Positions 1-64,000 of a stretch of DNA of 64,000 nt are shown here, piece by piece. The DNA lies in the NCBI GenBank assembly GCA_042577985.1, contig JBHPDI010000001.1, positions 2,334-66,333 of the forward strand, given 5' to 3'. This DNA is from Halobacteriota archaeon. Lineage in GTDB: Archaea > Halobacteriota > UBA148. Numbering within the stretch: position 1 is the stretch's first letter; each line of letters starts with the position of its first letter. The translations under genes and the position numbers were made by a program. The notes below the pieces were generated by a model. The model was not told where the DNA came from. It did not search any database and saw nothing but the letters and a program-made list of their open reading frames with translations.

Positions 1-1612
<1,612 letters not shown>

Positions 1613-1720
1613 GAATTCAGGCGATATTTGGGTCGCAAATTTATATGTGGTCATTATATACGTGATGGTAATGGTCCTATCCTATGCAGGGGAGATATCA
1701 CAGGTATAATATCCTTTGAT

Positions 1721-1842
1721 GCCAAGGTGGCGGAATGGCTAACGCAGCCGCCTGCAGATAAAAAAGAGGATTATCGAGGAAGCAGCGTAGTTTCTTCTAG
1801 GTAGAGAGCGGCTTTTTGCCGGTTCAATTCCGGTCCTTGGCT
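1721..1842 (+). tRNA. tRNA-Cys (anticodon GCA) with a 49-nt intron (1758..1806) at the canonical 37/38 position
   Basis: Hand-folded cloverleaf. Acceptor gccaagg/ccttggc. D-arm gcgg-aatggctaa. Anticodon stem gccgc, loop ctGCAg, then intron, then a-gcggc completing the stem. Variable loop ttttt. T-arm gccgg-ttcaatt-ccggt. Discriminator t. Position between 23S and 5S matches the 16S-tRNAAla-23S-tRNACys-5S operon order reported for Methanosarcinales. Confidence 0.7.
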
Positions 1843-1889
1843 TCTGAAATTCTTGAAAATAAGTGGATAGGATTGAAGCATTTATAGAT

Positions 1890-2018
1890 TGGGCATAGCG
1901 GTCATGGTGGCGGGGAAACTCCTGGTTCCATCTCGAACCCAGAAGATAAGACTGTCTACGTTCTATGCTGTACTGCGGTGCGCGAGCCCGTGGGAACCAT
2001 AGATCGCTGCTATGCCCA
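1890..2018 (+). rRNA. rrf: 5S rRNA
   Basis: Helix I is formed by 5' gggcatagcgg and 3' ctgctatgccc. The internal segment ccatctcgaacccagaag is a conserved 5S loop C/helix III motif. Length is ~129 nt. Confidence 0.8.
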
Positions 2019-2021
2019 CTT

Positions 2022-2040
2022 ATGTTTTTTCGTTTTATTA
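2022..2040 (+). terminator. Oligo-T tract downstream of 5S (tgttttttcgttttatt), archaeal-type terminator candidate
   Basis: T-rich run immediately after the 3' end of the rRNA operon. Confidence 0.3.
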
Positions 2041-2174
2041 TAGCATCATGCAAATCGTTTATAATATACAATATTGATCAAATCTTGGGCTTTGTTAGGG
2101 AAGATAATTCGATAAATATTCTCAAAATTTTTAATATTTATTCTAAAATACTTATTTTCTTATTTTTTTTAAAG

Positions 2175-2445
2175 TGAGTGAGGATGGTAAGCCTCCTTTT
2201 GTTTCAGCGGCATTCGTCTGAGCGCCATATTTGGGCATCGGCTGGACTCTTTATTTGCCCATCTTTGACTTGCACCTACGAGGTTTCGTCGTTCCACCCA
2301 CAACATACACGGCCTCTTTCTTTCGAAGTCATAGCATTAGTGTAGTGTGGTATCGTTTCTGTGCCAGAGCCAAGACTCTCGCCTTGTGCGCTTACACGCA
2401 CTCGTATGTCCAGATGGTGGGAGGACTTTCCTCACAACCTTAGGT
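2175..2445 (-). ncRNA. rnpB: Candidate RNase P RNA (reduced archaeal form)
   Basis: On the minus strand: gtgAGGAAAGUCCUCC (universal P4 5' strand GGAAAGUCC). About 230 nt downstream is GGAGGCUUAcc, whose CCUCC/GGAGG complement gives P4 pairing and the conserved GGCUUA. Also present are ggcACAGAAAcgauacc (conserved ACAGARA motif) and gggCAAAUAaagag (like GGCCAAAUAGGGG). P1-like ends pair as gugagg / ccucac. This is a GC-enriched block in an AT-rich spacer with no ORF. Confidence 0.55.
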
Positions 2446-2522
2446 TGCGGCGACCGCCCCTCCTCTCTCAATCACATATCTACACAAAAAAACATATATC
2501 TTTTGGTCCCAAATAAACAAAT

Positions 2523-3113
2523 GTGTTAACTTTAGAAGAAGGCGTAATGGCAGTAAAGCTTGCTAGGAGTGCTATCGAGAAATATATTAGAGAGGGCGAT
2601 ATAATCTCTCCAAAGAAATTGCCGAAAAAATTTGATGAGAAGAGGGGGGTTTTCGTTACCTTAAAGCAGAATGGCCTAAAGGGGTGTATAGGGCATCCAC
2701 ATCCCACTATGCTATTAGGTGAAGCCATAGTTAATTCTGCGTTAAGTTCTGCTACGAAAGATCCAAGATTTATGCCTCTTGGGGCAGAGGATCTGGAAAA
2801 AATAACAATTGAAGTTACTGTGCTAACTCCCCCGAGACATATCCATGCTAAGCCAAAGATGTTACCAAAAAAAATAGAGATTGGAAAACATGGATTGATT
2901 ATAGCTAGGGGGCAAAATCAAGGGCTTCTGTTACCACAGGTTGCCGTTGAGCACCAATTTGACGAGGAAGAATTCCTCTCTCAGACATGTATAAAAGCAG
3001 GATTGCATCCAGACTCATGGTTGGAAGAGGATACGCAAATACATATTTTCGAGGGGCAAATATTCGTGGAGACCTCTCCAGCGGGAGACGTAGAGGAGAG
3101 GAAAATTATCTAG
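2523..3113 (+). CDS. AMMECR1 domain protein
   Basis: 196 aa. The conserved block GCIGHP...LLPQVAVEH is typical of the AMMECR1 family, which is widespread in archaea. Confidence 0.7.
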   Translation: MLTLEEGVMAVKLARSAIEKYIREGDIISPKKLPKKFDEKRGVFVTLKQNGLKGCIGHPHPTMLLGEAIVNSALSSATKDPRFMPLGAEDLEKITIEVTVLTPPRHIHAKPKMLPKKIEIGKHGLIIARGQNQGLLLPQVAVEHQFDEEEFLSQTCIKAGLHPDSWLEEDTQIHIFEGQIFVETSPAGDVEERKII

Positions 3114-3810
3114 ATATCATCGTTCTAAGACGATCGACTGCCCTAGCGGCACTGTTTGATACGCCTCCAAGTACATCCGAGATTTTGGCCAGATGGAAAA
3201 CACCCACAGCTCCTATTTCATCCTCGGCGAGAAAGATTTTTTTGGTTAACAAGATCTCGATTTTGTCAATTTCGTGCTCCAATTCCTCCACCAGTGGTAT
3301 CAATTCTAGCGCCCCTAAGATCTCATTTTTTCTAAAATATGTTGTCCCTAATCTCTCAATTCTCTCAACTGCTTTTAGATATGCATCAATCGTCTTCGTC
3401 GTCATCTTTGCCATTTCCAGTAGTCCGCTCTTGATTTCCTTTGTTAGAACGTATGATCTAAGTGTCATCAGCTTGGCTACGTCCTCAGCAAAGTCTGATA
3501 TTCCATCCTGTGTTTTTAAGAATTCCAGCAAATCTTGTCGATTAACCGGCAAAAGTATAGAATATGGTAATCTTTTTCTAGTTGTCTGTTTGATCTTGTC
3601 GGCTTCATGCTCTAGGGCAGAGATTTCCTCACTGAGTTTCTGCACCCTTGCTACATCACCATCGCAATATGCTTGAACGATCTCCTCTAGTTTGTATGCT
3701 GCTTCGCATGACTTCTCCGCATGAGAGTACAACGGCTTGAAGGGCGATTTTGCAAAAATGCCTGCAATCGAACGAATATATCTCATATTTATTTCCACTC
3801 CCCTATGCAA
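3106..3810 (-). CDS. DUF47 / PhoU-like phosphate-transport regulator (TIGR00153-type)
   Basis: 234 aa helical protein with the DUF47 pattern. It lies immediately upstream (same strand) of a PiT transporter, which is the usual genomic partnering for this family. Confidence 0.6.
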   Translation of the reverse strand: MHRGVEINMRYIRSIAGIFAKSPFKPLYSHAEKSCEAAYKLEEIVQAYCDGDVARVQKLSEEISALEHEADKIKQTTRKRLPYSILLPVNRQDLLEFLKTQDGISDFAEDVAKLMTLRSYVLTKEIKSGLLEMAKMTTKTIDAYLKAVERIERLGTTYFRKNEILGALELIPLVEELEHEIDKIEILLTKKIFLAEDEIGAVGVFHLAKISDVLGGVSNSAARAVDRLRTMISR

Positions 3811-3868
3811 CTATAATCCAAACGATTAATCATTAACATCTTTCTGATATTTAAACCAACTGCACATC

Positions 3869-4876
3869 TCATATCATCATCAACCCCCAATAGGTCGTAG
3901 CTGCAACGACCATTACAATTGGAACGGTTAAAATCCAAGAGAAAATTATTTTTCTTATAATACTTAGGTCCACCGCCTCTAACCCGCCAGCGAGTCCGAC
4001 ACCCACTACGCTTCCAACCAGGGTGTGTGTGGTTGATACGGGCATTCCAAATGAGGAGCAGACCAATACGGTGGCAGCCGCTCCAAATTGCGCTGCAAAG
4101 GCACTGGCAGGAGTTAAATCTGTGATTTTTTTGCCTATGGTCTCGATTATTCTGTACCCCCAAGTAATCATGCCCAATATTATACCAAAACCTCCAAAAA
4201 CTAAGACCCAAAGGGGTAGCTCCACTCCCACTGTACCTAAGGCTGCAGATAATGGACCTATTGCATTGGCTACATCATTGGAGCCGAGTGCAAATATCAC
4301 CCAACATGAGGCAACAACCACAAGGAATCTAAGGGGTCTATCGGCCCGAAGTGGTTCATCCATCCGTTCAAGTAAACGCCGAATCATCATGAATAACAGA
4401 AATGCTACCGTTCCACCTGCAACGGGAGAAATGATCCAACTAGCCACAATTTTGAGTAGAACGACCCAAGCGATATCAACCATTTCAATTGTGCCTTGAC
4501 CGACTGCAACAAGTCCGAAGCCTAGCATTGAGCCGACTATGGAATGAGATGTGGACACCGGAAGATGAAGATATGTGGCAAAGGTAATCCAAAACCCAGC
4601 CGCCAAAGTAGCAGCAAATGCCCCCAACATGACAGAATGCGCATCGATCAATGAGATCGGAACGATGCCCTTTGCCACCGTTTCCGTTACCCGAGACCCA
4701 AATAGCACAGCACCTGAAAAACACACCGCCCCACCAAGCACCATGGCTTGTTTGAGGCTTAATGTACCGATGCCAACCGTAGTTCCCATCGCATTTGCTA
4801 GATCGTTTGCCCCTATGTTCCATGCCATGTATAGTCCAGCGGCGAATATCGCGATGAGGAAAGGGTCGAATGACAT
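3869..4876 (-). CDS. pit: Inorganic phosphate transporter, PiT (PHO4) family
   Basis: 335 aa polytopic membrane protein. The N-terminal GANDxANA and the repeated C-terminal GSNDVANAIGP signature are hallmarks of PiT. Confidence 0.85.
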   Translation of the reverse strand: MSFDPFLIAIFAAGLYMAWNIGANDLANAMGTTVGIGTLSLKQAMVLGGAVCFSGAVLFGSRVTETVAKGIVPISLIDAHSVMLGAFAATLAAGFWITFATYLHLPVSTSHSIVGSMLGFGLVAVGQGTIEMVDIAWVVLLKIVASWIISPVAGGTVAFLLFMMIRRLLERMDEPLRADRPLRFLVVVASCWVIFALGSNDVANAIGPLSAALGTVGVELPLWVLVFGGFGIILGMITWGYRIIETIGKKITDLTPASAFAAQFGAAATVLVCSSFGMPVSTTHTLVGSVVGVGLAGGLEAVDLSIIRKIIFSWILTVPIVMVVAATTYWGLMMI

Positions 4877-5000
4877 TAGTTCACCTATCTAATAATGGGA
4901 AGATATTTAATATGCATGATGTTGGTGTTATTTTAGGTCTGGAAAAAATTGAGTTTAATTTCATTTTCTATGCAACTTTTCTAAAAATATACTCGAGACA

Positions 5001-5010
5001 CTTATATATA
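5001..5010 (+). promoter_or_regulatory. TATA-box-like element (cttatatata) ~55 nt upstream of the PhoU-like gene start
   Basis: Archaeal TATA-like octamer in an AT-rich spacer. Position only, no BRE verified. Confidence 0.25.
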
Positions 5011-5064
5011 ATTTATCCCAATAGCTATATATTCATTCAATAATCTATATATGGGACGAGTAAA

Positions 5065-6084
5065 ATGAAAGAGGAGAAACGAAAGGTCCAGATGACTGGG
5101 GGATCAACGTTAATAATATCTTTACCCATCAGTTGGACAAGAGAGGCAGGCATAAACCAGGGAGATGAAGTGACGCTACGTTTGCAAGAGGATAAATCAA
5201 TCCTACTCACAGCAAAGCCAAAGAAGAAGCTAGGAATATCCAGAGCAATTATAAAACTATTTCCAGACGAAAAGCCAGAAGACATCCTCAGATTATTAAT
5301 AGCACACTATCTAGTCGGCTATGACATAATCAAACTAGTCTCCCAAGAGGGTTTCAATACAAAGGATAGGAAATGGATTAAGGATACAGTTAGGCAAATG
5401 CTAATAGGACTTGAAGTGGTCGAGGAGTCTGGTGAAGAATTGACTCTTCAGAGCCTTCTAAACTACGAAGAGTTACCTCTCGAAAAAGCAATTCAGAGAA
5501 TGTCCAGGATCATCAAATCTATTCAAAAGGATTCTATCAAGGCTTTGCAAGGGGACATAGCGCTTGCCAGAGATGTCATCCAGCGAGATAGTGAGGTGGA
5601 TAGATTCTATTTATTGATTGTGAGACAGCTCAAAGCGGCGCTCAGAGATCCAGAGCTAGCCAATAAAATAGGCATTAAGCGTCAAAGAGATTGCATGGGA
5701 TACAGACTCATTATAAAAAGTATGGAAAGGATAGCAGATCATGCCGAAAAAATTGCAAGGGATACGATACAAATAGAAAGTCTTAATTCGAAGTTATATG
5801 GAGAAATATGTGAGGTAAGTGAACTTTCCCAGAAGGTCTTTGATCTTTCTTTGGAAAGTCTCTCAAATAGGGATATAAAAGCCGCGAACAGAGCAATAGC
5901 CGAAGCCCAAGAATCCTCGAATCTAGCGACTATAATAAGTAATAGGATTTTTAAAACTTCACTCAGTACGAAAGAGCAAACATACCTGCGATCTATTCTA
6001 GAAAGCCTAAGAAGAATAGCAGAGTATGGGGCAGACATAGCAGAGGTAGTGATTAATATGGGCGTCAAAGAACCAGAGGTTTGA
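5065..6084 (+). CDS. PhoU-domain phosphate uptake regulator with N-terminal AbrB/SpoVT-like swapped-hairpin domain
   Basis: 339 aa. The N-terminus TGGSTLIISLPISWTREAGINQGDEVTLRLQEDKSILL has the AbrB/SpoVT pattern, followed by two helical PhoU-like repeats. It is divergent from the DUF47-PiT pair. Confidence 0.65.
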   Translation: MKEEKRKVQMTGGSTLIISLPISWTREAGINQGDEVTLRLQEDKSILLTAKPKKKLGISRAIIKLFPDEKPEDILRLLIAHYLVGYDIIKLVSQEGFNTKDRKWIKDTVRQMLIGLEVVEESGEELTLQSLLNYEELPLEKAIQRMSRIIKSIQKDSIKALQGDIALARDVIQRDSEVDRFYLLIVRQLKAALRDPELANKIGIKRQRDCMGYRLIIKSMERIADHAEKIARDTIQIESLNSKLYGEICEVSELSQKVFDLSLESLSNRDIKAANRAIAEAQESSNLATIISNRIFKTSLSTKEQTYLRSILESLRRIAEYGADIAEVVINMGVKEPEV

Positions 6085-6103
6085 AATAACACCAAAGGCG
6101 AAT

Positions 6104-7417
6104 ATGATGTTCGATTTAGTTATCAAAAATGCCAGATTGGCGTTAGCGAGGGATATCATAGAGGCAGATATAGCAATAGGGAACGGAAAGATCCTAAGAA
6201 TTGCGAAAGATATCATGGCGGAGCGAGTTATCGACGCTCATGGCTTACTTGTGCTTCCAGGCATGGTGGATGTTCATGTACATTTTCGAGATCCTGGATT
6301 GACGCATAAAGAGGATTGGTATAGTGGCTCATCTGCAGCAGTAGCAGGTGGAGTGACCTGTGTAGTAGATCATCCGAACACTATCCCACCCACTACTTCT
6401 GTAGAATCATTCAAAGTCAAACTGAGGGAGGCAGAGAAGAAATCAATAGTCGATTTTGGTATCAATGCGGGCGTCGTTCGAGCAGCAGAATTGAAGGGAT
6501 TATGGGAGTCTGGTGTAACTGCATTCGGTGAGATATTCCTGGCAGAGTATATGGGCATGCTGAGCGTTGATGATGATATCCTATTGAAATCCCTTCATGT
6601 TATCGCTGACCTGGGGGGTATTGCATGCATTCACGCAGAAGACGAGCAAATCATAAGGGAAAGCATCGAGAAGTTGGAGAATAAGACTAATCCTAGTGCT
6701 CATTCATTATCCAGACCAAATTTTTCCGAAGTCGCTGCTATGGCAAAAGCGATAGGATTGGCGCAAGATACCTGTGCAAATCTTCACATATGTCATCTTA
6801 GCACAAAAGAGGGCTTGGGCTTAATTGGGGCAGGGGTCACATCTGAGGTCACGCCCCACCACCTATTCCTATCGCAAAATGACTGGGATCGACTTGGCAC
6901 CTTTGGCAAGACGAACCCTCCGCTGAGAAGTGAATTAGATCGTGATAATCTTTGGGCAGGTTTATATAGAATCGACATTATCGCCTCTGATCACGCTCCC
7001 CATACCATAGAAGAAAAAAAGCAAGATATTTGGAGCGCCCCTGCGGGTGTGCCAGGCGTCGAGACTTCATTACCTTTGATGTTATCTGCTGTGAAGAAGG
7101 GCATCATATCGCTTCAACGTGTAGTAGAGCTCATGTCTACCAATCCAGCTAGAATATTCTGCTTAAGGGAAAAAGGCGAGATCGCTGTCGGAAAAGACGC
7201 CGATCTCGTTTTTGTCGATCTAAATGACGTTAAGCCTATAAGGGACAGGAACCTGCACAGCAAGGCTGGTTGGACTCCTTTTGAGGGAATGGATGCAGTA
7301 TTTCCTAAAATGACATTTGTGCGTGGAGAGATAATGTACGATGGTGAAATAGTTGGCGAGAAGGGTCATGGACATTTCGTTCCGGGCAGAGGTGCCGACA
7401 AAACTATATATGTATGA
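6104..7417 (+). CDS. pyrC: Dihydroorotase-like cyclic amidohydrolase (dihydroorotase/allantoinase/hydantoinase superfamily)
   Basis: 437 aa. Metal-binding motifs PGMVDVHVHFRDPG and DHAPH, plus Gly-rich segments, are typical of multifunctional dihydroorotase. Confidence 0.7.
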   Translation: MMFDLVIKNARLALARDIIEADIAIGNGKILRIAKDIMAERVIDAHGLLVLPGMVDVHVHFRDPGLTHKEDWYSGSSAAVAGGVTCVVDHPNTIPPTTSVESFKVKLREAEKKSIVDFGINAGVVRAAELKGLWESGVTAFGEIFLAEYMGMLSVDDDILLKSLHVIADLGGIACIHAEDEQIIRESIEKLENKTNPSAHSLSRPNFSEVAAMAKAIGLAQDTCANLHICHLSTKEGLGLIGAGVTSEVTPHHLFLSQNDWDRLGTFGKTNPPLRSELDRDNLWAGLYRIDIIASDHAPHTIEEKKQDIWSAPAGVPGVETSLPLMLSAVKKGIISLQRVVELMSTNPARIFCLREKGEIAVGKDADLVFVDLNDVKPIRDRNLHSKAGWTPFEGMDAVFPKMTFVRGEIMYDGEIVGEKGHGHFVPGRGADKTIYV

Positions 7418-7440
7418 TTGCAAATGTTTTATTGCCCTTT

Positions 7441-7655
7441 GATGGATCAGTGTTAGGGTTCTTTTGGAACCGTGATCGCTGGTAAAGATGGGGGCAACAT
7501 CCGCGTTGTATAGGTCCTTGCGGGAGTTATTGCTTCGTGCTATCTATGACCGTAAGACAACCCCAATGCGGTACAGCTCCCCTGGCACGAGGGTAACTGA
7601 GAGTGACTGCGGAATCTTCCAGAGGATGATCTCTCGGAGTTAGTGCGTCAGGGGA
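7441..7655 (+). ncRNA. Unassigned GC-rich structured RNA candidate (possibly SRP RNA fragment-like or other sRNA)
   Basis: ~215-nt GC-rich block between two AT-rich genes with no ORF. It has multiple complementary segments: ggttc-tttt-ggaacc; gcgggag...ctcccc; gagag...ctctc. An oligo-T run follows (ccttttaagcgttaacttttatttttg). It lacks the SRP helix-8 GGAAGG..AGCAGC motif, so its identity is open. Confidence 0.35.
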
Positions 7656-7695
7656 CATCCTTTTAAGCGTTAACTTTTATTTTTGCTCTTATCTG

Positions 7696-8115
7696 GTGTT
7701 TAATATGGAAGACATTGATAGACTGCGAAAAATCGAGCAGATAATCTGTGAGATCAAGGATTTATCTAGGGCTGGGGCGGTCATCATTGTTGAAGGGAAA
7801 AAGGATCGAGATGCCTTGAACGAACTGGGCATTTCAGATCAAATTTTGCTTGCTTCTTCTCCACCATTGTTGAATTTTGCTGAGGACATCTCACGAAAAA
7901 CAAATCAGGTGATCATCCTAACTGATTGGGACTCACAGGGGGAAAAAATGGCAAAAAAGATCTCAGCATATCTACAAGCATCTGGCTCGAAGCCCAACAA
8001 TTTGATAAGAAAAAAAATCAAAAAACTTGTACGAAAGGAGAGCAAGGACGTAGAAGGTCTGAGTGGTTATGTTAATAACCTCAGAAGAGAAGTGTATACT
8101 CGACATTACCCATAA
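7696..8115 (+). CDS. Small Toprim-domain protein
   Basis: 139 aa. IIVEGKKDRDAL...ILTDWDSQGEKM matches the Toprim E...DxD pattern. It lies directly upstream of DnaG. Confidence 0.55.
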   Translation: MFNMEDIDRLRKIEQIICEIKDLSRAGAVIIVEGKKDRDALNELGISDQILLASSPPLLNFAEDISRKTNQVIILTDWDSQGEKMAKKISAYLQASGSKPNNLIRKKIKKLVRKESKDVEGLSGYVNNLRREVYTRHYP

Positions 8116-8323
8116 CTTTATTAAACCCTAAAATATAACTGATATTGTGATCTGAAGAGATCATCAATCTCATAGATAAAATAGCTAAACAGGTAATCTT
8201 AACTTCATTCATGATTAATTCATTAGTAATCTGAAGAGTTGTAGGGCACAAAGGGTCAAGTAACGTAGTGGTTAAAATTCCCCTTGATTACAATAGCTAT
8301 TTTTTTCTTTAGGGGGGTTTTAA

Positions 8324-9586
8324 ATGCAAAATTCTGATACAACAAAATATATAATCCGTGTTCGTATAAACGCCGAAGGCGTTGTAGAGAAACCAGACGT
8401 AGTGGGAGCCGTATTTGGGCAAACAGAAGGATTGCTCGGCGAGGACCTGGATCTAAGGAATCTTCAGAAGACGGGAAGGATAGGTAGAATAGAGGTCAAC
8501 ATAGATTCTAAGGCAGGTAAATCAAGTGGAAACATTTTGATTCCGTCCTCCCTAGATAAAGTTGAAACAGCGATATTGGCGGCTGCCATAGAAACTATAG
8601 ATAGGGTGGGACCTTGCATTGCTGAGATTAGTGTAGAAAAAATTGAAGATATCAGGGCAACGAAAAGAAAACAGATCATAAATAGGGCAAAACACGTTCT
8701 TTCTGAAAAATTCGATCTTGGTATCCCCGGAGGTCAAGAGATAACAGAATCTGTGAGGCAGGCGGTGCGCGTAGAAAAGATCACATCCTATGGTGAAGAG
8801 GGCTTGCCAGCAGGTCCAAACATACTTGATTCAGATGCAATACTCATCGTAGAAGGAAGAGCAGACGTCATGAATTTGCTTCGATTCGGGATCAAAAATG
8901 CGGTTGCTGTAGAAGGAACCAATGTTCCTTTGACAGTAGGGGAGCTGAGCAAAAAGAAAACCGTCACAGTCTTCTTGGATGGTGATAGGGGCGGAGATCT
9001 CATATTGAAGGAACTGCTTCAGATGGCAGACATCGATTATGTTGCAAGGGCTCCAGATGGTAAAGGCGTAGAGGAGTTAACTCAAAAGGAGATTGTCAAA
9101 GCATTAAGAAACAAGGTGCCGGTAGAACAGGCTGTAGAGGGTGGAGCTGATCGGAGAAAAAAGGTTGTAGAGGGTGGAGCTGATCGGAGAAAAAAGGTTG
9201 TAGAGGGTGGAGCTGATCGGAGAACGAAGGTTGTAGAGGGTGGAGCTGATCGGAGAACGAAGAGTGTTAAAAGGAATATCTTGAGATGGAAACCTACTAA
9301 AAAAGAAAACGAACTCAAGGCATATGCTGAGGAACTCAATGGCACTTTGAGTGCGAAATTGCTCAACTCTGGTAAAAAAGTCATAAAAGAAGTTGCTGTC
9401 AGAGATCTTGCAAATGTACTTAAAGAGAGCGCCAACGTTAAAGGTGTGGTATTTGACGGAGTTATTACACAAAGAATACTCGACATAGCTGCAGAAAAGG
9501 AGCTTGACTATTTAGTCGGTGTCAAGCTAGGTAATATTGTTAAGAGACCTATATCTGTGAAAGTTTTGACAACTAGCGATCTATGA
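8324..9586 (+). CDS. dnaG: Archaeal DnaG-type primase (Toprim), carrying a tandem-repeat insertion
   Basis: 420 aa. The N-terminus [32 protein letters not shown] is the conserved archaeal DnaG signature. Toprim motifs [10 protein letters not shown] and [10 protein letters not shown] are present. It contains the repeat [11 protein letters not shown] x ~4. Confidence 0.8.
9134..9262 (+). repeat. 33-bp perfect/near-perfect tandem repeat (gtagagggtggagctgatcggagaaaaaaggtt) x 3.9, in frame inside dnaG
   Basis: Copies at 9134, 9167, 9200 and 9233 were read directly. Copies 3-4 differ by aaaaaa->acgaag. Confidence 0.9.
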
Positions 9587-10019
9587 TCTTTCTCATTATG
9601 AGTGCACTCTCTCCGTCGTAATAGTACCCGTGGAAAATATCAATCGTATTGAAGCCTAGCTTTTGATACAATTCCTGTGCGATTAGGTTACTTTTTCTTA
9701 CCTCTAGTCTCACAATTATAACTCCGTTTTTTCTGAAATTATCCAAGAGTTCTTTTATCAATGATGTGGCAACTCCCCTCATCCTATTTTTTTTATCGAC
9801 CGCAATCGAAAATATCCTTCCTTCTCCATTGGATATTAGCATTCCGACCGCGAATCCTACAATAACACCATCCATTTCCGCAACTAAAAATCCATCTGAG
9901 ATCATCTCATACAACCTCATATACAAGAATTTATCATGGTCCCTAAACGCTTCTTCTTCTATGGCGATTACTTGCTCAAAGTCCCTTGGCATAAATTTTC
10001 TTATCAAAAACATTTTCAA
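9573..10019 (-). CDS. GNAT family N-acetyltransferase (RimI-like)
   Basis: 148 aa with GNAT motifs: VGFAVG...[14 protein letters not shown]...YQKLGF. Confidence 0.7.
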
Positions 10020-10500
10020 TCACATTTTTTTTGCAGGTGCTCCTATCCTTTCCATCCACGTCAAATATGCTCAGTGAAAAAGATATAAATCAAATCTTTT
10101 TTTGGCAATGATTCAATCTAGGTATATTTCCAATTTCATACACAGATTCTTTTTTCACACACTCTAAAGGGCTATAAACACTAAGTTTATCAATTGAAAT
10201 CATATATCTTTTTCCTCTTAACCCCAAATATTAAAACAAGAAGTTAATCTTTTGTATGCACGTCTCTTCTTAACATCTATTTTTCTTGTCGAGCGCTCCT
10301 TTTGAGGTAATCGATATAAACTCGCTAACCATATATACTACTCTTTTTTCAACATATTTATGTGCTTGAATCTCTTATGGATATAAAATTTCAGCTGTGA
10401 CATTAAATTAAATATCTCTTCCTATGCATCACAAATTGTTTTAAGTAATTTTCCATCGATATTCTCTATAGGAATCAAGTCAACTAGCACGGTAGTAATT

Positions 10501-10905
10501 ATGTTTAGGGGTTACAAAGATTTAGCAGACTACATAACATCTTCCTATAAGGGAAAAATCATAGAGGTCGGTATAGGAAAACATCCAGAGGTGGCACTTT
10601 TGCTAAAGGATCACTTGGAGATAATTGTGACTGATACCTCTTATCTTTGTATTGAAGGCATCCGTTTCATAAGAGACGACATATTCGATCCAAAAATTCA
10701 CATATATAAAGGTGCGAGCTTGATTTACTCTATTCGACCACCGGTGGAAATTCAGCATGCTATCGCATCCGTCGCAAAGCAAGTAGGAGCAGATTTAATA
10801 ATCAGACCATTCGCATCTGAAAAGACGGATCTTAATAAATATTTTGATGAGTCAAAGTTGATAAACTACGGAAGTGCAGTTTTCTATTTGTATAAAAATA
10901 AATAG
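10501..10905 (+). CDS. Conserved archaeal hypothetical protein (UPF0146-like)
   Basis: 134 aa soluble ORF flanked by long AT-rich spacers. Its resemblance to the UPF0146 family is from memory only. Confidence 0.35.
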   Translation: MFRGYKDLADYITSSYKGKIIEVGIGKHPEVALLLKDHLEIIVTDTSYLCIEGIRFIRDDIFDPKIHIYKGASLIYSIRPPVEIQHAIASVAKQVGADLIIRPFASEKTDLNKYFDESKLINYGSAVFYLYKNK

Positions 10906-11176
10906 CGATTAGTGATTCTTTCTTGTGGTTTTTCTTTCTATATTTTTATTAGATCAGAAATGTTGTATCTCTCGTTGACATCGCATTTTTTCATATGAGT
11001 ATGATATCAAAATTTTATAATACTTTTCTGTTATTCCTTCAAATCGAATTTCTGAGCTTTGCTTTAAATATCAAAATTCATCCTAATTAGTACTATCAAA
11101 CGAATATTATCTCGCTTAATAGTTGTTAAATACAATTTTATTTTTGCCCCTAGATTTTTAAAGCTTAATTATTCCC

Positions 11177-11458
11177 TCAAGAATTCATGAACATAAAAAA
11201 AGCAAGAACTGCTAATAACGTTAATGCTACAAGTATCCACATTATAACAACTCTGACCTTTGGATATTCTTGTAAATATTTTTGAGAACTAAAGCTAATT
11301 AATAACCAACCCATGAAAAATAAAACCAGCCTATACCAATAATCTCCTAAAGATTCCATAAAGATAGTCACAACAGCAACAATAATCATTGCTATTCCAA
11401 AAATTATGGAAATTATTCTTAATTCTCTAAATAATTCAGCATCTGTCCTTTTTTTCAT
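11177..11458 (-). CDS. Small membrane protein, hypothetical
   Basis: 93 aa with 2-3 predicted TM helices. It overlaps the upstream ORF by 4 nt, an operon-like arrangement. Confidence 0.35.
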   Translation of the reverse strand: MKKRTDAELFRELRIISIIFGIAMIIVAVVTIFMESLGDYWYRLVLFFMGWLLISFSSQKYLQEYPKVRVVIMWILVALTLLAVLAFFMFMNS

Positions 11459-11847
11459 TTTTTCTTTATCTCCCTCAGACTTTTGCCAAAATTAACAATT
11501 AATGTGAAACTCCCAATTACTGCTAAAATGCCAAAGACATCAAACCAGAAAGTTCCTTTTAGATAATCATCAAAAAAAATTATCGGGAACAGAAGGAAGA
11601 AACCAATCCATATTAATTTGCCAGGTTCTATTCTTTTTGCAACTTTACTTTCAAAAAACGATGCTACAAGAAATCCCAATATGGAACCAACCACAAGCCA
11701 CAAGGATATCTCATTTTTCATAAATCCAACTATAATTCCTATGAGTGCTCCGAACAAAAAATATATCCAAAAATTTTTATGTTTCATAGTATATGCTATA
11801 TAAATTGAATTTATATTTAAATCTTTGTGATTGGAACTTAAACACAA
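11455..11847 (-). CDS. Small membrane protein, hypothetical
   Basis: 130 aa with 3-4 hydrophobic helices. Confidence 0.35.
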   Translation of the reverse strand: MCLSSNHKDLNINSIYIAYTMKHKNFWIYFLFGALIGIIVGFMKNEISLWLVVGSILGFLVASFFESKVAKRIEPGKLIWIGFFLLFPIIFFDDYLKGTFWFDVFGILAVIGSFTLIVNFGKSLREIKKK

Positions 11848-12115
11848 CTCTGCGGACGCAGGTTTCCAGAACTTCGTAACTGGAAACGAATATAACAGGA
11901 ATTTAACGGTTCAGAAACCTTGCAGGGTTTTTCCACCCAAATTACAACCTTCGGTCGTGACTTCGTATATCCGCGAGAAGTTAAATTCAATTGAACCTAA
12001 TATCCTTAATGTTCTTTGGGATTTTAGAATTCTTCGCTCTATTACCATCAAAACAAGTAACTTGAATGCATTTCAGACATAATGCTTAAGATGTCTTGTG
12101 TAAAAGGATGTCATC

Positions 12116-13120
12116 ATGATAGGAATGGTCCTTTGCGGTGGTCATGGCAAACGTCTTCGACCTTTTACGTCCGAGATGCCAAAATCACTTATCGAAATCA
12201 AGGAAGGATATACAATTCTGGATAATCAGCTATTATGCTTCTTATCTGCCGGAATCGATCAAGTTGTTTTGTTGACAGGTTATCTGAGCGAAAAAATCAT
12301 CGAGAGGTACGGTTCAGAATACAAAGGGGTGAAAATCGATTACATCGTAGAGGACGAACCTCTTGGAACCCTGAATGCCATAAAAATGGGTCTTGCCTCT
12401 GTGGAAGATGATGTGGTGATTATGAACGGTGATGTCGTTGCAGATCTAAATTTGAAAAAGATGATCACTACTTTTCAAAATTCCGAATTCATTGCAACTA
12501 TGTTCGTCACGAAAATGAAGAGCCCTTACGGAGTAGTAGTTCTTGGTGAGAATAATATCCAGTCTTTCAGGGAGAAGCCCTTTTTAAATCACTACATAAA
12601 TGGCGGCATATATTGTTTTAAAAAAGGTTGTTCTTCATACTTTGATGAATTTGAAATTGGCGATATAGAGAAAACTATATTTCCAATACTGGCGGATTCA
12701 GGCAAACTTGGTTATTATAAAGAAGACGACATGTTTTGGATATCTCTTGATACGACAAAGGACATAGAGGAGGCAAAAAAAGAGTATTCCAATAGAAAAG
12801 ACAAGCCATGGGGTTACGAGAAGATTCTAATCTCTACTGATAAGTATTTGACCAAGGAATTGTTCATTAAAGAAGGTTATAAAACATCATATCATTATCA
12901 CGAGCAAAAGGACGAAACCATGTTTATAATGGCTGGCTCAGGTTACATTAAATTTGAGGATAGAAAAGAGCGCTTTGGTCGGAACGATGCTATTCGAATA
13001 AAACCAAATACATCTCACACAATAGTAGCTTCGGAGAACACAATAATTCATGAGGTATCCACTCCAGATTTAGAGGATACTGTCAGGTTAAAGGATTTTT
13101 ACATTAGGTGGAATACATGA
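12116..13120 (+). CDS. Sugar-phosphate nucleotidyltransferase with C-terminal cupin (mannose-6-phosphate isomerase-like) domain
   Basis: 334 aa. The N-terminus [15 protein letters not shown] is the G-x-G-x-R NTP-transferase signature. The C-terminal [20 protein letters not shown] is cupin-like. Confidence 0.65.
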
Positions 13121-14418
13121 AAAGAATATCTGTTATCGGAATGGGCTTTGTCGGCTTAGTTAGTGCAGCTTGCTTTGCCAATAAAGGTTTTGAAGTCATA
13201 GCATCCACCCATGACCCCCAGAAAGTCGAACAGATAAATGAAGGTAAGGCGCCTTTTTATGAGAAGGACCTGAACCATATTTTGGTGGAGTCTGTGAAAA
13301 AAGGTAATTTAAAGGCTATTGTAGGGAGAAAAGAAGCAATTATCAACTCTGATATCACGTTCATTGCTGTTGGAACGCCCAGTAAAAAAGACGGAGGCAT
13401 TGATCTTGGGTTTATCAAATCTTCTGCTAAAGAAATAGGAAAAGTTCTAAAGGATAAAGACCACCATCTATTTGTAGTAAAAAGCACCGTAGCCCCGGGT
13501 ACAACGGAAGAAATTGTCAAACCGATTATAGAAAAATATTCTGGTAAAAAAGTAGGATCAGACTTTGGGCTATGCATGAGCCCAGAGTTTTTGCGAGAAG
13601 GTAATGCAGTCTATGACACTATACACCCAGATCGAATTGTCATAGGTGAGAGCGATAAATCTGCAGGAGATACTCTGGAAGAATTCTATCGAGAGTTCTA
13701 TGGCGAGAATTGTTCTCCAATTCTAAGGATGAGCCTTGTCTCAGCAGAGATGGTCAAATACACCTCTAATGCACTTCTCTCCACAAAGATTTCCTTCGCA
13801 AATGAGATTGGCAACATCTGTAAAGAGTTTGGCATCGATGCCTATGAGGTCATGCGTGCCGTCGGTATGGATCACAGACTATCACCGCACTTCTTACGAG
13901 CAGGTGTTGGCTTTGGTGGTAGTTGCTTTCCAAAGGATGTGAAAGCGCTCATACATAAAGCAAAGGAAATTGGTTACGATCCGAATCTTCTAAAGGCCGT
14001 GATGAATGTTAATGAGGGGCAGCCGAAAAGAATGGTTAAACTTCTCGAAAAAAAGCTTCCGTCCTTAGAAGGCAAGAAGGTTGCTGTGTTGGGTCTTGCC
14101 TTTAAGAACGACACTGATGATATACGAGAGTCTAGAGCGATTCCAATAATAAAAATGTTGATGGATAAGAATGCCATAGTTTCTGCCTATGATCCTTTGG
14201 CGAACGAGAACATGCGCCCCATCTTTCCTGACGTCAAGTACTGTACTAGCGCTGAGGAGGCGCTCATAAACGCTGATGCTTGTTTGGTGGTTACAGAATG
14301 GGATGAGTTCAAAAAATTGAATCATGAATTTGACGTTATGGAAAAAAAAGTAGTCATCGATGGAAGGAAAGTCATCCTTCCCAGAGAGGACATAGATTAT
14401 GAAGGATTGTGTTGGTGA
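13108..14418 (+). CDS. Nucleotide-sugar dehydrogenase (UDP-glucose/GDP-mannose dehydrogenase family)
   Basis: 436 aa. Has the N-terminal Rossmann motif [18 protein letters not shown] and the catalytic [10 protein letters not shown]. The true start is probably the second Met (MKRIS). Confidence 0.8.
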
Positions 14419-15427
14419 TCAAATAAAAGTAATAGTTCCGGCCGCTGGTGTTGGCAAAAGACTATATCCTCATACACATACAAAACCAAAATCGATGGTT
14501 TCTGTGGCTGGCAAGCCGATCATCGGCCACATTCTCGATCGACTTATCGATATTCATGCTCAAGAACTAGTAATAGTCGTTGGATACATGAAAGACAAGA
14601 CCATCTCATACATCGATGAGAATTATTCCTCTTGTTTTGGAAAAATTTCATATGTTACTCAAGATAAACCACTTGGTTTGGGCCACTCCATATATGTCAC
14701 GAAGGATGTTATTGGTGACTCCCCCATAATGATAGCTCTTGGAGACATGATCTTCCAGGGAGGCTATGGAGAGTTTTTAGAGCGTCATGAAAAAAATGGT
14801 GAATGCTCAGGATCAATTGGTGTCAAAATTGTTGACATGCCGCAATACTATGGTGTTGTATACATAGATGATGAAGGAAAGATAATCAAACTGGAGGAAA
14901 AACCAAAGCTATCGACTTCTAATCTTGGCATCGCTGGCGTCTACATCATAGATGATACCCCCTTATTCTTTAAATCGCTAGACAAACTGATCGGCGATAA
15001 TCCCAAAAAAGAGGGAGAATATCAACTTACCGATGCCTTACAAATCATGGTAGATGCAGGTGCAATGCTAAAAAAGTTTCATGTGCATGACTGGTATGAT
15101 TGTGGTAGGGCGGATACTTTGTTGGAAGTAAATCGATTGCTCTTGGCCCAAGCCCCAATAAAGACAATACGCTCTACAAATTCCATCATAATTCAGCCAG
15201 TAGCTGTTGGAGATGGTGCGGAAATCATCAACTCCGTAATCGGTCCAGATGTGTCTATCGCTGACGATACAGTTGTCAAAAATTCTATCATTTCTGATAG
15301 TATTGTAGGCTCTGGTGCAAAGATAATGAATATGAATCTCCAGACCAGTATACTTGGGGACTCTGTAAATCTAGCCGGCAAACCAAATACGCTCAATATA
15401 GGGGACTCTTCAACAATAGAGTTCTAG
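14399..15427 (+). CDS. NDP-sugar pyrophosphorylase with C-terminal left-handed beta-helix
   Basis: 342 aa. Has VPAAGVGKRLYP (NTP-transferase motif) and hexapeptide-like C-terminal repeats. Confidence 0.6.
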   Translation: MKDCVGDQIKVIVPAAGVGKRLYPHTHTKPKSMVSVAGKPIIGHILDRLIDIHAQELVIVVGYMKDKTISYIDENYSSCFGKISYVTQDKPLGLGHSIYVTKDVIGDSPIMIALGDMIFQGGYGEFLERHEKNGECSGSIGVKIVDMPQYYGVVYIDDEGKIIKLEEKPKLSTSNLGIAGVYIIDDTPLFFKSLDKLIGDNPKKEGEYQLTDALQIMVDAGAMLKKFHVHDWYDCGRADTLLEVNRLLLAQAPIKTIRSTNSIIIQPVAVGDGAEIINSVIGPDVSIADDTVVKNSIISDSIVGSGAKIMNMNLQTSILGDSVNLAGKPNTLNIGDSSTIEF

Positions 15428-15526
15428 GTTTTGGTAACTCTTCAGGGCTTACTTCTAAAAATCTTTGGGTGTTAACTTCAAGGGCTTTTAATGTGCTAAT
15501 ATACCAAAGTAATATATGGTGGGAGT

Positions 15527-15608
15527 TTGCACCTAAAGTAGGGAAAAAGCCCGACTTTAGGGTCAAAAATCATACTTTAGGGTCAAAACGGACTTTAGGT
15601 GCAAAGTC
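15527..15608. promoter_or_regulatory. Array of four copies of ACTTTAGG[GT][GT]CAAA (one inverted at 15527-15540; direct copies at 15554-15568, 15574-15588 and 15592-15606, ~20 bp apart)
   Basis: Read directly. It sits in a 425-bp spacer upstream of the UXS gene. The motif AAAGTCGTT recurs at ~15683. Confidence 0.5.
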
Positions 15609-15852
15609 GTTCTTAGTTGCGCTAAAGAAGATTATAATATATTTTGAGTATTATCCAATCTAAAACTAATTGATTTGGATGTAGGGGGGAAAAGTCGTTT
15701 ATAGTACACATGATATAGTTGGGGGATACAATCTAAAATCGAGAGATTCAATTCATGCTGCATGAGTAATAGGAAAAATGTAATAAAAATTATGTAGTTG
15801 ACATTGATTTTTATAGGTGAAATGGATTAAGATTTTGAAACTTTGATAACAA

Positions 15853-16827
15853 GTGGTGAATAAGATGAAAACGGTACTTGTAACTGGTGGAGCAGGATTC
15901 ATAGGCTCGCATCTATGTGAAAAACTGCTGGTAGAAGGTAATAAAGTCCTTTGTCTTGATAATTTGTCTACTGGAAATGAGAACAATATTCAACACCTGC
16001 TGAGTGATGCTAGGTTCGATTACATAAAGCAAGATATAATCAAGCCATTGAAAATTACGGACAAAATCGACAATATTTTCCATCTGGCAAGTCCTGCTAG
16101 TCCAGTTGATTATCAACGATTGCCTATAGAGACATTGTTAACTGGCTCATCAGGCACTCATAATGCATTGGATTTTGCCAGAGAAAAAGGGGCAGTATTC
16201 TTGCTAGCATCAACATCTGAGGTTTATGGTGATCCAGGTATTCATCCACAGCGGGAAGATTATTGGGGCAACGTAAACCCAATCGGTTTAAGAAGTTGTT
16301 ATGACGAGGCCAAGAGGTTTGCCGAAGCTTTAACTATGGCTTATCATCGTAAACATGATATTGATGTGCGAATCGTTCGGATATTTAACACTTATGGGCA
16401 AAGGATGGGAAGGGACGACGGTAGAGCTATTCCTAACTTCATAACTCAGGCTATGGCCAATGAACCAATTACTGTATACGGTGACGGCTCTCAAACGAGA
16501 AGTTTTTGTTACATCTCTGACATGGTGGATGGAATATATAAGGCGATGATCTCAAACGGGATGAGAGGTGAAGTAGTAAATCTGGGCAATCCGGGTGAGA
16601 TAACAGTACTGGAATTGGCTGAGAGAATCAAGAGAATCACCAACTCACGTTCGAAGATTGTATTTAAGAAATTGCCCGAGGATGATCCAAAACAGAGGCG
16701 TCCAGATGCATCTAAGGCAAAAGAAATCTTGGGCTGGGAGCCTATGGTAGATCTAGAGGAAGGATTAGTTAGAACAATAATATGGTTTGAAGAAAATCTT
16801 GAAAAGGTTATATCAGGGCATTTATAA
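15853..16827 (+). CDS. UDP-glucuronate decarboxylase (UDP-xylose synthase, UXS-type SDR)
   Basis: 324 aa. [20 protein letters not shown] and the segment [32 protein letters not shown] are characteristic of UXS/ArnA-decarboxylase-type enzymes. Confidence 0.75.
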
Positions 16828-16873
16828 TGAGTAAGAACAAGAGCAGAAAACATACCTATAGTAAGGTAAAAAT

Positions 16874-17116
16874 ATGGTGGCGGTATCTTAAGCAAAAATT
16901 ACTTCTAAAGTTCAAATTAATTCCCCAAAGGATATCAGATAGAAATATAATCTGTATGAAGGCGATAACGTTCTTCTGACCCTAACAGAAGACGAAATCA
17001 TCATGAAACACGGAATAGGTATCATTAGATTGTTGTGGAGACTCATAAAAAAAGAGGTGGCTGTGGACAAAGCATTGTATTTCTTCAAAAAACTGCGGCA
17101 GGAACGGAGAATATAG
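16874..17116 (+). pseudogene. AbrB/SpoVT-like small regulator or antitoxin gene interrupted by in-frame TAA (16889) and TAG (16940)
   Basis: The frame translates MVAVS*AKITSKVQINSPKDIR*KYNLYEGDNVLLTLTEDEIIMKHGIGIIRLLWRLIKKEVAVDKALYFFKKLRQERRI. The segment ITSKVQI-SPKDIR-x-KYNLYEGDNV fits the AbrB swapped-hairpin consensus and resembles the N-terminus of the PhoU-like protein at 5065. It is not in the ORF track because of the stop codons. Confidence 0.45.
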
Positions 17117-17280
17117 ATGTTGTATACTGCGGATTATATGGTGGTGTTAGCATATTTTGTAGATAAGATGCCGGAAAATACTGAGAAAATTTTCAGGATT
17201 GTATAAGAAGAGTTGAAGATAAAGAAGGGATACTAAAATATTGGGTTGGCAAAAGGCAATATTCAAGATAAGAAAGGATA

Positions 17281-17319
17281 AATGGTGCTAAAGAATGGTG
17301 CTAAAGAATGGTGCTAAAG
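17281..17319 (+). repeat. 13-bp tandem repeat (aatggtgctaaag) x3 ending 7 nt before the flippase start codon
   Basis: Read directly. Each unit carries an ATG. Confidence 0.85.
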
Positions 17320-17326
17320 AGCGATA

Positions 17327-18886
17327 ATGGAAGAAACATATTCATACTTGAATGAATCACTGAAAAAGGTAGTAAAAGGCGCGGGATTCGGCTTTATAGG
17401 TGCAATTATAGGAAGAGTTTTTGGATATCTCACAAGAATAGTTTTAGCCAGATCCCTCGGCGCAGATTATTACGGTTTACTAAATCTCGGACTTGCGAGT
17501 TTTAGTATAGTGGCCGTTATTGCAGCTTTTGGGTTGGGAAGTGGAATCATAAGGTATGTTTCATATTATAAGGGCAAAGGAGAAGAAGGAAAAATCAAAG
17601 GCACAATCTATTCCGCTTTGAAAATAAATCTTCCAGTAGCTTTAGCTTTTACATATCTTCTATATTCAGGTTCAGATTGGCTCGCTATTCACATATTTCA
17701 CGACCCAACTCTTTCTTCCGTCTTAAAAATATTCTCTTTTGCCCTCCCCTTCTCAATTTTGGCTGAGAACTTTATTTCAGCAACGATAGGATTTCAATAT
17801 TTGAGATATAGGATTTATGTTCATGATGTCTCAGAAAATGCAATTAGGTTTATTGTGATTGCCATATTGCTTTCGTTAGGTTTTGGCCTATTAGGTGCAG
17901 CATGGGGTTGGTGCATATCGATCATGATAACACCTTTTTTAGCATTTTATTTCCTTGAAAAAAGAGTATTTTCAATTCTCAAAACAAAAACAAAGTCTTA
18001 CCCGTTGGGAAAAGAGCTTTTCTCTTTCTCCTGGCCTCTACTCCTCGGTAGCTTTTCAGGTTTGGTATTGGGATGGTCAGATACACTCATGCTTGGATAT
18101 TTTGCAACGTCTTCTGATGTGGGAATATACAATGCGGCTTTACCTACAGCCATGTTAGTACTAACAATCCCTAGTATCTTTGGGATTATTTTTATGCCAG
18201 TCGTCTCAGAACTCTTCTCTCGTGGAAGATATGACGATATTAGGGATATATACAGTATTGTGACGAAGTGGATACTTTCTTTAATCATACCTGCATTTCT
18301 TTTAATGGTCTTATTTGCTCCTTCTGTGCTAAGAATAATTTTTGGTACAGAATATGCTGGAGGAGCATCAGCTTTAGTACTATTAACCAGTGGATACCTA
18401 TTAGTTTCTTTATTTGGTCTAACTGCTTCAATACTTGAGGCATACGGTCGAACGAAGATAATAATGGGCTGCACGTTCTTTGCCGCAGCGTTAAATTTTA
18501 TTTTAAATCTATATTTAATTCCCATCTATGGAATAACAGGTGCAGCTCTTGCTACAGGGTCATCACTTGCTATTTTTGGTATTATTCAATTTTTATTCGT
18601 GTATCGAATAGCAAAAATGCAGCCTTTCCGATTCAACTATTTAAAACCAGTTCTCACATCTATTTTCGCTGTTTTAATCGTTTATGGAATAACAAAATAT
18701 TTCATGGAGGTAACGTTTTTTGGTTTGATTGGGATGCTATTTGCATTTATCGTTATTTACTTTTTCCTGCTTTTGCTTGTAAAAGGATTTGAGGAGGAAG
18801 ACCTGATGATAATGAGAACTATTGATGAAAAATTGGGAACAAAAACAGATTTACCTAGGAAAATAATCAAAATGTTCTTAAAATAG
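17327..18886 (+). CDS. Oligosaccharide flippase (MOP superfamily, Wzx/AglR-like polysaccharide biosynthesis protein)
   Basis: 519 aa with ~12-14 TM helices and the Gly-rich pattern typical of Wzx flippases. Confidence 0.7.
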   Translation: MEETYSYLNESLKKVVKGAGFGFIGAIIGRVFGYLTRIVLARSLGADYYGLLNLGLASFSIVAVIAAFGLGSGIIRYVSYYKGKGEEGKIKGTIYSALKINLPVALAFTYLLYSGSDWLAIHIFHDPTLSSVLKIFSFALPFSILAENFISATIGFQYLRYRIYVHDVSENAIRFIVIAILLSLGFGLLGAAWGWCISIMITPFLAFYFLEKRVFSILKTKTKSYPLGKELFSFSWPLLLGSFSGLVLGWSDTLMLGYFATSSDVGIYNAALPTAMLVLTIPSIFGIIFMPVVSELFSRGRYDDIRDIYSIVTKWILSLIIPAFLLMVLFAPSVLRIIFGTEYAGGASALVLLTSGYLLVSLFGLTASILEAYGRTKIIMGCTFFAAALNFILNLYLIPIYGITGAALATGSSLAIFGIIQFLFVYRIAKMQPFRFNYLKPVLTSIFAVLIVYGITKYFMEVTFFGLIGMLFAFIVIYFFLLLLVKGFEEEDLMIMRTIDEKLGTKTDLPRKIIKMFLK

Positions 18887-19005
18887 CTAAGTATATGGCT
18901 CTTAAAGTAGCTACATATACCTTTTTATAAATTGTATCTCTTTTTATAAATGAGAAATTTAGATTGGATATATCCTAAATATAAACCAAATAAGGTGATA
19001 GATTT

Positions 19006-20427
19006 ATGAAAATAGCATTAGTTAACGTATTGGACGTTCCAGAGGTACCTCCTATGGGACTGGCATATATCGCCACTTATCTAAGAGAATACGGGAGTTT
19101 TGAAAATACTAAAATAATAGATGCAAATGTAGAGAACGTTTGGGATGGAATTAAAATATATAAACCAGATGTCATTGCAATATCTTCCATGACAATTACC
19201 TATAGTACAGCGATAGAATTGGCAAAAAGAATTAAACAAGAGCAGGACGTTCCTTGTATAATTGGCGGCCCTCATATATCCACCTTACCCTCCTCTCTAT
19301 CTAAGGATTTTGATATGGGTGTTATTGGGGAAGGGGAACAAACAATACTTGAACTTATTCAGTTGTATGATAAAGATAAAGAGTTCAGAAAAGAGAAGTT
19401 AAAAGATATAGGGGGACTTGCCTATCACAATAATGGTAAAGTTAGCTTAACTAAAAAAAGGGATTTAATTCAGCCTTTAGATAAAATTCCTATTCCAGAT
19501 AGGAAATTTCTTGATCCGTCATACTTCAACGAAAAAAGAGTTTTTTTTACTGATAGAATTGGACGAGAAGCCCACATGCTCACTCTTAGGGGATGTCCAT
19601 ACCGTTGCATTTTTTGCTCTACTTCGGCGTTATGGCAAAATGTCACTAGGTACCATTCCGTAGAACACATATGTAGTGAAGTGAATGAACTTATTGATAA
19701 ATATAAAGTCAATGCTATCCAGATTTGGGATGATACTTTCACGATAAATAAAAAGAGATTACAAGAGATATCAGAGGCATTCAAAAAGGAGAAGATAAAC
19801 GAAAAAGTAGAATTTTCTTGCCAACCTAGAGCGAACTTAGTTGATGACAACCTATGTGAAATATTAAAAAACATAGGTGTTACTACAGTGAGCTTTGGCT
19901 TCGAGAGCGGAAGTGATAAAGTTCTTAATTATCTAAAAGCAGGATCGGTTACTGTTGAGCAAAATAAAACTGCTATAAAAACATGTAAAAAACACGGTCT
20001 CAATGTGTTTGGAAGCCTTATGTTTGGAAGTCCTGGTGAGACCTTAGAAGATATCAGACAAACATTAGATTTAATTGACTTCATGGGAGATAATTATGTG
20101 GACTTAATATGGGCTTTTATATCAACTCCATTTCCATCGACTGAATTCTGGGAAGTCGCTAAATCGCGGGGTAAAGTAAATGATGAAGAAATGGATTGGA
20201 ACACCCTAAGCCATAGCTATGCGAAAAATCCCTTTTTATTAGATGATTCTGTGGATAGAGCCGAATTTAAAAGGCTTTTTGAGGAAGCCAAACAAAGAAT
20301 CTATGTATCTTTTGAGAGAAAATATTGGCATCATTCCCTAGGCTGGATGCTAAAACAAGGCATAGTCAATCCAAAAAGAGGATTTGAGGTTTTACTAAAG
20401 ATTCTTAAATTAAAAACTAGTTATTAA
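19006..20427 (+). CDS. Cobalamin-binding radical SAM enzyme (class B)
   Basis: 473 aa. Has the N-terminal B12-binding Rossmann fold (IALVNV...DVIAISSMTITY...IIGGPH) and the radical SAM core RGCPYRCIFCS. Confidence 0.75.
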   Translation: MKIALVNVLDVPEVPPMGLAYIATYLREYGSFENTKIIDANVENVWDGIKIYKPDVIAISSMTITYSTAIELAKRIKQEQDVPCIIGGPHISTLPSSLSKDFDMGVIGEGEQTILELIQLYDKDKEFRKEKLKDIGGLAYHNNGKVSLTKKRDLIQPLDKIPIPDRKFLDPSYFNEKRVFFTDRIGREAHMLTLRGCPYRCIFCSTSALWQNVTRYHSVEHICSEVNELIDKYKVNAIQIWDDTFTINKKRLQEISEAFKKEKINEKVEFSCQPRANLVDDNLCEILKNIGVTTVSFGFESGSDKVLNYLKAGSVTVEQNKTAIKTCKKHGLNVFGSLMFGSPGETLEDIRQTLDLIDFMGDNYVDLIWAFISTPFPSTEFWEVAKSRGKVNDEEMDWNTLSHSYAKNPFLLDDSVDRAEFKRLFEEAKQRIYVSFERKYWHHSLGWMLKQGIVNPKRGFEVLLKILKLKTSY

Positions 20428-21633
20428 TTGAGCAAATTAGGTGATCAAATGAAAATAGCAATTATCCGTGGACCCTACCTGAACAAGTTTGAAATGCAGA
20501 GCTTTGAGCCTATGCTCGATAGCTGCGATTTAACTGCATATTATTGCGAAGAGATGTGGCGAACCTCCGAAAGCGTAAAGGCTGTAGATATCCCAAAAAA
20601 GAAACTAAGGTCAATAGAGGGGGTAATGGGTCTTCAAGTGAGCAAATTTTTGAGATATCCTTTTGGTTTGGTAGGCTATAGACATCACATGATTGGCTTG
20701 GAGAATGAATTAAAATCTTATGATATCGCACATCCAGCAGAAACATATCATGCATTTTCATATCAATGTATCAAAGCAAAAAGGAAATATGGGACAAAAG
20801 TCGCAGTAACATGTTGGGAAAATATCCCATTTTTTAATGAAACCCCGAACTTGCGTGGATACGTTAAGGCTAATTACATAAAAAAACTAGTAAGAGACGA
20901 GGCAGATTTATTTATAGCGATAACAGAAAGAGCAAAAGAGGCATTGATTTATGAGGGCGTTCCAGATGAGAAAATAACCGTGATTCCTATCGGGATGGAT
21001 TTAGATAGATTTAAGCCTCGACCCAGAGACAAGGAAATCATCGGAAAATTGGGATTGAATGAAGACGACTTCATCATTTTGTTTGTTGGAGTTTTAAGCA
21101 TTTACAAAGGCGTTTACGAGCTAGTTTACGCAGCGAAGAGACTTCTTCTCGACAAAGATTTAGACTTCATCAAAGAGCATCTTAAATTCGTCCTTGTTGG
21201 TTTTGGGGAAGAAGAGCAGGGGATTAAAAAGCTGTTGAAGAATCTTGGAATTTTAGAGCATTTCGTTTTCGCAGGACATCAACCTTACATGCAGATTCAC
21301 AGGTTTTACAGTATTGCTGACATTTTCACGCTTCCGAGTAAGCCAATAAAGACTTGGCAAGAGCAGTTTGGGATGGTTTTTGTAGAGGCTATGGCTTCAG
21401 GCTTGCCCATAGTTTCCACTCTGAGTGGTTCAATACCCGAAGTTCTTGGAGATGCCGCAATGCTTATTCAACCAGCAGATGCATATTCGCTTTATCAAGG
21501 ATTGAAAGAAGTTATAATTGATGATGAACTAAGAGGGGGGCTAAGGCTAAAAGCAAGGAAAAGAGCAGAAGAAAATTTCAACCCACAAAAGATTTCAATC
21601 AGGATAAAAGAGGAGTATGAACGATTACTATGA
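20428..21633 (+). CDS. Glycosyltransferase family 4 (GT-B, retaining)
   Basis: 401 aa. The C-terminal EQFGMVFVEAMASGLPIVST is the E-x7-E GT4 motif. Confidence 0.75.
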   Translation: MSKLGDQMKIAIIRGPYLNKFEMQSFEPMLDSCDLTAYYCEEMWRTSESVKAVDIPKKKLRSIEGVMGLQVSKFLRYPFGLVGYRHHMIGLENELKSYDIAHPAETYHAFSYQCIKAKRKYGTKVAVTCWENIPFFNETPNLRGYVKANYIKKLVRDEADLFIAITERAKEALIYEGVPDEKITVIPIGMDLDRFKPRPRDKEIIGKLGLNEDDFIILFVGVLSIYKGVYELVYAAKRLLLDKDLDFIKEHLKFVLVGFGEEEQGIKKLLKNLGILEHFVFAGHQPYMQIHRFYSIADIFTLPSKPIKTWQEQFGMVFVEAMASGLPIVSTLSGSIPEVLGDAAMLIQPADAYSLYQGLKEVIIDDELRGGLRLKARKRAEENFNPQKISIRIKEEYERLL

Positions 21634-21796
21634 TGATCCCATACATCGGTTGATGATAAGGAAAAACACCAAATTCTATATAAGTTATATCTAAGTTATA
21701 TATTCCATATAAGTTGGATATTACTCTTAGGTATTACCCTACCTCTCAAGTAAAAAAATGTGTTGAAGATGTTTCGATAAAGATGAAGGATATTAA

Positions 21797-22858
21797 ATGA
21801 AGGCACTGATATTATCGGGTGGAAAAGGGACTAGGTTGAGACCTCTCACGTTCACCACTGCAAAGCAATTAGTTCCAATAGCTAATAAACCTGTTCTCGG
21901 TTATGTGCTTGACTGTGTTGCACAAGCAGGTCTCACAGATGTTGGTGTTATCATAGCCCAAGAAACAAAAGAGGATGTTAAGAAGTATGTAGGAGATGGC
22001 TCTGAATGGGGATTCAAGGTGACTTACATTATGCAAGAGCCTTTGGGATTGGCTCACGCCGTTAAAACCGCAAAAGATTTTCTCGGTGATGATGACTTCG
22101 TGATGTACCTTGGAGACAACCTACTTGGTACAAGAATAAATGAGTTAGTGACTAATTTTCAAGAAGAGGGGTTCGATGCTTTAATCTTGCTAAAAGAAGT
22201 GGAGGATCCAAGACTGTTTGGTGTAGCTATTTTAGACGAAAAGGGGAACATTGTTAATCTTATAGAAAAGCCTAAGAAATCGCCTAGCAATTTAGCATTA
22301 GTTGGGGTTTATGTTTTTTCAAATAAGATTCACCAAGCTATAGATAGAATTAAACCTTCATGGCGTGGTGAATTAGAGATAACAGATGCAATTCAAGAGA
22401 TGATAAATTTAGGCTGTAAAGTCAAAGCAGAAATCCTCGAATCATGGTGGTTAGATACCGGAAAGAAGGACGACGTTCTCGATGCTAATGCTTTAGTTTT
22501 AGATGATTTTTGCAAGGGAGACATTAAGGGAAACATAGATGATAAAAGCAAGGTTAGTGGGAGGGTTAGAATCGAAGAGGGGACAAAAATAGTAAACAGT
22601 ATTGTTAGGGGACCTTGTGTAATTGGAAAAGATTGTACAATAGAGAATTCTTTCGTTGGCTCTTATACAAGCATTGGAAATAATTCAAATATTGTGGCAT
22701 CGGCCATAGAGTACTGCATCATAATGGAGAATGTCGAGATAAAAAATATTGATAGGTTGGAAGAAAGCTTGATTGGAAGGAATACAAAAATTTCTAAAAA
22801 CAGAAAACAAAAGGTATTAAAACTTCACATAGGTGATTATTCAGAGGTGGAGATTTAA
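21797..22858 (+). CDS. rmlA: Glucose-1-phosphate thymidylyltransferase-like NDP-sugar pyrophosphorylase (long archaeal form with LbH C-terminus)
   Basis: 353 aa. Has MKALILSGGKGTRLRPLTFTTAKQLVPIANKPVL (RmlA-type G-loop) and a hexapeptide-repeat C-terminus. Confidence 0.7.
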   Translation: MKALILSGGKGTRLRPLTFTTAKQLVPIANKPVLGYVLDCVAQAGLTDVGVIIAQETKEDVKKYVGDGSEWGFKVTYIMQEPLGLAHAVKTAKDFLGDDDFVMYLGDNLLGTRINELVTNFQEEGFDALILLKEVEDPRLFGVAILDEKGNIVNLIEKPKKSPSNLALVGVYVFSNKIHQAIDRIKPSWRGELEITDAIQEMINLGCKVKAEILESWWLDTGKKDDVLDANALVLDDFCKGDIKGNIDDKSKVSGRVRIEEGTKIVNSIVRGPCVIGKDCTIENSFVGSYTSIGNNSNIVASAIEYCIIMENVEIKNIDRLEESLIGRNTKISKNRKQKVLKLHIGDYSEVEI

Positions 22859-22871
22859 GACGGGTGTTAAT

Positions 22872-23741
22872 ATGAAAGTGCTAATAACTGGGAATACGGG
22901 ATTTATAGGGAGTAACATGTTCCGTTTCCTTGAAAGCAAAGAATCCGTAGAACCAATAGGATATTCAGAAAGCACAGGACAGGATATATTCGATTTGGAT
23001 AAGTTAAGAGAATTTGTTAAAAATTGTGATGTCGTTTATCATTTTGCTGCTTACGCTAAGCCGGGTGAGAGTATAACTAATCCTGTTAAAGCGATAGAAA
23101 CTAACGTTAAAGGTTGCTTAAATATTTTAGAGGCATGCAGAGAATATAAAGTTCCACTAATATATCCAAGTAGCTGCGAAATATACGGTAATTCAAAAGA
23201 ACCCATTAAAGAAGAGGCTCCTGTAAAACCACTTAATCCATATGCTGCGAGCAAAGCCTCAGCCGATAGCATTTGTTTTTCGTATTATATAAGTTATGAT
23301 ATGGATATTAAAATTGTGAGATTATTTAATCCCTATGGTCCAAAACAGCAGTTGAATAAAATAATACCCATATTATACTTCCAAGCCATCAATAATGAAG
23401 ATCTTACCGTGTTTGGGGAAGGAAATGATACAAGAGATTATGTATACGTAAAGGATATTATAAGGGGGCTATGGCTAGTAAGAAATTTGCCCGCGGGCGA
23501 AGTAATAAATTTAGCTACTGGGAAAGAAACAACAAATCTTGAAGTTGCTAATTTAATTTTAGAGTTAACAAATAGTGATTCAGAAATATCCTTTATAAAT
23601 TATCCAAAAGAATTTGGAAATATTAAAAATCAAGTTGGGTCATTTGAAAAAGCGAAAAGGCTGTTAGGATGGCATTCGGAAGTAGAGTTAGAAGAAGGTA
23701 TTAAAAAGACTATAAAATGGTTAGAAACAATAAAGGAGTAA
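22872..23741 (+). CDS. NAD-dependent epimerase/dehydratase family SDR
   Basis: Has GNTGFIGS, the YAASK catalytic motif and a C-terminal substrate domain. The start was moved to MKVLITG, which is in frame with the track ORF starting at 22833. Confidence 0.65.
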   Translation: MKVLITGNTGFIGSNMFRFLESKESVEPIGYSESTGQDIFDLDKLREFVKNCDVVYHFAAYAKPGESITNPVKAIETNVKGCLNILEACREYKVPLIYPSSCEIYGNSKEPIKEEAPVKPLNPYAASKASADSICFSYYISYDMDIKIVRLFNPYGPKQQLNKIIPILYFQAINNEDLTVFGEGNDTRDYVYVKDIIRGLWLVRNLPAGEVINLATGKETTNLEVANLILELTNSDSEISFINYPKEFGNIKNQVGSFEKAKRLLGWHSEVELEEGIKKTIKWLETIKE

Positions 23742-23745
23742 AAGG

Positions 23746-25080
23746 ATGGAGACCTACGAAGAACTGGAAAAAATAAAAGAAGAGATTTTTAAGAAAATAG
23801 CAGAATATTATGAAGTTAAGAAGGGGGAAAAGGGGGAATCTGTCCCAAGTTCATACAGAATAAGTTATGCTAAAGCTATTTTTGATGAAAAAGAGGTAAT
23901 TTCAATAACAGACTCTATTTTAAAAGAATGGCTTGGTTTGGGACCAAAGGCGAGAGAATTTACTAAGATGTTCTCGGAATATCTGGGGGTCTCAAAGACG
24001 GTTTTAGTTAATTCAGGCTCATCTGCAAATTTACTTGCACTAACCGCACTAAAATCAAATAAAATTAAAAAACCATTAAATAATGGAGAAGAAGTAATAA
24101 CACCCGCCGTAACATTTCCTACTGTTGTTAACCCAATAATACAGAATGACTTGATTCCAGTAATAGTGGATGCTAACATAGAAACTTATAATATCGATAT
24201 TGAGAGGTTAAAAGAAGCCATTACTCCTAAAACAAGGGCAATTATGTTACCCCATATGTTGGGAAACTCAAATGATATGGACGCTATAATAGATATTGCT
24301 GAAGATCACAAACTTTATTTAATCGAAGATAATTGCGATGCGCTTGGATCTGAGTTTGATGGGAAAAAAACAGGTAGTTTTGGTATTTTATCAACTTGTT
24401 CTTTTTATCCTGCACATCACATCACAATGGGGGAGGGCGGATCTATCTCTATTATCGCAGACGATGCGAATCTATATAGAGTAATAATATCCCTTAGAGA
24501 CTGGGGGAGGGACTGTTGGTGTGAAAGTGATGAGAAATCACCCACTGGTGCTTGTGATAGAAGATTTGAATGGGAGATTGGTGGGACAAAATATGATCAT
24601 CGCTATATATACAGCCATATCGGATATAACTTAAAACCAATAGAAATTCAGGCTGCAATGGGAGTGGAACAGCTCAAGAAGATAGGAGATTTTAACCAGA
24701 AAAGGAGGGATAATTTTCAATATCTATATAATAATTTGAGAAAATATGTGGAATATATATCTTTCATAAAAAAACCAAAGAAAGCTAATCCTGCATGGTT
24801 TGCTTTTCCAATTATGGTAAACGAGAAAGCTCCTTTCTCTAGATACGAAATTACGAAATACTTGGAAGACAAAGGAATACAAACAAGATTACTATTTGCA
24901 GGAGAAATCACTAAACAGCCAGCGTACAAATCAATCCAATTCAAATCTTCTGGGTCTTTAGAAAATTCTGAAAAAGTGATGAAAAATTCTTTTTTCATTG
25001 GAATTCATCCAGGGCTTAACGAATTGCAATTAAAATATATTGTTAAGATTTTTGATAGTTTTATGGAAGGGTTTAGGTAA
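23746..25080 (+). CDS. E1/ColD-like PLP/PMP-dependent NDP-4-keto-6-deoxyhexose 3-dehydrase (DegT/DnrJ/EryC1 fold, His replaces the Schiff-base Lys)
   Basis: 444 aa. The active-site segment is STCSFYPAHHITMGEGG, with H where aminotransferases have K. This substitution defines ColD and E1 (RfbH/DdhC). A Cys cluster (C-x38-C-x-C-x10-C: STCS...DCWCESDEKSPTGAC) resembles the E1 [2Fe-2S] site. Confidence 0.65.
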   Translation: METYEELEKIKEEIFKKIAEYYEVKKGEKGESVPSSYRISYAKAIFDEKEVISITDSILKEWLGLGPKAREFTKMFSEYLGVSKTVLVNSGSSANLLALTALKSNKIKKPLNNGEEVITPAVTFPTVVNPIIQNDLIPVIVDANIETYNIDIERLKEAITPKTRAIMLPHMLGNSNDMDAIIDIAEDHKLYLIEDNCDALGSEFDGKKTGSFGILSTCSFYPAHHITMGEGGSISIIADDANLYRVIISLRDWGRDCWCESDEKSPTGACDRRFEWEIGGTKYDHRYIYSHIGYNLKPIEIQAAMGVEQLKKIGDFNQKRRDNFQYLYNNLRKYVEYISFIKKPKKANPAWFAFPIMVNEKAPFSRYEITKYLEDKGIQTRLLFAGEITKQPAYKSIQFKSSGSLENSEKVMKNSFFIGIHPGLNELQLKYIVKIFDSFMEGFR

Positions 25081-26027
25081 TGAAGATACTAATAACAGGT
25101 GGAGCAGGCTTCATAGGATGTAATTTTGTTCGATATATGCTAAAGAAGTATCCTACTGAAGAGATTTTAGTCTTAGATAAACTAACTTATGCTGGCAGAA
25201 TAGAGAATTTACAAGACGTTATGGATAAAATAAAGTTTATCAAAGGAGATATTTGCAATAAAAAGGATGTTGAGAAAGTAGGGCATTGCGACGCCATATT
25301 CAACTTTGCAGCAGAGACGCATGTTGATCGCTCGATAATAGATGCAGGCATATTTGTAAAAACGGACATTCTTGGTACTTATAATCTATTGGAGCATGCA
25401 AGAAAGCATGATGTTGAAAAATACATCCAAATAAGTACGGATGAAGTATACGGTTCGATAGAAAAGGACTCTTTTAAAGAAAGTGACATATTAGATCCAT
25501 CTTCTCCTTACTCAGCGAGCAAAGCGGGAGCGGATTTGTTAGTTAAGGCATACTACAAGACTTATGGCGTGCAAGCATTAATAACTCGCAGTTCAAACAA
25601 CTTTGGTCCCTATCAGTATCCAGAGAAGCTAATTCCTGTTCTCATTATCAATGCCTTGTATGATAAACCGTTACCAATTTATGGGGAAGGTAAAAACATA
25701 AGAGATTGGATTTATGTTATGGATAATTGTGAAGCGATAGATTTAGTATTTCAAAAAGGAAAGATGATGGAGACGTATAACATCGGTGCTGGAAATGAAA
25801 AAACGAATATAGAAATTGTAAACTTAATATTGGGGGAAATGAAAAAACCGAAGAGTTTAATAGAATTTGTAATGGATAGGCCGGGGCATGATTTTAGATA
25901 CTCTTTAAATTGCGAGAAAATAAAAAGATTAGGATGGGAGCCTAAGGTAAAGTTTGAGGAAGGGATTGAGAAAACTATTAATTGGTATGCTGAAAATAGA
26001 GGATGGTGGGAAACATTGTTGAAGTAA
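25080..26027 (+). CDS. rmlB: dTDP-glucose 4,6-dehydratase-like (RmlB-type SDR)
   Basis: 315 aa. [59 protein letters not shown] and most other blocks match RmlB. Confidence 0.8.
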   Translation: MKILITGGAGFIGCNFVRYMLKKYPTEEILVLDKLTYAGRIENLQDVMDKIKFIKGDICNKKDVEKVGHCDAIFNFAAETHVDRSIIDAGIFVKTDILGTYNLLEHARKHDVEKYIQISTDEVYGSIEKDSFKESDILDPSSPYSASKAGADLLVKAYYKTYGVQALITRSSNNFGPYQYPEKLIPVLIINALYDKPLPIYGEGKNIRDWIYVMDNCEAIDLVFQKGKMMETYNIGAGNEKTNIEIVNLILGEMKKPKSLIEFVMDRPGHDFRYSLNCEKIKRLGWEPKVKFEEGIEKTINWYAENRGWWETLLK

Positions 26028-26029
26028 CA

Positions 26030-27007
26030 ATGGGTGATAAGTATCCAGGAATCAGTGTCGTAATACCGGCATACAATGGTGAGAAGACAATTGGCAAAAC
26101 GATAGAATCTATTTTGAATCAGAAATATGAAGGAGAAATTGAAATAATTATTGTGAATGACTGTTCAACCGATGGTACCTTAGAAGTTGTTCAGCAGTAT
26201 CCAACAAAGATAATAAATAATGATACGAATTTGGGATTGGCTTATTCTGTAAATAAAGGTGTAAAAGCCTCAAAGAATGATATTGTTTCCGTGATTCATG
26301 AAGATATACTATTGATTGACAAAGAATGGGTCAAGAAATTAGTCCCTTATCTCAAGGAAGGAGTTGCAGTAGTTTCTTCACCTGTAATGTTACCAAGGGA
26401 AATCTATGACACATTTGGTTTCTGGGAGATGGTTTTATTCTCATGGGATTTGAAAGAAGATTATGAAAAAACTGTGGAAATTTTCACAGATGGGTATAAT
26501 GAATTCAAAAACGTCATTTTCAAGAAAGATATTTTCCTAAAGTTTGGAGGATTAGATGGAAATATATACCGGGCAGCTTGTGAGGATGTGGATTTGAGTA
26601 TGAAATTGTTTAAGGCAGGTTATAATATGGTCTCAGTTCCAATCCCAGTTTATCATCTTCATTCTTCTCGTGCAGCTAATCTTTCAAAGATATTATTTGA
26701 ATACCGACCTCGATTATCAGAAGGACAAGGCGTTTTGTTCAGAAAATACGGATTTAGATCATGGGACATAAATAATCAAAATTTCAAAACTATTGCGATT
26801 ATAGCTCTTTTTGTTCCCTTCAACATAATTCGAATAGTCGGAGCACTTTTCATCCTTGCAATAATTTTTGGAAATACGATAAGAGCATTTAAGGTTATGA
26901 AAAATCTAAAAGTTTTTATATTAGTTCCTCTAGTAAAAATTTTAGATTATTTCTTAGAAGTAATTTACTTCTGGAAAGGTTTCCTAACAGGTAGGCAGAG
27001 GAAATGA
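26030..27007 (+). CDS. Glycosyltransferase family 2 with C-terminal membrane segment
   Basis: Has ISVVIPAYNGEKTIGKTIESILNQ...VNDCSTDGT (GT-A DxD context). The start was moved to MGDKY, in frame with the track ORF starting at 26003. Confidence 0.7.
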   Translation: MGDKYPGISVVIPAYNGEKTIGKTIESILNQKYEGEIEIIIVNDCSTDGTLEVVQQYPTKIINNDTNLGLAYSVNKGVKASKNDIVSVIHEDILLIDKEWVKKLVPYLKEGVAVVSSPVMLPREIYDTFGFWEMVLFSWDLKEDYEKTVEIFTDGYNEFKNVIFKKDIFLKFGGLDGNIYRAACEDVDLSMKLFKAGYNMVSVPIPVYHLHSSRAANLSKILFEYRPRLSEGQGVLFRKYGFRSWDINNQNFKTIAIIALFVPFNIIRIVGALFILAIIFGNTIRAFKVMKNLKVFILVPLVKILDYFLEVIYFWKGFLTGRQRK

Positions 27008-27873
27008 AAATAATAATTACAATCCCAGCATATAATGAAGAAGAGAGTATTAGTTATGTGATTAGCGGTATTAAAAAAACGATGGATCAAACTGAATACG
27101 AGTATAAGATAATTGTTGTCAATGATGGTTCGACAGATAACACAGCTAATATCGCAAAAAGTTCTGGGGCATTAGTTTATTCACATCCATATAATTATGG
27201 TCTAGCTGAAACTTTTAGAACTGAAATAGAAAAAGCTTTAGAGGGCAATGCGGAGATAATTGTCCATATAGATGCGGATGGACAATATAGGCCAGAGGAA
27301 ATTCATGAATTGATAAAACCCCTAGAAAATAAAGAAGCTGATTTGGTATTAGGCTCAAGGTTTGCCGGGGTTATTGAAAAAATGCCATTTGTTAAAAAAT
27401 TAGGCAATATTGCTTTTTCAAAAGTAGTTTCTCAAATAAGTGGAATAAAAGTGACAGATGCGCAGACAGGGTTCAGGGCATTTACAAGAGAGATCGCTGA
27501 AAAAATCGAGATTATTTCTACACATACATATACGCAAGAACAGATAATAAAAACAGTTAGAAATAAGTTCAAAGTAAAAGAAGTTCCGATTTATTTCGAA
27601 AAAAGGAAGTCAGGTACGAGCAGATTGATGTCGAATCCAGTTGATTTTGCAATTAAGGCATGGATTAATTTATTGAGAATATATAGGGATTTTGAACCTC
27701 TAAAGTTCTTTGGAGTAGTGGGGTTTGTTTTAATATTCACTGCTATATTAACTTTTTTTTGTAGTATATTCTTCTTGAGGGAACTTTTAGATATAACAGT
27801 TATAGTTCTTATTTTAGCCGGAATTCAGATTATATTATTTGGTTTTTTAGCAGAGATGGTGAAAAAAAGGTGA
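27004..27873 (+). CDS. GT2 polyprenyl-phosphate hexose synthase-like (DPM1/GtrB/AglJ-like) with C-terminal TM helices
   Basis: 289 aa. Has IIITIPAYNEEESI...VVNDGSTDNT...DADGQY and two C-terminal TM helices. Confidence 0.7.
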   Translation: MKIIITIPAYNEEESISYVISGIKKTMDQTEYEYKIIVVNDGSTDNTANIAKSSGALVYSHPYNYGLAETFRTEIEKALEGNAEIIVHIDADGQYRPEEIHELIKPLENKEADLVLGSRFAGVIEKMPFVKKLGNIAFSKVVSQISGIKVTDAQTGFRAFTREIAEKIEIISTHTYTQEQIIKTVRNKFKVKEVPIYFEKRKSGTSRLMSNPVDFAIKAWINLLRIYRDFEPLKFFGVVGFVLIFTAILTFFCSIFFLRELLDITVIVLILAGIQIILFGFLAEMVKKR

Positions 27874-29135
27874 CAAATGACAAAGAGGTGCACAATTTTA
27901 AGGATTTAGATCCAGAACTCTGTACCTTTTGTGGCACGTGCGTAGGTGTATGTCCTCAAAATTCATTAATCGCTAAACACGGAAAAATTTATTCGGTAGG
28001 CAAATGTAAATCTTGTGGACTTTGTTATAATGCCTGTCCTGGTAGAGAAGTTGCCTTCTCTAAATTAAATTCACATATTTTTAAATCTTCACAAAGAGAT
28101 AGATATGTCGGTGTTTACAAATCATTATATGTGGGACATTCAAGAGATGTAAAAATAAGAAATAATGCATCTTCTGGAGGTGTCGTAACATCATTATTAA
28201 TTTTTTTATTGGACAAAGGTCTAATTGATGGAGCTATCGTTGTTTGCATGAAATATAAAGAACCATGGAATTACGAAGTAAAAATTGCGAGAACAAAAAA
28301 AGATATTTTGAAAGCTTCACAATCTAAATACTCTTTAGTTCCTCTAAATGCTATTTTAAGTAAAATAAGGAAAGAAGATGGTAATTTTGCCCTTGTGGGT
28401 TTACCTTGCCATATCCATGGTATTAGAAGTCTTCAAATGATGGGGTGGGAACACAGTGATAAGATTAAATATTTAATTGGTCTATTTTGTGGTTTTAATA
28501 TGCATTTATCCGCAACAAATCATCTTATCAATAAATTAGGAGTTGAAAAAGGAGATATACTAAGTCTCCAATATAGGGGGGGCAATTATCCAGGTGGTTT
28601 CCTTATAAAAACAAAAAATAATAATGAAAAATCTCTTGAGAAGTTTTATTATAATCTATTAAACCTAATGTATGTTCCTAAGAGGTGTCTACTTTGTGTG
28701 GACCTTATGAATGAACTTGCTGATATCTCGGTAGGTGATGCGTGGATTAAAGATATTGATAAAGATGGATGGTCAACAGTTATAGTTAGAACAGAAAAAG
28801 GAGAAACCTTGTTTAAGGATGCCATAAAACACAATTATTTGGGCTATAAAAAAATTTCAAGAGAAGATCTTTTAAAATCACATTCACATTTAATAAGATA
28901 CAAAAAAATAAAAGTTTTTATCAGATTATATTTAAGCAAGAAAAAACCGATATATGATTTGGAGTATCCTAATATGAAGATACATGAATATATACCGGGC
29001 GCTCTATTCTTTTATTCAGTTAAAATTCTGGGCAATGATTATATTAAAAAAGTTATAGGTTTTTTGCCACTAAAATTATTTGGGATTATAGCACATTTAG
29101 GCAAATACATAATAAGAAAGGGAGAGCTAGAATGA
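27870..29135 (+). CDS. FrhB/FdhB-like protein (coenzyme F420 hydrogenase/dehydrogenase beta-subunit family) with N-terminal 2x[4Fe-4S] ferredoxin domain
   Basis: 421 aa. Has CTFCGTCVGVCP and CKSCGLCYNACP ferredoxin motifs followed by an FrhB-like FAD/F420 domain. Confidence 0.6.
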   Translation: MTNDKEVHNFKDLDPELCTFCGTCVGVCPQNSLIAKHGKIYSVGKCKSCGLCYNACPGREVAFSKLNSHIFKSSQRDRYVGVYKSLYVGHSRDVKIRNNASSGGVVTSLLIFLLDKGLIDGAIVVCMKYKEPWNYEVKIARTKKDILKASQSKYSLVPLNAILSKIRKEDGNFALVGLPCHIHGIRSLQMMGWEHSDKIKYLIGLFCGFNMHLSATNHLINKLGVEKGDILSLQYRGGNYPGGFLIKTKNNNEKSLEKFYYNLLNLMYVPKRCLLCVDLMNELADISVGDAWIKDIDKDGWSTVIVRTEKGETLFKDAIKHNYLGYKKISREDLLKSHSHLIRYKKIKVFIRLYLSKKKPIYDLEYPNMKIHEYIPGALFFYSVKILGNDYIKKVIGFLPLKLFGIIAHLGKYIIRKGELE

Positions 29136-30763
29136 GCGAAAATAGCTATCGAACTTATGTTTTAAATAATATGCCACGCCTGATAAGTCAGCTTGACCGG
29201 GACAAAAATTCTCTGACATATGGCTGTTTCGACAGAAACTATTGGCATTATAAGATAAGAGACTTTCCTTCAATAATTCTTCAACAAGGTTCTTTAGCTT
29301 TAGCCTTACTTTATTCAAATAACTTCAAAGGAAATATTTATTATAAGAACAAAAAAATTGAGGAATGGACTTTAGCATCCCTCTATTTTTGGATGGAAAA
29401 CCAATTAAAGGACGGTTCTTTTAATGAGTATTGGCCAAATGAGCACGGATATCCTCCAACGGTATTTTCTTTATATACCACCTCGGAGACATATAGGCTA
29501 TTGCATGCTTTTATTGACAAAAAAGACGGCTTAGAAAGGGCCTTAATTAAATCGTGCAACTTTATCTCTAAACATGATGAAAAGGGAGCACAGAACCAGG
29601 AAATAGCTTCTATTACCTCGTTATATAGTGTGTATTTATCAATCAAAGAAAAATGGTTATTAAATATTATTGATGAAAAAGTGAAGCAAATCCTCAAAAG
29701 GCAATCACATGAAGGATGGATCTCTGAATACGGTGGTGCAGATATTGGGTATCTGAGTGTATCACTGGGTTATCTCGCTGAGTATTATAAAATGAGTCAA
29801 GATAAAAGAGTATTTCCTGCTCTAAAAAGTATTGTAGATTTTATGCAGTTCTTTATACATCCTGATTCTACCTCTGGGGGGGATTATGGGAGTAGAAATA
29901 CTGAATACTTTCTTCCAAACGGTTTAGAGATTTTAGCAGCAGATTATTCGTTGGCAGGTGCTATAGCTGATAAATTATTAAATAATTTAGAAAAATATCA
30001 AACTCTTCCTAACACAGTAGACGAGAGATATCTTTCTCATTATTTCTTACATTCTTATGTTGGTGCACTACTTAATTATAAACCCAGAAGAGATATCCCA
30101 AAGCTTCCGTGCGAGATAAAATGTGAGAAATATTTTAAAGATGCGGGTTTATATGTTCTAAATAATGGAAATTATTATGCTATTTTAGGATTATCAAAAG
30201 GCGGAGTTTTAAAAGTTTTTTCGCAAGGAAAAGAAATTCTAAATGACTGTGGTTATATGGCAAAAATCTCTAAAAATAAACTCATTACAACTAATTGGGT
30301 TGATCAGAGTTATATAAAAGAAAAGAAAGGGAATACTTTTATCGTTTCTGGTGATTTCCACTCGATATCACAATATTTACCCACCCCTTTAAAGCATTTC
30401 TTGCTGAGAGGTGCGTCGAGTATATTTGGTAAGCGACTTATACCTATTTTGAAAAAGCGACTAATAACTAGAGATATAAAAGTGCCAACTACTTTTAAAA
30501 GAACGGTGACTTTTCATGGTAAAAGAATAATTATCGATGATATTATTACTTCTGAAAACGTATTAAAAGAAGTTTCTACATCCGATGGTTTTTCTTTCCG
30601 ATATGTTCCATCATCTAAATATTTTCAAATTAACGAAATTAAGAGAATAAATATAGATAAAATTTTCCAAAATATTAGGAAAATTGAAATCAAAAAGGAG
30701 GTAGACTGCATAAATGGAAAAGTCTTTATTGCAAATGAAAATCACAAGAAAAGAAATTCATAA
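29132..30763 (+). CDS. Hypothetical protein, no motif recognised (possibly polysaccharide-modifying)
   Basis: 543 aa soluble ORF, translationally coupled to the FrhB-like gene (4-nt overlap). Confidence 0.4.
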   Translation: MSENSYRTYVLNNMPRLISQLDRDKNSLTYGCFDRNYWHYKIRDFPSIILQQGSLALALLYSNNFKGNIYYKNKKIEEWTLASLYFWMENQLKDGSFNEYWPNEHGYPPTVFSLYTTSETYRLLHAFIDKKDGLERALIKSCNFISKHDEKGAQNQEIASITSLYSVYLSIKEKWLLNIIDEKVKQILKRQSHEGWISEYGGADIGYLSVSLGYLAEYYKMSQDKRVFPALKSIVDFMQFFIHPDSTSGGDYGSRNTEYFLPNGLEILAADYSLAGAIADKLLNNLEKYQTLPNTVDERYLSHYFLHSYVGALLNYKPRRDIPKLPCEIKCEKYFKDAGLYVLNNGNYYAILGLSKGGVLKVFSQGKEILNDCGYMAKISKNKLITTNWVDQSYIKEKKGNTFIVSGDFHSISQYLPTPLKHFLLRGASSIFGKRLIPILKKRLITRDIKVPTTFKRTVTFHGKRIIIDDIITSENVLKEVSTSDGFSFRYVPSSKYFQINEIKRINIDKIFQNIRKIEIKKEVDCINGKVFIANENHKKRNS

Positions 30764-30821
30764 GAAACCAAAAATTTTTTATGCCATGAAACTTGCTGAA
30801 TAAAGACAAAAGGATATTAAA

Positions 30822-32354
30822 ATGTCAGATATTATACTAATCCAACCGAAGGCAGGGGTTTATGAGATAACTAGTATCAGGATGCCCTTGCCATGTTTGT
30901 CGATTGCCGCCCTCCCGGATCGAGATGGCTATAATGTAAAAATTATAGACCAAAGAACAGATAAAAATTGGCAATCAAACCTTATCAGTTCTCTTAAATC
31001 GAAACCCATTTGTGTTGGTGTGACCAGCATGACAGGCCCACAGATTGGGTTTGCTCTGGAAGTATCCAAGTGTATTAAGGATAACTCAGATGTTCCTGTG
31101 GTGTGGGGTGGAGTCCATCCTTCTCTGTTACCTGAACAAACACTGGAAAACGAAAATATAGATATAGTTGTGGTGGGGGAAGGCGAAGCCACTTTTTTTG
31201 AGTTAGTTGCTGCATTGGAAAAAGAAAAGCCTCTGGAAGATGTGAAAGGAATATGGTATAAACAGGATGGCAAAATTAAAAGAACTCCTCCAAGACCATT
31301 TATGGATTTGAACGCCCTCCCTGATATGCCCTATCATCTTGTAGATGTGCATAAATATTCTGCCTTTGATCTAAGCGGAACAGGAGAACAGGCCCTTTCG
31401 GTTATGACCAGTCGGGGCTGTCCATATGGTTGCAGCTTTTGTTATAATACGGTTTTTAATAAACGTAAATGGAGAGCCTTAACGGTAGAGAACTCATTAA
31501 AACGGATAAAAAATGTTGTGGACAGTTTTGGAGTTAAGTCGATTTACTTCCCTGAGGATAATTTTTCATTCGATCTTAAGAGATTTGAAGGGATTATCAA
31601 AGGAATTATAGATGAAGGGCTGGACATAACTTGGGGTTCTCAGGGGATCAGGATGGACTCTGTTGGGAAGATGAGCCATGAACTTCTATCACTAGCTGAG
31701 AAAAGCGGCTGCAAGAATCTGGATATTGGTATCGAATCAGGATCACCGAGAATCCTGAAACTAATAAAGAAAGGAGCAACTGTTGATCAGATTGTAGCAG
31801 GGGGTAAAAAACTTTCCGAGCATGATTTTATAGTAAAATATAATTTTATGATGGGGATTCCAACAGAGACAAAAGAGGAAAGGAAAGAGTCGTTGGACCT
31901 TGGCTCAAAGTTAATCAAAGAGAATAAGAACGCATATATGCTGTTTCATATTTATACACCATTTCCTCAGACTGAACTCTATAAGTTGGCATTAGAAAGC
32001 GGTTTTAAATCTCCGTCCACACTCGAAACATGGGCGAAGTTCAACTATCTCGACTGGACATATAATTACGATTCGTGGTTATCCGATAAAGACATAAAAA
32101 TTTTAGGCAATTTGTCTTTCATATCTCGCCTTGCTAACAGGAATATAAGGTATAAAATTACAAACACATTTATTAAAACAATGTTTGACTTGTATTATCC
32201 GATAGCCAAGTTTAGGCTCGATCACAATTTCTATTATTTGTTTATCGAAAAAGCAGTGGAAAAGAGTATGAGACCGGTATTACTCAAATATATGTCACAA
32301 ATTGGTAAAAAATATACGAATGAACCTTCAGACATTTCCGCTAGAGATGGTTAG
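30822..32354 (+). CDS. Cobalamin-binding radical SAM enzyme (class B), second copy
   Basis: 510 aa. Has a B12-binding N-terminus (ILIQPK...VGVTSMTGPQI...VVWGGVHPS) and the radical SAM core SRGCPYGCSFCYN. Confidence 0.75.
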   Translation: MSDIILIQPKAGVYEITSIRMPLPCLSIAALPDRDGYNVKIIDQRTDKNWQSNLISSLKSKPICVGVTSMTGPQIGFALEVSKCIKDNSDVPVVWGGVHPSLLPEQTLENENIDIVVVGEGEATFFELVAALEKEKPLEDVKGIWYKQDGKIKRTPPRPFMDLNALPDMPYHLVDVHKYSAFDLSGTGEQALSVMTSRGCPYGCSFCYNTVFNKRKWRALTVENSLKRIKNVVDSFGVKSIYFPEDNFSFDLKRFEGIIKGIIDEGLDITWGSQGIRMDSVGKMSHELLSLAEKSGCKNLDIGIESGSPRILKLIKKGATVDQIVAGGKKLSEHDFIVKYNFMMGIPTETKEERKESLDLGSKLIKENKNAYMLFHIYTPFPQTELYKLALESGFKSPSTLETWAKFNYLDWTYNYDSWLSDKDIKILGNLSFISRLANRNIRYKITNTFIKTMFDLYYPIAKFRLDHNFYYLFIEKAVEKSMRPVLLKYMSQIGKKYTNEPSDISARDG

Positions 32355-32433
32355 TCCATATTTATTTGTGAAGAAATCTAAAGTATAGTTTGGTAAAAAA
32401 CAGAATAAAATTATGCTTTCCAATAAAAAATTG

Positions 32434-33354
32434 TTATTCCTGCGATTTCATCTTCCACATAAATGGAATCCCAATCAATGATACCAGCCAATACCTAACA
32501 ATAGAAAATAAGATGCCAACACCCAACAATTTTTCTGGTGCAGCAAACCCTGAGAAAAGAAAAATAATGGCCGCATCACGAGTACCCATACCGCCCAGTG
32601 TAACTGGAATCAATCCAATGAAAATTGCAATTGGGATATTAGCCATTGTGAAGAACAAGGGAACGTTAATTCTCAATGCATAGAAAAATATTAGGGTTTG
32701 TAATATTGATATACTCCAAATTAAAAGAGAATAAGAGAGAATAATCGAAAATACTCTTTTATCTTTCGTTAGTAATTTCGTAGAAAGAATCAGGTTTTGA
32801 ATTTTTTCATTCCATGAACTCTTTATCGGCAAGCGGAAATTAAAACCAGCGTGTGCAAGAAGAAATATTGCAATTATGAAAATGAAGATGCTTAACGCAA
32901 TAAAAGCTAACTCATATTTCTTACAAAACGTCATGCCAATTAAAGAAAACAAAACAAGTGTAAGAAAATCAAACATTCTCTCGGTTATTACGCTGCCAAC
33001 TGTTTTACTTGCTGGAATCTTATTTTTTAAATAATATGCCTTGATAACATCTCCTGACTTGGAAGGAGTAATCGAAGTTAAAGGAAGAGCAGCCATTATC
33101 AAGTTAAGGCATTCTTTGTATGGTAATTTATAGCCCATTATTTCTAAGATTATTTGCCATCGTTTTGCAATGATAGGTATGATCAAAAATAACAATAAAA
33201 GCGCAATAAGCAGATAAAAGAGATTAGCGTGCGATAATACATCCATAACCGAATAAAAATCTATTTTTGTGAAGATGAAGTAGAAAATGGCTATTGTGAT
33301 GGCTAATACAATAACCGATTTCAATACTGAACTGCTGCTCCTTTTCAATGTCAC
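32434..33354 (-). CDS. Flippase-like domain membrane protein (UPF0104 / LPG-synthase-TM-like)
   Basis: 306 aa with ~8 TM helices and the conserved RW...P.RSGD-type loop (IAKRWQIILE...TPSKSGDVIKAY). Confidence 0.55.
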   Translation of the reverse strand: MTLKRSSSSVLKSVIVLAITIAIFYFIFTKIDFYSVMDVLSHANLFYLLIALLLLFLIIPIIAKRWQIILEIMGYKLPYKECLNLIMAALPLTSITPSKSGDVIKAYYLKNKIPASKTVGSVITERMFDFLTLVLFSLIGMTFCKKYELAFIALSIFIFIIAIFLLAHAGFNFRLPIKSSWNEKIQNLILSTKLLTKDKRVFSIILSYSLLIWSISILQTLIFFYALRINVPLFFTMANIPIAIFIGLIPVTLGGMGTRDAAIIFLFSGFAAPEKLLGVGILFSIVRYWLVSLIGIPFMWKMKSQE

Positions 33355-33460
33355 TCTTCCTTCTCCTTCTACATCTTTTAAAATCCCTCTAATTATAACT
33401 ACTTTTTACTTTTTTTAAATCAATCTTTATATACTTACTATTTGCTATAGAATTAATAAA

Positions 33461-35218
33461 TTGTATGATAACAATAACGAAAGGGGAGGATGTATGACAA
33501 AATCAATTCCAAAGATAGTATGCGGAGCATTTACGATGTATTTATCCTTGGTGATTTTGGTAGGTTATTATATGGACCACTTTGGTTTTTCGCTCACGAT
33601 TGGCAGAATTATTTTGCCTTTACTTGCAATTTCTATTTTCTATATTGGTTTTAAATTTTTTAAGCATACTCCAATCTCTTACGAATTCGATAAAACATAT
33701 ACCCTAATATTTTTTACAATATTAACTGTATCATTCATCTATTTTTTGTTGCCTTCTCTACCCTCTTTCCTGCCTTTAGGCAGTAATGTGGACGCCCCCC
33801 AAGCGTATGCAATTACAAAATTAATTGCTGATACCCGTTCCTTGTTGTTGCACCAAGATTTTATTTGGTTGGATTATCAACCGGTATGGAAGGTCTACCC
33901 ATTTGGGTTGCATCTAAATGTTGCAGTTATTTCGTGGATTTCAAATATACTCCCTATCAAACTTATATATCCATTTATGTGTTTGATTATTTCAATGTCT
34001 ATTGCGGGAGTATATGGAATAACAGTGGAATCAAAAATAACCGATAACAAATACCTTGCTGCCATTCCAAGTTTTTTACTGGTAACTTTTGTTCTTCTTA
34101 ACCTCCAGATGAGGTTAGGGGGCCCATTCCCACGACTCTTTGGTGCTTTTTTGATAATAATGTTCGTGTGGTTCCTGATGGATTATGTCAAAAGACCTTC
34201 ATTATTATCGGTGATTCCGCTGATTTTAATTGAATGTGCCGTGATTAATAGTTATCCCACTTTTTCAATAATACCCATTGCAATGTTTACTTTTGCATTA
34301 ATTTTTGCGATAGATCAAAAAAAGATAAAAATACCTCATTTCATTTTGTTTAATGTTATTGTACTTCTGTTGTCCATTTCTTATGTCATCTATTTTTATA
34401 ACACGACTGCATACCTTACAAATACTGGAAATCTAGATGTAATAAACCAACCTAGCACCATGGGAATACAAATAATGCCATTCAATCCCTGGTTAAGCGA
34501 TCAGTCCATCTATGTGAACTTGGCTAACATGGCTGCAACGTTATTTTTTGTTGTTTCCATTCCGGGGTTTTTATTACATTTTACTGACAAAAAAGCCAGA
34601 GAACTCATATTATTTTATAGCATTGTATCATTACAAATATTGGCATTCCTAGTTCTTGTTTTTCTTATTAACATGCGATTGATGCCAATAAATAATACAA
34701 TCTATGTGCTGATGTACCCTGCCGCTATTGCTATATTTCTTGGGATAAAAAAAATTTTTGATATTGAGAATATATCAAAGAAATTTAGTGCAATTGCATT
34801 TGTCTGCATGATTTTATTAACATTCGCAACTGCGCCTGTTATGTCTCTCGGATGTTCGACAGGTCTAACAGGCAGAGAGGTGGGTATTACTCAAGACGAA
34901 TATGATACTGCTCTGTGGGTTAAAAATAATATTGGTGAAGATGTTTCAGTTTTAGCAGATCCGGGGGCACAGTTCTTCTTCTTTGTAGCATCAGAACAAA
35001 AAAACATAACATTAATATATTCCTCTTATGAACACTTGAATAAAGAATTTAGAGAATGGCAAACGCAAGCGAAATCCGGTGATATTGTAGTAGTATTAAA
35101 TATATATGCAGTTAGTTCGGCCATTGTTTTACATCAGGATAATACCGTGGACATAGATAATACTACATATGAGATTTTATATCCTAAGGGAGTTTGTTAC
35201 GTTTTGAGGTATATCTAA
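33461..35218 (+). CDS. Large polytopic membrane protein with C-terminal soluble domain, GT-C-fold glycosyltransferase-like
   Basis: 585 aa with >10 TM helices and a ~130-aa hydrophilic C-terminal domain, an architecture like the ArnT/PMT/AglB class. No catalytic motif was confirmed. Confidence 0.35.
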   Translation: MYDNNNERGGCMTKSIPKIVCGAFTMYLSLVILVGYYMDHFGFSLTIGRIILPLLAISIFYIGFKFFKHTPISYEFDKTYTLIFFTILTVSFIYFLLPSLPSFLPLGSNVDAPQAYAITKLIADTRSLLLHQDFIWLDYQPVWKVYPFGLHLNVAVISWISNILPIKLIYPFMCLIISMSIAGVYGITVESKITDNKYLAAIPSFLLVTFVLLNLQMRLGGPFPRLFGAFLIIMFVWFLMDYVKRPSLLSVIPLILIECAVINSYPTFSIIPIAMFTFALIFAIDQKKIKIPHFILFNVIVLLLSISYVIYFYNTTAYLTNTGNLDVINQPSTMGIQIMPFNPWLSDQSIYVNLANMAATLFFVVSIPGFLLHFTDKKARELILFYSIVSLQILAFLVLVFLINMRLMPINNTIYVLMYPAAIAIFLGIKKIFDIENISKKFSAIAFVCMILLTFATAPVMSLGCSTGLTGREVGITQDEYDTALWVKNNIGEDVSVLADPGAQFFFFVASEQKNITLIYSSYEHLNKEFREWQTQAKSGDIVVVLNIYAVSSAIVLHQDNTVDIDNTTYEILYPKGVCYVLRYI

Positions 35219-35240
35219 TTTTTAATGTAAAATGTGAGAA

Positions 35241-36542
35241 TTAAAATATTCGCACCACTGTGAAAGATAAACATAGTCCTGCAAGAGCAAATGCAATGCC
35301 AACTATTATACTTCTTTTGATATATGTGTAGTGTTTGCTATTATAAATTAAGTATTGAGTTATTAGTGCGCCACCAATCAATATCAAGGCAATATCTGCC
35401 ATGTATATGTAGGGATATTTATCTAATGCCCCAATGTATGATTGGTAGAACTGAGGTGCCACAACTATTGTTATTATAACCCAAGATGCAGAAAGATACA
35501 TGATTATTTTTGATTTCCACTCCTCAAATTCAAATCCTTCTAACAATAAAAAAATTGGAAGTATAAAACCTACATACCGTAGCTGACCGTATCCATAAAC
35601 AGGAAATATGCTAATCAATAAATAACCTGCAACTCCCCATGCTAAAAGTGCTGCAATTTTATCTTCATTTTTCTTATAATACGTCCACATAACCAGCAAC
35701 AATAGCGCAGTGACCACAAAATAACTGAGCTGCGCATATACAGAGATATCTCCCCATTTTATTCCTGGATAATGATGCCAATATATAGAACGAACATCGG
35801 TGTTCATCAAGCCGTATGTAATTTTAGTGTACCAATTCCATCCTATATAGGTTATTCCGCCTGCCAATAAGGGAAATATATTCTTGAATTTACGTTTGAA
35901 TATGAAGTCATATAAAAATAGTCCCCCTGCAACAACAAAGCTAAAACGAGTAAGAATACCTATAGAATACAAAAAGCAGCTTATCGTATAGTTTTCTTTT
36001 AAATAACAATAAACCAAAGCTAAGCATAAAACATAACCTAGGGGTTCAGATAAACCAATAGTTCCCCATGCCACAATAAAAGGATTTAGAGTAACTACAA
36101 TTGTGCATAATTTAATCTTTGTTTTTTCTTGAAAAAGTTCAGATGAGGCCAAATATGCAAGAATTGGAGTTGCTACAATTAAACAGAAACTATTGATTAG
36201 TAGCATTGACTCCTTAAAAGGAAAAATCAATGACAAAATCCTAATGCAAAAAGGATAAAATGGTGGGAATCCCACAAATTCTGGTATATAGTATCCATTT
36301 TGAGCTATTCCCAAATAAAACCAACCATCCCACACAGATGCCAAATCACTAAGGGCATCATGTGGGTAATAACCCCAACCCACGCCACCATAACCAAGCG
36401 TAGAAAAAACAATAAACATGCGAGCCAAATGCAAAAAAAAGGAAATGATTATTAAACCAAGTAAAAACTTATAGTCCTCTTGAAATTTCTTTTTTCCTTT
36501 CTCAATAACCCTGCTTATCATATGATTTATGGCATAAATCAT
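35241..36542 (-). CDS. Polytopic membrane protein, GT-C-like (DUF2029/GT87-type candidate)
   Basis: 433 aa with ~11 TM helices and aromatic-rich loops. Confidence 0.35.
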   Translation of the reverse strand: MIYAINHMISRVIEKGKKKFQEDYKFLLGLIIISFFLHLARMFIVFSTLGYGGVGWGYYPHDALSDLASVWDGWFYLGIAQNGYYIPEFVGFPPFYPFCIRILSLIFPFKESMLLINSFCLIVATPILAYLASSELFQEKTKIKLCTIVVTLNPFIVAWGTIGLSEPLGYVLCLALVYCYLKENYTISCFLYSIGILTRFSFVVAGGLFLYDFIFKRKFKNIFPLLAGGITYIGWNWYTKITYGLMNTDVRSIYWHHYPGIKWGDISVYAQLSYFVVTALLLLVMWTYYKKNEDKIAALLAWGVAGYLLISIFPVYGYGQLRYVGFILPIFLLLEGFEFEEWKSKIIMYLSASWVIITIVVAPQFYQSYIGALDKYPYIYMADIALILIGGALITQYLIYNSKHYTYIKRSIIVGIAFALAGLCLSFTVVRIF

Positions 36543-36565
36543 TTTTTAGTTACCCTTCCTTTCTG

Positions 36566-38221
36566 TTACCCTTCCTTTCTACCACATATTAAAATATCAC
36601 AACCTACTCCTAGTAACTCCAATCTTTTTTCTAATCCTTGTAAAAGAGCCAATAGCCTTTCAGAATTTAGTAAGGCGATAAAGGGCGATAAAACAAAAAG
36701 AGTTGAGACATGATAGACGTTGACGTCATTGTCTTTTAGAAGTTCTTTCAACTCCTTTGGACTGAATATTCTTAGATGTTGTTCAGCATAGTTCCGTCCC
36801 TTCCCAAAATGATCCCAAAAGAACTCTATTAGCGACCAGAGAGAGTTTGAATTGGGCATAGTAATGCTAACTCTCCCGCCTGGTTTTAGTATGCCTGACA
36901 CCTCGGCAATCATTCTCTCTGGCTCTGGTACATGTTCTATTATATTTCCCAATATTGCAACATCGAAAGTATGGGGCTTAAATGGCAAGTTTTGAGCATC
37001 TGCAACAATAAAATTGGTTTTTTCATTTCCTCTACTTCTCGCATATAGAACACCGGGGCGACTCAAGTCAAATCCAACTACTTTACCCCCAAATTCTGTG
37101 CACTTACGTGAAATCACACCAGACCCGCACCCCATATCTAATATGAGTTCATTTTGTCCAATTTTAGTGTTTTCAAATAAATTCTTTATCCTTCTTCTCT
37201 GCCAATGCCTCTGTATAAGAATATCTGAATTATATGCGATTTCATCAATGTCCCCCTGTACCTCTTCATATCTTTCCCTCAAACCTGTGCCAGTGATTTC
37301 TGAGATGAAAAAGCCCTTAAGCCCAAGACAGTCAACAGAAGTGTTCATAACTCTAACTATTACTGCAAATGCTACGCTAGCACTGATCGGAACTCCAATC
37401 AAACTAAACGTTTCTGATATCCCAAATTCTTGTATTCCAAGCCCAGCTGAGGTGAAAGGTACCATTGATAGGGCAGTAAGAAGTGGGTTTAAAAACAAAG
37501 ACTTCAATATACTGAGATCGATACCAAGTGCCCTGCCTATCATAAACCACTCAAAACCCCTTAAAATCCATCCTAAAAACGAGATTGAAAGAATCATGGG
37601 AATAAAGCCCCTAACCTTAGCTGATTCTTTCTGTACTTTCAGAATGAAGCTGCCTATTCTATGCTTCTCAAGTATCTTTCTGATTCTGTCTGGGATATGT
37701 ATGTTGAAGAAAGTTAAAGCAACCACAATAAGAAGTGCGACTATCATTAGACCAATCGAAAGAACTCGAAGGATATAGCCCGGTATGCCTATCAAGCTAA
37801 GTATCATTAACACAGCTACCGCGCCAAATACGACCTTTAATATGAGGTCGAACACATAGCAATAAGAGATAGTAGATAACGCAGCCTCTGGTTTAATCCC
37901 TCTTTTTTTAAGTGGAACCAATGAGTACATATATCCCGATCTTGCCGGAGTAAAATCTGAGACTATCATCCCACACATATGTGCCCAAAAAACTTGCCCC
38001 AGCCGTATTTTCTTATCCACCTTTTTAAAAATTATATGTAATCTGTATGCCATAATAAAATTGTTCAAGAAATAGGCTAATACAGCTAAAGTCAAAAATA
38101 GAAAATTAAGGTTTGTAAGAATTTCAGCGACTTCCTCGAAATCTGTGGTGTACACAATTGCTATTACAATTGCAATCCCAATGAGGATCTGGATTATAGT
38201 ATATCCTTTATTTTTCATCAC
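36566..38221 (-). CDS. Fusion protein: N-terminal flippase-like (UPF0104) membrane domain + C-terminal class I SAM-dependent methyltransferase
   Basis: 551 aa. Residues 1-330 contain TM helices with the FTPARSGYMYSL loop. Residues ~360-551 contain MTase motif I (LILDMGCGSGVIS) and post-I (VVGFDLS...). Confidence 0.6.
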   Translation of the reverse strand: MMKNKGYTIIQILIGIAIVIAIVYTTDFEEVAEILTNLNFLFLTLAVLAYFLNNFIMAYRLHIIFKKVDKKIRLGQVFWAHMCGMIVSDFTPARSGYMYSLVPLKKRGIKPEAALSTISYCYVFDLILKVVFGAVAVLMILSLIGIPGYILRVLSIGLMIVALLIVVALTFFNIHIPDRIRKILEKHRIGSFILKVQKESAKVRGFIPMILSISFLGWILRGFEWFMIGRALGIDLSILKSLFLNPLLTALSMVPFTSAGLGIQEFGISETFSLIGVPISASVAFAVIVRVMNTSVDCLGLKGFFISEITGTGLRERYEEVQGDIDEIAYNSDILIQRHWQRRRIKNLFENTKIGQNELILDMGCGSGVISRKCTEFGGKVVGFDLSRPGVLYARSRGNEKTNFIVADAQNLPFKPHTFDVAILGNIIEHVPEPERMIAEVSGILKPGGRVSITMPNSNSLWSLIEFFWDHFGKGRNYAEQHLRIFSPKELKELLKDNDVNVYHVSTLFVLSPFIALLNSERLLALLQGLEKRLELLGVGCDILICGRKEG

Positions 38222-38224
38222 ATC

Positions 38225-38938
38225 TTATTCCCCAAATAATGATTTTAAACTTAACCTTAATTTTAACACTACTATTGGATACTCTATAATAATTTTAATA
38301 TTTGATTTAGATAATCCCTTCGCCCTGTTCCTAAATATTATAGGTATCTCTTTCATTGTAAATTTTTTCTGCTTAATTTTAAAAAGAGTTTCTGGACCTA
38401 CACTATATCCTTTTGAAAAGTAATTATCTAAATTTATTGATCCCAAAACCTCTTTTCTGTAACACTTATAACCTCCACTACTATCTTTTACTTCTAGTCC
38501 TAATATTATCCTGTTATATATATTTGAGATGTGACTTAGTAAGATATTCTTAAAATGGCAGTTTATAGAGTTCCCACCTTTAACGTATCTAGAACCGATA
38601 ACAACATCATACTTTTTAATTTCTTCCAAAAACCTTGGGATATCCGCAGGGTCATGAGAAAAATCCGCGTCCATTTCAAAAATACAGTCTACATTCTGTG
38701 TTAAAGCGTATTTAAAGCCCGTAATACCTGCTGTCCCTCTCCCACGCTCATTACGATGAATAACATGAACCATGCCAGCATATTCTTTTGCCAATTTATC
38801 AGCAATTTGCCCTGTACTATCTGGAGAGTTGTCATCCACAATCAAAATGTTTACATTTTTATTTTTTAATATCTCTCTAACTATATCTTCAATGTTTTCT
38901 TTTTCATTGTATGTAGGAAGCATCACTATCGCTTTCAT
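38225..38938 (-). CDS. GT2 dolichyl/polyprenyl-phosphate hexose synthase (DPM1-like), soluble form
   Basis: 237 aa. Has KAIVMLPTYNEKENI...VDDNSPDSTG...DADFSH. Confidence 0.75.
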   Translation of the reverse strand: MKAIVMLPTYNEKENIEDIVREILKNKNVNILIVDDNSPDSTGQIADKLAKEYAGMVHVIHRNERGRGTAGITGFKYALTQNVDCIFEMDADFSHDPADIPRFLEEIKKYDVVIGSRYVKGGNSINCHFKNILLSHISNIYNRIILGLEVKDSSGGYKCYRKEVLGSINLDNYFSKGYSVGPETLFKIKQKKFTMKEIPIIFRNRAKGLSKSNIKIIIEYPIVVLKLRLSLKSLFGE

Positions 38939-38957
38939 TTAATAGTATCTCCTCTGA

Positions 38958-39611
38958 TCACTTGACATTGCCCTTTTCCCAATCATTAAGAAATTGTCTT
39001 ATTCCAATATCTGTCAGAGGGTGTACAATCATTTTTTCAATAACATTAAAAGGAATAGTGGCAACATGTGCACCAGCTTTTGCTGCCTCTATCACATGCA
39101 ATGGATGTCGAATGCTCGCAACGATGACCTCAGTTTTTATATTGTAGTTATTGAAAATCGTTATAATCTCCCTTACCAAGTTCATTCCTTCATGACCTAT
39201 ATCATCTAACCGTCCAATGAATGGACTGACATAACTGGCACCCGACTTAGCGGCAAGCAATGCTTGATTCGCTGAGAAGATTAACGTCATATTCACTTTA
39301 ATATTTTCCATGTTTAATATTTTCGTGGCTTTTAACCCTTCTTTGGTTATGGGAATCTTTACAATAATATTTGGTGCCAATTTTGATAATTTCCTTGCCT
39401 CTTCGACCATCTCCTCTGTCCTTAAACTAATAACTTCAGCACTAATCGGTCCATTCACGATGCTACAAATATCCTTTAGCAGTTCCTGAAAATCCATCTC
39501 TTCTCTGGCTATTAGGGTTGGGTTAGTTGTCACTCCATCAAGTATCCCTAAACCATTAGCCTTCTTTATCTCTTCGATATTCGCAGTGTCAATAAAAAAT
39601 TTCATTTCCAA
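38958..39611 (-). CDS. tal: Transaldolase / fructose-6-phosphate aldolase (short TalC/Fsa type)
   Basis: 217 aa. Has [12 protein letters not shown]...GVTTNP...KIP, the characteristic Schiff-base Lys context. Confidence 0.8.
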
Positions 39612-40198
39612 TCACTATCCTCTAAAATCCATTTAGCAGCGGCATACAAATCGGAAGCGGTATAATCTATATTTTCATTTTTTTTCACGCTTTGAACACG
39701 CCCAGTTAGAACTAATATCGTTTTACAACCCATTTTAATCCCAGGTACTAGGTCTGTCATCTTATCCCCTATTACGTAAGATTCTTTTAAGTCAATATCC
39801 AAATCATGCGCTGCTTGCTTTAACATACCTGGATTTGGCTTTCTGCAATAACAACCAACATCTGGATGATGTGGACAATAATATATAGCATCTAAAAATG
39901 CTCCTTCTTTAGATAATTCCTTTTCCATCTTTTGATGAATATTTATCAGCATTTCTTCGGTAAAATATCCACGCACAACACCGGCTTGATTTGTAAAAAC
40001 TACAACCTTTAAACCAGCATTATTCAATAATTTAATTGCTTCCCCCACTCCTGATATAAGTTTAAACTCATTTGGATGACGAGGAGCAAACTGATTAGAC
40101 TCTGGATGAACTACTTCTTCATTGGTCGTCCCGTCCCTATCCAAGAATACTGCTCTATTCATTATCACCACCAAAAAGCTCTTTTTCAACAATGTCAC
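39602..40198 (-). CDS. gmhB: D-glycero-D-manno-heptose 1,7-bisphosphate phosphatase (HAD-IIIA, GmhB)
   Basis: [10 protein letters not shown] (HAD motif I) and VVFTNQAG, plus a Cys-rich Zn motif (CYCRKPNPG) typical of GmhB. The probable true start is MNRAVF at 40162. Confidence 0.7.
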
Positions 40199-40724
40199 AA
40201 ATAATATGCCCTATCGTAATGTGTGCCTCTTGAATTCTAGGAGTGTTGCTCGATGGAACCTTTATGCATAGATCAACAACTTTAGCAAGTTCACCTCTTC
40301 TACCAATAAAACCAATTGTTATTGCACCTTTTTCTTTGGCAGTTCTTATACCTTTTATAACATTTGGGGAACTACCGCTGGTGCTGATACCTATAACAAT
40401 GTCGCCACGCTCAACCAGTGCTTCGACTTGTCTTGAAAAAACATTATTATATCCATAGTCGTTTCCAATGGCTGTTAGAATGGATGTATTAGTAGTGAGT
40501 GCGATTGCTGGCAATCCCTTTCTTTCCAACATAAACTTGCTAACTAGCTCACACGCTATATGTTGAGCATCTGCTGCACTTCCACCGTTCCCAAATAAAA
40601 CAACTTTTTTTCCATTTTCATAAGCTTTAATAATCCTCTCACATATTTTCTCTATTTCAGCGCTTTGTTCACGAAGTTCCATTTTAATTCTTGCACCCTC
40701 CTCTAACATCTCACTTATCTTCAT
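40155..40724 (-). CDS. gmhA: Sedoheptulose-7-phosphate isomerase (SIS domain, GmhA)
   Basis: Has KVVLFGNGGSAADAQH...GISTSGSSPNVI. The start was trimmed to MKISEM; the track ORF extends to 40772. Confidence 0.8.
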   Translation of the reverse strand: MKISEMLEEGARIKMELREQSAEIEKICERIIKAYENGKKVVLFGNGGSAADAQHIACELVSKFMLERKGLPAIALTTNTSILTAIGNDYGYNNVFSRQVEALVERGDIVIGISTSGSSPNVIKGIRTAKEKGAITIGFIGRRGELAKVVDLCIKVPSSNTPRIQEAHITIGHIICDIVEKELFGGDNE

Positions 40725-41727
40725 CTCCAACCTTCCATATTTGTAATCCTTTTGTTTCAAATCCAAAATCAATTATCTTCACACCATATTCTTTGATTTT
40801 ATCTTCCACTTTGTACTTCTTGTCGTACTCGCAGAAGAGCAAAAGATGTCCTCCCCCTCCTGCACCAAGTATCTTTCCGCCAATTGCTCCGTTCTCTCTT
40901 GCAATTTCATATAGCTTGTCTATTTCAGGGTTAGTTATTTTATTTGATAGCCTTTTCTTTTCTATCCATCCTTGATGTAAAAGCTCACCAAATCTCCTAA
41001 GATTACCTTTAATCAGAGAATATTTCATTTCATCGGCAATACTCTTCAGATTATGCATTCCTTCTATCGAGTCTTTTTTTCTTTCTTTATATCTTTTTAC
41101 CAGATCAACTTGAATTTCACTCGACAGTCTTGTATCACCTGTATAACAGAGCAACAAGCGATATTGGAGTTCGTTTAAATTTTCAGAACGGAGTCGCAAC
41201 GGATTTACAATGACTTCATCCTTAAATTCGATATAGTTAAGTCCTCCAAATGTGGAAGCGTATTGATCCTGATATCCTCCTTCCATCTTTAACTCTTCTC
41301 TCTCTATATGATATGCGAGTTCTGCGACTTCGTATCCCTCCATGCAAATCTCAAGGAATTCTTTGAAAGCCCCTATCAAAGCCACTGTAACTGCAGATGA
41401 GATGCCCATTCCAGAGCCAGGCGGCATATCGCTATGTATTAATAAATCACATCCTTTATCAACACTAAACTCGTTTATTATTGCTTTTACTATGTCTAAT
41501 CTGCCATTGTATTCCAGTTCTTCTCCAATTTCAAAGCTTTTTTTTAATCTATAATCCAATGAATATATGTTAATTGCTTTATTTTTATTCGGTGTAATGG
41601 TGGCGTATGCATATTTATTTATGGTAGTGCTGATCACTGCGCCGCCATGTTCTCGACAGTAAGGTGGCACATCAGTTCCTCCACCTCCAAAACTGATCCG
41701 AAAAGGGGATCTACTCCTTATGACCAT
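40711..41727 (-). CDS. hddA: D-glycero-alpha-D-manno-heptose 7-phosphate kinase (GHMP kinase, HddA-type)
   Basis: 338 aa. Has RSPFRISFGGGGTD (GHMP N-terminal motif), PPGSGMGSSA (ATP loop), and gene context consistent with the heptose pathway. Confidence 0.7.
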   Translation of the reverse strand: MVIRSRSPFRISFGGGGTDVPPYCREHGGAVISTTINKYAYATITPNKNKAINIYSLDYRLKKSFEIGEELEYNGRLDIVKAIINEFSVDKGCDLLIHSDMPPGSGMGISSAVTVALIGAFKEFLEICMEGYEVAELAYHIEREELKMEGGYQDQYASTFGGLNYIEFKDEVIVNPLRLRSENLNELQYRLLLCYTGDTRLSSEIQVDLVKRYKERKKDSIEGMHNLKSIADEMKYSLIKGNLRRFGELLHQGWIEKKRLSNKITNPEIDKLYEIARENGAIGGKILGAGGGGHLLLFCEYDKKYKVEDKIKEYGVKIIDFGFETKGLQIWKVGDEDK

Positions 41728-42449
41728 ATTAGCTCCTCCAGCTCTTTTTTGATCCTCTCATAGTCTTCTGGTGTGCCCAAGTCTCGAAAGTAACAATTCG
41801 TTTTATATCCAAATATGCGATTTGTTTCCACTATCTTTGGAAAAAGGTCATATTCAATAGAAAATACCTCTTTGGCAGGCATATAACTGTATATGTCTAA
41901 GTCAAAGACATAAGCACCCGTGTTAATACTTCCAAAGTTTTTTTCACTTTTTTCTATAAATTTCGTAATTATGCAATGTTCATTAATTTCGACTGCTCCG
42001 TATCTATGGTTTTCTTCATTTATGTTAGCCAGTGATATTGTTGCTAAACCCTTTTTTTCTTCATGAAAACTCAAAAAATCAGTGAAATCTGTGAGGAGAT
42101 AAGTATCTCCATTCATAACCATGAATTTATCTTCATTAACAACATAGGATTCCGCGTTTTTTAGAGCCCCGCCAGTTCCCAAAGGTTTTTCCTCCTCCAC
42201 ATATTCAATGTGTACCTCAAACTTTTTCCCATTTCCAAAGTAATTCTTGATTTCATTACTCATATACCCAACAGAAAGAATAATGTCTCTTAGATTGAAC
42301 CTCTTTAGCAATTCGATTTGCCATTCCAAAAAGGGCTTTCCACATATTTGAGCCATAGGCTTTGGCTTATCACTAATAATTTTCCGAAGCCTTGTTCCAA
42401 GTCCACCAGCCAAGATTATTGTTTTCATAATAAGCCTATTTTTTTTCAA
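41718..42449 (-). CDS. hddC: D-glycero-alpha-D-manno-heptose 1-phosphate guanylyltransferase (HddC-type NTP transferase)
   Basis: 243 aa. Has IILAGGLGTRLR...KPKPM, and gene context consistent with the heptose pathway. Confidence 0.7.
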   Translation of the reverse strand: MKKNRLIMKTIILAGGLGTRLRKIISDKPKPMAQICGKPFLEWQIELLKRFNLRDIILSVGYMSNEIKNYFGNGKKFEVHIEYVEEEKPLGTGGALKNAESYVVNEDKFMVMNGDTYLLTDFTDFLSFHEEKKGLATISLANINEENHRYGAVEINEHCIITKFIEKSEKNFGSINTGAYVFDLDIYSYMPAKEVFSIEYDLFPKIVETNRIFGYKTNCYFRDLGTPEDYERIKKELEELIWS

Positions 42450-42604
42450 TTATGCTTTTTCAGTAGTTCCAAAATACCCCTCTTCCGAGTACGATTATAT
42501 ACTATACTTTCATGTCGGTTTGGCGGATTGTTTATGTGAGGATTGTGAATAAGCGGTAGAATGGATTGGAAAATCGTGTTCGAAACTCGGTGAATCAGGA
42601 AGTA

Positions 42605-43534
42605 CTATTTTAAGACTTTCTTTGCCGACTCAACTATTTTTCTTGTCGTTAAACTATACAACTCATACAACTCATTAGTATCGCCAGATTGTCCAAATCT
42701 ATCTCGAACTGCTACAAACTCCATCGGTACCACTTCATTACATACAATTGTTTCTGCTACTGCGCCACCTAATCCCCCCAAGATACTATGCTCTTCTACT
42801 GTAATGATTGCCCCGGTTTCACGGGCTGCTTTTATTATAATATCTGTATCAATAGGCTTAATCGTATGTATGTTGATCACCCTTGCATCAATCCCTTCTT
42901 TATTAAGGTCATCCGCTGCATCTAATGCCTTACTAACCATCGTTCCAGTTGCTATGATCGTCAAATCAGATCCTTCTCTCAGCGTTATACCTTTTCCCAA
43001 CTCGAATTGGTAATTCGAATCAAATAGGATTGGTGTTTTAATCCTACTCAAACGAACATAGAAAGGTCCTGGATAGTAAACGATTGCACATATTGCCTGT
43101 TTAGTCTCTTCTGCGTCGGCTGGCACAATAACCTGCATATTTGGAATGACTCGCATGAGGGCTATATCTTCTAGCGATTGATGGGAGGCACCGTCTGGAC
43201 CATTGCTCAGTCCTGCATGACTTACAACGATTTTTACATCCAGATTATCATGAGCTACTATACTTCTAATTTGTTCCCACGCTCTGCCAGTTGCAAAAAT
43301 CGCATATGAACTTGCAAAGGCTATTTTACCGGAATATGCAAGCCCAGCTGCCGTTCCTATCAAATCTTGCTCAGCACAACCAACATTAAAAAATCTCTTA
43401 GGGTATCTCTCTGCAAATTTACTCGTTTTTGTAGATGTTGAAAGATCTGCATCTAATACGACGATTCTTTCTTCTTTAGCACCTATCTCAGCTAAACACT
43501 CACCATAAGCATCACGTGTGGATTTTTCAATCAT
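42605..43534 (-). CDS. Transketolase, C-terminal (pyrimidine-binding) subunit
   Basis: 309 aa. GTAAGLA...VAHDN...GPDGASHQ matches the split-tkt B subunit. Confidence 0.8.
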   Translation of the reverse strand: MIEKSTRDAYGECLAEIGAKEERIVVLDADLSTSTKTSKFAERYPKRFFNVGCAEQDLIGTAAGLAYSGKIAFASSYAIFATGRAWEQIRSIVAHDNLDVKIVVSHAGLSNGPDGASHQSLEDIALMRVIPNMQVIVPADAEETKQAICAIVYYPGPFYVRLSRIKTPILFDSNYQFELGKGITLREGSDLTIIATGTMVSKALDAADDLNKEGIDARVINIHTIKPIDTDIIIKAARETGAIITVEEHSILGGLGGAVAETIVCNEVVPMEFVAVRDRFGQSGDTNELYELYSLTTRKIVESAKKVLK

Positions 43535-44382
43535 GCCAACACATCTCGTTTATAAATTGAATCCAATTCATTCAGTGCTTTTTCAATCTCTGTCGGAGTT
43601 GGTGCTCTTCCATGAAAATCTTTTATCCATTCCATAAAGGAAACACCTCTGCCCTTTATTGAATGAGCAATTATCACAGTTGGCTGCCCTCTCTTATTTT
43701 TTGAGGCATTAAATGCTTTTAAGACTTCTTTGACATCATAAGCATCCACCTCAATGACTCGCCAACCAAACGCATGCCATTTTTCTACGAGCGGTTCCAG
43801 ACTCATAATTTTCTCTGTTGGTCCGTCTATTTGCAGACCATTTCGATCTACAATAGCTACGAGATTATCTAAATTGTAATGAGCAGATGTCATTGCTGCC
43901 TCCCAGATTAGACCTTCGTCACACTCTCCATCCCCAAGGAGAACATAAACTCGGTAGTTTTTATTATCAATTTTTCCCGCCATAGCCATGCCATTTGCTA
44001 TCGAAAGTCCTTGACCTAATGAGCCTGAAGACATTTCTATCCCTGAGATTCTATTTCTATCAGGGTGTCCTTGGAGAACACTATTAACTCTTCGAAGATT
44101 TTCCAATTCTTCAAGCGGGATATAACCGGATTCCGCTAAAGCTGCATATAGTGTTGGGGCTGCGTGACCCTTGCTTAATACAAATCTATCTCTATCGGGC
44201 CAATTAGGATTTTTTGGATCATGGTGCATCACATAAAAATATAATGCTGTAATCACATCTACACATGACAATGACCCACCAGGATGCCCTGACCCAGCTT
44301 TTGAAATCATTTTTAAGACATGTACTCGAATTCTATATGCTTTTTCCAAAAGTCGTTTAATATCTTCTTCCCTTACTTTCAT
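43531..44382 (-). CDS. Transketolase, N-terminal (TPP-binding) subunit
   Basis: 283 aa. Has GSGHPGGSLS and LLGDGECDEG, the TPP-binding motif GDG-x-E. Confidence 0.8.
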   Translation of the reverse strand: MKVREEDIKRLLEKAYRIRVHVLKMISKAGSGHPGGSLSCVDVITALYFYVMHHDPKNPNWPDRDRFVLSKGHAAPTLYAALAESGYIPLEELENLRRVNSVLQGHPDRNRISGIEMSSGSLGQGLSIANGMAMAGKIDNKNYRVYVLLGDGECDEGLIWEAAMTSAHYNLDNLVAIVDRNGLQIDGPTEKIMSLEPLVEKWHAFGWRVIEVDAYDVKEVLKAFNASKNKRGQPTVIIAHSIKGRGVSFMEWIKDFHGRAPTPTEIEKALNELDSIYKRDVLA

Positions 44383-45412
44383 TCTCCTCTCTCGATATAG
44401 CCTCTTTTAATTCTTGTGTGGATAACAATGCCAAGCCCTTTTTATTCGCAGTCAATCCCGCGGCATAATTTGATAGTTTTGCTGCCTCTACTAGAGTTGC
44501 ACCTGTTGTTAGACCCAAAGCTAATACACTTGTAATCGTATCTCCAACACCTGTAACATCAAGTGGATTTTTTACAACCGGAGGAATAAAGGATACACTT
44601 TCATTTTGCTCAAAAACATAAAAACCTTCTTCTACCCATGTTATTAAAACTCCTTTGCATTCTAGCATGGTCATGATTCTTTGGCCCATATTTCGTATAC
44701 TTGTTTCGTTAATTGGTGTGACTCCAGTGGCATAACTTGCTTCTTTTCGATTTGCTCTAATCACGGTCACACCTTTGTATAATAAAAAATTTTCTTTTTT
44801 AGGGTCAACAACAATTTTTTTTCCATATTTCATCGTAATTTCGACTGCTGTGTCCACAAGTTTTGGCGTTATAACACCTCTACCATAATCAGAAATAACA
44901 ATTACATCCACATCATCAATTAATTCTTTTATATAATCTATAAGCATTATAGTGGTTTTAGAACCTATTTGTGCTTTGTCGGCTCTATCTAAACGAAGTA
45001 TTTGCTGTTCAAAAGTTCTAATCCTGGTTACCAAAGTTGTAGGCTCTTCTGTTCTAAAAATACCGTCTGTAGCTATGCCTCTATTCTTTAATTCGTTAAC
45101 CAAATAATCTCCCTCATGATCATCTCCAACAACACTCGCCACACAAATTTCTCCTCCCAGCGCATGAAGATTATTAACGGCATTTGCAGCTCCGCCTATC
45201 ACAAGAGACTCTGAGCTAATATCAACAACTGGTACTGGTGCTTCAGGCGAAATCCTGGTCACATCACCAATAATAAATTTGTCCACCATCACATCGCCTA
45301 TCACCAATATTTTCTTATTATTAAACTTGTCTACTATGTCAGATAGTTCTATTCTCTCACCTCTCTTTCTGCATAGTTTTGGAGTATTTAAATAAGTTAT
45401 GGTGTGCTGCAA
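44357..45412 (-). CDS. PfkB-family sugar kinase resembling HldE/RfaE domain I (D-beta-D-heptose 7-phosphate kinase)
   Basis: 351 aa. ILVIGDVMVDKFIIGDVTRISPEAPVPVV...GGAANAVNN closely parallels the RfaE kinase-domain N-terminus (VMVVGDVMLDRYWYG...ISPEAPVPVV...GGAANVA). Confidence 0.55.
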   Translation of the reverse strand: MQHTITYLNTPKLCRKRGERIELSDIVDKFNNKKILVIGDVMVDKFIIGDVTRISPEAPVPVVDISSESLVIGGAANAVNNLHALGGEICVASVVGDDHEGDYLVNELKNRGIATDGIFRTEEPTTLVTRIRTFEQQILRLDRADKAQIGSKTTIMLIDYIKELIDDVDVIVISDYGRGVITPKLVDTAVEITMKYGKKIVVDPKKENFLLYKGVTVIRANRKEASYATGVTPINETSIRNMGQRIMTMLECKGVLITWVEEGFYVFEQNESVSFIPPVVKNPLDVTGVGDTITSVLALGLTTGATLVEAAKLSNYAAGLTANKKGLALLSTQELKEAISREENESKGRRY

Positions 45413-45722
45413 TCATTATGTAAACTTACGTAGCTAAATTAAAGCAGATAATGGTGGGGGGAAGTATGAGCAGAAAGGGTAACACAACAATACAATCCTT
45501 TTTGTTTTACGTTGCGTTGGAGCATTCGACGAGGTCTCCAGAGTTATTACTGGGGTTTGCCATATCTGCTAAATTAAAGCCATAGGGAAGAACGGTAGAA
45601 AGGGAAGATGTTGTTGTAACTCTTAATATGGATAACGATAACAATAGGTTCATTAATAAGGATAGGTATGAAACACTTTATGGGATGGGAATGCATTTTT
45701 TTAAGGAGAATTTAATACTAAA

Positions 45723-46793
45723 ATGGGGGAAGAAATGCGAATAGCAATACTAAGCACATTCCCAGATAAGAAATGTGGAATTGCAGATTACATATATCCA
45801 GTTGTTCAAGAACTTAAAAAGAGTGATGAACTAGAGAAGCTCATCGTTATCGGAGACCTTGAATCTACGAAAGCAGATTACATGGTAGATTTTAAATCGT
45901 TCAAATTGTATAAACTTGTAAATGAAATTATTGCTAAAGAGTCAATAGACCTGCTATACATAGAGCATGAATATTGGATTTATGGTAAAACCAATCTCGG
46001 CTTCATTGGGGTACATAAAAAGCTGGATATACCCATCGTTACTAACTTCACTGCAATTTCCTCAAATGATCCGGGCATCTCCTTATTGGAGCGCATCCGG
46101 GCAAAAATAGTGGAAGGAATAGTTTCAACCAGGGCGAAGAAGATAGTCGTTTCTTATGGAGCTGATGAAGAGCAACTTGCTGACTTGCCAACGCAGAAAA
46201 TAGCTAAAATTCCACTTGGAATAGCTCCCATTTCTAAACTTGAAAAACGTAAAAAAGAAGGAGACAAGAAAACCATCCTATTCTTCGGGATAATATCTTC
46301 TCATAAAGGTGTAGAAAATCTCATTAAATCTTCAAAATACCTCAAAGATGTGAGAATAGCAATCGCGGGCAGACCTAATATGGATTTTAAAGAACTGCTA
46401 ATGCTTAAAGAAGAATACTTAAAATACAATGAAATAATCCTCGATTTCGAATGGATACCTGATGATAAGAAAAATGAATATTTCAGCAAGGCCGATGTAG
46501 TAGTCCTACCCTACACAAGGATAGGTATTCAATCTGGAGTGTTATACGATGCTCTAGGTTATGGTGTTCCTTGCGTTGTAAGTAGTGGGGGAATGATGGG
46601 TGCAGTTGTAAATGAATATAGTTTGGGGGCGGTAGTGGATCCAATGGATCCAGAAGACATTGCAAGAGGTATCACCAAGGTACTCAATGGTTATAGCAAA
46701 TATAAAGATAATGTGCTTAAATATCAGAAGACAGCGAGTTGGGAGAACGTGGCGAAGATGTATGTCGGGTTATTTAAAGAGGTATTAGTTTGA
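45723..46793 (+). CDS. Glycosyltransferase family 4
   Basis: 356 aa with a C-terminal GT-B domain (GVLYDALGYGVPCVVS). Confidence 0.6.
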   Translation: MGEEMRIAILSTFPDKKCGIADYIYPVVQELKKSDELEKLIVIGDLESTKADYMVDFKSFKLYKLVNEIIAKESIDLLYIEHEYWIYGKTNLGFIGVHKKLDIPIVTNFTAISSNDPGISLLERIRAKIVEGIVSTRAKKIVVSYGADEEQLADLPTQKIAKIPLGIAPISKLEKRKKEGDKKTILFFGIISSHKGVENLIKSSKYLKDVRIAIAGRPNMDFKELLMLKEEYLKYNEIILDFEWIPDDKKNEYFSKADVVVLPYTRIGIQSGVLYDALGYGVPCVVSSGGMMGAVVNEYSLGAVVDPMDPEDIARGITKVLNGYSKYKDNVLKYQKTASWENVAKMYVGLFKEVLV

Positions 46794-46854
46794 TTTTGAC
46801 AAATTAAATATCACTGTTTGCCGAAAATAGTGCCAAAGTTTGTTTTATCTCACG

Positions 46855-47049
46855 GATGGTGAGCAGGAGGTTATTTCAGAGATTCCGAGAAAAGTAGCGG
46901 AACTCGACAAACTGTTAGGGATTGAGGTATTCCCTAAAATGATGCGGAATTAATGTTATAAAGAGAAGGAAGAGACAACGGTGAAGATGATAAGTGTTGA
47001 TTTGGGGTGTGGAACAAATAAAAGGGCAGATATCGGTTTGGATAGTTAA
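46855..47049 (+). pseudogene. Remnant of a class I SAM methyltransferase gene (motif I fragment ...VKMISVDLGCGTNKRADIGLDS*, preceded in the same frame by ...IPRKVAELDKLLGIEVFPKMMRN*)
   Basis: Translating the spacer gives a G-x-G-x-G motif-I fragment with stops on both sides. No full-length ORF exists. Confidence 0.4.
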
Positions 47050-47106
47050 TTTAAATATATGCAAAATTTAGTTACAATGGATGTAATATGGAGGTGAAAT
47101 ACATCT

Positions 47107-48096
47107 ATGGAATCCTTGGATACAGAAGGTGGAAAGGGTGAAAGTGGTGGTACAGGAAATCAACCAAAAGTCTCTATTGTTCTTTTGGGCTATAATAGGG
47201 CGCACATGCTACCAAAATGCATCGAAACCTTGAAAGAGCAAGATTATGAGAATATTGAAATAATTTATGTAGATGATGCAAGCATAGACAATAGTGTAGA
47301 CGTTGCTGAATCTTATGGGATAAAGAAAATAATTCGGCTGCCAGAGAATAAAGGTTTCGGGCCACCGAATAATAAAGGTGTGAAGATTGCAGAAGGTGAC
47401 TTTGTTTTTTTTGTACATGATGATATGTATTTTGAAAAAAGCTGCGTTTCGGAGCTTGTAAAAGAGATAACAAACGATGAAGATATTTTTGCTGTTGACC
47501 CCCTCCAATATAATTGGGAAGGCACAGAGATACACCATGGTGCTATAAAGATAAAGAAGAGCGGTCTCAAAAATTGGTTCCCTTTTGTCCTGGTAGATTT
47601 TGATGTTGTAGACGAAAAAATTGAAATCCCTTGGGGGTGTGCCGGCAGTTTAATGGTAAGAAGAGAAATGTTCGAGGAACTAGGTGGATTTGATAGCACT
47701 TTCTTCCTAGACTGCGAGGATACGGATTTATGTGTAAGAGCATGGATGAGGGGATGGAAAACGGTGTATGTTCCATCTGCTAAACTTTACCACATGGTAT
47801 CTGGAGGTACCAGAACCCCATCAGATTTGAGAATGCTCAGCGGTGAGAAGAACTTCTTAAGATTCGTTCTTAAGGTAATGAGCAAGAAAATGGTTGTTAG
47901 AATGTATCTTGCAAAATTGGTACAGGCACTTGGATTAATACTTATGGGCAAGAAAAGGGGTGTGCTTATCCTTAAGGCAATGGTAAGGACCCTATCAAAC
48001 TTTAATGAAATCTCAGAGGAAAGGAAAAAAATATTTTTAGCAAGTAAAGAGAGCGGTGACGAGATATTAGAAAAATTTTTAGCTAAATCACAATAA
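47107..48096 (+). CDS. Glycosyltransferase family 2
   Basis: 329 aa. Has VSIVLLGYNRAHML...YVDDASIDNS. Confidence 0.7.
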   Translation: MESLDTEGGKGESGGTGNQPKVSIVLLGYNRAHMLPKCIETLKEQDYENIEIIYVDDASIDNSVDVAESYGIKKIIRLPENKGFGPPNNKGVKIAEGDFVFFVHDDMYFEKSCVSELVKEITNDEDIFAVDPLQYNWEGTEIHHGAIKIKKSGLKNWFPFVLVDFDVVDEKIEIPWGCAGSLMVRREMFEELGGFDSTFFLDCEDTDLCVRAWMRGWKTVYVPSAKLYHMVSGGTRTPSDLRMLSGEKNFLRFVLKVMSKKMVVRMYLAKLVQALGLILMGKKRGVLILKAMVRTLSNFNEISEERKKIFLASKESGDEILEKFLAKSQ

Positions 48097-48099
48097 CAC

Positions 48100-49080
48100 C
48101 TATACCTTTTTTATGATACCTTTCACAAACCCAACAAACAACCAAATATATTTGTAAAACAAAAGTATTGGCATGAGAAATATAATCCTGGAAAAATCTT
48201 CTATTATGATAGACCTGAGTATGATGTATAAATAAAGCAAGAAGAAAGGTATCAGCGAAATAGCGATATAAGTTATATTTATATGCGCTATAACGGAAAC
48301 AATCAAAAAAATAGGTAAAGCAGCGAAGTAGATTATTATAAACATTTTAATTGTGTTTCCAAGCAGATTACTACTGAAGTATCGCCAATTCGCCAATGGC
48401 TCACCATACCAGATACACTTCTTATAATATCTGAAGAAGCCTATATCTTGCTTCTCCTCATGATTTACGGCCTTTGGAGCGTATAGGAATTCATATCCTT
48501 GCTTTTTAAGCTCATCGAGCTTCTTCAACACTCGATTATACAATTCAGTATCTTCTCCAGCTCTCAAATTCTCATCGTATAAACCAACGATATCGTATAA
48601 CTTCTTCCTTGGCATTAGGGGGTCTACACCCTTTAGCTCTTCTGGAATCTTGCTCCAGCCCATTATTTTGTCGTATAGATAAACTAACAATGGAAATAGA
48701 CCTTGACCTTGTGGTGGATCAAAACCTTCTTTAGCTCTTACGCAGAGAACTTTATCAGATTTTGCATAATGCTTTGCTATTTCATTGATAAAATTCTTCG
48801 AGATCCAACAATCAGAATCCACAAATACAACTACGTCGCCATTTGCATTCGAAATTCCTTCGTTCCTAGCTGCACCAACGCCTTTTGGCTCCTTCCGAAT
48901 TATTTTGAATGGAAATTTCGATTTCTGCTTATAATTCTCTATTATCTCTTCCGTGCCGTCATCCGAACTATCCACAACTACAACTTCAATACTGGGATAT
49001 GTTTGACTTAATATGCTTTCAAAACATTTACTTATCGTATTTTTCGCATTCTTGCTGATTGTCACAACAGAAATTAGCAT
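48100..49080 (-). CDS. Glycosyltransferase family 2 with C-terminal TM helices
   Basis: 326 aa. Has ISVVTISKNAKNTI...VVVDSSDDGT...FVDSDC. Confidence 0.7.
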   Translation of the reverse strand: MLISVVTISKNAKNTISKCFESILSQTYPSIEVVVVDSSDDGTEEIIENYKQKSKFPFKIIRKEPKGVGAARNEGISNANGDVVVFVDSDCWISKNFINEIAKHYAKSDKVLCVRAKEGFDPPQGQGLFPLLVYLYDKIMGWSKIPEELKGVDPLMPRKKLYDIVGLYDENLRAGEDTELYNRVLKKLDELKKQGYEFLYAPKAVNHEEKQDIGFFRYYKKCIWYGEPLANWRYFSSNLLGNTIKMFIIIYFAALPIFLIVSVIAHINITYIAISLIPFFLLYLYIILRSIIIEDFSRIIFLMPILLFYKYIWLFVGFVKGIIKKV

Positions 49081-49116
49081 TTAAACATCCTTATTTATTC
49101 TCTTAACTCTTTATTA

Positions 49117-49899
49117 TCATTTTTCCTGTTCCACAATCCTCGTTATTGCGGTGATGTTCCAAACATTTTCGTCAACATTTCCATTCAAATCTAAAAAGGG
49201 ACATATTTTCAAGACTTCAAAACCAGCACTTTCTAGATAGTATTTTAGTTCTTGAGGAAAATAGAATCTAACGACATGCTTTTCGTTAACTTCATTGAAG
49301 GTGCCCTCCTTTTTATTTAGAACGATTAATTTGTAGTTCACTTCACAGATATGGTCAAAAGCCCTTAAATTCGGAATTGCAACTCTTAAGATTCTCACTT
49401 TATCATTTTCGATCTCTTTTATTCTTTGTTCTGGAAGAGTCCTCATAACAGCTAATCCGTTCCAAACATCAAAAATAAAAATGCCGTTTGGTTTTAAATG
49501 CCTGCGTATATTATTTAATGCCTTAACTACGTCAGAATTTTTTGTTATGTACCCCATCACAGCAAACATAGCAATACATGCATCGAATTTTTCGTGTAAG
49601 CGGAAATCACGCAGGTCCATGACACGAAACTCTAGGTTTGCTATGTTCTTTGATTTTTCCTTTGCCTTTTCGATGATCATTTCTGAAATATCGGAGCCCA
49701 CAACGTTATAATTTCTTTTTGCCAATGGAATTGCGTGACCGCCAGTGCCACATCCTGCATCGAGTAGTGTGCTTATTGGTTTTTCAGAATATTTTCTAAA
49801 AATTTCCTCTACAAAGTCGCATTCTATTTCGTAGTTTTTATCTTGGTAAATCAAGTCATATACGTCGGCTAATTCTTCTTTAAAAACCATTAATTCCAT
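49117..49899 (-). CDS. Class I SAM-dependent methyltransferase
   Basis: 260 aa. LLDAGCGTGGHAIPLA is MTase motif I. Confidence 0.7.
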   Translation of the reverse strand: MELMVFKEELADVYDLIYQDKNYEIECDFVEEIFRKYSEKPISTLLDAGCGTGGHAIPLAKRNYNVVGSDISEMIIEKAKEKSKNIANLEFRVMDLRDFRLHEKFDACIAMFAVMGYITKNSDVVKALNNIRRHLKPNGIFIFDVWNGLAVMRTLPEQRIKEIENDKVRILRVAIPNLRAFDHICEVNYKLIVLNKKEGTFNEVNEKHVVRFYFPQELKYYLESAGFEVLKICPFLDLNGNVDENVWNITAITRIVEQEK

Positions 49900-51061
49900 C
49901 CCCTTTTCGAATATCTTTTATTTTGCTTATGATATAATCTAACTCATTCTTCCCAAGTAAAGGACTGCTAGGTATGTAAAATCCATTTTTAGCCACATAA
50001 TTGGCAACAGGGCATTCATCCTCTCTGACCCAACCTTTCTGAATAAAGATCTCCTGCATATTATAAGGAATAAAAGCTTCACGTGTTTCTATACCGTCTC
50101 TAGTCAATTTCTTCATGACGAACTCTCTTGGGAAATTAAATCCCTCCTGAAGAACTATATTGTACATCCAATAAACATTCTTAGCATAGTTTTTCTCAAC
50201 TGGTAGTCGTAAGCCAGAAATGTCTCTAAGGTTTTCGTCATAATAATGGGCAATCTTACGCTTTTTATCAATTATTTCATCAATTTTTTTAAGTTGGGCG
50301 CAACCAATAGCAGCTTGGATATTTGCCATGCGGTAACCAAATCCGATATCCGTGTGCATAAATTTATTATTTGTTCCGAAAGCTAAACTCTTTAAGGAGC
50401 GTACTTTATCGGCAATTTCAGCATTGTTTGTAGTTACCATGCCCCCTTCTCCCGTGGTGATAATTTTATTCGCATAAAAACTGAAGCACCCGACATCACC
50501 TAAAGAACCGACTTTTATTCCTTTGTACAGAGCACCGTGAGCTTCTGCACAGTCCTCAACGACATATAGCCCGTATTTCTTTGCTATCTTCAAAATTGGA
50601 TCCATGTCAACAGGATGACCATAAATATGCACAGCCAAAATTGCTTTAGTTTTTTCATTAATTTTTTCTTCAATTAACGCAGGGTTGATATTCCATGTGT
50701 CAGGTTCTATATCAATTGGAATGGGCTTGGCGCCTTGATATAGGACAGCAAAAAAGGTTGCCATATTAGTGAAGGAGGAAACCAAAATTTCATCGGCATG
50801 GCCGATTCCTAATGATGCTAATGCGAGATGCAATGCGGAAGTACCACTGTTTGTAGCAATACCATAAGCACAGCCAGAATAATGTGAAAAATCCTCCTCA
50901 AATTTATCTATATATTGTCCATATAGACCTGAAATCGCACCGTCTCCAAGTGCGGATAAAACGTATTTAGTTTCCTCTTCATCTAAAAATGGCTGAGATA
51001 CTGGAATCTTCATTTGTCTAAGATTCCTCCTCTCGTGTGTTCCTGTTTCGGATTCTCTCAT
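49880..51061 (-). CDS. DegT/DnrJ/EryC1/StrS-family NDP-sugar aminotransferase (PLP-Lys present)
   Basis: GCFSFYANKIITTGEGG, with the canonical Lys. The likely true start is MKIPVSQPF at 51013. Confidence 0.75.
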   Translation of the reverse strand: MRESETGTHERRNLRQMKIPVSQPFLDEEETKYVLSALGDGAISGLYGQYIDKFEEDFSHYSGCAYGIATNSGTSALHLALASLGIGHADEILVSSFTNMATFFAVLYQGAKPIPIDIEPDTWNINPALIEEKINEKTKAILAVHIYGHPVDMDPILKIAKKYGLYVVEDCAEAHGALYKGIKVGSLGDVGCFSFYANKIITTGEGGMVTTNNAEIADKVRSLKSLAFGTNNKFMHTDIGFGYRMANIQAAIGCAQLKKIDEIIDKKRKIAHYYDENLRDISGLRLPVEKNYAKNVYWMYNIVLQEGFNFPREFVMKKLTRDGIETREAFIPYNMQEIFIQKGWVREDECPVANYVAKNGFYIPSSPLLGKNELDYIISKIKDIRKGDGINGF

Positions 51062-51459
51062 TTGTTTGCTACCCGATTACTATCTGATATTAATTTCTCT
51101 GTGAGCCTGTACGTATCTTTTTCGTAATTTTTACCTCCTCTGGGTCCCCTTGTGAATACAAGAAACTCTGAATCTTCCAGAGCAATTAAAGCGTGTTTTT
51201 CCATTGGAGGTGTGAAGACTAAATTTCCCGCCTTAATAATCGCAGTCTCAATTTCCTCTTCACCGATTTGTGTTAAAAGTTTTAGACAACCTTTAAGGAC
51301 AAAAGTATATTGCACGGATTCTTTGTGATAATGGTTCCCCCGGACTGCCCCTTTTTTTGACGATATAAGAGTGATATATTCAATAACCTCTTTTTCCAGG
51401 ATATCTGTTATTATACCCCTTTCATCTTCAAATGCATACTTCTTATTGGTTATCTTCAT
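51058..51459 (-). CDS. FdtA/WxcM-like NDP-4-keto-6-deoxyhexose 3,4-ketoisomerase (small cupin)
   Basis: 133 aa. FEDERGII...RGNHYHK matches the FdtA His-containing cupin core. Confidence 0.6.
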   Translation of the reverse strand: MKITNKKYAFEDERGIITDILEKEVIEYITLISSKKGAVRGNHYHKESVQYTFVLKGCLKLLTQIGEEEIETAIIKAGNLVFTPPMEKHALIALEDSEFLVFTRGPRGGKNYEKDTYRLTEKLISDSNRVANK

Positions 51460-51479
51460 ATAGTTATCCTACCTATAAT

Positions 51480-52706
51480 TCAGTCTATAATGTGTGGTTT
51501 TGGAATAGGAATAATAAATTTTCCTCCAGCATCTTTATAATTTTTTAAATTCTTTATTATTTCATCAGCAAAATTCCAAGCTAACAAGAGGGCATAATCT
51601 GGCTTTTGTTTAATCAATTCAGAATCTGGCAAAACAGGTATATGTGTTCCTGGAGTATATTTTCCTATTTTCAGAGTTGATTTTTCGGTAACAAAATCAA
51701 GGATTTCAGGACCAATTCTGCAATAGTTCAATAAAGTCATCCCTTTTGCAGGTGCACTCACTCCGGCTATTCGTTTGCCTTCGTGTTTTATTGATTTTAA
51801 CATCCAGATAAGCTCCTCGCGATTGTGCTGCACAGATGTTGCGAAATTTTTGAGTGTATCGTGCTCATATATTCTCTTCTCTTTTTCAAGTTCAAGGAAT
51901 TTATCGACATTGCTAGAGATCGGATAGGCGTTTTTTCTTGCTACAAAATAACGCAAAGATCCTCCGTGGATATCTACTTTTTCAACGTCAAATATCTCCA
52001 TTCCAAATGTATGGAATAATATGCTCACGGGTTTAACCGATAGGTAGGATAGGTGTTCATGGTATATGGTGTCATACTCCAAATTTTCTATTAAATCAAC
52101 TAAGTAAGGCGCTTCAAAAATAAACACTCCATCATCGTCTAATAATATATCTAAAGCTCTTACTAGAGAATGTAGATCATTAATATGAGCAACAACATTT
52201 GTTCCAGTTACAACTTTCGCCTTCTTTCGTTCTTTTGTGATTGTACGTGATAAAGCTTCACTAAAAAAATCATGAATCGTTTCTATACCCCTTTTTATAG
52301 CTATTTCACCTATATTTCTTACTGGTTCAACGCCTAGTACATTAACAATACCTTGATTCTTGAAACCCTGGAGTAATACTCCAACGTTGCTTCCAATATC
52401 AACTACCAAATCCTTCTGCGTAAGACGAAATCTTGAAACTGCTTCCTGGGCGAGTGAATGAAAGTGTGCAACTCCTGTTTTAGTCGTGGATGACTCGTAG
52501 GGATAGGTCTCGTTGAACAACATCTCGGGTGGAACAACATAACCTATCTGGACTAGAGAGCAGCCATTACAGATAAAAGCCTCCAAAGGATAATATACTT
52601 CTGGCTCCGTCAATCTATTAGGGGATAAGAAATCATCCGCGGTGGGCGTGTGTCCTAGATCTAAGAATTTCGTTAAGCTTTTACTGTGGCAAATTCTACA
52701 CTGCAT
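51480..52706 (-). CDS. TylCIII-family NDP-hexose C-methyltransferase (Zn-ribbon N-terminus + SAM MTase + C-methyltransferase C-terminal domain)
   Basis: 408 aa. Has an N-terminal C-x2-C...C-x2-C motif (CRICHS...CNGCS), the mid-domain DIGSNVG, and the family's typical length and architecture. Confidence 0.6.
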   Translation of the reverse strand: MQCRICHSKSLTKFLDLGHTPTADDFLSPNRLTEPEVYYPLEAFICNGCSLVQIGYVVPPEMLFNETYPYESSTTKTGVAHFHSLAQEAVSRFRLTQKDLVVDIGSNVGVLLQGFKNQGIVNVLGVEPVRNIGEIAIKRGIETIHDFFSEALSRTITKERKKAKVVTGTNVVAHINDLHSLVRALDILLDDDGVFIFEAPYLVDLIENLEYDTIYHEHLSYLSVKPVSILFHTFGMEIFDVEKVDIHGGSLRYFVARKNAYPISSNVDKFLELEKEKRIYEHDTLKNFATSVQHNREELIWMLKSIKHEGKRIAGVSAPAKGMTLLNYCRIGPEILDFVTEKSTLKIGKYTPGTHIPVLPDSELIKQKPDYALLLAWNFADEIIKNLKNYKDAGGKFIIPIPKPHIID

Positions 52707-52751
52707 TTTAAGGTCTCATAATCAAATTTGTTTTTGTTTCAATTTGTGTTA

Positions 52752-53801
52752 TCAATCTATTTTAACATATCTTGAAAGGATTTTATCTTCACTTGGATAA
52801 TTGGGAGCATCCCACGGGAATTTTTCCCCACTTTGCCATCTCCCCCATTTACTTAAATCTTCGTTTACCATTTCCTCCACAAGCTCGTCAAATTTCACCT
52901 TAGGCTCCCAACCTAATTTCTTCTTTGCCTTTGAATAATCCCCTTGTAAGAAGTTGACATCCAAAGGTCTTTTGAATCTTTCGTCAATTTTAACATATTT
53001 TTGCCAATCTAAACCAACAATATCAAATGCTTTTTCTGCAAATTCTTTTACACTATGGGATTCATTCGTTGCCACTACGTAATCCTCTGGTTCTTTTTGC
53101 TGAAGCATAAGCCACATGGATTTAACATAGTCTGGTGCGTAGCCCCAGTCCCTCTTTGCTTCTAAGTTGCCTAATTTTAATTCCTTTTCTATTCCAAGAT
53201 CAATCTTTGCAACAGCGTTGGAAATTTTTCTCGTTACGAATTCTAACCCTCTTAATGGGCTTTCATGATTGAATAAAATTCCATTACATGCGAAAATATT
53301 GTACCCCTCCCGATACTGCTTTGTTAGCCAGTACCCGTATAACTTTGCTGCAGCGTACGGGCTGGAGGGTTTAAAAGGTGAGTCCTCGTTTAAACTCGAT
53401 GAATGCCCTCTTCCATATAATTCGCTTGTGGAAGCCTGATAAAACTTTATTTCTGGGTCGATTTGTCTGATAGCTTCTAAAATCCTCGTCACACCCAAAC
53501 CTGTTATCTCCCCGGTTCCAATAGGTTGTTCAAAAGATGCACCTACAAAACTTTGCGCCGCGAGGTGATAAATTTCATCGGGTTCCGCAATTTTAATTGC
53601 CTCCACCATAGAACTTGCATCTACTAAATCCGCAGGTATCAACTTCACCCTCTCAAAGATGTCTAAGTATTGCAATCTCCAGAAGTTCGGTGTGGAAATT
53701 CTCCTGTAAATCCCATAAACTTCGTATCCTTTATCTAACAGAAATTCTGCAAGATATGCACCATCTTGACCTGTTATGCCTGTTATTAATGCCTTTTTCA
53801 T
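52752..53801 (-). CDS. gmd: GDP-mannose 4,6-dehydratase
   Basis: 349 aa. KALITGITGQDGAYLAEFLLDKGYEVYGI...HLAAQSFV...YAAAKLY closely matches Gmd. Confidence 0.85.
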   Translation of the reverse strand: MKKALITGITGQDGAYLAEFLLDKGYEVYGIYRRISTPNFWRLQYLDIFERVKLIPADLVDASSMVEAIKIAEPDEIYHLAAQSFVGASFEQPIGTGEITGLGVTRILEAIRQIDPEIKFYQASTSELYGRGHSSSLNEDSPFKPSSPYAAAKLYGYWLTKQYREGYNIFACNGILFNHESPLRGLEFVTRKISNAVAKIDLGIEKELKLGNLEAKRDWGYAPDYVKSMWLMLQQKEPEDYVVATNESHSVKEFAEKAFDIVGLDWQKYVKIDERFKRPLDVNFLQGDYSKAKKKLGWEPKVKFDELVEEMVNEDLSKWGRWQSGEKFPWDAPNYPSEDKILSRYVKID

Positions 53802-53951
53802 AATATCATCCTCTTTCCCATGCTTATATAAATATACAGCCTCTTATTACCAATATCTTTTAAAATGAAAATATTTTCAAAACATGTATCGAGTCGCCTA
53901 CGAATTCTCCATTGTGTGGAATAGGAATGTTAGGAGTGACGTAAATTATGT

Positions 53952-55082
53952 TCATAATAAATCCTCAATAACCTCTTGATATCTCTTTCCGATCACCATC
54001 CAATCAAAATTATCAATAACCCATTCTCTCGCTTTTTTCCCCATCTCTGTTTTTTTATCCCTGTTCATCAAAATCATTATTCTATCTGCCATCTCCTTCA
54101 CATTTCCCGGTTCAACCAAATATCCTGTTTCACCATTTTTTATCGTATCCAGCATGCCGCCTACTTTCGTCCCTATCACAGGTTTTTCACATGCCATTGC
54201 TTCTAAAACCACAATCCCATAAGGCTCTATTATACTTGGTTGAACGTAAATATCGCACTCTGAATATAAAAAAGGCATTTCATAGTTTGGAATGGGTTTT
54301 TCTAGAAACTCAACTTCTCCCTCTAAGCCAAGTCTTTTCACAAGATTTTTCAAATTCCTTTCTTCTGCTCCTCTCCCCAAGATGTATAGTTTTGCTTCTG
54401 ATGACTCTTGTAAGAGTTGCATCGCCTCTATTAGATAATTTAATCCTTTATATCTGTGCAATCTAGCAACCGTTAGAATCTTCAGTTTGCATGATGTGGA
54501 AAGCTGCCCCTTACCCTCCATTGGTCTGAACAATTTCGTGTCCACGCCAACATTTATTACTTTTATCTCTCTTTTTACTCCCAATTCTTTTATCATGAAT
54601 TCCTTGGCAGAATTACAGTGTGCAGTTATGACATCAACGCCATCTCTCACGATTTTGTTGACTGTTTTGTCAAAAGTTTTCAATAGAATCCTCTTTTTGA
54701 GATCCGTTGGATAATATGTTCTCTCCGTAGACAATATTGTAGGCGTTCGCTTTAACCTTGCTGCAAAGTAGGCGAGGTGACAGATGAATGGGTAGTCCTC
54801 TTGCAGGAGCACTACATCATAATCATTTTTGAGAATATGAGTAAAAACAGAAGGAACCATTGGATTTTCTCCTAAGTTCAAGGGTGTTGTGAAATATTTT
54901 ACCTTAAAATCGTAGGAATAAAAGTTGCAGTCTTTTCCTCTTATCATCACCTCTCTAGGGGCTTTCGCAGTGGAAGTGACAATCGTTACATCGTGTCCCA
55001 ACTTTGTGAGGCTCTGCGCAAGCCCATATTCGTTACCTCTAACAAAAGGTGTGAAAAATGGTACGACAATGCAGATTTTCAT
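53952..55082 (-). CDS. Glycosyltransferase family 4
   Basis: 376 aa with E-x7-E context (EPYGIVVLEAMACEKPVIGT). Confidence 0.75.
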   Translation of the reverse strand: MKICIVVPFFTPFVRGNEYGLAQSLTKLGHDVTIVTSTAKAPREVMIRGKDCNFYSYDFKVKYFTTPLNLGENPMVPSVFTHILKNDYDVVLLQEDYPFICHLAYFAARLKRTPTILSTERTYYPTDLKKRILLKTFDKTVNKIVRDGVDVITAHCNSAKEFMIKELGVKREIKVINVGVDTKLFRPMEGKGQLSTSCKLKILTVARLHRYKGLNYLIEAMQLLQESSEAKLYILGRGAEERNLKNLVKRLGLEGEVEFLEKPIPNYEMPFLYSECDIYVQPSIIEPYGIVVLEAMACEKPVIGTKVGGMLDTIKNGETGYLVEPGNVKEMADRIMILMNRDKKTEMGKKAREWVIDNFDWMVIGKRYQEVIEDLL

Positions 55083-56140
55083 CTTATTTCCTCATACACG
55101 TCAATCAAACGCTCTGTTACATTGTCCCAATCCACCAAATTTCCACCATATTTGCCTCGCTTGATAGTAGCCACGCGTTTTATCGTTTTGATAAGGTCAT
55201 TCACATTCGTAGGCGATTTAACCTCAAAGCACATTTTGTTATCCATGAACTCGATCAATGAGCCAATATCGGATATGATGCAGGGTGTTCCGCTTGCAAG
55301 AGCCTCTGCCACTGTTATACCATAGGCCTCATGCTCAGAAAGCATGACAAATACATCTGCGGATTTGTAATGTTGAAGTAACTCGTGTCTTGGGAGACCT
55401 CTTATCCAGTCAATCTTCTTGCTTGTGCCAAGATTATTTGCCATTTTTTTTAGTTTTTGCTCATAGGGTCCCTTCCCTACGATCTCTAATCGATGTTCCA
55501 ATAATGGCAACGCTTGGATGACATATTGAACACCTTTGTATTTCTCGAGGCGACCTACGAACAAGATGGTTTTATTCTTCCTTTCTATGGGTTTAACGTC
55601 CTTGAACTCATCTAAATTTATGCCATTGGGAATGTGAGTCAATTTGGATGCAGGAATATTGAAATTCTCTTTTATTAAATTCAGCTCAAACTGTGATACA
55701 CATACTATTTTGTCTGATTTTTTAAGTATTCTCGCTCCAAGCGGGCGATATGGTTTGTGGAGTTGATTTCGGATGAATGAGTGCCCTGCTCCATGATAAT
55801 GAGGTGTGAAAACTAATTTTCGATCCTTTTTGGCTAGGGCACAGAATAACGCTGGAAATGCGTGGTAATTGTGCGTATGAATTATGTCATATTCTCGATT
55901 TATGAGATAACTGTAAATCTGTGGTGCAAAGAAAAAGGCATCATTGGGTGCGATTGACCTAAATCTGGTGATTTTGACGCCATTTACTTTATCTTTTTTT
56001 TGTAGCTTACCAGACGGGTTGGTGCATATAACTTCAACATCCCATCCATTTTTTACTAGACGCTCACTCAACTCCTTTACATGCGTCTCCACTCCACCTA
56101 TGTCTGGATGGTATCTGGGGCAAACTTGGGCTATTTTCAT
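55079..56140 (-). CDS. Glycosyltransferase family 4
   Basis: 353 aa with EAYGITVAEALASGTPCIIS. Confidence 0.75.
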   Translation of the reverse strand: MKIAQVCPRYHPDIGGVETHVKELSERLVKNGWDVEVICTNPSGKLQKKDKVNGVKITRFRSIAPNDAFFFAPQIYSYLINREYDIIHTHNYHAFPALFCALAKKDRKLVFTPHYHGAGHSFIRNQLHKPYRPLGARILKKSDKIVCVSQFELNLIKENFNIPASKLTHIPNGINLDEFKDVKPIERKNKTILFVGRLEKYKGVQYVIQALPLLEHRLEIVGKGPYEQKLKKMANNLGTSKKIDWIRGLPRHELLQHYKSADVFVMLSEHEAYGITVAEALASGTPCIISDIGSLIEFMDNKMCFEVKSPTNVNDLIKTIKRVATIKRGKYGGNLVDWDNVTERLIDVYEEIR

Positions 56141-56563
56141 TTTATTATTTACTCCCTACCGACAATTCCGTCAAAGCAATTGAACTATTGTATTGGTTAC
56201 AAGCTCTGACATCTTTATCTTTTCACATGGAGTGAAATATGCCTCCTTCCAACTTGGACGTTATTTTATATTTGTCCTCCATGAATCCAATAATCGCATC
56301 GGAAGCAGATTCTAATTTTTTCAAAAGCTTCTAATGCGTCTGATTTTATATATTTCTTGGATTACATCCTTATGGATCTTATCGCATCTCTGGACATCAG
56401 ATATATCTTTTATCTTTTTTTTTTTTATCCCTTAACATTTTAAGTATTTTGCATCTTTCTTAATTTTCAAAGCATTGGACATATTTGAGATTGTTATGGA
56501 CTAACCAATTGTTCATTATTCCAGAACTATTTATAAATCCTTACTACTTTATTACTTGTTACG

Positions 56564-57721
56564 ATGAGAAGTATATGTATCGTTGGGCCGTCGAAACGAT
56601 TTTTAAGTGGGATTAGTTATTATACTATTCGCTTGGCTAACGCATTGGCAATGTCAAATAATGTGTCAGTTGTCTGTTTGAGAAAATTATTGCCCCAATT
56701 TTTGTTTCCGGGGCGAGATCACGTTGGAAAAAAGATATCAGATCTTGAATTCTCGCCTAACATCGCAGTTTATGATGGCATGGACTACAATTCGCCATTG
56801 AGCTGGATTAGGGCATTTCACTTTGTCAAAAATAAAAACCCTGATGTGATCATATTACAATGGTGGACATCTTCTGTAGCACACATGCACCTTGTTTTAA
56901 AGGTGTTAAATGCGCTTTTGCTTAAATCAAAGTTTATAGTCGAGTTTCATGAGGTTGTAGATCCCTTGGAGGAGGCTATTTTGCCTATTAGGTTGTATTC
57001 ACGTGTATTTGGTCGTTTATTAACTCATAAAGCAGATGCATATATCGTACACTCCAGTTTTGACAAGAAGCAGATCGCATCCAAATATCACCTCGGTGAA
57101 GGGGAAATGTACATCATTCCACATGGACTTTATGATCATTATAAACCAATTGATGGGGGGAAAGCTAAATCTGCACTAAAGATCAAGGAGAAATTCGTCA
57201 TTTTGCACTTTGGATTGATCAGGAGATATAAAGGCATTCCATACCTCATCGATGCGTTCGAACGAATGCCAGAAGACGTGGCGAAGGACGCAAGATTGCT
57301 TATCGTGGGGGAGCTCTGGGAGGGCGGAGAGGATATAGTCCAGAGGGTTGCAAACTCAAAGCGCGCGGGTCAGATAACGTTGATACCAAAATACGTCTCT
57401 GATAGTGATCTCCCGCTATATTTTTCAGCAGCGGATGTTATCGTTTTTCCCTACACAAGGGCATCACAGAGTGGTGCAGCCCATATAGCAATGTGCTTTA
57501 AAAAGCCAATAATAGCTTCTAAGGTCGGGGGATTGAAGGAATCCATGTCAAAATATGAAGGAACATCTTTCGTTCCACCAGGCGATGCAAATGCGATTGC
57601 AAAAGCACTCATAACCTGCTATGAGGAGCCGAAAGAAATCAAATGTAATTTAGCAGAGTTTAGCTGGAATACAATCACATCCAAGTACTTTGATGTAATA
57701 GATAGAATCAGCAATAAATAA
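56564..57721 (+). CDS. Glycosyltransferase family 4
   Basis: 385 aa with a GT-B C-terminal domain. Confidence 0.6.
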   Translation: MRSICIVGPSKRFLSGISYYTIRLANALAMSNNVSVVCLRKLLPQFLFPGRDHVGKKISDLEFSPNIAVYDGMDYNSPLSWIRAFHFVKNKNPDVIILQWWTSSVAHMHLVLKVLNALLLKSKFIVEFHEVVDPLEEAILPIRLYSRVFGRLLTHKADAYIVHSSFDKKQIASKYHLGEGEMYIIPHGLYDHYKPIDGGKAKSALKIKEKFVILHFGLIRRYKGIPYLIDAFERMPEDVAKDARLLIVGELWEGGEDIVQRVANSKRAGQITLIPKYVSDSDLPLYFSAADVIVFPYTRASQSGAAHIAMCFKKPIIASKVGGLKESMSKYEGTSFVPPGDANAIAKALITCYEEPKEIKCNLAEFSWNTITSKYFDVIDRISNK

Positions 57722-57788
57722 CCCTTCAAAAGATTTATGTGAGATGTGATACTGTGTTTAATGCTTAAAGTGATGGAGAAGATGACCG

Positions 57789-60464
57789 TTGGGCAATAAA
57801 AAAAGAAAAAAGAAGTCTAGGGCGAAACCCAAAGCAGCGAAGAAAGAGGTACTAAAGATAACAAAAAGAGAAGCCGAGATCACACAGCTTCGCTCATCAC
57901 TAGAAAATTTTGAGAAGGAATATGAGCAAGGTAAGATCTCCAAGGCAGCATATGAAAAACTTAAGGCAGAGTATGAGGATGATGTTAAGAGGATTGAACA
58001 TATCTCATTTTTTGAGAAGATCCGGCAGAAAATATCGATTTATACCTTATTGTTAATCACCATAGTTTCTCTCGCTTTCTACATTAGGGCCGTTTTACCA
58101 TATGATAACGTGTTCCTTGAAGACATGGTTCGATTTGGTGGAAATGACCCTTGGTATCACATGCGTCTCATAGAAAACACTATTCGTAATTTTCCCAACA
58201 GGATTTTTTTCGACCCATACACTCAATTTCCAGTCGGCGAAGTTCTCCATTTTGGACCACTGTACGATCAAATGGTTTCTTTAATTGCCTTACTCGTTGG
58301 GTTGGGGTCGCCCAGTCTGCATACCATAGAGGTTATAGGAGCCTATTTCCCAGCAGTTCTAGGAGCATTGGTCGTTTTACCTGTCTACTTCATTGGGAAG
58401 GTAGTATTCGATAGGCGAGTAGGCCTGTTATCTGCACTTGTCGTTGCTATCCTGCCAGGACAATTCTTATCACGATCGCTCTTGGGATTCACAGATCACC
58501 ATGTTGCAGAGACACTTTTTAGCACTCTGACGATTTTGTTTTTCATGATAGCGATGAGAAGGGCAGAGGGTATAAAGTTCGAGCATGTATTGAAGAAAGA
58601 GTGGCATATCTTGAGGGCCCCGCTGGCGTATTCAATATTAGCCGGGCTTATGTTTGGGTGCTATCTGCTATGTTGGTATGGGGCTTTGTTGTTTGCATTC
58701 ATAATTGCCGTATTCGTCATCATTCAGCACATCATTGACTATCTACAGAACAAATCAACTGACTACCTGTGCATCGTTGGTGGAATCACATTTGTGATCC
58801 CACTGATAATTGTCGCACCAATTGTTATTCAAGGTCTTGGTCAGTATTCATGGTTACACATATTTTCATTCATTATAGGTATCTTGGCGTTTTTATTATT
58901 AAGCGGCATCCCCAAGGTAATGGGCAGTAAGGACATCGATCGGATTTATTATCCGGTGATTTTAATCGGAATTGGCTCGATAGGTGTAGCAAGCGTTTAT
59001 CTGATTAATCCCTCTCTTTTCCACTCGATGTTGAGCTCGTTTGGCATATTCTGGCCGGAGGGGGGCATATTAACCGTCGCAGAGGCGACATCGATCTTTT
59101 ATAGAGGCGGTCAGTTTTCCTTACAGTGGGTATGGGATAACTTTACGGCGTGCTTTTATGCTACTCTCATCGCTCTTTTGATGGTCGGATATAGAATCTT
59201 TAAAGAACGGAAGCCAGAGGACACATTGCTAGGGGTATGGAGCATCATCATGTTCCTTGCAATCGTTGGACAGAACAGGTTTGCATACTACTTCGTGGTG
59301 AATGTCGCAATTCTCTCTGGATATTTCGGCGTCAAAATGTTGGAATGGGGTGGCTTGGGTAAATTGTATGAGGACTTCCAAAGAAGGGTGAAGGACTCTA
59401 GCGATATTGGTTATTTCGTTTCCAGATATGTAAAACTAGTTCACATATTTGTCGTGGTACTGGTTGTTTTGATTCTCATATATCCTAATGTCAACATAAC
59501 GATGGGATCGGGCCCAGGTGCAGCAAGGTGGACTGGTGGGCCCAGTATGGACTGGTACTCTGCCTTGGACTGGATGAGATATAATACACCTGATCCTGGC
59601 CTTGACTATTATGAGCTCTACGAAGCACCTGCACATGGAGAGACATACCAATACCCCGAATCTGCCTACGGCGTGATGAGCTGGTGGGACTATGGTCACT
59701 GGATCACCAGAATAGCGCACAGGATACCGAATGCTAATCCATTTCAGTCAGGCATAGGCGGTCCCATAGGAAGTGATAATCCAGGAGCTTGCGTTTTTTT
59801 CATCTCAAAAACTGAAGCTGAAGCAAATGAAGTTGCCGACGAGCTTGGTGTGAAATACGTAATAAGTGACTTCATGATGGCTGACGTATGGAACGCATTT
59901 TATAACAAGTTTGGGGCGATGACCGTTTGGGCTGGCGATATTGAGGGATATTATGTACAAGTTAATGATACGGGGGAAGGACCCAGACTTATACCTAGCC
60001 CCAAATATTTCAGCACAATGGAAGCCAGATTGCACATATTTGATGGCACAGGAGTACAACTTAGTGAAGACATCTATCTGGAGCCTTTACATCATTATAG
60101 GCTTGTCCATGAGTCTCCTAGCACTATAATCTCTATAGGTGGGCAAGAAGTAAAGTTTGTCAAGATTTTTGAATATGTTCCTGGGGCGAAGATAGTTGGA
60201 AGTGCACCTGAAGGTACTAACGTTTTAATCAACGTTGAAATTCAGACCAATCAAGGTCGAACGTTCAGTTATACTCAAACTACAACTTCTAATGGAAGCT
60301 ATGAGTTCATAGTTCCGTACTCTACAGAGGGTCCTATGGTTGGTGGAACACAGTTTGGCACGATGCCAGTGGGACCATACACTATAATAATTGGAGATAT
60401 GATGGGGGAAGTTAGAGTCACAGAGGATCAAGTGATTACTGGAGAAACTATCCTGTTGACTTAG
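57789..60464 (+). CDS. aglB: Archaeal oligosaccharyltransferase AglB (STT3 family) with an unusual ~70-aa basic/helical N-terminal extension
   Basis: 891 aa. Has the WWDYGHWI catalytic motif, an early-loop DPWYH acidic motif, 13 TM helices and a C-terminal soluble domain. The N-terminus MGNKKRKKKSRAKPKAAKKEV...GKISKAAYEKLKAEY precedes TM1 with no internal Met. Confidence 0.85.
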   Translation: MGNKKRKKKSRAKPKAAKKEVLKITKREAEITQLRSSLENFEKEYEQGKISKAAYEKLKAEYEDDVKRIEHISFFEKIRQKISIYTLLLITIVSLAFYIRAVLPYDNVFLEDMVRFGGNDPWYHMRLIENTIRNFPNRIFFDPYTQFPVGEVLHFGPLYDQMVSLIALLVGLGSPSLHTIEVIGAYFPAVLGALVVLPVYFIGKVVFDRRVGLLSALVVAILPGQFLSRSLLGFTDHHVAETLFSTLTILFFMIAMRRAEGIKFEHVLKKEWHILRAPLAYSILAGLMFGCYLLCWYGALLFAFIIAVFVIIQHIIDYLQNKSTDYLCIVGGITFVIPLIIVAPIVIQGLGQYSWLHIFSFIIGILAFLLLSGIPKVMGSKDIDRIYYPVILIGIGSIGVASVYLINPSLFHSMLSSFGIFWPEGGILTVAEATSIFYRGGQFSLQWVWDNFTACFYATLIALLMVGYRIFKERKPEDTLLGVWSIIMFLAIVGQNRFAYYFVVNVAILSGYFGVKMLEWGGLGKLYEDFQRRVKDSSDIGYFVSRYVKLVHIFVVVLVVLILIYPNVNITMGSGPGAARWTGGPSMDWYSALDWMRYNTPDPGLDYYELYEAPAHGETYQYPESAYGVMSWWDYGHWITRIAHRIPNANPFQSGIGGPIGSDNPGACVFFISKTEAEANEVADELGVKYVISDFMMADVWNAFYNKFGAMTVWAGDIEGYYVQVNDTGEGPRLIPSPKYFSTMEARLHIFDGTGVQLSEDIYLEPLHHYRLVHESPSTIISIGGQEVKFVKIFEYVPGAKIVGSAPEGTNVLINVEIQTNQGRTFSYTQTTTSNGSYEFIVPYSTEGPMVGGTQFGTMPVGPYTIIIGDMMGEVRVTEDQVITGETILLT

Positions 60465-60836
60465 TTTGATTTATTTTTTTATATTATGCCTATTGTTATT
60501 CTATTCATTCTACGTATTTATTTATTCAGCACTTACCTTTTATTTTTTTTTAGATAATCCTCATTTTTGACAATATATCATTCAAAATATCTGAAATAGC
60601 CAGTCTTTTTAATGCAAAACATCTTGAAAGCTCAAAACACTCTTTGAATCAACAATTGTTGACGTATAATCCTTTTTAACATCTTGTTGATTGAGTTGAT
60701 AACTCAACGGGGGATTTTGATAATTAAATAGGCCAACTTGATAGAAAAACACACATAGCAAATCTTATATTAGGGTGATAGAAATGAGCAGTAAAGTGAA
60801 ATAATGGAAAATCAAGACATTTTAGGTGAACGTCAA

Positions 60837-61736
60837 ATGAGAGATAAAGTTTGCATCCTGATTCCAACACTCAACGAAGCAAATACAATAGGCGAAGTAG
60901 TCGAAGAGTTCAGTTCTATGGGATTTACAAACATCTTGGTGATTGATGGACATAGCACTGATGATACCATCAAAATAGCGAGGGAGAAGGGTGCTAAAGT
61001 TGTGACCCAGAAAGGAAAAGGCAAAGGTCAAGCTATTCAGCAATCATTTGATCTAATTGAGGAGGATATCATCGTGATGATCGACGGCGATGGGACTTAT
61101 CTTCCAGAAGAGGTGGATAGATTGCTAGCGCCGATCGAGAAAGGAACTGCTGATCATGTTATTGGAAACAGATTTGCAGAGCATAAGGGTGGGGCATTTA
61201 CAAAATTGAATCTATTCGGCAACCAAATTTTGAACAAATCATTTGGTCTTGCGTACGGTGCTTGGGTCACCGATATTTTGTCCGGATATAGGGCGTTCAC
61301 CAAGAAAGCAATCCAAGAATTAGAGCTGAATAAGACAGGATTTGAGACAGAGGCAGAGATCACCATAGAGAGCGTTAAAAAAGATTTGAGAATGGTGGAA
61401 GTGCCAATATCCTATTTATCTAGACATGAAAGAGCTGCAACAAAACTTCACCCTCTTAAGGATGGCTTTAGAATCGGAATCACCATATACAAGCTTACTA
61501 AAACGTACAATCCATTGTTATATTTTGGCCTGCTTGGGGCAGTTTTCATGGTGTTGGGCACTTGTGTAGGCTTCTACGTCGTACTAGAGTGGTTCAAAGG
61601 AATAACTCGCATTCCAATGACCATACTTGCCACTTTGCTGATCGTGATGGGTGTTCAAATGTTAATCTTCGGTCTTCTAAGTGATCTCCTCTCGTTATTC
61701 CACAAAGAATTGATGAGGGAGTTCAGAAGAAAGTAG
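60837..61736 (+). CDS. GT2 dolichyl-phosphate hexosyltransferase (AglJ/AglD/DPM1-like) with C-terminal TM helices
   Basis: Has VCILIPTLNEANTI...VIDGHSTDDT...DGDGTY and two C-terminal TM helices. The start was moved to MRDKV, in frame with the track ORF starting at 60804. Confidence 0.7.
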   Translation: MRDKVCILIPTLNEANTIGEVVEEFSSMGFTNILVIDGHSTDDTIKIAREKGAKVVTQKGKGKGQAIQQSFDLIEEDIIVMIDGDGTYLPEEVDRLLAPIEKGTADHVIGNRFAEHKGGAFTKLNLFGNQILNKSFGLAYGAWVTDILSGYRAFTKKAIQELELNKTGFETEAEITIESVKKDLRMVEVPISYLSRHERAATKLHPLKDGFRIGITIYKLTKTYNPLLYFGLLGAVFMVLGTCVGFYVVLEWFKGITRIPMTILATLLIVMGVQMLIFGLLSDLLSLFHKELMREFRRK

Positions 61737-61864
61737 GTCGTAAAATTGCTCTTCTGAACCATATCCTCTTCCCTTTACACAAAAATAATCAAGAATTATA
61801 TTAGAATAGTTTTCATTCCGCAGGGCAAGCAAGTATGTATATTAAACATCATAACAATAATTAG

Positions 61865-63448
61865 TTGGGTGGAAAAAAATTGAAACTAGTTCCAGATACA
61901 AGTGTCATTATAGATGGGAGGATCACTGCTAAAATAGAAGAAGGCGAGTTCAAGGGAGCCAAAATTATCATCCCAGAGGCAGTTGTCACAGAACTTGAGG
62001 CACAGGCTAACAAAGGTAGAGATATTGGATTCAGTGGCTTGGAGGAACTCAAGAAATTAAACGAGATGGCAAAAGAAGGCAAGATCACATTAGAATACAC
62101 AGGCGAAACTCCCACGCTTGAGCAGATCAGGCTTGCATCTAGAGGAGCGATCGACGCTATAATCAGGGCTGTAGCTGTCCAGCACAAAGCCATTTTCATA
62201 ACGAGTGATATCGTACAGTCAGAGGTAGCTCGAGCAAAAGGACTGGAGGTTATATACCTCTATCCAGAGAAGGAAGAGTTGGGTACTCTTTCTATCCAGA
62301 ATTTCTTCACCGATGACACGATGTTCGTACTTTTAAAGGCCAGGATTTGCCCAATGGCAAAGAGAGGAACGGTCGGAAAGATGCGATTGGTTAAGATACG
62401 AGATCAACCTTGTACAGAAAAGGAGCTGCGTGACATATCGCATGAGATCCTAGAAAGAGCCAAGAGAGATCCAGATGGCTTTATCGAGCTTGAGAAGAGG
62501 GGAGCCACTATCGTCCAGCTTGGATCTATGAGGATAGCGATAGCTCGTCCGCCTTTCTCGGATGGCATGGAAATAACGGCGGTACGCCCTATTGCGAAAG
62601 TCACGCTAGATGACTATCGATTTTGTAATGAATTAAAAGCAAGGTTGGTTGAGGGGCAAAGAGGAATAGTTGTTGCTGGACCCCCTGGTACGGGAAAGTC
62701 TACTTTTGCCGCCTGTTTGGCAGAGTTTCTGCAAAAGAGCGGATATGTGGTGAAGACCATGGAATCCCCCAGAGATCTTCAGGTACCAGATGAGATCACG
62801 CAGTACGCTCCTCTGGAAAACGACATGGCTGCTACGGCAGATATACTTCTCCTTGTCAGACCGGACTATACAATCTATGACGAGGTGCGTAAGACATCCG
62901 ACTTTCGTGTATTTGGGGATATGCGACTAGCCGGTGTGGGAATGGTGGGGGTGGTTCATTCCAGCAGGGCAATAGACGCCGTGCAGCGATTGATAGGGAG
63001 AGTTGAGCTTGGTATCATCCCGCAGATAGTTGACACGGTTGTATTCATCGACAAGGGGGAAATAGCCAAGGTATATGACGTGACGTTCAAGGTGAAAGTG
63101 CCGCATGGAATGGTTGAGGAGGATTTGTCTCGCCCGGTTATAGAGGTGGTTGACTTTGAGTCAGGACGTACGGAATACGAGATATACTCCTACGGAGACC
63201 AAGTTGTGGTCATGCCTGTTGAGAATCCAAGCAAACCAGCTTGGTCTCTGGCAGAGAAGGAAATTCATAAAGTTATTAGCAAGTATTCACGTGGTAACAT
63301 AGATGTGTTGATGATATCGGACGGAAAAGCTATCGTCTATCTTGATGGACGGGATATTCCTAGGATCTTAGGCAAAGGTGGTAAGAATATAGATCGAATT
63401 GAAGGCATTCTTGGGATAAGCATAGATGTTTGCGAAAGGGAGGATTGA
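61865..63448 (+). CDS. PIN-domain / PhoH-like P-loop ATPase / KH-domain protein (COG1855-type)
   Basis: 527 aa. Has an N-terminal PIN domain (VPDTSVIIDG...), the Walker A motif GPPGTGKST, and a C-terminal KH-like GKGGKNIDRIEGILG. Confidence 0.65.
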   Translation: MGGKKLKLVPDTSVIIDGRITAKIEEGEFKGAKIIIPEAVVTELEAQANKGRDIGFSGLEELKKLNEMAKEGKITLEYTGETPTLEQIRLASRGAIDAIIRAVAVQHKAIFITSDIVQSEVARAKGLEVIYLYPEKEELGTLSIQNFFTDDTMFVLLKARICPMAKRGTVGKMRLVKIRDQPCTEKELRDISHEILERAKRDPDGFIELEKRGATIVQLGSMRIAIARPPFSDGMEITAVRPIAKVTLDDYRFCNELKARLVEGQRGIVVAGPPGTGKSTFAACLAEFLQKSGYVVKTMESPRDLQVPDEITQYAPLENDMAATADILLLVRPDYTIYDEVRKTSDFRVFGDMRLAGVGMVGVVHSSRAIDAVQRLIGRVELGIIPQIVDTVVFIDKGEIAKVYDVTFKVKVPHGMVEEDLSRPVIEVVDFESGRTEYEIYSYGDQVVVMPVENPSKPAWSLAEKEIHKVISKYSRGNIDVLMISDGKAIVYLDGRDIPRILGKGGKNIDRIEGILGISIDVCERED

Positions 63449-63943
63449 AATAGAGAAAACAAATCACCATAAATTTTTCAGAGGATTTGTAGCGAAGAAT
63501 AAAACTATTGGTTGAGAAAGCCGATTATGTGTTCGAGAAAGAGGAGATCGTCTAACACATCAAGCCAGTCAGGTCTGTATTTTTCACATCTTATCAGGAT
63601 TCAAGCTTTTGAACACCTCCTATCCGAAAAGCTTCAAAAATATCTGAGAAATCTCCACTCTTTCTTGTGATCATTTCTAAATCATATTTCTAAATGAACT
63701 TTATATCGCAACTTTATAGCACCATATACGACTCTTAAATTCGTTGTCACTTCAATAGACGGAATTCTTTCAAGAATGTATTTTTGGTTTTATCAAAATC
63801 TTATCGCGTTTTAATATTATTTCTCCAGCAAATATTTTCTAGGGCGTTATTGTTTGCAGTCATCAGTATGTTTCTCCAAATATCGGTACCCTAGTCATAA
63901 ATCCTAAACGTATCCCATGTATAATCCTTCTCTATGGAGCAGT

Positions 63944-64000
63944 TTATTGAGGCTTGAGGTCAGGTCTAATTCTAGATTTTTCTGCTTGCTCGAAATAGTT
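63944..64000 (-). CDS. 3' end of an unidentified minus-strand CDS running off the window (C-terminus ...NYFEQAEKSRIRPDLKPQ*)
   Basis: In-frame stop at 63944-63946 with an open frame to the window edge. It is too short for the ORF track. Confidence 0.25.
   Translation of the reverse strand, partial: NYFEQAEKSRIRPDLKPQ

What the first reader, a model, noticed from the sequence alone, without database searches (positions are those of the whole stretch)
32434..38938. Lipid-linked sugar modification module with a flippase-like/methyltransferase fusion protein
The block contains a soluble DPM1-like polyprenyl-P-hexose synthase (38225) and two paralogous UPF0104 flippase-like membrane proteins (32434 and the N-terminal half of 36566). 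It also contains two large GT-C-like polytopic membrane proteins (33461, 35241). This resembles the three-component GtrA/GtrB/GtrX, ArnC/ArnT and PMT logic: a sugar is loaded onto polyprenyl-P, flipped, then transferred outside the membrane. The unusual element is the covalent fusion of a flippase-like domain to a class I SAM methyltransferase (36566). This could methylate a lipid-linked sugar, or glycan, at the membrane. I do not recognise this fusion as a described enzyme.
Basis: inference. Interest (0 to 1): 0.6.

Follow-up and report, generated by a model that had tools for sequence, protein, structure and literature searches.

The report
Archaeal sugar-lipid methylase-flippase glycosylation operon
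An uncultured archaeon carries an operon that appears to make a seven-carbon sugar, load it on a lipid carrier, methylate and flip it with one fused protein, and attach it outside the cell; this is an untested variant of a known surface-glycosylation scheme.

Summary
The ORFs and most domain calls are real. 38225-38938 is a TM-less GT2 whose best solved relative is Pyrococcus dolichol-P-mannose synthase (E 1.7e-32). 36566-38221 is a genuine PF03706 (MprF-flippase-like) + class I SAM methyltransferase fusion. About 30 full-length homologues at 36-87% identity exclude a frameshift. 32434-33354 is a second PF03706 protein.

The 433-aa protein (35241-36542) is a borderline PMT_2-type GT-C. It sits where a clear PMT_2 gene sits in all 10 Methanoregulaceae-type loci. 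The 585-aa protein is only weakly GT-C-like.

Its first eight genes look like a sedoheptulose-7-P to NDP-heptose pathway, and this linkage recurs in three related contigs. Relatives of the methyltransferase domain elsewhere sit beside, or are fused to, DPM1-like GT2s.

Best reading: an Arn-like four-step pathway of lipid-P-sugar synthase, on-lipid methylation, flipping and GT-C transfer.

The GT2 + UPF0104 + GT-C neighbourhood was predicted in 2015. The methyltransferase fusion is listed in a 2022 domain catalogue, and I found no functional study of it.

Verdict: new variant of a known kind, moderately interesting. Biochemistry, substrate and sidedness are inferred, not shown.

The parts
44357..45412 (-). 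First gene of the operon: PfkB-family sugar kinase resembling RfaE domain I (heptose-7-P kinase).
   Evidence: Pfam PfkB 1.5e-32. NCBIfam TIGR02198 1.3e-90, 303.7 bits, below the cutoff of 345. A homologue holds the same position in L088.
43531..44382 (-). Transketolase, N-terminal (TPP-binding) subunit.
   Evidence: Pfam Transketolase_N 9.4e-60. Conserved in L087 and L088.
42605..43534 (-). Transketolase, C-terminal (pyrimidine-binding) subunit.
   Evidence: Pfam Transket_pyr 7.9e-45 and Transketolase_C 6.8e-32. Overlaps the previous gene by 4 nt.
41718..42449 (-). Sugar-1-phosphate nucleotidyltransferase, HddC/ManC-like.
   Evidence: Pfam NTP_transferase 4.3e-36. NCBIfam HddC 1.2e-48 (166 bits, cutoff 300) and mannose-1-P guanylyltransferase 5.9e-53.
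40711..41727 (-). GHMP kinase, HddA-like (D-glycero-D-manno-heptose 7-phosphate kinase).
   Evidence: NCBIfam NF049969 1.6e-85 over the full length, 287 bits, below the cutoff of 600. Pfam GHMP_kinases_N/C.
40155..40772 (-). GmhA-like sedoheptulose-7-phosphate isomerase (SIS_2).
   Evidence: NCBIfam TIGR00441 2.6e-56, 189.9 bits against a cutoff of 209; PRK13936 3.7e-58. Pfam SIS_2 8.5e-28.
39602..40198 (-). GmhB-like heptose 1,7-bisphosphate phosphatase (HAD-IIIA).
   Evidence: NCBIfam NF006506 5.7e-55, 185.7 bits, above the cutoff of 178.
38958..39611 (-). Transaldolase / fructose-6-phosphate aldolase family enzyme. With transketolase it could supply sedoheptulose-7-P.
   Evidence: NCBIfam TIGR00875 1.3e-99, 332 bits, above the cutoff of 246. 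Pfam TAL_FSA 2.1e-62.
38225..38938 (-). TM-less GT2, dolichol/polyprenol-phosphate sugar synthase-like (DPM1-like).
   Evidence: Pfam GT2 2.5e-30. PDB 5MLZ PfDPMS 1.7e-32 over its catalytic domain, with MDADfsH aligned to MDADLQH. No hydrophobic segment. AglJ, PpgS and Dol-P-hexose transferase hits are all below their cutoffs. The start lies 19 nt after the transaldolase stop.
36566..38221 (-). Fusion protein: PF03706 (MprF-flippase-like, 'PplT') membrane domain plus a C-terminal class I SAM methyltransferase.
   Evidence: The start lies 3-6 nt after the GT2 stop. 30 aligned homologues share an invariant SAM motif I, D-x-GCGSG.
37343..38188 (-). PF03706 membrane domain of the fusion (residues 12-293).
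   Evidence: PF03706 9.8e-37 and TIGR00374 2.8e-24. Seven hydrophobic peaks by crude hydropathy; an 8-TM reading is my inference. The K/R-rich loops lie on the N-terminal side. Residues P255, G260 and G262-I-Q-E265 are invariant.
36710..37186 (-). Methyltransferase domain of the fusion (residues 346-504), preceded by a conserved linker at about residues 318-345.
   Evidence: Methyltransf_11 5.8e-22 and Methyltransf_23 3.3e-19. No substrate-specific NCBIfam cutoff is reached. PDB hits are generic class I methyltransferases.
35241..36542 (-). Last gene of the operon: a 433-aa polytopic membrane protein, a diverged PMT_2-type GT-C candidate.
   Evidence: Orthologue P0052 scores 28.7 bits on PMT_2 against a gathering score of 26.1. 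NCBIfam NF046093 7.4e-10. The N-terminal tail is K/R-rich, and a 43-residue K/R-free first loop carries invariant D66 and W71-D72. The gene occupies the position held by PMT_2 in type B loci.
33461..35218 (+). 585-aa ORF (probable real start ATG 33494, giving 574 aa): about 12 TM segments plus a C-terminal beta-rich soluble domain. The family is uncharacterised and the GT-C assignment is weak.
   Evidence: No Pfam or NCBIfam hit. 113 remote relatives; 6 of 60 hit DUF6541 and 1 hits PTPS_related. P101, D111, H115, P147, G149, Y408 and K412 are nearly invariant. hhalign against PMT_2 gives 42% probability. The start codon context is shown.
32434..33354 (-). Stand-alone PF03706 (flippase-like) paralogue, transcribed divergently from the 585-aa gene.
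   Evidence: PF03706 2.5e-47, TIGR00374 7.4e-36, MprF N-terminal region 4.1e-09. The same divergent pair occurs in L005.

Best explanation
The region is an extracytoplasmic glycosylation module with four steps, the logic of the Arn pathway (ArnC-ArnD-ArnEF-ArnT).

Step 1 (inferred from homology). The TM-less DPM1-like GT2 (38225-38938) transfers a sugar from a nucleotide sugar to dolichol/polyprenol phosphate on the cytoplasmic face.

Step 2 (inferred). The methyltransferase domain of the fusion (36566-38221) is held at the membrane on the cytoplasmic side. There it uses SAM to O-methylate the lipid-linked sugar.

Step 3 (inferred by analogy with MprF). The PF03706 domain of the same polypeptide moves the modified lipid-linked sugar to the outer leaflet.

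Step 4 (inferred). The 433-aa PMT_2-like GT-C (35241-36542) transfers the methyl-sugar to an acceptor outside the cell. The acceptor is most likely a protein- or lipid-bound surface glycan made by the neighbouring + strand cluster.

In the window's lineage the module is co-transcribed with eight genes that look like a pathway from sedoheptulose-7-P to NDP-D-glycero-D-manno-heptose. The sugar loaded there may therefore be a heptose, a mannose homologue. In Methanoregulaceae the same trio stands alone and probably uses a housekeeping hexose donor.

The divergent pair 32434-33354 / 33461-35218 may be a second flippase-like protein plus transferase-like protein. This is the weakest part.

My confidence by layer: general role as a lipid-P-sugar synthase/flip/GT-C module about 0.75; methylation at the lipid-linked monosaccharide stage about 0.45; heptose as the sugar about 0.35.
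For: Shown by sequence:
- Domain identities.
- GT2 matches the PfDPMS catalytic domain at E 1.7e-32 with the DAD motif kept.
- The fusion is conserved full-length in about 30 clusters, with invariant SAM motif I and an invariant P...G.GIQE motif.

Gene linkage:
- GT2 + fusion + PMT_2 are adjacent in 10 places: L001-L004, L006-L011, plus the P0014 contig. Gene order and orientation vary and the flanks are housekeeping genes.
- GT2-fusion-433-aa homologue are adjacent in L005, L086, L087 and L088, with overlapping or near-abutting stops and starts.
- One 433-aa family member passes the PMT_2 gathering score.

Link between the methyltransferase and the GT2 outside the fusion:
- Eight loci holding the closest stand-alone relatives of the methyltransferase domain have a DPM1-like GT2 next door.
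- L016 encodes one 473-aa GT2-methyltransferase polypeptide. L020 has the methyltransferase directly upstream of a GT2+GtrA_DPMS_TM synthase.
- Other relatives are fused to GT1 or GT2 domains (P0034, P0042, P0043).

Heptose link:
- GmhB is above its cutoff. GmhA, HddA and HddC hits are strong but sub-cutoff.
- The same gene order recurs in L005, L087 and L088 at 55-87% fusion identity.

Precedents from papers:
- UPF0104 was predicted as a glycosylation flippase next to AglD-like GT2 and a PMT/STT3-like protein (PMC5898192).
- GpgSDF and HexSDF modify a lipid headgroup and are thought to flip it with a UPF0104 protein (PMC12713373).
- Dol-P-linked glycans are methylated in Haloferax and Halobacterium (PMC4335974, PMC11407970).
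- Sugars are altered on the carrier lipid before use: DprE1/E2, and a predicted ORF13 step (PMC11127046). ArnD is a further example, from my own knowledge.

Sidedness:
- The K/R-rich loops and the N-terminus lie on one side.
- SAM and nucleotide sugars are cytoplasmic (established knowledge).
Against: - No biochemical datum exists for any member of the fusion family.
- The methyltransferase substrate is unassigned. All substrate-specific NCBIfam models are below cutoff, and PDB hits are generic and include lipid and phosphoethanolamine N-methyltransferases.
- Crude hydropathy gives 7 TM segments before the methyltransferase, not a clear 8. The cytoplasmic placement therefore rests on the positive-inside pattern and on SAM availability.
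- No MprF structure was retrieved by sequence, so the fold could not be mapped.
- The window's own 433-aa protein has no Pfam hit. hhalign against the syntenic PMT_2 proteins is weak: 15% probability, E 0.0017.
- Flippase activity of PF03706 outside MprF is unproven. GpgF, for example, has not been verified (PMC12713373).
- Co-transcription with heptose genes does not prove that the GT2 uses NDP-heptose. Other glycosyltransferases in the adjacent cluster could consume it.
- I found no report of a polyprenyl-P-heptose.
Confidence: 0.5

Rival explanations
1. Membrane-lipid headgroup modification, as in MprF, GpgSDF and HexSDF. The GT2 glycosylates a bulk archaeal membrane lipid, not a carrier. 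The methyltransferase methylates that glycolipid headgroup and the PF03706 domain flips the finished glycolipid to the outer leaflet. The polytopic partner is then not a donor-using GT-C, or it extends the glycolipid.
For: The UPF0104/PF03706 systems with experimental support that I found all concern membrane lipids: MprF and GpgSDF/HexSDF (PMC12713373; bioRxiv 10.1101/2022.03.11.483950). PDB relatives of the methyltransferase include PE and phosphoethanolamine N-methyltransferases and cyclopropane-fatty-acid synthases.
Against: The GT2 is far closer to dolichol-P-mannose synthase (E 1.7e-32) than to any other solved glycosyltransferase, and its other hits are ArnC-type carrier-lipid enzymes. 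A clear PMT_2 GT-C is the invariant third partner in 10 places, and by established knowledge such enzymes use polyprenyl-P-sugar donors. In L020 the partner GT2 carries a GtrA/DPMS TM domain.
Confidence: 0.15
2. The methyltransferase acts on a completed or growing Dol-P-linked oligosaccharide or another cytoplasmic substrate, like Haloferax AglP. The PF03706 domain serves mainly as a membrane anchor or scaffold for the TM-less GT2 and the methyltransferase, not as the transporter of the methylated monosaccharide.
For: AglP methylates a Dol-P-linked tetrasaccharide (PMC4335974). The window has a large glycan cluster with a Wzx-like flippase at 17327-18886 next door. The GT2 lacks its own anchor, and in AglD the same membrane domain is fused to the GT2 with no proven transport role (PMC5898192).
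Against: In Methanoregulaceae the trio sits among housekeeping genes, with no oligosaccharide-assembly genes nearby. The methyltransferase clade is repeatedly paired or fused specifically with DPM1-like monosaccharide synthases. The PF03706 signature residues remain invariant, which argues for more than an anchor.
Confidence: 0.2
3. N-methylation of amino-polyol or ethanolamine lipid headgroups typical of Methanomicrobiales (from memory, methylated aminopentanetetrol lipids). The fusion would methylate and flip such phospholipids, and the GT2/GT-C linkage would be incidental.
For: In the species-representative genome scan, full-length fusions came only from Methanolinea, Methanoregula and a Methanomicrobiales MAG. 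The methyltransferase resembles phospholipid and phosphoethanolamine N-methyltransferases at E 1e-7 to 1e-12.
Against: The GT2 and GT-C linkage is conserved across rearrangements and in two deeply diverged lineages. It also recurs as a GT2-methyltransferase fusion in Bathyarchaeota and as neighbours in bacteria, which I would not expect to make such lipids.
Confidence: 0.05
4. The 551-aa ORF is an assembly or frameshift artefact joining two genes.
For: None found.
Against: Thirty independent sequences from NCBI, JGI, ENA and Logan assemblies have the same roughly 550-aa architecture, with a conserved linker and no gap at the junction. Six genomes from two genera and one order-level MAG encode it.
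Confidence: 0.01

Closest known systems
Arn pathway of Gram-negative bacteria (ArnC, ArnD, ArnE/F, ArnT)
   Same: The same four-step logic. A GT2 loads a sugar on polyprenol-P (ArnC is among the GT2's solved relatives, E about 1e-9). The sugar is chemically altered while on the lipid, at the cytoplasmic face. It is then flipped, and a GT-C transfers it outside.
   Different: The on-lipid step here would be SAM-dependent methylation, not deformylation. The putative flippase is PF03706, not an SMR-type ArnE/F pair, and it is covalently fused to the modifying enzyme. The acceptor is unknown, not lipid A. The host is an archaeon using a dolichol-type carrier.
GtrA/GtrB/Gtr* and related three-component systems (C. 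youngae ORF15/14/12, mycobacterial DPA/DPR pathway; PMC11127046)
   Same: A polyprenyl-P-monosaccharide synthase, a dedicated flippase and a GT-C, used for post-assembly glycosylation outside the membrane. The mycobacterial variant (DprE1/E2), and as predicted the C. youngae O2 variant (ORF13), also alter the sugar on the lipid.
   Different: The flippase family differs: GtrA/SMR/MATE there, PF03706 here. No methylation step is described. The GT2 here lacks the GtrB/DPMS TM domain.
Haloferax volcanii AglD / AglR / AglS with AglP (archaeal N-glycosylation)
   Same: The archaeal precedent. AglD makes Dol-P-mannose and itself carries a C-terminal PF03706 domain (PMC5898192). From my own knowledge, a GT-C-type AglS adds that mannose outside the cell. 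AglP methylates a Dol-P-linked sugar (PMC4335974).
   Different: In AglD the PF03706 domain is fused to the GT2; here it is fused to the methyltransferase and the GT2 is separate. AglP is a soluble stand-alone enzyme acting on a tetrasaccharide. None of the NCBIfam Agl equivalog cutoffs is reached.
MprF and GpgSDF / HexSDF (PF03706 'PplT' proteins coupled to a cytoplasmic lipid-modifying enzyme)
   Same: A PF03706 membrane domain is genetically or physically coupled to an enzyme that decorates a lipid headgroup on the cytoplasmic side before translocation (PMC12713373; bioRxiv 10.1101/2022.03.11.483950).
   Different: Those systems modify bulk phospholipids or glycolipids and have no GT-C partner. 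MprF's partner domain is an aminoacyl-PG synthase (DUF2156), which is absent here.
GDP-D-glycero-alpha-D-manno-heptose pathway (GmhA, HddA, GmhB, HddC) of bacterial S-layer and capsule glycans
   Same: All four enzyme types are present in one operon with strong matches, together with transketolase and transaldolase that can supply sedoheptulose-7-P.
   Different: Only GmhB passes its curated cutoff. An extra RfaE-domain-I-like kinase is present. In the known systems (from my own knowledge) the heptose is transferred directly from the nucleotide sugar by cytoplasmic glycosyltransferases, not via a polyprenyl-P intermediate.

Membership tests
PF03706 / UPF0104 / 'PplT' (MprF flippase-like membrane domain) | Pfam PF03706 match above the gathering score. 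| tested here: met
   32434-33354 scores 162.3 bits. The fusion N-terminal half scores 127.5 bits. The gathering score is 33.4.
PF03706 / UPF0104 / 'PplT' (MprF flippase-like membrane domain) | Polytopic domain of about 7-9 TM segments with conserved polar or charged intramembrane residues. | tested here: met
   Seven hydrophobic peaks by crude hydropathy. R60, H81, S88, T91-P92, G96-Y97, W218, R221, P246, P255 and G260-x-G-I-Q-E265 are invariant in 30 fusion homologues.
PF03706 / UPF0104 / 'PplT' (MprF flippase-like membrane domain) | Lipid translocation activity. | not testable with these tools
   Needs a flipping assay. Activity outside MprF is unproven even for GpgF (PMC12713373).
MprF (bifunctional aminoacyl-PG synthase/flippase) | C-terminal aminoacyl-phosphatidylglycerol synthase domain (DUF2156) and the NF033480 cutoff. 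| tested here: not met
   No DUF2156 hit. NF033480 scores 35 bits against a cutoff of 600, over the N-terminal region only.
AglD-type GT2-PF03706 fusion | GT2 catalytic domain and PF03706 domain in one polypeptide. | tested here: not met
   The GT2 is a separate 237-aa ORF ending 3-6 nt before the fusion start. The partner fused to PF03706 is a methyltransferase.
Polyprenol/dolichol-phosphate sugar synthase (DPM1 / DPMS / GtrB / ArnC type GT2) | GT-A GT2 catalytic domain with a DxD motif, homologous to solved DPMS. | tested here: met
   PF00535 2.5e-30. 5MLZ 1.7e-32, residues 1-223 against 23-242, with the DAD motif aligned.
Polyprenol/dolichol-phosphate sugar synthase (DPM1 / DPMS / GtrB / ArnC type GT2) | Curated equivalog score for a named enzyme (AglJ, PpgS, Dol-P-hexose transferase, ArnC). 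| tested here: not met
   Scores of 76 against 325, 64.6 against 370, 56.3 against 375 and 45.6 against 529 bits.
Polyprenol/dolichol-phosphate sugar synthase (DPM1 / DPMS / GtrB / ArnC type GT2) | Transfer of a sugar to polyprenol phosphate, and the identity of the donor. | not testable with these tools
   Needs an enzyme assay or lipidomics.
GT-C glycosyltransferase (PMT_2-type): 433-aa protein 35241-36542 | Pfam GT-C family match above the gathering score. | tested here: inconclusive
   The window protein has no hit. The 89%-identical P0052 scores 28.7 bits against 26.1, while P0053 and P0054 score 25.4 and 25.9. hhalign against the syntenic PMT_2 set gives 15% probability, E 0.0017.
GT-C glycosyltransferase (PMT_2-type): 433-aa protein 35241-36542 | Cytoplasmic N-terminus, TM1, then a long first outside loop with conserved acidic residue(s). 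| tested here: met
   The N-terminal tail has 6 K/R. Loop 46-88 has 0 K/R and carries invariant D66 and W71-D72. The topology method is crude.
GT-C glycosyltransferase (PMT_2-type): 433-aa protein 35241-36542 | GT-C fold. | tested here: inconclusive
   The AlphaFold2 model has mean pLDDT 43.5 from a shallow 8-sequence alignment. No fold search was attempted.
GT-C glycosyltransferase: 585-aa protein 33461-35218 | Homology to any GT-C family. | tested here: inconclusive
   No Pfam or NCBIfam hit for the protein or its close orthologues. Among remote relatives, 6 of 60 hit DUF6541 and 1 hits PTPS_related. hhalign against PMT_2 gives 42% probability and nothing against the 433-aa family. The AF2 model has pLDDT 44.
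Class I SAM-dependent methyltransferase | Rossmann methyltransferase domain with glycine-rich motif I and an acidic residue after strand 2. | tested here: met
   Methyltransf_11/23/25/31/12 are all above their gathering scores. D362-x-G364-C-G-S367 and D385 are invariant in 30 homologues.
Class I SAM-dependent methyltransferase | Assignment to a substrate-defined subfamily. | tested here: not met
   UbiG, UbiE, BioC, ArsM and others are all far below their cutoffs. PDB hits are heterogeneous.
NDP-D-glycero-D-manno-heptose biosynthesis (GmhA, HddA, GmhB, HddC) | All four enzymes present and each passing its curated model. | tested here: inconclusive
   All four types are present in one operon. 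GmhB passes (185.7 against 178). GmhA scores 189.9 against 209, HddA 287 against 600 and HddC 166 against 300, all sub-cutoff but with E between 1e-48 and 1e-85.

The most novel reading that the evidence does not exclude
The fusion physically couples methylation to translocation. The methyl group added to a dolichol-P-linked sugar would be the licence for, or be mechanistically tied to, its flipping. That would give a molecular counterpart to the 1985 observation that Halobacterium Dol-P-glycans must be transiently methylated to cross the membrane. That observation is cited in PMC4335974 and PMC11407970, where it is described as not yet seen elsewhere. In the window's lineage the flipped donor would be a dolichol-P-(methyl)heptose. 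That would be a polyprenyl-phosphate heptose donor used by a GT-C enzyme, of which I found no report.
Probability: 0.15. Interest if true: 0.8.

Novelty: new variant of a known kind. Interest (0 to 1): 0.55.

Why it matters
How lipid-linked sugars cross archaeal membranes is still unresolved. PF03706 proteins are widespread candidate flippases with almost no experimental data outside MprF.

A conserved protein that joins such a domain to a methyltransferase, and that is always encoded with a carrier-lipid sugar synthase and a GT-C, gives a compact three-gene system. It could be expressed heterologously to test three things:
(i) whether PF03706 domains move polyprenol-P-sugars;
(iii) whether methylation and flipping are coupled.

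The heptose operon suggests a donor not described before, polyprenol-P-heptose. It would add to the very few heptose-containing archaeal glycans known.

If the module simply adds a terminal methyl-hexose to a surface glycan, it is a modest extension of known archaeal N-glycosylation logic.

Tried and rejected
- AlphaFold2 on the 433-aa and 585-aa families, using all orthologues I could find (8 and 9 sequences), gave pLDDT 43-44. In hindsight one job would have been better used on the fusion.
- PDB sequence searches did not retrieve any MprF structure, neither with the PF03706 half alone nor with an 11-sequence profile. The TM topology could not be mapped onto a solved fold.
- Profiles of both polytopic families found nothing meaningful in the PDB.
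- hhalign of the 433-aa and 585-aa families against the syntenic PMT_2 proteins was weak (15% and 42%). The two families showed no similarity to each other.
- NCBIfam on 60 remote relatives of the 585-aa protein found nothing.
- My first hydropathy script produced overlapping segments and was discarded. The second is crude.
- Looking up the window's own fusion protein in the contig index found no record. I could not place the organism more precisely than the 'Halobacteriota archaeon' label given by NCBI.
- Literature searches for PF03706 + glycosyltransferase, DUF6541, LPG_synthase_TM and polyprenyl 'phosphate heptose' gave nothing relevant.
- The frameshift-artefact idea was rejected.

Full report
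**What is there.** The window comes from an archaeal metagenome-assembled genome that NCBI labels 'Halobacteriota archaeon'. It has 23S and 5S rRNA and RNase P RNA at its left end.

- 32434-33354(-) is a stand-alone PF03706 protein (E 2.5e-47).
- 36566-38221(-) carries PF03706 at residues 12-293 (E 9.8e-37). A class I SAM methyltransferase domain follows at about residues 346-504 (Methyltransf_11 E 5.8e-22).
- 38225-38938(-) is a GT2 (E 2.5e-30).
- The GT2 has no hydrophobic segment. Its best solved relative is the catalytic domain of Pyrococcus furiosus dolichol-phosphate mannose synthase (5MLZ, E 1.7e-32). The DAD metal-binding motif aligns, and ArnC structures come next. 'Soluble DPM1-like synthase' is therefore a fair description. 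No curated NCBIfam equivalog (AglJ, PpgS, Dol-P-hexose transferase, ArnC) reaches its cutoff.

**The fusion is real.** A search of 5.8 billion proteins returned about 30 full-length homologues of roughly 550 aa from independent assemblies, at 36-87% identity. All carry both domains.

In the 30-sequence alignment there is no gap at the junction. The linker (GDIDE.AYNSD..VQR.WQRRR) is conserved. SAM motif I (D-x-G-C-G-S) and the following acidic residue are invariant. So are polar and charged residues of the membrane domain, including P255 and G260-x-G-I-Q-E265. This excludes a frameshift and argues that both halves are functional.

In one genome per species (GTDB), full-length copies were recovered from Methanolinea, Methanoregula and a Methanomicrobiales MAG.

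**The two polytopic proteins.** Neither window protein hits Pfam.

For the 433-aa protein (35241-36542):
- There is a sub-threshold NCBIfam hit to a 'cell surface glycopolymer formation' family (7.4e-10).
- Its 89%-identical orthologue passes the PMT_2 gathering score (28.7 against 26.1 bits). Two further orthologues fall just short.
- It has a K/R-rich N-terminal tail, one TM, then a 43-residue K/R-free loop with invariant D66 and W71-D72. That is the usual GT-C arrangement.
- I regard it as a diverged GT-C, with moderate confidence.

For the 585-aa ORF:
- It probably starts at ATG 33494, behind a GGGGAGG motif.
- It belongs to an uncharacterised family with 113 remote relatives. Six of 60 hit DUF6541 and one hits PTPS_related.
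- hhalign against PMT_2 gives 42% probability.
- About 12 TM segments plus a C-terminal beta-rich domain are compatible with a GT-C, but this remains unproven.
- AlphaFold models of both families were too poor to use.

**Context changes the picture.** From the coordinates, the minus-strand genes from 45412 down to 35241 form one tight 12-gene array. Most junctions overlap or are under 25 nt, and one gap is 155 nt.

The first eight genes are:
- a PfkB kinase resembling RfaE domain I;
- a split transketolase;
- an HddC/ManC-like nucleotidyltransferase;
- an HddA-like GHMP kinase;
- a GmhA-like isomerase;
- a GmhB phosphatase (above its curated cutoff);
- a transaldolase/FSA.

This is the enzyme set for making sedoheptulose-7-P and converting it to a nucleotide-activated D-glycero-D-manno-heptose. 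The GT2 starts 19 nt after the transaldolase gene. The fusion starts 3-6 nt after the GT2 stop. The 433-aa gene starts 23 nt after the fusion. The 585-aa gene and the stand-alone PF03706 gene form a divergent pair just beyond. A large + strand glycan cluster (12116-32354) adjoins it. That cluster holds nucleotidyltransferases, dehydratases, an aminotransferase, GT1 and GT2 enzymes, a Wzx-like flippase and two B12-radical SAM enzymes.

**Conserved linkage.** Two locus types emerged.

Type A is the window's lineage, with fusion identity of 44-87%.
- L088, L087 and L005 repeat the order heptose genes, GT2, fusion, 433-aa homologue.
- L086 has GT2, fusion and a 409-aa protein with overlapping stops and starts.

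Type B is Methanoregulaceae, with fusion identity of 36-40%.
- In 10 places, GT2, the fusion and an unambiguous PMT_2 GT-C of about 512 aa are adjacent. Methanolinea has two PMT_2 copies.
- The flanks are housekeeping genes, and gene order and orientation differ between loci.

Linkage that survives rearrangement across such divergence is good evidence for one functional unit: GT2 + PF03706-methyltransferase + GT-C. It also supports the 433-aa protein as the GT-C counterpart.

**Evidence on what the methyltransferase does.**
- Its sequence is generic.
- Its closest relatives outside the fusion are informative. Eight loci have a DPM1-like GT2 directly adjacent.
- A Bathyarchaeota locus (L016) encodes a single 473-aa GT2-methyltransferase protein.
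- An alphaproteobacterial locus (L020) has the methyltransferase immediately upstream of a GT2 with a GtrA/DPMS TM domain, followed by two more methyltransferases.
- Other relatives are fused to GT1 or GT2 domains.

The recurrent partner of this methyltransferase clade is therefore a carrier-lipid monosaccharide synthase. That points to the lipid-linked sugar as substrate.

On sidedness: the K/R-rich loops (11 and 9 K/R) and the N-terminus lie on one side, and SAM is cytoplasmic. I therefore place the methyltransferase in the cytoplasm. The crude TM count (7, with a plausible eighth around the GLGIQE segment) leaves this as inference.

**Mechanism proposed.** This is an Arn-like four-step route.
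1. The GT2 loads a sugar on dolichol/polyprenol-P.
2. The methyltransferase domain methylates it at the inner face.
3. The PF03706 domain flips it.
4. The GT-C transfers it outside to a surface glycan.

All four steps are inferred from homology and linkage; none is shown. In type A loci the co-transcribed pathway suggests a heptose, a mannose homologue, as the sugar. In type B a housekeeping hexose is more likely.

**Comparison with the literature.**
- Makarova et al. (PMC5898192) already identified UPF0104 as a probable flippase. They noted that AglD carries it, and they described the archaeal neighbourhood with an AglD-like GT2 and a PMT/STT3-like protein.
- A 2022 preprint on 'PplT' domains lists a SAM-methyltransferase combination among rarer architectures, without analysis (10.1101/2022.03.11.483950).
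- GpgSDF and HexSDF couple a cytoplasmic lipid-modifying enzyme with a UPF0104 protein (PMC12713373).
- Alteration of sugars on the carrier lipid before use is established for DprE1/E2 and predicted for a Citrobacter epimerisation step (PMC11127046). ArnD is a further example, from my own knowledge.
- Dol-P-linked glycans are methylated by AglP in Haloferax. In Halobacterium they are methylated transiently, apparently as a requirement for translocation (PMC4335974, PMC11407970).
- A heptose occurs in a Thermoplasma N-glycan (PMC11407970).
- I found no functional study of the fusion and no report of a polyprenyl-P-heptose.

Already known or predicted:
- the three-component idea;
- the UPF0104 association.

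New here:
- the methyltransferase fusion as a conserved member of the trio;
- the independent pairing and fusion of the methyltransferase with GT2s;
- the heptose operon link.

I class it as a new variant of a known kind and score interest at about 0.55. The upside would be larger if methylation and flipping prove to be coupled, or if the donor is a lipid-linked heptose.

Noticed in passing
window 1-2469: The 3' part of the 23S rRNA lies at 1-1608. A 122-nt Rfam tRNA match lies at 1721-1842; ARAGORN does not call it, so it may contain an intron. 5S rRNA lies at 1894-2015 and archaeal RNase P RNA at 2176-2469 on the minus strand.
   Followed up: partly
window 36549-36580: An exact 16-bp tandem duplication (GTTACCCTTCCTTTCT x2 on the + strand) spans the fusion gene's stop codon. 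On the coding strand 'AGAAAGGAAGGGTAAC' (R-K-E-G-stop) is repeated in the 23-nt spacer before the 433-aa gene. It may supply a ribosome-binding-like GGAAGGG.
   Followed up: partly
window 40711-41727 and 44357-45412: One operon holds two different heptose-7-phosphate-kinase-like genes, an HddA-like GHMP kinase and an RfaE-domain-I-like PfkB kinase. It holds only one nucleotidyltransferase and no RfaE-domain-II-like adenylyltransferase. The role of the second kinase is unexplained.
   Followed up: no
window 19006-20427 and 30822-32354; L088 12984-14423; L005 3183-4598: B12-binding radical SAM enzymes recur inside these glycan clusters. In L088 one sits between the 433-aa and 587-aa homologues. 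The window's 30822 copy is absent from the corresponding position in L005. They could be sugar C-methylases or other radical modifiers.
   Followed up: no
window 27870-29135 and 29132-30763; L005 15724-18627: An FrhB/FdhB-like F420-type iron-sulfur flavoprotein is paired with an overlapping 543-aa protein that has no family hit. The pair is conserved next to the PF03706 paralogue in L005. Its function in a glycan cluster is unclear.
   Followed up: no
L016 9224-10645 (Bathyarchaeota MAG) and L020 9164-12974 (Alphaproteobacteria MAG): L016 encodes a single 473-aa GT2 + Methyltransf_11 fusion. L020 has a methyltransferase, then a GT2 with a GtrA/DPMS TM domain, then two further methyltransferases (one FkbM-type) in a row. 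Methylation linked to carrier-lipid sugar synthases may be widespread beyond archaea.
   Followed up: partly
L006 12533-15670 and L007 12544-15750 (Methanolinea MAGs): Two tandem PMT_2 paralogues, 46% and 36% identical to the Methanoregula copy, follow the GT2 and the fusion. This suggests two acceptors or linkages served by one donor.
   Followed up: no
window 9129-9257: A 33-bp tandem repeat (3.9 copies, 96% matches) lies inside the 420-aa ORF 8324-9586. It would encode an 11-residue repeat.
   Followed up: no
window 9586-12116: A stretch of about 2.5 kb has the lowest GC of the window (31.5% at 10001-12000) and only short ORFs (134 aa or less, apart from a 148-aa ORF at its left edge). It lies just upstream of the + strand glycan cluster.
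   Followed up: no

Follow-up and report, generated by a model that had tools for sequence, protein, structure and literature searches.

The stretch of DNA considered here, a 64-kb window from a metagenome-assembled genome (MAG) of Halobacteriota, carries eight closely packed open reading frames (ORFs) on the minus strand at positions 38958-45412. By increasing coordinate, they encode a transaldolase (Tal), a GmhB-type phosphatase, a GmhA-type isomerase, a GHMP kinase of the HddA type, an HddC-type nucleotidyltransferase, the C- and N-terminal halves of a transketolase (TktC and TktN), and a PfkB kinase. Neighboring ORFs overlap or abut, with overlapping start and stop codons, and the sole gap, of 155 nt, separates TktC from HddC. 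Families were assigned with Pfam and NCBIfam models, the NCBIfam equivalog cutoffs serving as thresholds; the gene identities proposed for these eight ORFs in an earlier sequence-only reading were borne out at the same coordinates. For GmhA, GmhB, and PfkB, the annotated start is probably 12-25 codons too far upstream, since the homologs begin later. When compared with the related locus L001, all eight genes have dN/dS values of 0.12-0.26, indicating purifying selection. The window also contains 23S and 5S rRNAs and an RNase P RNA of archaeal type, which support its archaeal origin.

The two genes named tktB and tktA in the sequence-only reading together make up, as judged from their domains, a single transketolase of the archaeal/clostridial split type, tktB supplying its C-terminal half and tktA its N-terminal half. 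TktN (43531-44382, minus strand) is the ThDP-binding half (PF00456, 203 bits), and TktC (42605-43534, minus strand) comprises the pyrimidine-binding and C-terminal domains (PF02779 and PF02780). On the full-length model NF004559, TktN covers positions 11-281 (347 bits) and TktC positions 318-624 (310 bits), giving 657 bits together for a cutoff of 488, and every transketolase Pfam domain is present. The transaldolase (38958-39611, minus strand) is of the short TalC/MipB type (TIGR00875, 332 bits, cutoff 246). It scores 278, 272, and 254 bits against the solved true transaldolases 1VPX, 3R8R, and 3S0C (the latter from Thermoplasma acidophilum) vs. only 114-131 bits against fructose-6-phosphate (F6P) aldolases (FSA), and alignments read by eye show 62-65% identity to the Thermotoga maritima and Bacillus subtilis transaldolases. 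It also keeps the Phe of the SPF(I)GR motif (here SPFIGR); following the TacTAL and FSA literature, we take Phe rather than Tyr at this position to separate Tal from FSA. These features point to a true transaldolase and not to an F6P aldolase. Following textbook Tkt/Tal chemistry, the transketolase would convert F6P and ribose-5-phosphate (R5P) to sedoheptulose-7-phosphate (S7P) and erythrose-4-phosphate (E4P), and the transaldolase would convert E4P and a second F6P to S7P and glyceraldehyde-3-phosphate (GAP). The net supply would be 2 F6P + R5P to 2 S7P + GAP, with no requirement for xylulose-5-phosphate or an epimerase. Archaea are generally devoid of Tkt and Tal (PMC5241800; PMC3102087).

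Four consecutive genes (39602-42449) together encode enzymes of the GmhB, GmhA, GHMP-type HddA, and HddC types. Only GmhB reaches its equivalog cutoff, but a heptose model is still the best or near-best one for each protein. GmhB (39602-40198, minus strand, start probably near 40162) is a HAD-IIIA heptose-1,7-bisphosphate 7-phosphatase (NF006506, 185.7 bits, cutoff 178). With only 97 bits on the alpha-specific model NF050049, it stands, by NCBIfam scores, nearer the beta-type phosphatases than the alpha-type model; it is 91% identical in L001, with a dN/dS of 0.20. GmhA (40155-40772, minus strand, start probably near 40724), the candidate S7P isomerase, has a SIS_2 domain and scores 196 bits on NF010546 (cutoff 276) and 190 bits on TIGR00441 (cutoff 209), both of which are phosphoheptose isomerase models. 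It carries an HxxxE motif and a QEAH...H motif, which we take to correspond to the Zn/catalytic residues of Escherichia coli GmhA.

The GHMP kinase (40711-41727, minus strand) scores 287 bits on the HddA model NF049969 (cutoff 600), vs. 97 and 77 bits on the rival NCBIfam models for mevalonate kinase and galactokinase. Among solved structures, the heptose kinases 3K85, WcbL (4USK/4USM), and 4N3O give 227-244 bits, vs. 88 bits for a fucokinase and 62 bits for a mevalonate kinase, so that the protein groups with heptose kinases and not with mevalonate kinase or galactokinase. In WcbL, the catalytic and heptose-binding residues R13, D22, S118-120, Q162, and D163 have been validated by mutation (PMC4691232); six of these seven (R13, D22, S119, S120, Q162, and D163) are retained here, and S118 is replaced by Ile. 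The HddC-like sugar-1-phosphate nucleotidyl(guanylyl)transferase (41718-42449, minus strand, NTP_transferase, PF00483) is by sequence barely separated from mannose-1-phosphate guanylyltransferases. It scores 166 bits on the HddC model (cutoff 300) vs. 180 bits on the mannose-1-phosphate guanylyltransferase model, also below cutoff. Its top solved relative is Yersinia HddC (5XHW/6JQ8, 137 bits), vs. 105-121 bits for other solved nucleotidyltransferases, mannose-1-phosphate guanylyltransferases included. Because GmhA, HddA, and HddC all score below their equivalog cutoffs, we infer their precise substrates, and the activation steps as a whole, from the families to which the enzymes belong and the catalytic residues that they retain. 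GmhA would isomerize S7P to the 7-phosphate of D-glycero-D-manno-heptose, the HddA-type kinase would yield the alpha-1,7-bisphosphate, and GmhB would strip the 7-phosphate. The product of the operon appears to be a GDP-heptose.

The PfkB kinase (44357-45412, minus strand, start probably about 21 codons downstream of the TTG) is the second of two non-homologous heptose-type kinases at the locus, as the sequence-only reading had recognized. It scores 303.7 bits on TIGR02198 (rfaE_dom_I, cutoff 345) vs. 79 bits for ribokinase, and its top solved relative is Burkholderia cenocepacia HldA (4E84, 158 bits), with a fructokinase at 51 bits. On this basis it is HldA-like and not ribokinase-like. The earlier proposal that it closely parallels domain I of HldE thus holds for the family, but the protein remains under the family cutoff and belongs to a divergent clade, hereafter clade A, whose members score 263-305 bits on TIGR02198 vs. 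378-392 bits for canonical HldA of DPANN and Omnitrophota. Residues were compared, in B. cenocepacia numbering, between 32 clade A sequences and 25 canonical or HldC-linked kinases. Clade A replaces K149 by V, E165 by A or S, and K197 by R, each of which is conserved in all 25 canonical sequences, as well as R275 by W (R in 22/25) and H290 by F (H in 21/25). The TPN motif (T236-P237) becomes R(T/A)N, GAGD becomes GVGD, and E100, R219, W259, and V289 are newly invariant. Conversely, the two groups have 43 conserved positions in common. Clade A keeps R151, Q158, R161, the GGAAN, DY..G, NxxE, and GxGD motifs, and the ISPEAPVP lid, the (R)ISPEAPVP lid being the same as in B. cenocepacia HldA. Structural roles for the replaced residues are suggested by analogy with ribokinase: on the E. 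coli RbsK sequence and its contacts, K149 presumably aligns with a ribose-contacting lid position and R275 presumably falls between ADP-contacting residues. The gene has a dN/dS of 0.19 with respect to L001 and, being under purifying selection, is not decaying. In agreement with the sequence-only reading, no HldC or HldE domain II adenylyltransferase was found in the 64-kb window (HMM built from 9 HldC sequences and run against 569 six-frame ORFs, best E=1.3).

The operon lies within a glycosylation island of about 50 kb containing the oligosaccharyltransferase AglB (57789-60464, plus strand; AglB_core-like, STT3, and AglB_L1 domains), many glycosyltransferases, sugar-nucleotide enzymes, and a flippase. 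Three genes following Tal on the same strand are kept in L001. The nearest (38225-38938, PF00535), which begins 19 nt after Tal, encodes a small GT2 enzyme resembling dolichol-phosphate-sugar synthases (top solved relative, Pyrococcus furiosus Dol-P-Man synthase 5MLZ, 116 bits) and is a candidate lipid-phosphate-heptose synthase; PpgS-like small GT2 enzymes also adjoin the module in L163 and L164. It is followed by a fusion protein that joins a flippase-like LPG_synthase_TM domain to a SAM methyltransferase (36566-38221, PF03706 and Methyltransf_11; TIGR00374, 86 bits, cutoff 43), and by a 433-residue polytopic membrane protein (35241-36542), possibly a glycopolymer transferase, which has no Pfam match and a weak match (38 bits) to the AZOBR_p60025 cell-surface glycopolymer family. 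No GT9 heptosyltransferase was found in the 64-kb window. Delivery is more speculative than activation: the sugar would probably be handed to the glycan by these adjacent GT2, flippase-like, and polytopic proteins and/or by the many GT2 and GT4 enzymes of the island, its final destination being an AglB-dependent N-glycan or some other surface glycan.

The PfkB-TktN-TktC(-Tal-GmhA...) arrangement is seen repeatedly, at 11 loci belonging to about eight lineages. Linkage extending to Tal and GmhA is seen in L001, L002, L163, L164/L170, L165, L167, L168, and L089; L041 shows PfkB-TktN-TktC alone before its contig ends. The order is kept down to 42% kinase identity and in differing flanking contexts, and the block always stands among glycan genes, with HddC missing from it in L002, L163, and L166. 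Among control loci with bacterial or DPANN HldA, Tkt linkage occurs in only 1 of 80. In addition, at least 24 PfkB homologs, among the best matches listed for each protein, share a contig with a TktN homolog, as judged from equal contig sizes. Such conservation in relatives places the arrangement far beyond chance. In L002, L164, and L170, short- and long-type transaldolases (35-36% identity) are exchanged in otherwise identical cassettes, which argues for selection on transaldolase activity itself. L165 combines the Tkt/Tal core with HldC, and L167 has the order PfkB-HldC-TktN-TktC-Tal-GmhA-GmhB beside a gene of the GT9 heptosyltransferase family, tying Tkt and Tal directly to heptose synthesis. 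The sequence-only reading had proposed that Tkt and Tal serve specifically to provide S7P for heptose activation, and had named sole genomic copies of the two enzymes combined with a lack of conserved linkage as the finding that would speak against it; since the linkage is kept across many divergent loci, the proposal is supported.

Taken together, these data make it reasonably probable, from sequence and gene context, that the eight genes form a self-sufficient operon for heptose activation within an archaeal glycosylation island, having its own Tkt/Tal supply and a GDP-heptose route. Two other views of the cassette have to be weighed against this one. According to the first, which we regard as very improbable, its product is a higher-carbon sugar nucleotide, for example the GDP-octose of lincosamide biosynthesis, where the transaldolase LmbR builds octulose-8-phosphate from R5P and the GmhA-, HddA-, GmhB-, and HddC-like enzymes LmbN, LmbP, LmbK, and LmbO activate it (PMC12945683). 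The parallel, drawn from the list of components and not from the Lmb sequences, is that in the window, too, a transaldolase is encoded in one operon with isomerase, GHMP kinase, phosphatase, and nucleotidyltransferase types, three of which (GmhA, HddA, and HddC) fall under their equivalog cutoffs. However, the lincosamide pathway belongs to a bacterial secondary-metabolite cluster without a transketolase or a PfkB kinase, whereas the cassette stands in a surface glycosylation context and is tightly linked to a transketolase for which an octose route has no need. Moreover, its Tal looks like a generic housekeeping enzyme and is interchangeable with the other type in relatives, its GHMP kinase conserves the heptose-contacting residues of WcbL, and in L167 the same core of Tkt and Tal is combined with two hallmarks of heptose, HldC and GT9. 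The second view is that Tkt and Tal are plain housekeeping pentose-phosphate genes, serving for instance erythrose-4-phosphate formation or pentose interconversion, and are not coupled to heptose. Both enzymes do look fully canonical, many archaeal transketolases share 62-72% identity with TktN, and the two enzymes may well be the sole copies in the genome. We nevertheless hold this view to be very improbable: the conserved order in about eight lineages with differing flanks, the overlapping start and stop codons, the exchange of Tal type in one slot, the constant company of glycan genes, and the rarity of the linkage at control HldA loci all stand against it.

A GDP-heptose operon following a pure alpha route leaves the role of PfkB unexplained, and this role is the least certain step, because clade A has remodeled otherwise invariant HldA residues. 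We view the protein as probably descended from the HldA (heptose-7-phosphate beta-kinase) family, still active and under selection, and travelling with Tkt and Tal. Most likely, though only slightly better than evenly so, it still phosphorylates the GmhA product, which would open a second, beta-configured branch with its nucleotidyltransferase encoded outside the window. The beta-anomer kinase activity assumed in the sequence-only reading is uncertain given the divergence of the clade and the replacement of K149, E165, R275, and H290, and action on another sugar, already mentioned there as a caveat, is a live possibility. Along this line, clade A may have been neofunctionalized and, instead of the canonical HldA reaction, use a different phosphoryl donor or acceptor, for example a heptose or heptulose lacking the 7-phosphate or some other intermediate of the cassette, which would then hold a new enzymatic step working together with HddA. 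We consider this possible but doubtful. The replaced residues, some apparently near substrate or nucleotide contacts on the ribokinase mapping, the clade-specific invariants, the lowered TIGR02198 scores, and the exclusion of decay favor it, as does the finding that HldC lies within 10 kb in none of seven clade A loci while HddA is adjacent in five of them. On the other hand, HldA is by far the closest family and structural match, its lid and catalytic motifs are kept, and GmhA always adjoins the clade A gene. Furthermore, T236R and R275W occupy adjacent strand ends and could represent a compensatory relocation of charge with unchanged function, and, with a mostly bacterial comparison set, lineage drift may account for part of the difference. 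A broader proposal, which we offer as tentative, joins both aspects: the Tkt-linked clade A PfkB would be a neofunctionalized HldA descendant performing an undescribed phosphorylation and working with HddA in an archaeal pathway for heptose or a higher sugar, and the Tkt/Tal-GmhA-kinase core would be a mobile "metabolic patch." If so, this patch would have repeatedly installed heptose glycans in lineages devoid of the pentose-phosphate pathway.

The locus can be compared with several known systems. It shares with the GmhA/HddA/GmhB/HddC heptose pathway the same four enzyme families in one operon, but differs from it by its archaeal host, the embedded Tkt and Tal, the second (PfkB) kinase, the sub-cutoff scores of three of the four enzymes, and a likely acceptor system of archaeal type, with the AglB island and the Dol-P-sugar-synthase-like GT2. 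In Haloferax volcanii, the final sugar follows the AglD/AglR/AglS route, in which Dol-P-mannose is synthesized in the cytoplasm and, once flipped, is transferred on the outside. The three genes that follow Tal are reminiscent of this route; however, there is no orthology at the sequence level, the flippase-like domain, which is fused to a methyltransferase, belongs to the MprF/LPG_synthase_TM type, and the sugar would be a heptose.

Heptose had been described in the sequence-only reading as essentially absent from known archaeal glycoconjugates. This is contradicted by D-glycero-D-galacto-heptose, an established part of the T. acidophilum N-glycan (PMC11407970, PMC12448462), and by archaeal enzymes producing NDP-beta-heptoses, reported in 2024 as outlined in commentaries (PMC11461863, PMC11573728). 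Archaeal heptose is thus already known. With the NDP-beta-heptose system the window has in common a PfkB of the HldA family, GmhA, and a GmhB resembling the beta type, and the relatives L167 and L165 add HldC to the Tkt/Tal core. Unlike that system, the window lacks HldC and HldE domain II, its PfkB is paired with the non-homologous HddA, and the clade of this PfkB is without the canonical HldA residues and under the TIGR02198 cutoff. Thermoplasma acidophilum and Cuniculiplasma likewise have heptose as a real constituent of archaeal N-glycans, but they belong to a different phylum, and their D-glycero-D-galacto isomer would need an extra epimerization. Thermoplasma has a housekeeping non-oxidative pentose-phosphate pathway and hence would need no Tkt/Tal patch. 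HddA homologs are common in Thermoplasmata genomes, with 57-59% identity.

All eight minus-strand ORFs that a sequence-only reading had taken for a heptose module were recovered at 38958-45412. Assignment with Pfam and NCBIfam gave, in coordinate order, a transaldolase-family protein (Tal, 38958-39611; TIGR00875, 332 bits for a cutoff of 246), the heptose-bisphosphate phosphatase GmhB (39602-40198; NF006506, 185.7 bits, cutoff 178), the phosphoheptose isomerase GmhA (40155-40772; best models 196 and 190 bits, below cutoff), a GHMP kinase of the HddA type (40711-41727; HddA 287 bits vs. mevalonate kinase 97 and galactokinase 77), an HddC-like NTP_transferase (41718-42449; HddC 166 bits, mannose-1-P guanylyltransferase 180 bits), the two halves of a split transketolase, TktC (42605-43534; 310 bits on the full-length model NF004559) and TktN (43531-44382; 347 bits on the complementary part of NF004559), and an HldA-like PfkB kinase (44357-45412; rfaE_dom_I 303.7 bits vs. 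ribokinase 79). The ORFs abut or overlap, with a single gap of 155 nt between TktC and HddC. Measured against the closest related locus, L001, all eight show purifying selection (dN/dS 0.12-0.26, and 0.19 for PfkB). Two textbook bacterial pathways use such enzymes, the alpha route GmhA-HddA-GmhB-HddC and the beta route GmhA-HldA/E-GmhB-HldC. The HldE adenylyltransferase domain had been reported missing, and indeed an HMM of nine HldC sequences found neither HldC nor HldE domain II among the 569 six-frame ORFs of the 64-kb window (best E-value 1.3). The annotated PfkB start (45340-45412) is a TTG about 21 codons upstream of the homologues' start; an ATA codon preceded by GGTGA aligns with their methionine, and the true start is uncertain.

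Comparison with solved relatives refines these assignments. The GHMP kinase aligns with the heptose kinases 3K85, WcbL, and 4N3O at 227-244 bits, with fucokinase and mevalonate kinase far behind (88 and 62 bits). Seven WcbL residues inactivate that enzyme when mutated (PMC4691232), and six of them are identical in the window protein. For PfkB, the top solved relative is Burkholderia cenocepacia HldA (158 bits vs. 51 for a fructokinase), and the two proteins have the lid motif RISPEAPVPVV in common. Ribokinase, mevalonate kinase, galactokinase, and fucokinase identities were ruled out for the two kinases on scores. Since the best matches are HddA-type and HldA proteins, the GHMP kinase does not group with mevalonate kinases or galactokinases, nor PfkB with ribokinases. 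The GHMP kinase can thus be kept as a heptose-type kinase; the proposed kinship of PfkB with the HldE kinase domain holds for its descent but not for a canonical HldA identity. The nucleotidyltransferase is closest to Yersinia HddC (137 bits), by a small margin over others including mannose-1-P guanylyltransferases. Finally, Tal scores 254-278 bits with the transaldolases of Thermotoga maritima, Bacillus subtilis, and Thermoplasma acidophilum and carries the Phe in SPFIGR; a fructose-6-P aldolase identity (114-131 bits) was ruled out, and Tal is of the bona fide transaldolase type.

Why should transketolase and transaldolase accompany heptose genes? Archaea generally lack Tkt and Tal and obtain their pentoses via the reverse RuMP pathway (PMC5241800), and the two genes occur in only one of ten haloarchaea (PMC3102087). 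Hosts without Tkt and Tal have no sedoheptulose-7-P (S7P) pool. According to textbook Tkt/Tal chemistry, transketolase would convert F6P and R5P into S7P and E4P, and transaldolase would then convert E4P and a further F6P into S7P and GAP. The net reaction would be 2 F6P + R5P giving 2 S7P + GAP, with xylulose-5-P and an epimerase unnecessary, which would explain why both enzymes travel with GmhA. The pair is tied directly to heptose synthesis because, in the related locus L167 (PfkB 50% identical), the same core is joined to HldC (PfkB-HldC-TktN-TktC-Tal-GmhA-GmhB) with a GT9 gene close by. The principle would be that a glycan cassette brings its own two central-metabolism enzymes for a precursor that host metabolism does not otherwise provide.

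The linkage between PfkB, Tkt, and heptose genes is conserved in relatives. L001 (PfkB 87%) has the same eight-gene order and three further downstream genes. The order is PfkB-TktN-TktC-GHMP-GmhA-GmhB-Tal in L002 and L163 (54-55%), PfkB-TktN-TktC-(65-aa ORF)-GmhA-Tal in L164 and L170 (54%), PfkB-TktN-TktC-Tal-GmhB-x-HldC-(HldC/PfkB fusion)-GmhA in L165 (47%), and PfkB-TktN-TktC, reaching the contig end, in L041 (42%). L168 and L089 (42-47%) carry PfkB-TktN-TktC-Tal, a second divergent Tkt-like pair with flanking epimerases, and GHMP-NTP_transferase-DegT(-GmhA), while L166, from Hadarchaeales (46%), has PfkB-GHMP-GmhA-GmhB without Tkt or Tal. As a control, Tkt was adjacent in 1 of 80 HldA loci of mostly bacterial reference genomes, among the matches listed. 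These control loci, as well as L089 and L041, came from scans of genome and metagenome contigs with the PfkB alignment; the close clade was not captured there, and the matches listed were nearly all bacterial HldA loci of at most 47% identity. Among the best PfkB homologues, at least 24 lie on a contig whose size exactly matches that of a contig with a top TktN homologue; many of these contigs are only 2-9 kb long. Tal is of a short type in most loci, but in L002, L164, and L170 its place is taken by a type of 302-304 aa (35-36% identity); this swap suggests that transaldolase activity itself is under selection.

Several of these loci show peculiarities of their own. The 65-aa ORF of L164 (12769-12966) and L170 (12775-12972), between TktC and GmhA where relatives have the GHMP kinase, probably derives from an HddA that has been lost; both loci are also devoid of GmhB. 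The second, far more divergent TktN/TktC-like pair (L089 7129-8921, L165 18649-20777, L168 14350-16181) lies in the same clusters as canonical Tkt, flanked by SDR epimerase/dehydratase genes and with a NUDIX fusion in L165. It may be a ThDP enzyme moving a two-carbon unit onto an NDP-keto-sugar, giving a branched or extended sugar. L165 also encodes, at 15425-16951, a 508-aa fusion of a cytidylyltransferase-like domain followed by PfkB, the reverse of the HldE order; its kinase part is very divergent (TIGR02198, 136 bits), and a separate HldC-like gene adjoins it.

One known parallel is lincosamide GDP-octose biosynthesis, in which a transaldolase is embedded, as in the cassette, with GmhA-, HddA-, GmhB-, and HddC-like enzymes (PMC12945683). 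On this precedent the cassette product could be an octose, a reading we disfavour: a transketolase is linked in the cassette, its Tal is generic and interchangeable, and L167 associates the core with HldC and GT9. We found no description of a conserved cassette combining Tkt, Tal, and heptose genes in the literature. The statement that heptoses are essentially undescribed in archaeal glycoconjugates was overstated, since the Thermoplasma N-glycan contains heptose (PMC11407970, PMC12448462) and work of 2024 described archaeal enzymes making ADP-, CDP-, and UDP-beta-heptose, their physiological role being left open (PMC11461863, PMC11573728). What stands of the heptose-module reading is the gene block, its linkage, and the heptose type of both kinases; its statement on archaeal heptoses was too strong, as was the close parallel drawn between PfkB and the HldE kinase domain. 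The cassette is not categorically new, but it explains in a clear and testable way why archaea would have heptose genes.

The PfkB kinase deserves separate consideration. With TIGR02198 (cutoff 345), canonical HldA from DPANN and Omnitrophota score 378-392 bits, vs. 263-305 for the window kinase and its relatives and 343 for L165. In a neighbour-joining tree the Tkt-linked kinases fall into two groups. Clade B (L167, L165, L168, L089) is nested among HldC-adjacent canonical HldA, and clade A (window, L001, L002, L163, L164/L170, L166, and by identity P0001-P0033) forms a separate long branch. A single origin of all Tkt-linked kinases was recovered in 0 of 100 bootstraps, weak evidence given neighbour-joining on long branches. 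A GHMP kinase is adjacent at five of the seven clade A loci, and HldC was not found within 10 kb at any of them; such an HddA-paired divergent HldA clade has no description that we could find in the literature. Residues were compared between 32 clade A sequences and 25 canonical or clade B sequences, B. cenocepacia HldA among them; its numbering is used for the replaced residues. Lid, sugar, and catalytic motifs are common to both sets. Clade A nevertheless replaces K149 by V, E165 by A or S, and K197 by R, each original residue being present in 25/25 of the others, as well as R275 by W and H290 by F (kept in 22/25 and 21/25), T236-P237 by R-T/A, and A304 by V, and has its own invariants E100, R219, W259, and V289. 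By alignment to E. coli ribokinase, and as a lead only, K149 and R151 presumably align with sugar-contacting lid positions and R275 presumably falls between ADP-contacting residues.

Pseudogenisation or decay of PfkB was ruled out by its dN/dS and intact catalytic motifs. Shared motifs combined with replaced conserved residues argue that the window PfkB is, as judged from sequence, certainly an HldA-derived, functional kinase, but no canonical HldA. It may still produce the beta-1,7-bisphosphate and so feed a branch with its nucleotidyltransferase gene elsewhere, or it may have gained a related new specificity. Clade A is thus a candidate for a new kinase specificity and, as a conserved and selected group of divergent HldA-like kinases, a tractable target for a new activity or a dual-anomer pathway.

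The cassette lies within one large glycosylation island spanning roughly 12-61 kb of the window, whose archaeal marks are the 3' part of a 23S rRNA, a 5S rRNA, and an archaeal RNase P RNA. The island encodes mannose-1-P and glucose-1-P nucleotidyltransferases, UDP-glucose dehydrogenase, RmlA, RmlB, a GDP-mannose-4,6-dehydratase (TIGR01472, 419.5 bits, cutoff 415), a C-methyltransferase, two DegT aminotransferases, two B12-radical-SAM enzymes, a Wzx-type flippase, about ten GT2/GT4 glycosyltransferases, and the oligosaccharyltransferase AglB (57789-60464, plus strand). Heptose-activation genes are therefore physically linked to an archaeal AglB island, which offers a concrete reason for archaea to encode heptose enzymes, a question raised in the wake of the 2024 cross-kingdom NDP-heptose work. 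Heptose-containing surface glycans are predicted in uncultured Halobacteriota. Past Tal, on the minus strand, lie a small GT2 (38225-38938; top solved relative the Pyrococcus dolichol-phosphate-mannose synthase 5MLZ, 116 bits), an MprF-type flippase-like domain fused to a methyltransferase (36566-38221), and a 433-aa polytopic membrane protein (35241-36542). All three are kept in L001, PpgS-like small GT2s border the module in L163 and L164, and the three genes are a possible delivery route for lipid-phosphate-heptose.

Elsewhere in the island, the GDP-mannose-4,6-dehydratase, barely over its equivalog cutoff, is followed on the minus strand (49117-53801) by the C-methyltransferase, a LegC/PseC-like aminotransferase, and a methyltransferase; together these enzymes might act on GDP-mannose or GDP-heptose, yielding, e.g., 6-deoxy or amino heptoses. 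The B12-binding radical-SAM enzymes (19006-20427 and 30822-32354) recur near the heptose module in L001, L002, L163, and L168, which hints that a sugar is methylated or rearranged by radical chemistry. An Fe-S protein resembling the F420 hydrogenase/dehydrogenase beta subunit (27870-29135) lies among the GT2 genes. Only small ordinary genes, and no repeats, were found at 9.6-12.1 kb, where ORFs are sparse and GC is low. Between the 23S and 5S rRNA genes, an Rfam tRNA match of 122 nt (1721-1842, 47.7 bits) probably marks an archaeal tRNA with an intron, placed in the spacer of the rRNA operon; ARAGORN returned zero tRNAs over the whole window. Finally, a DnaG-type (Toprim) primase (8324-9586) carries the peptide VVEGGADRR(K/T)K in four tandem copies.
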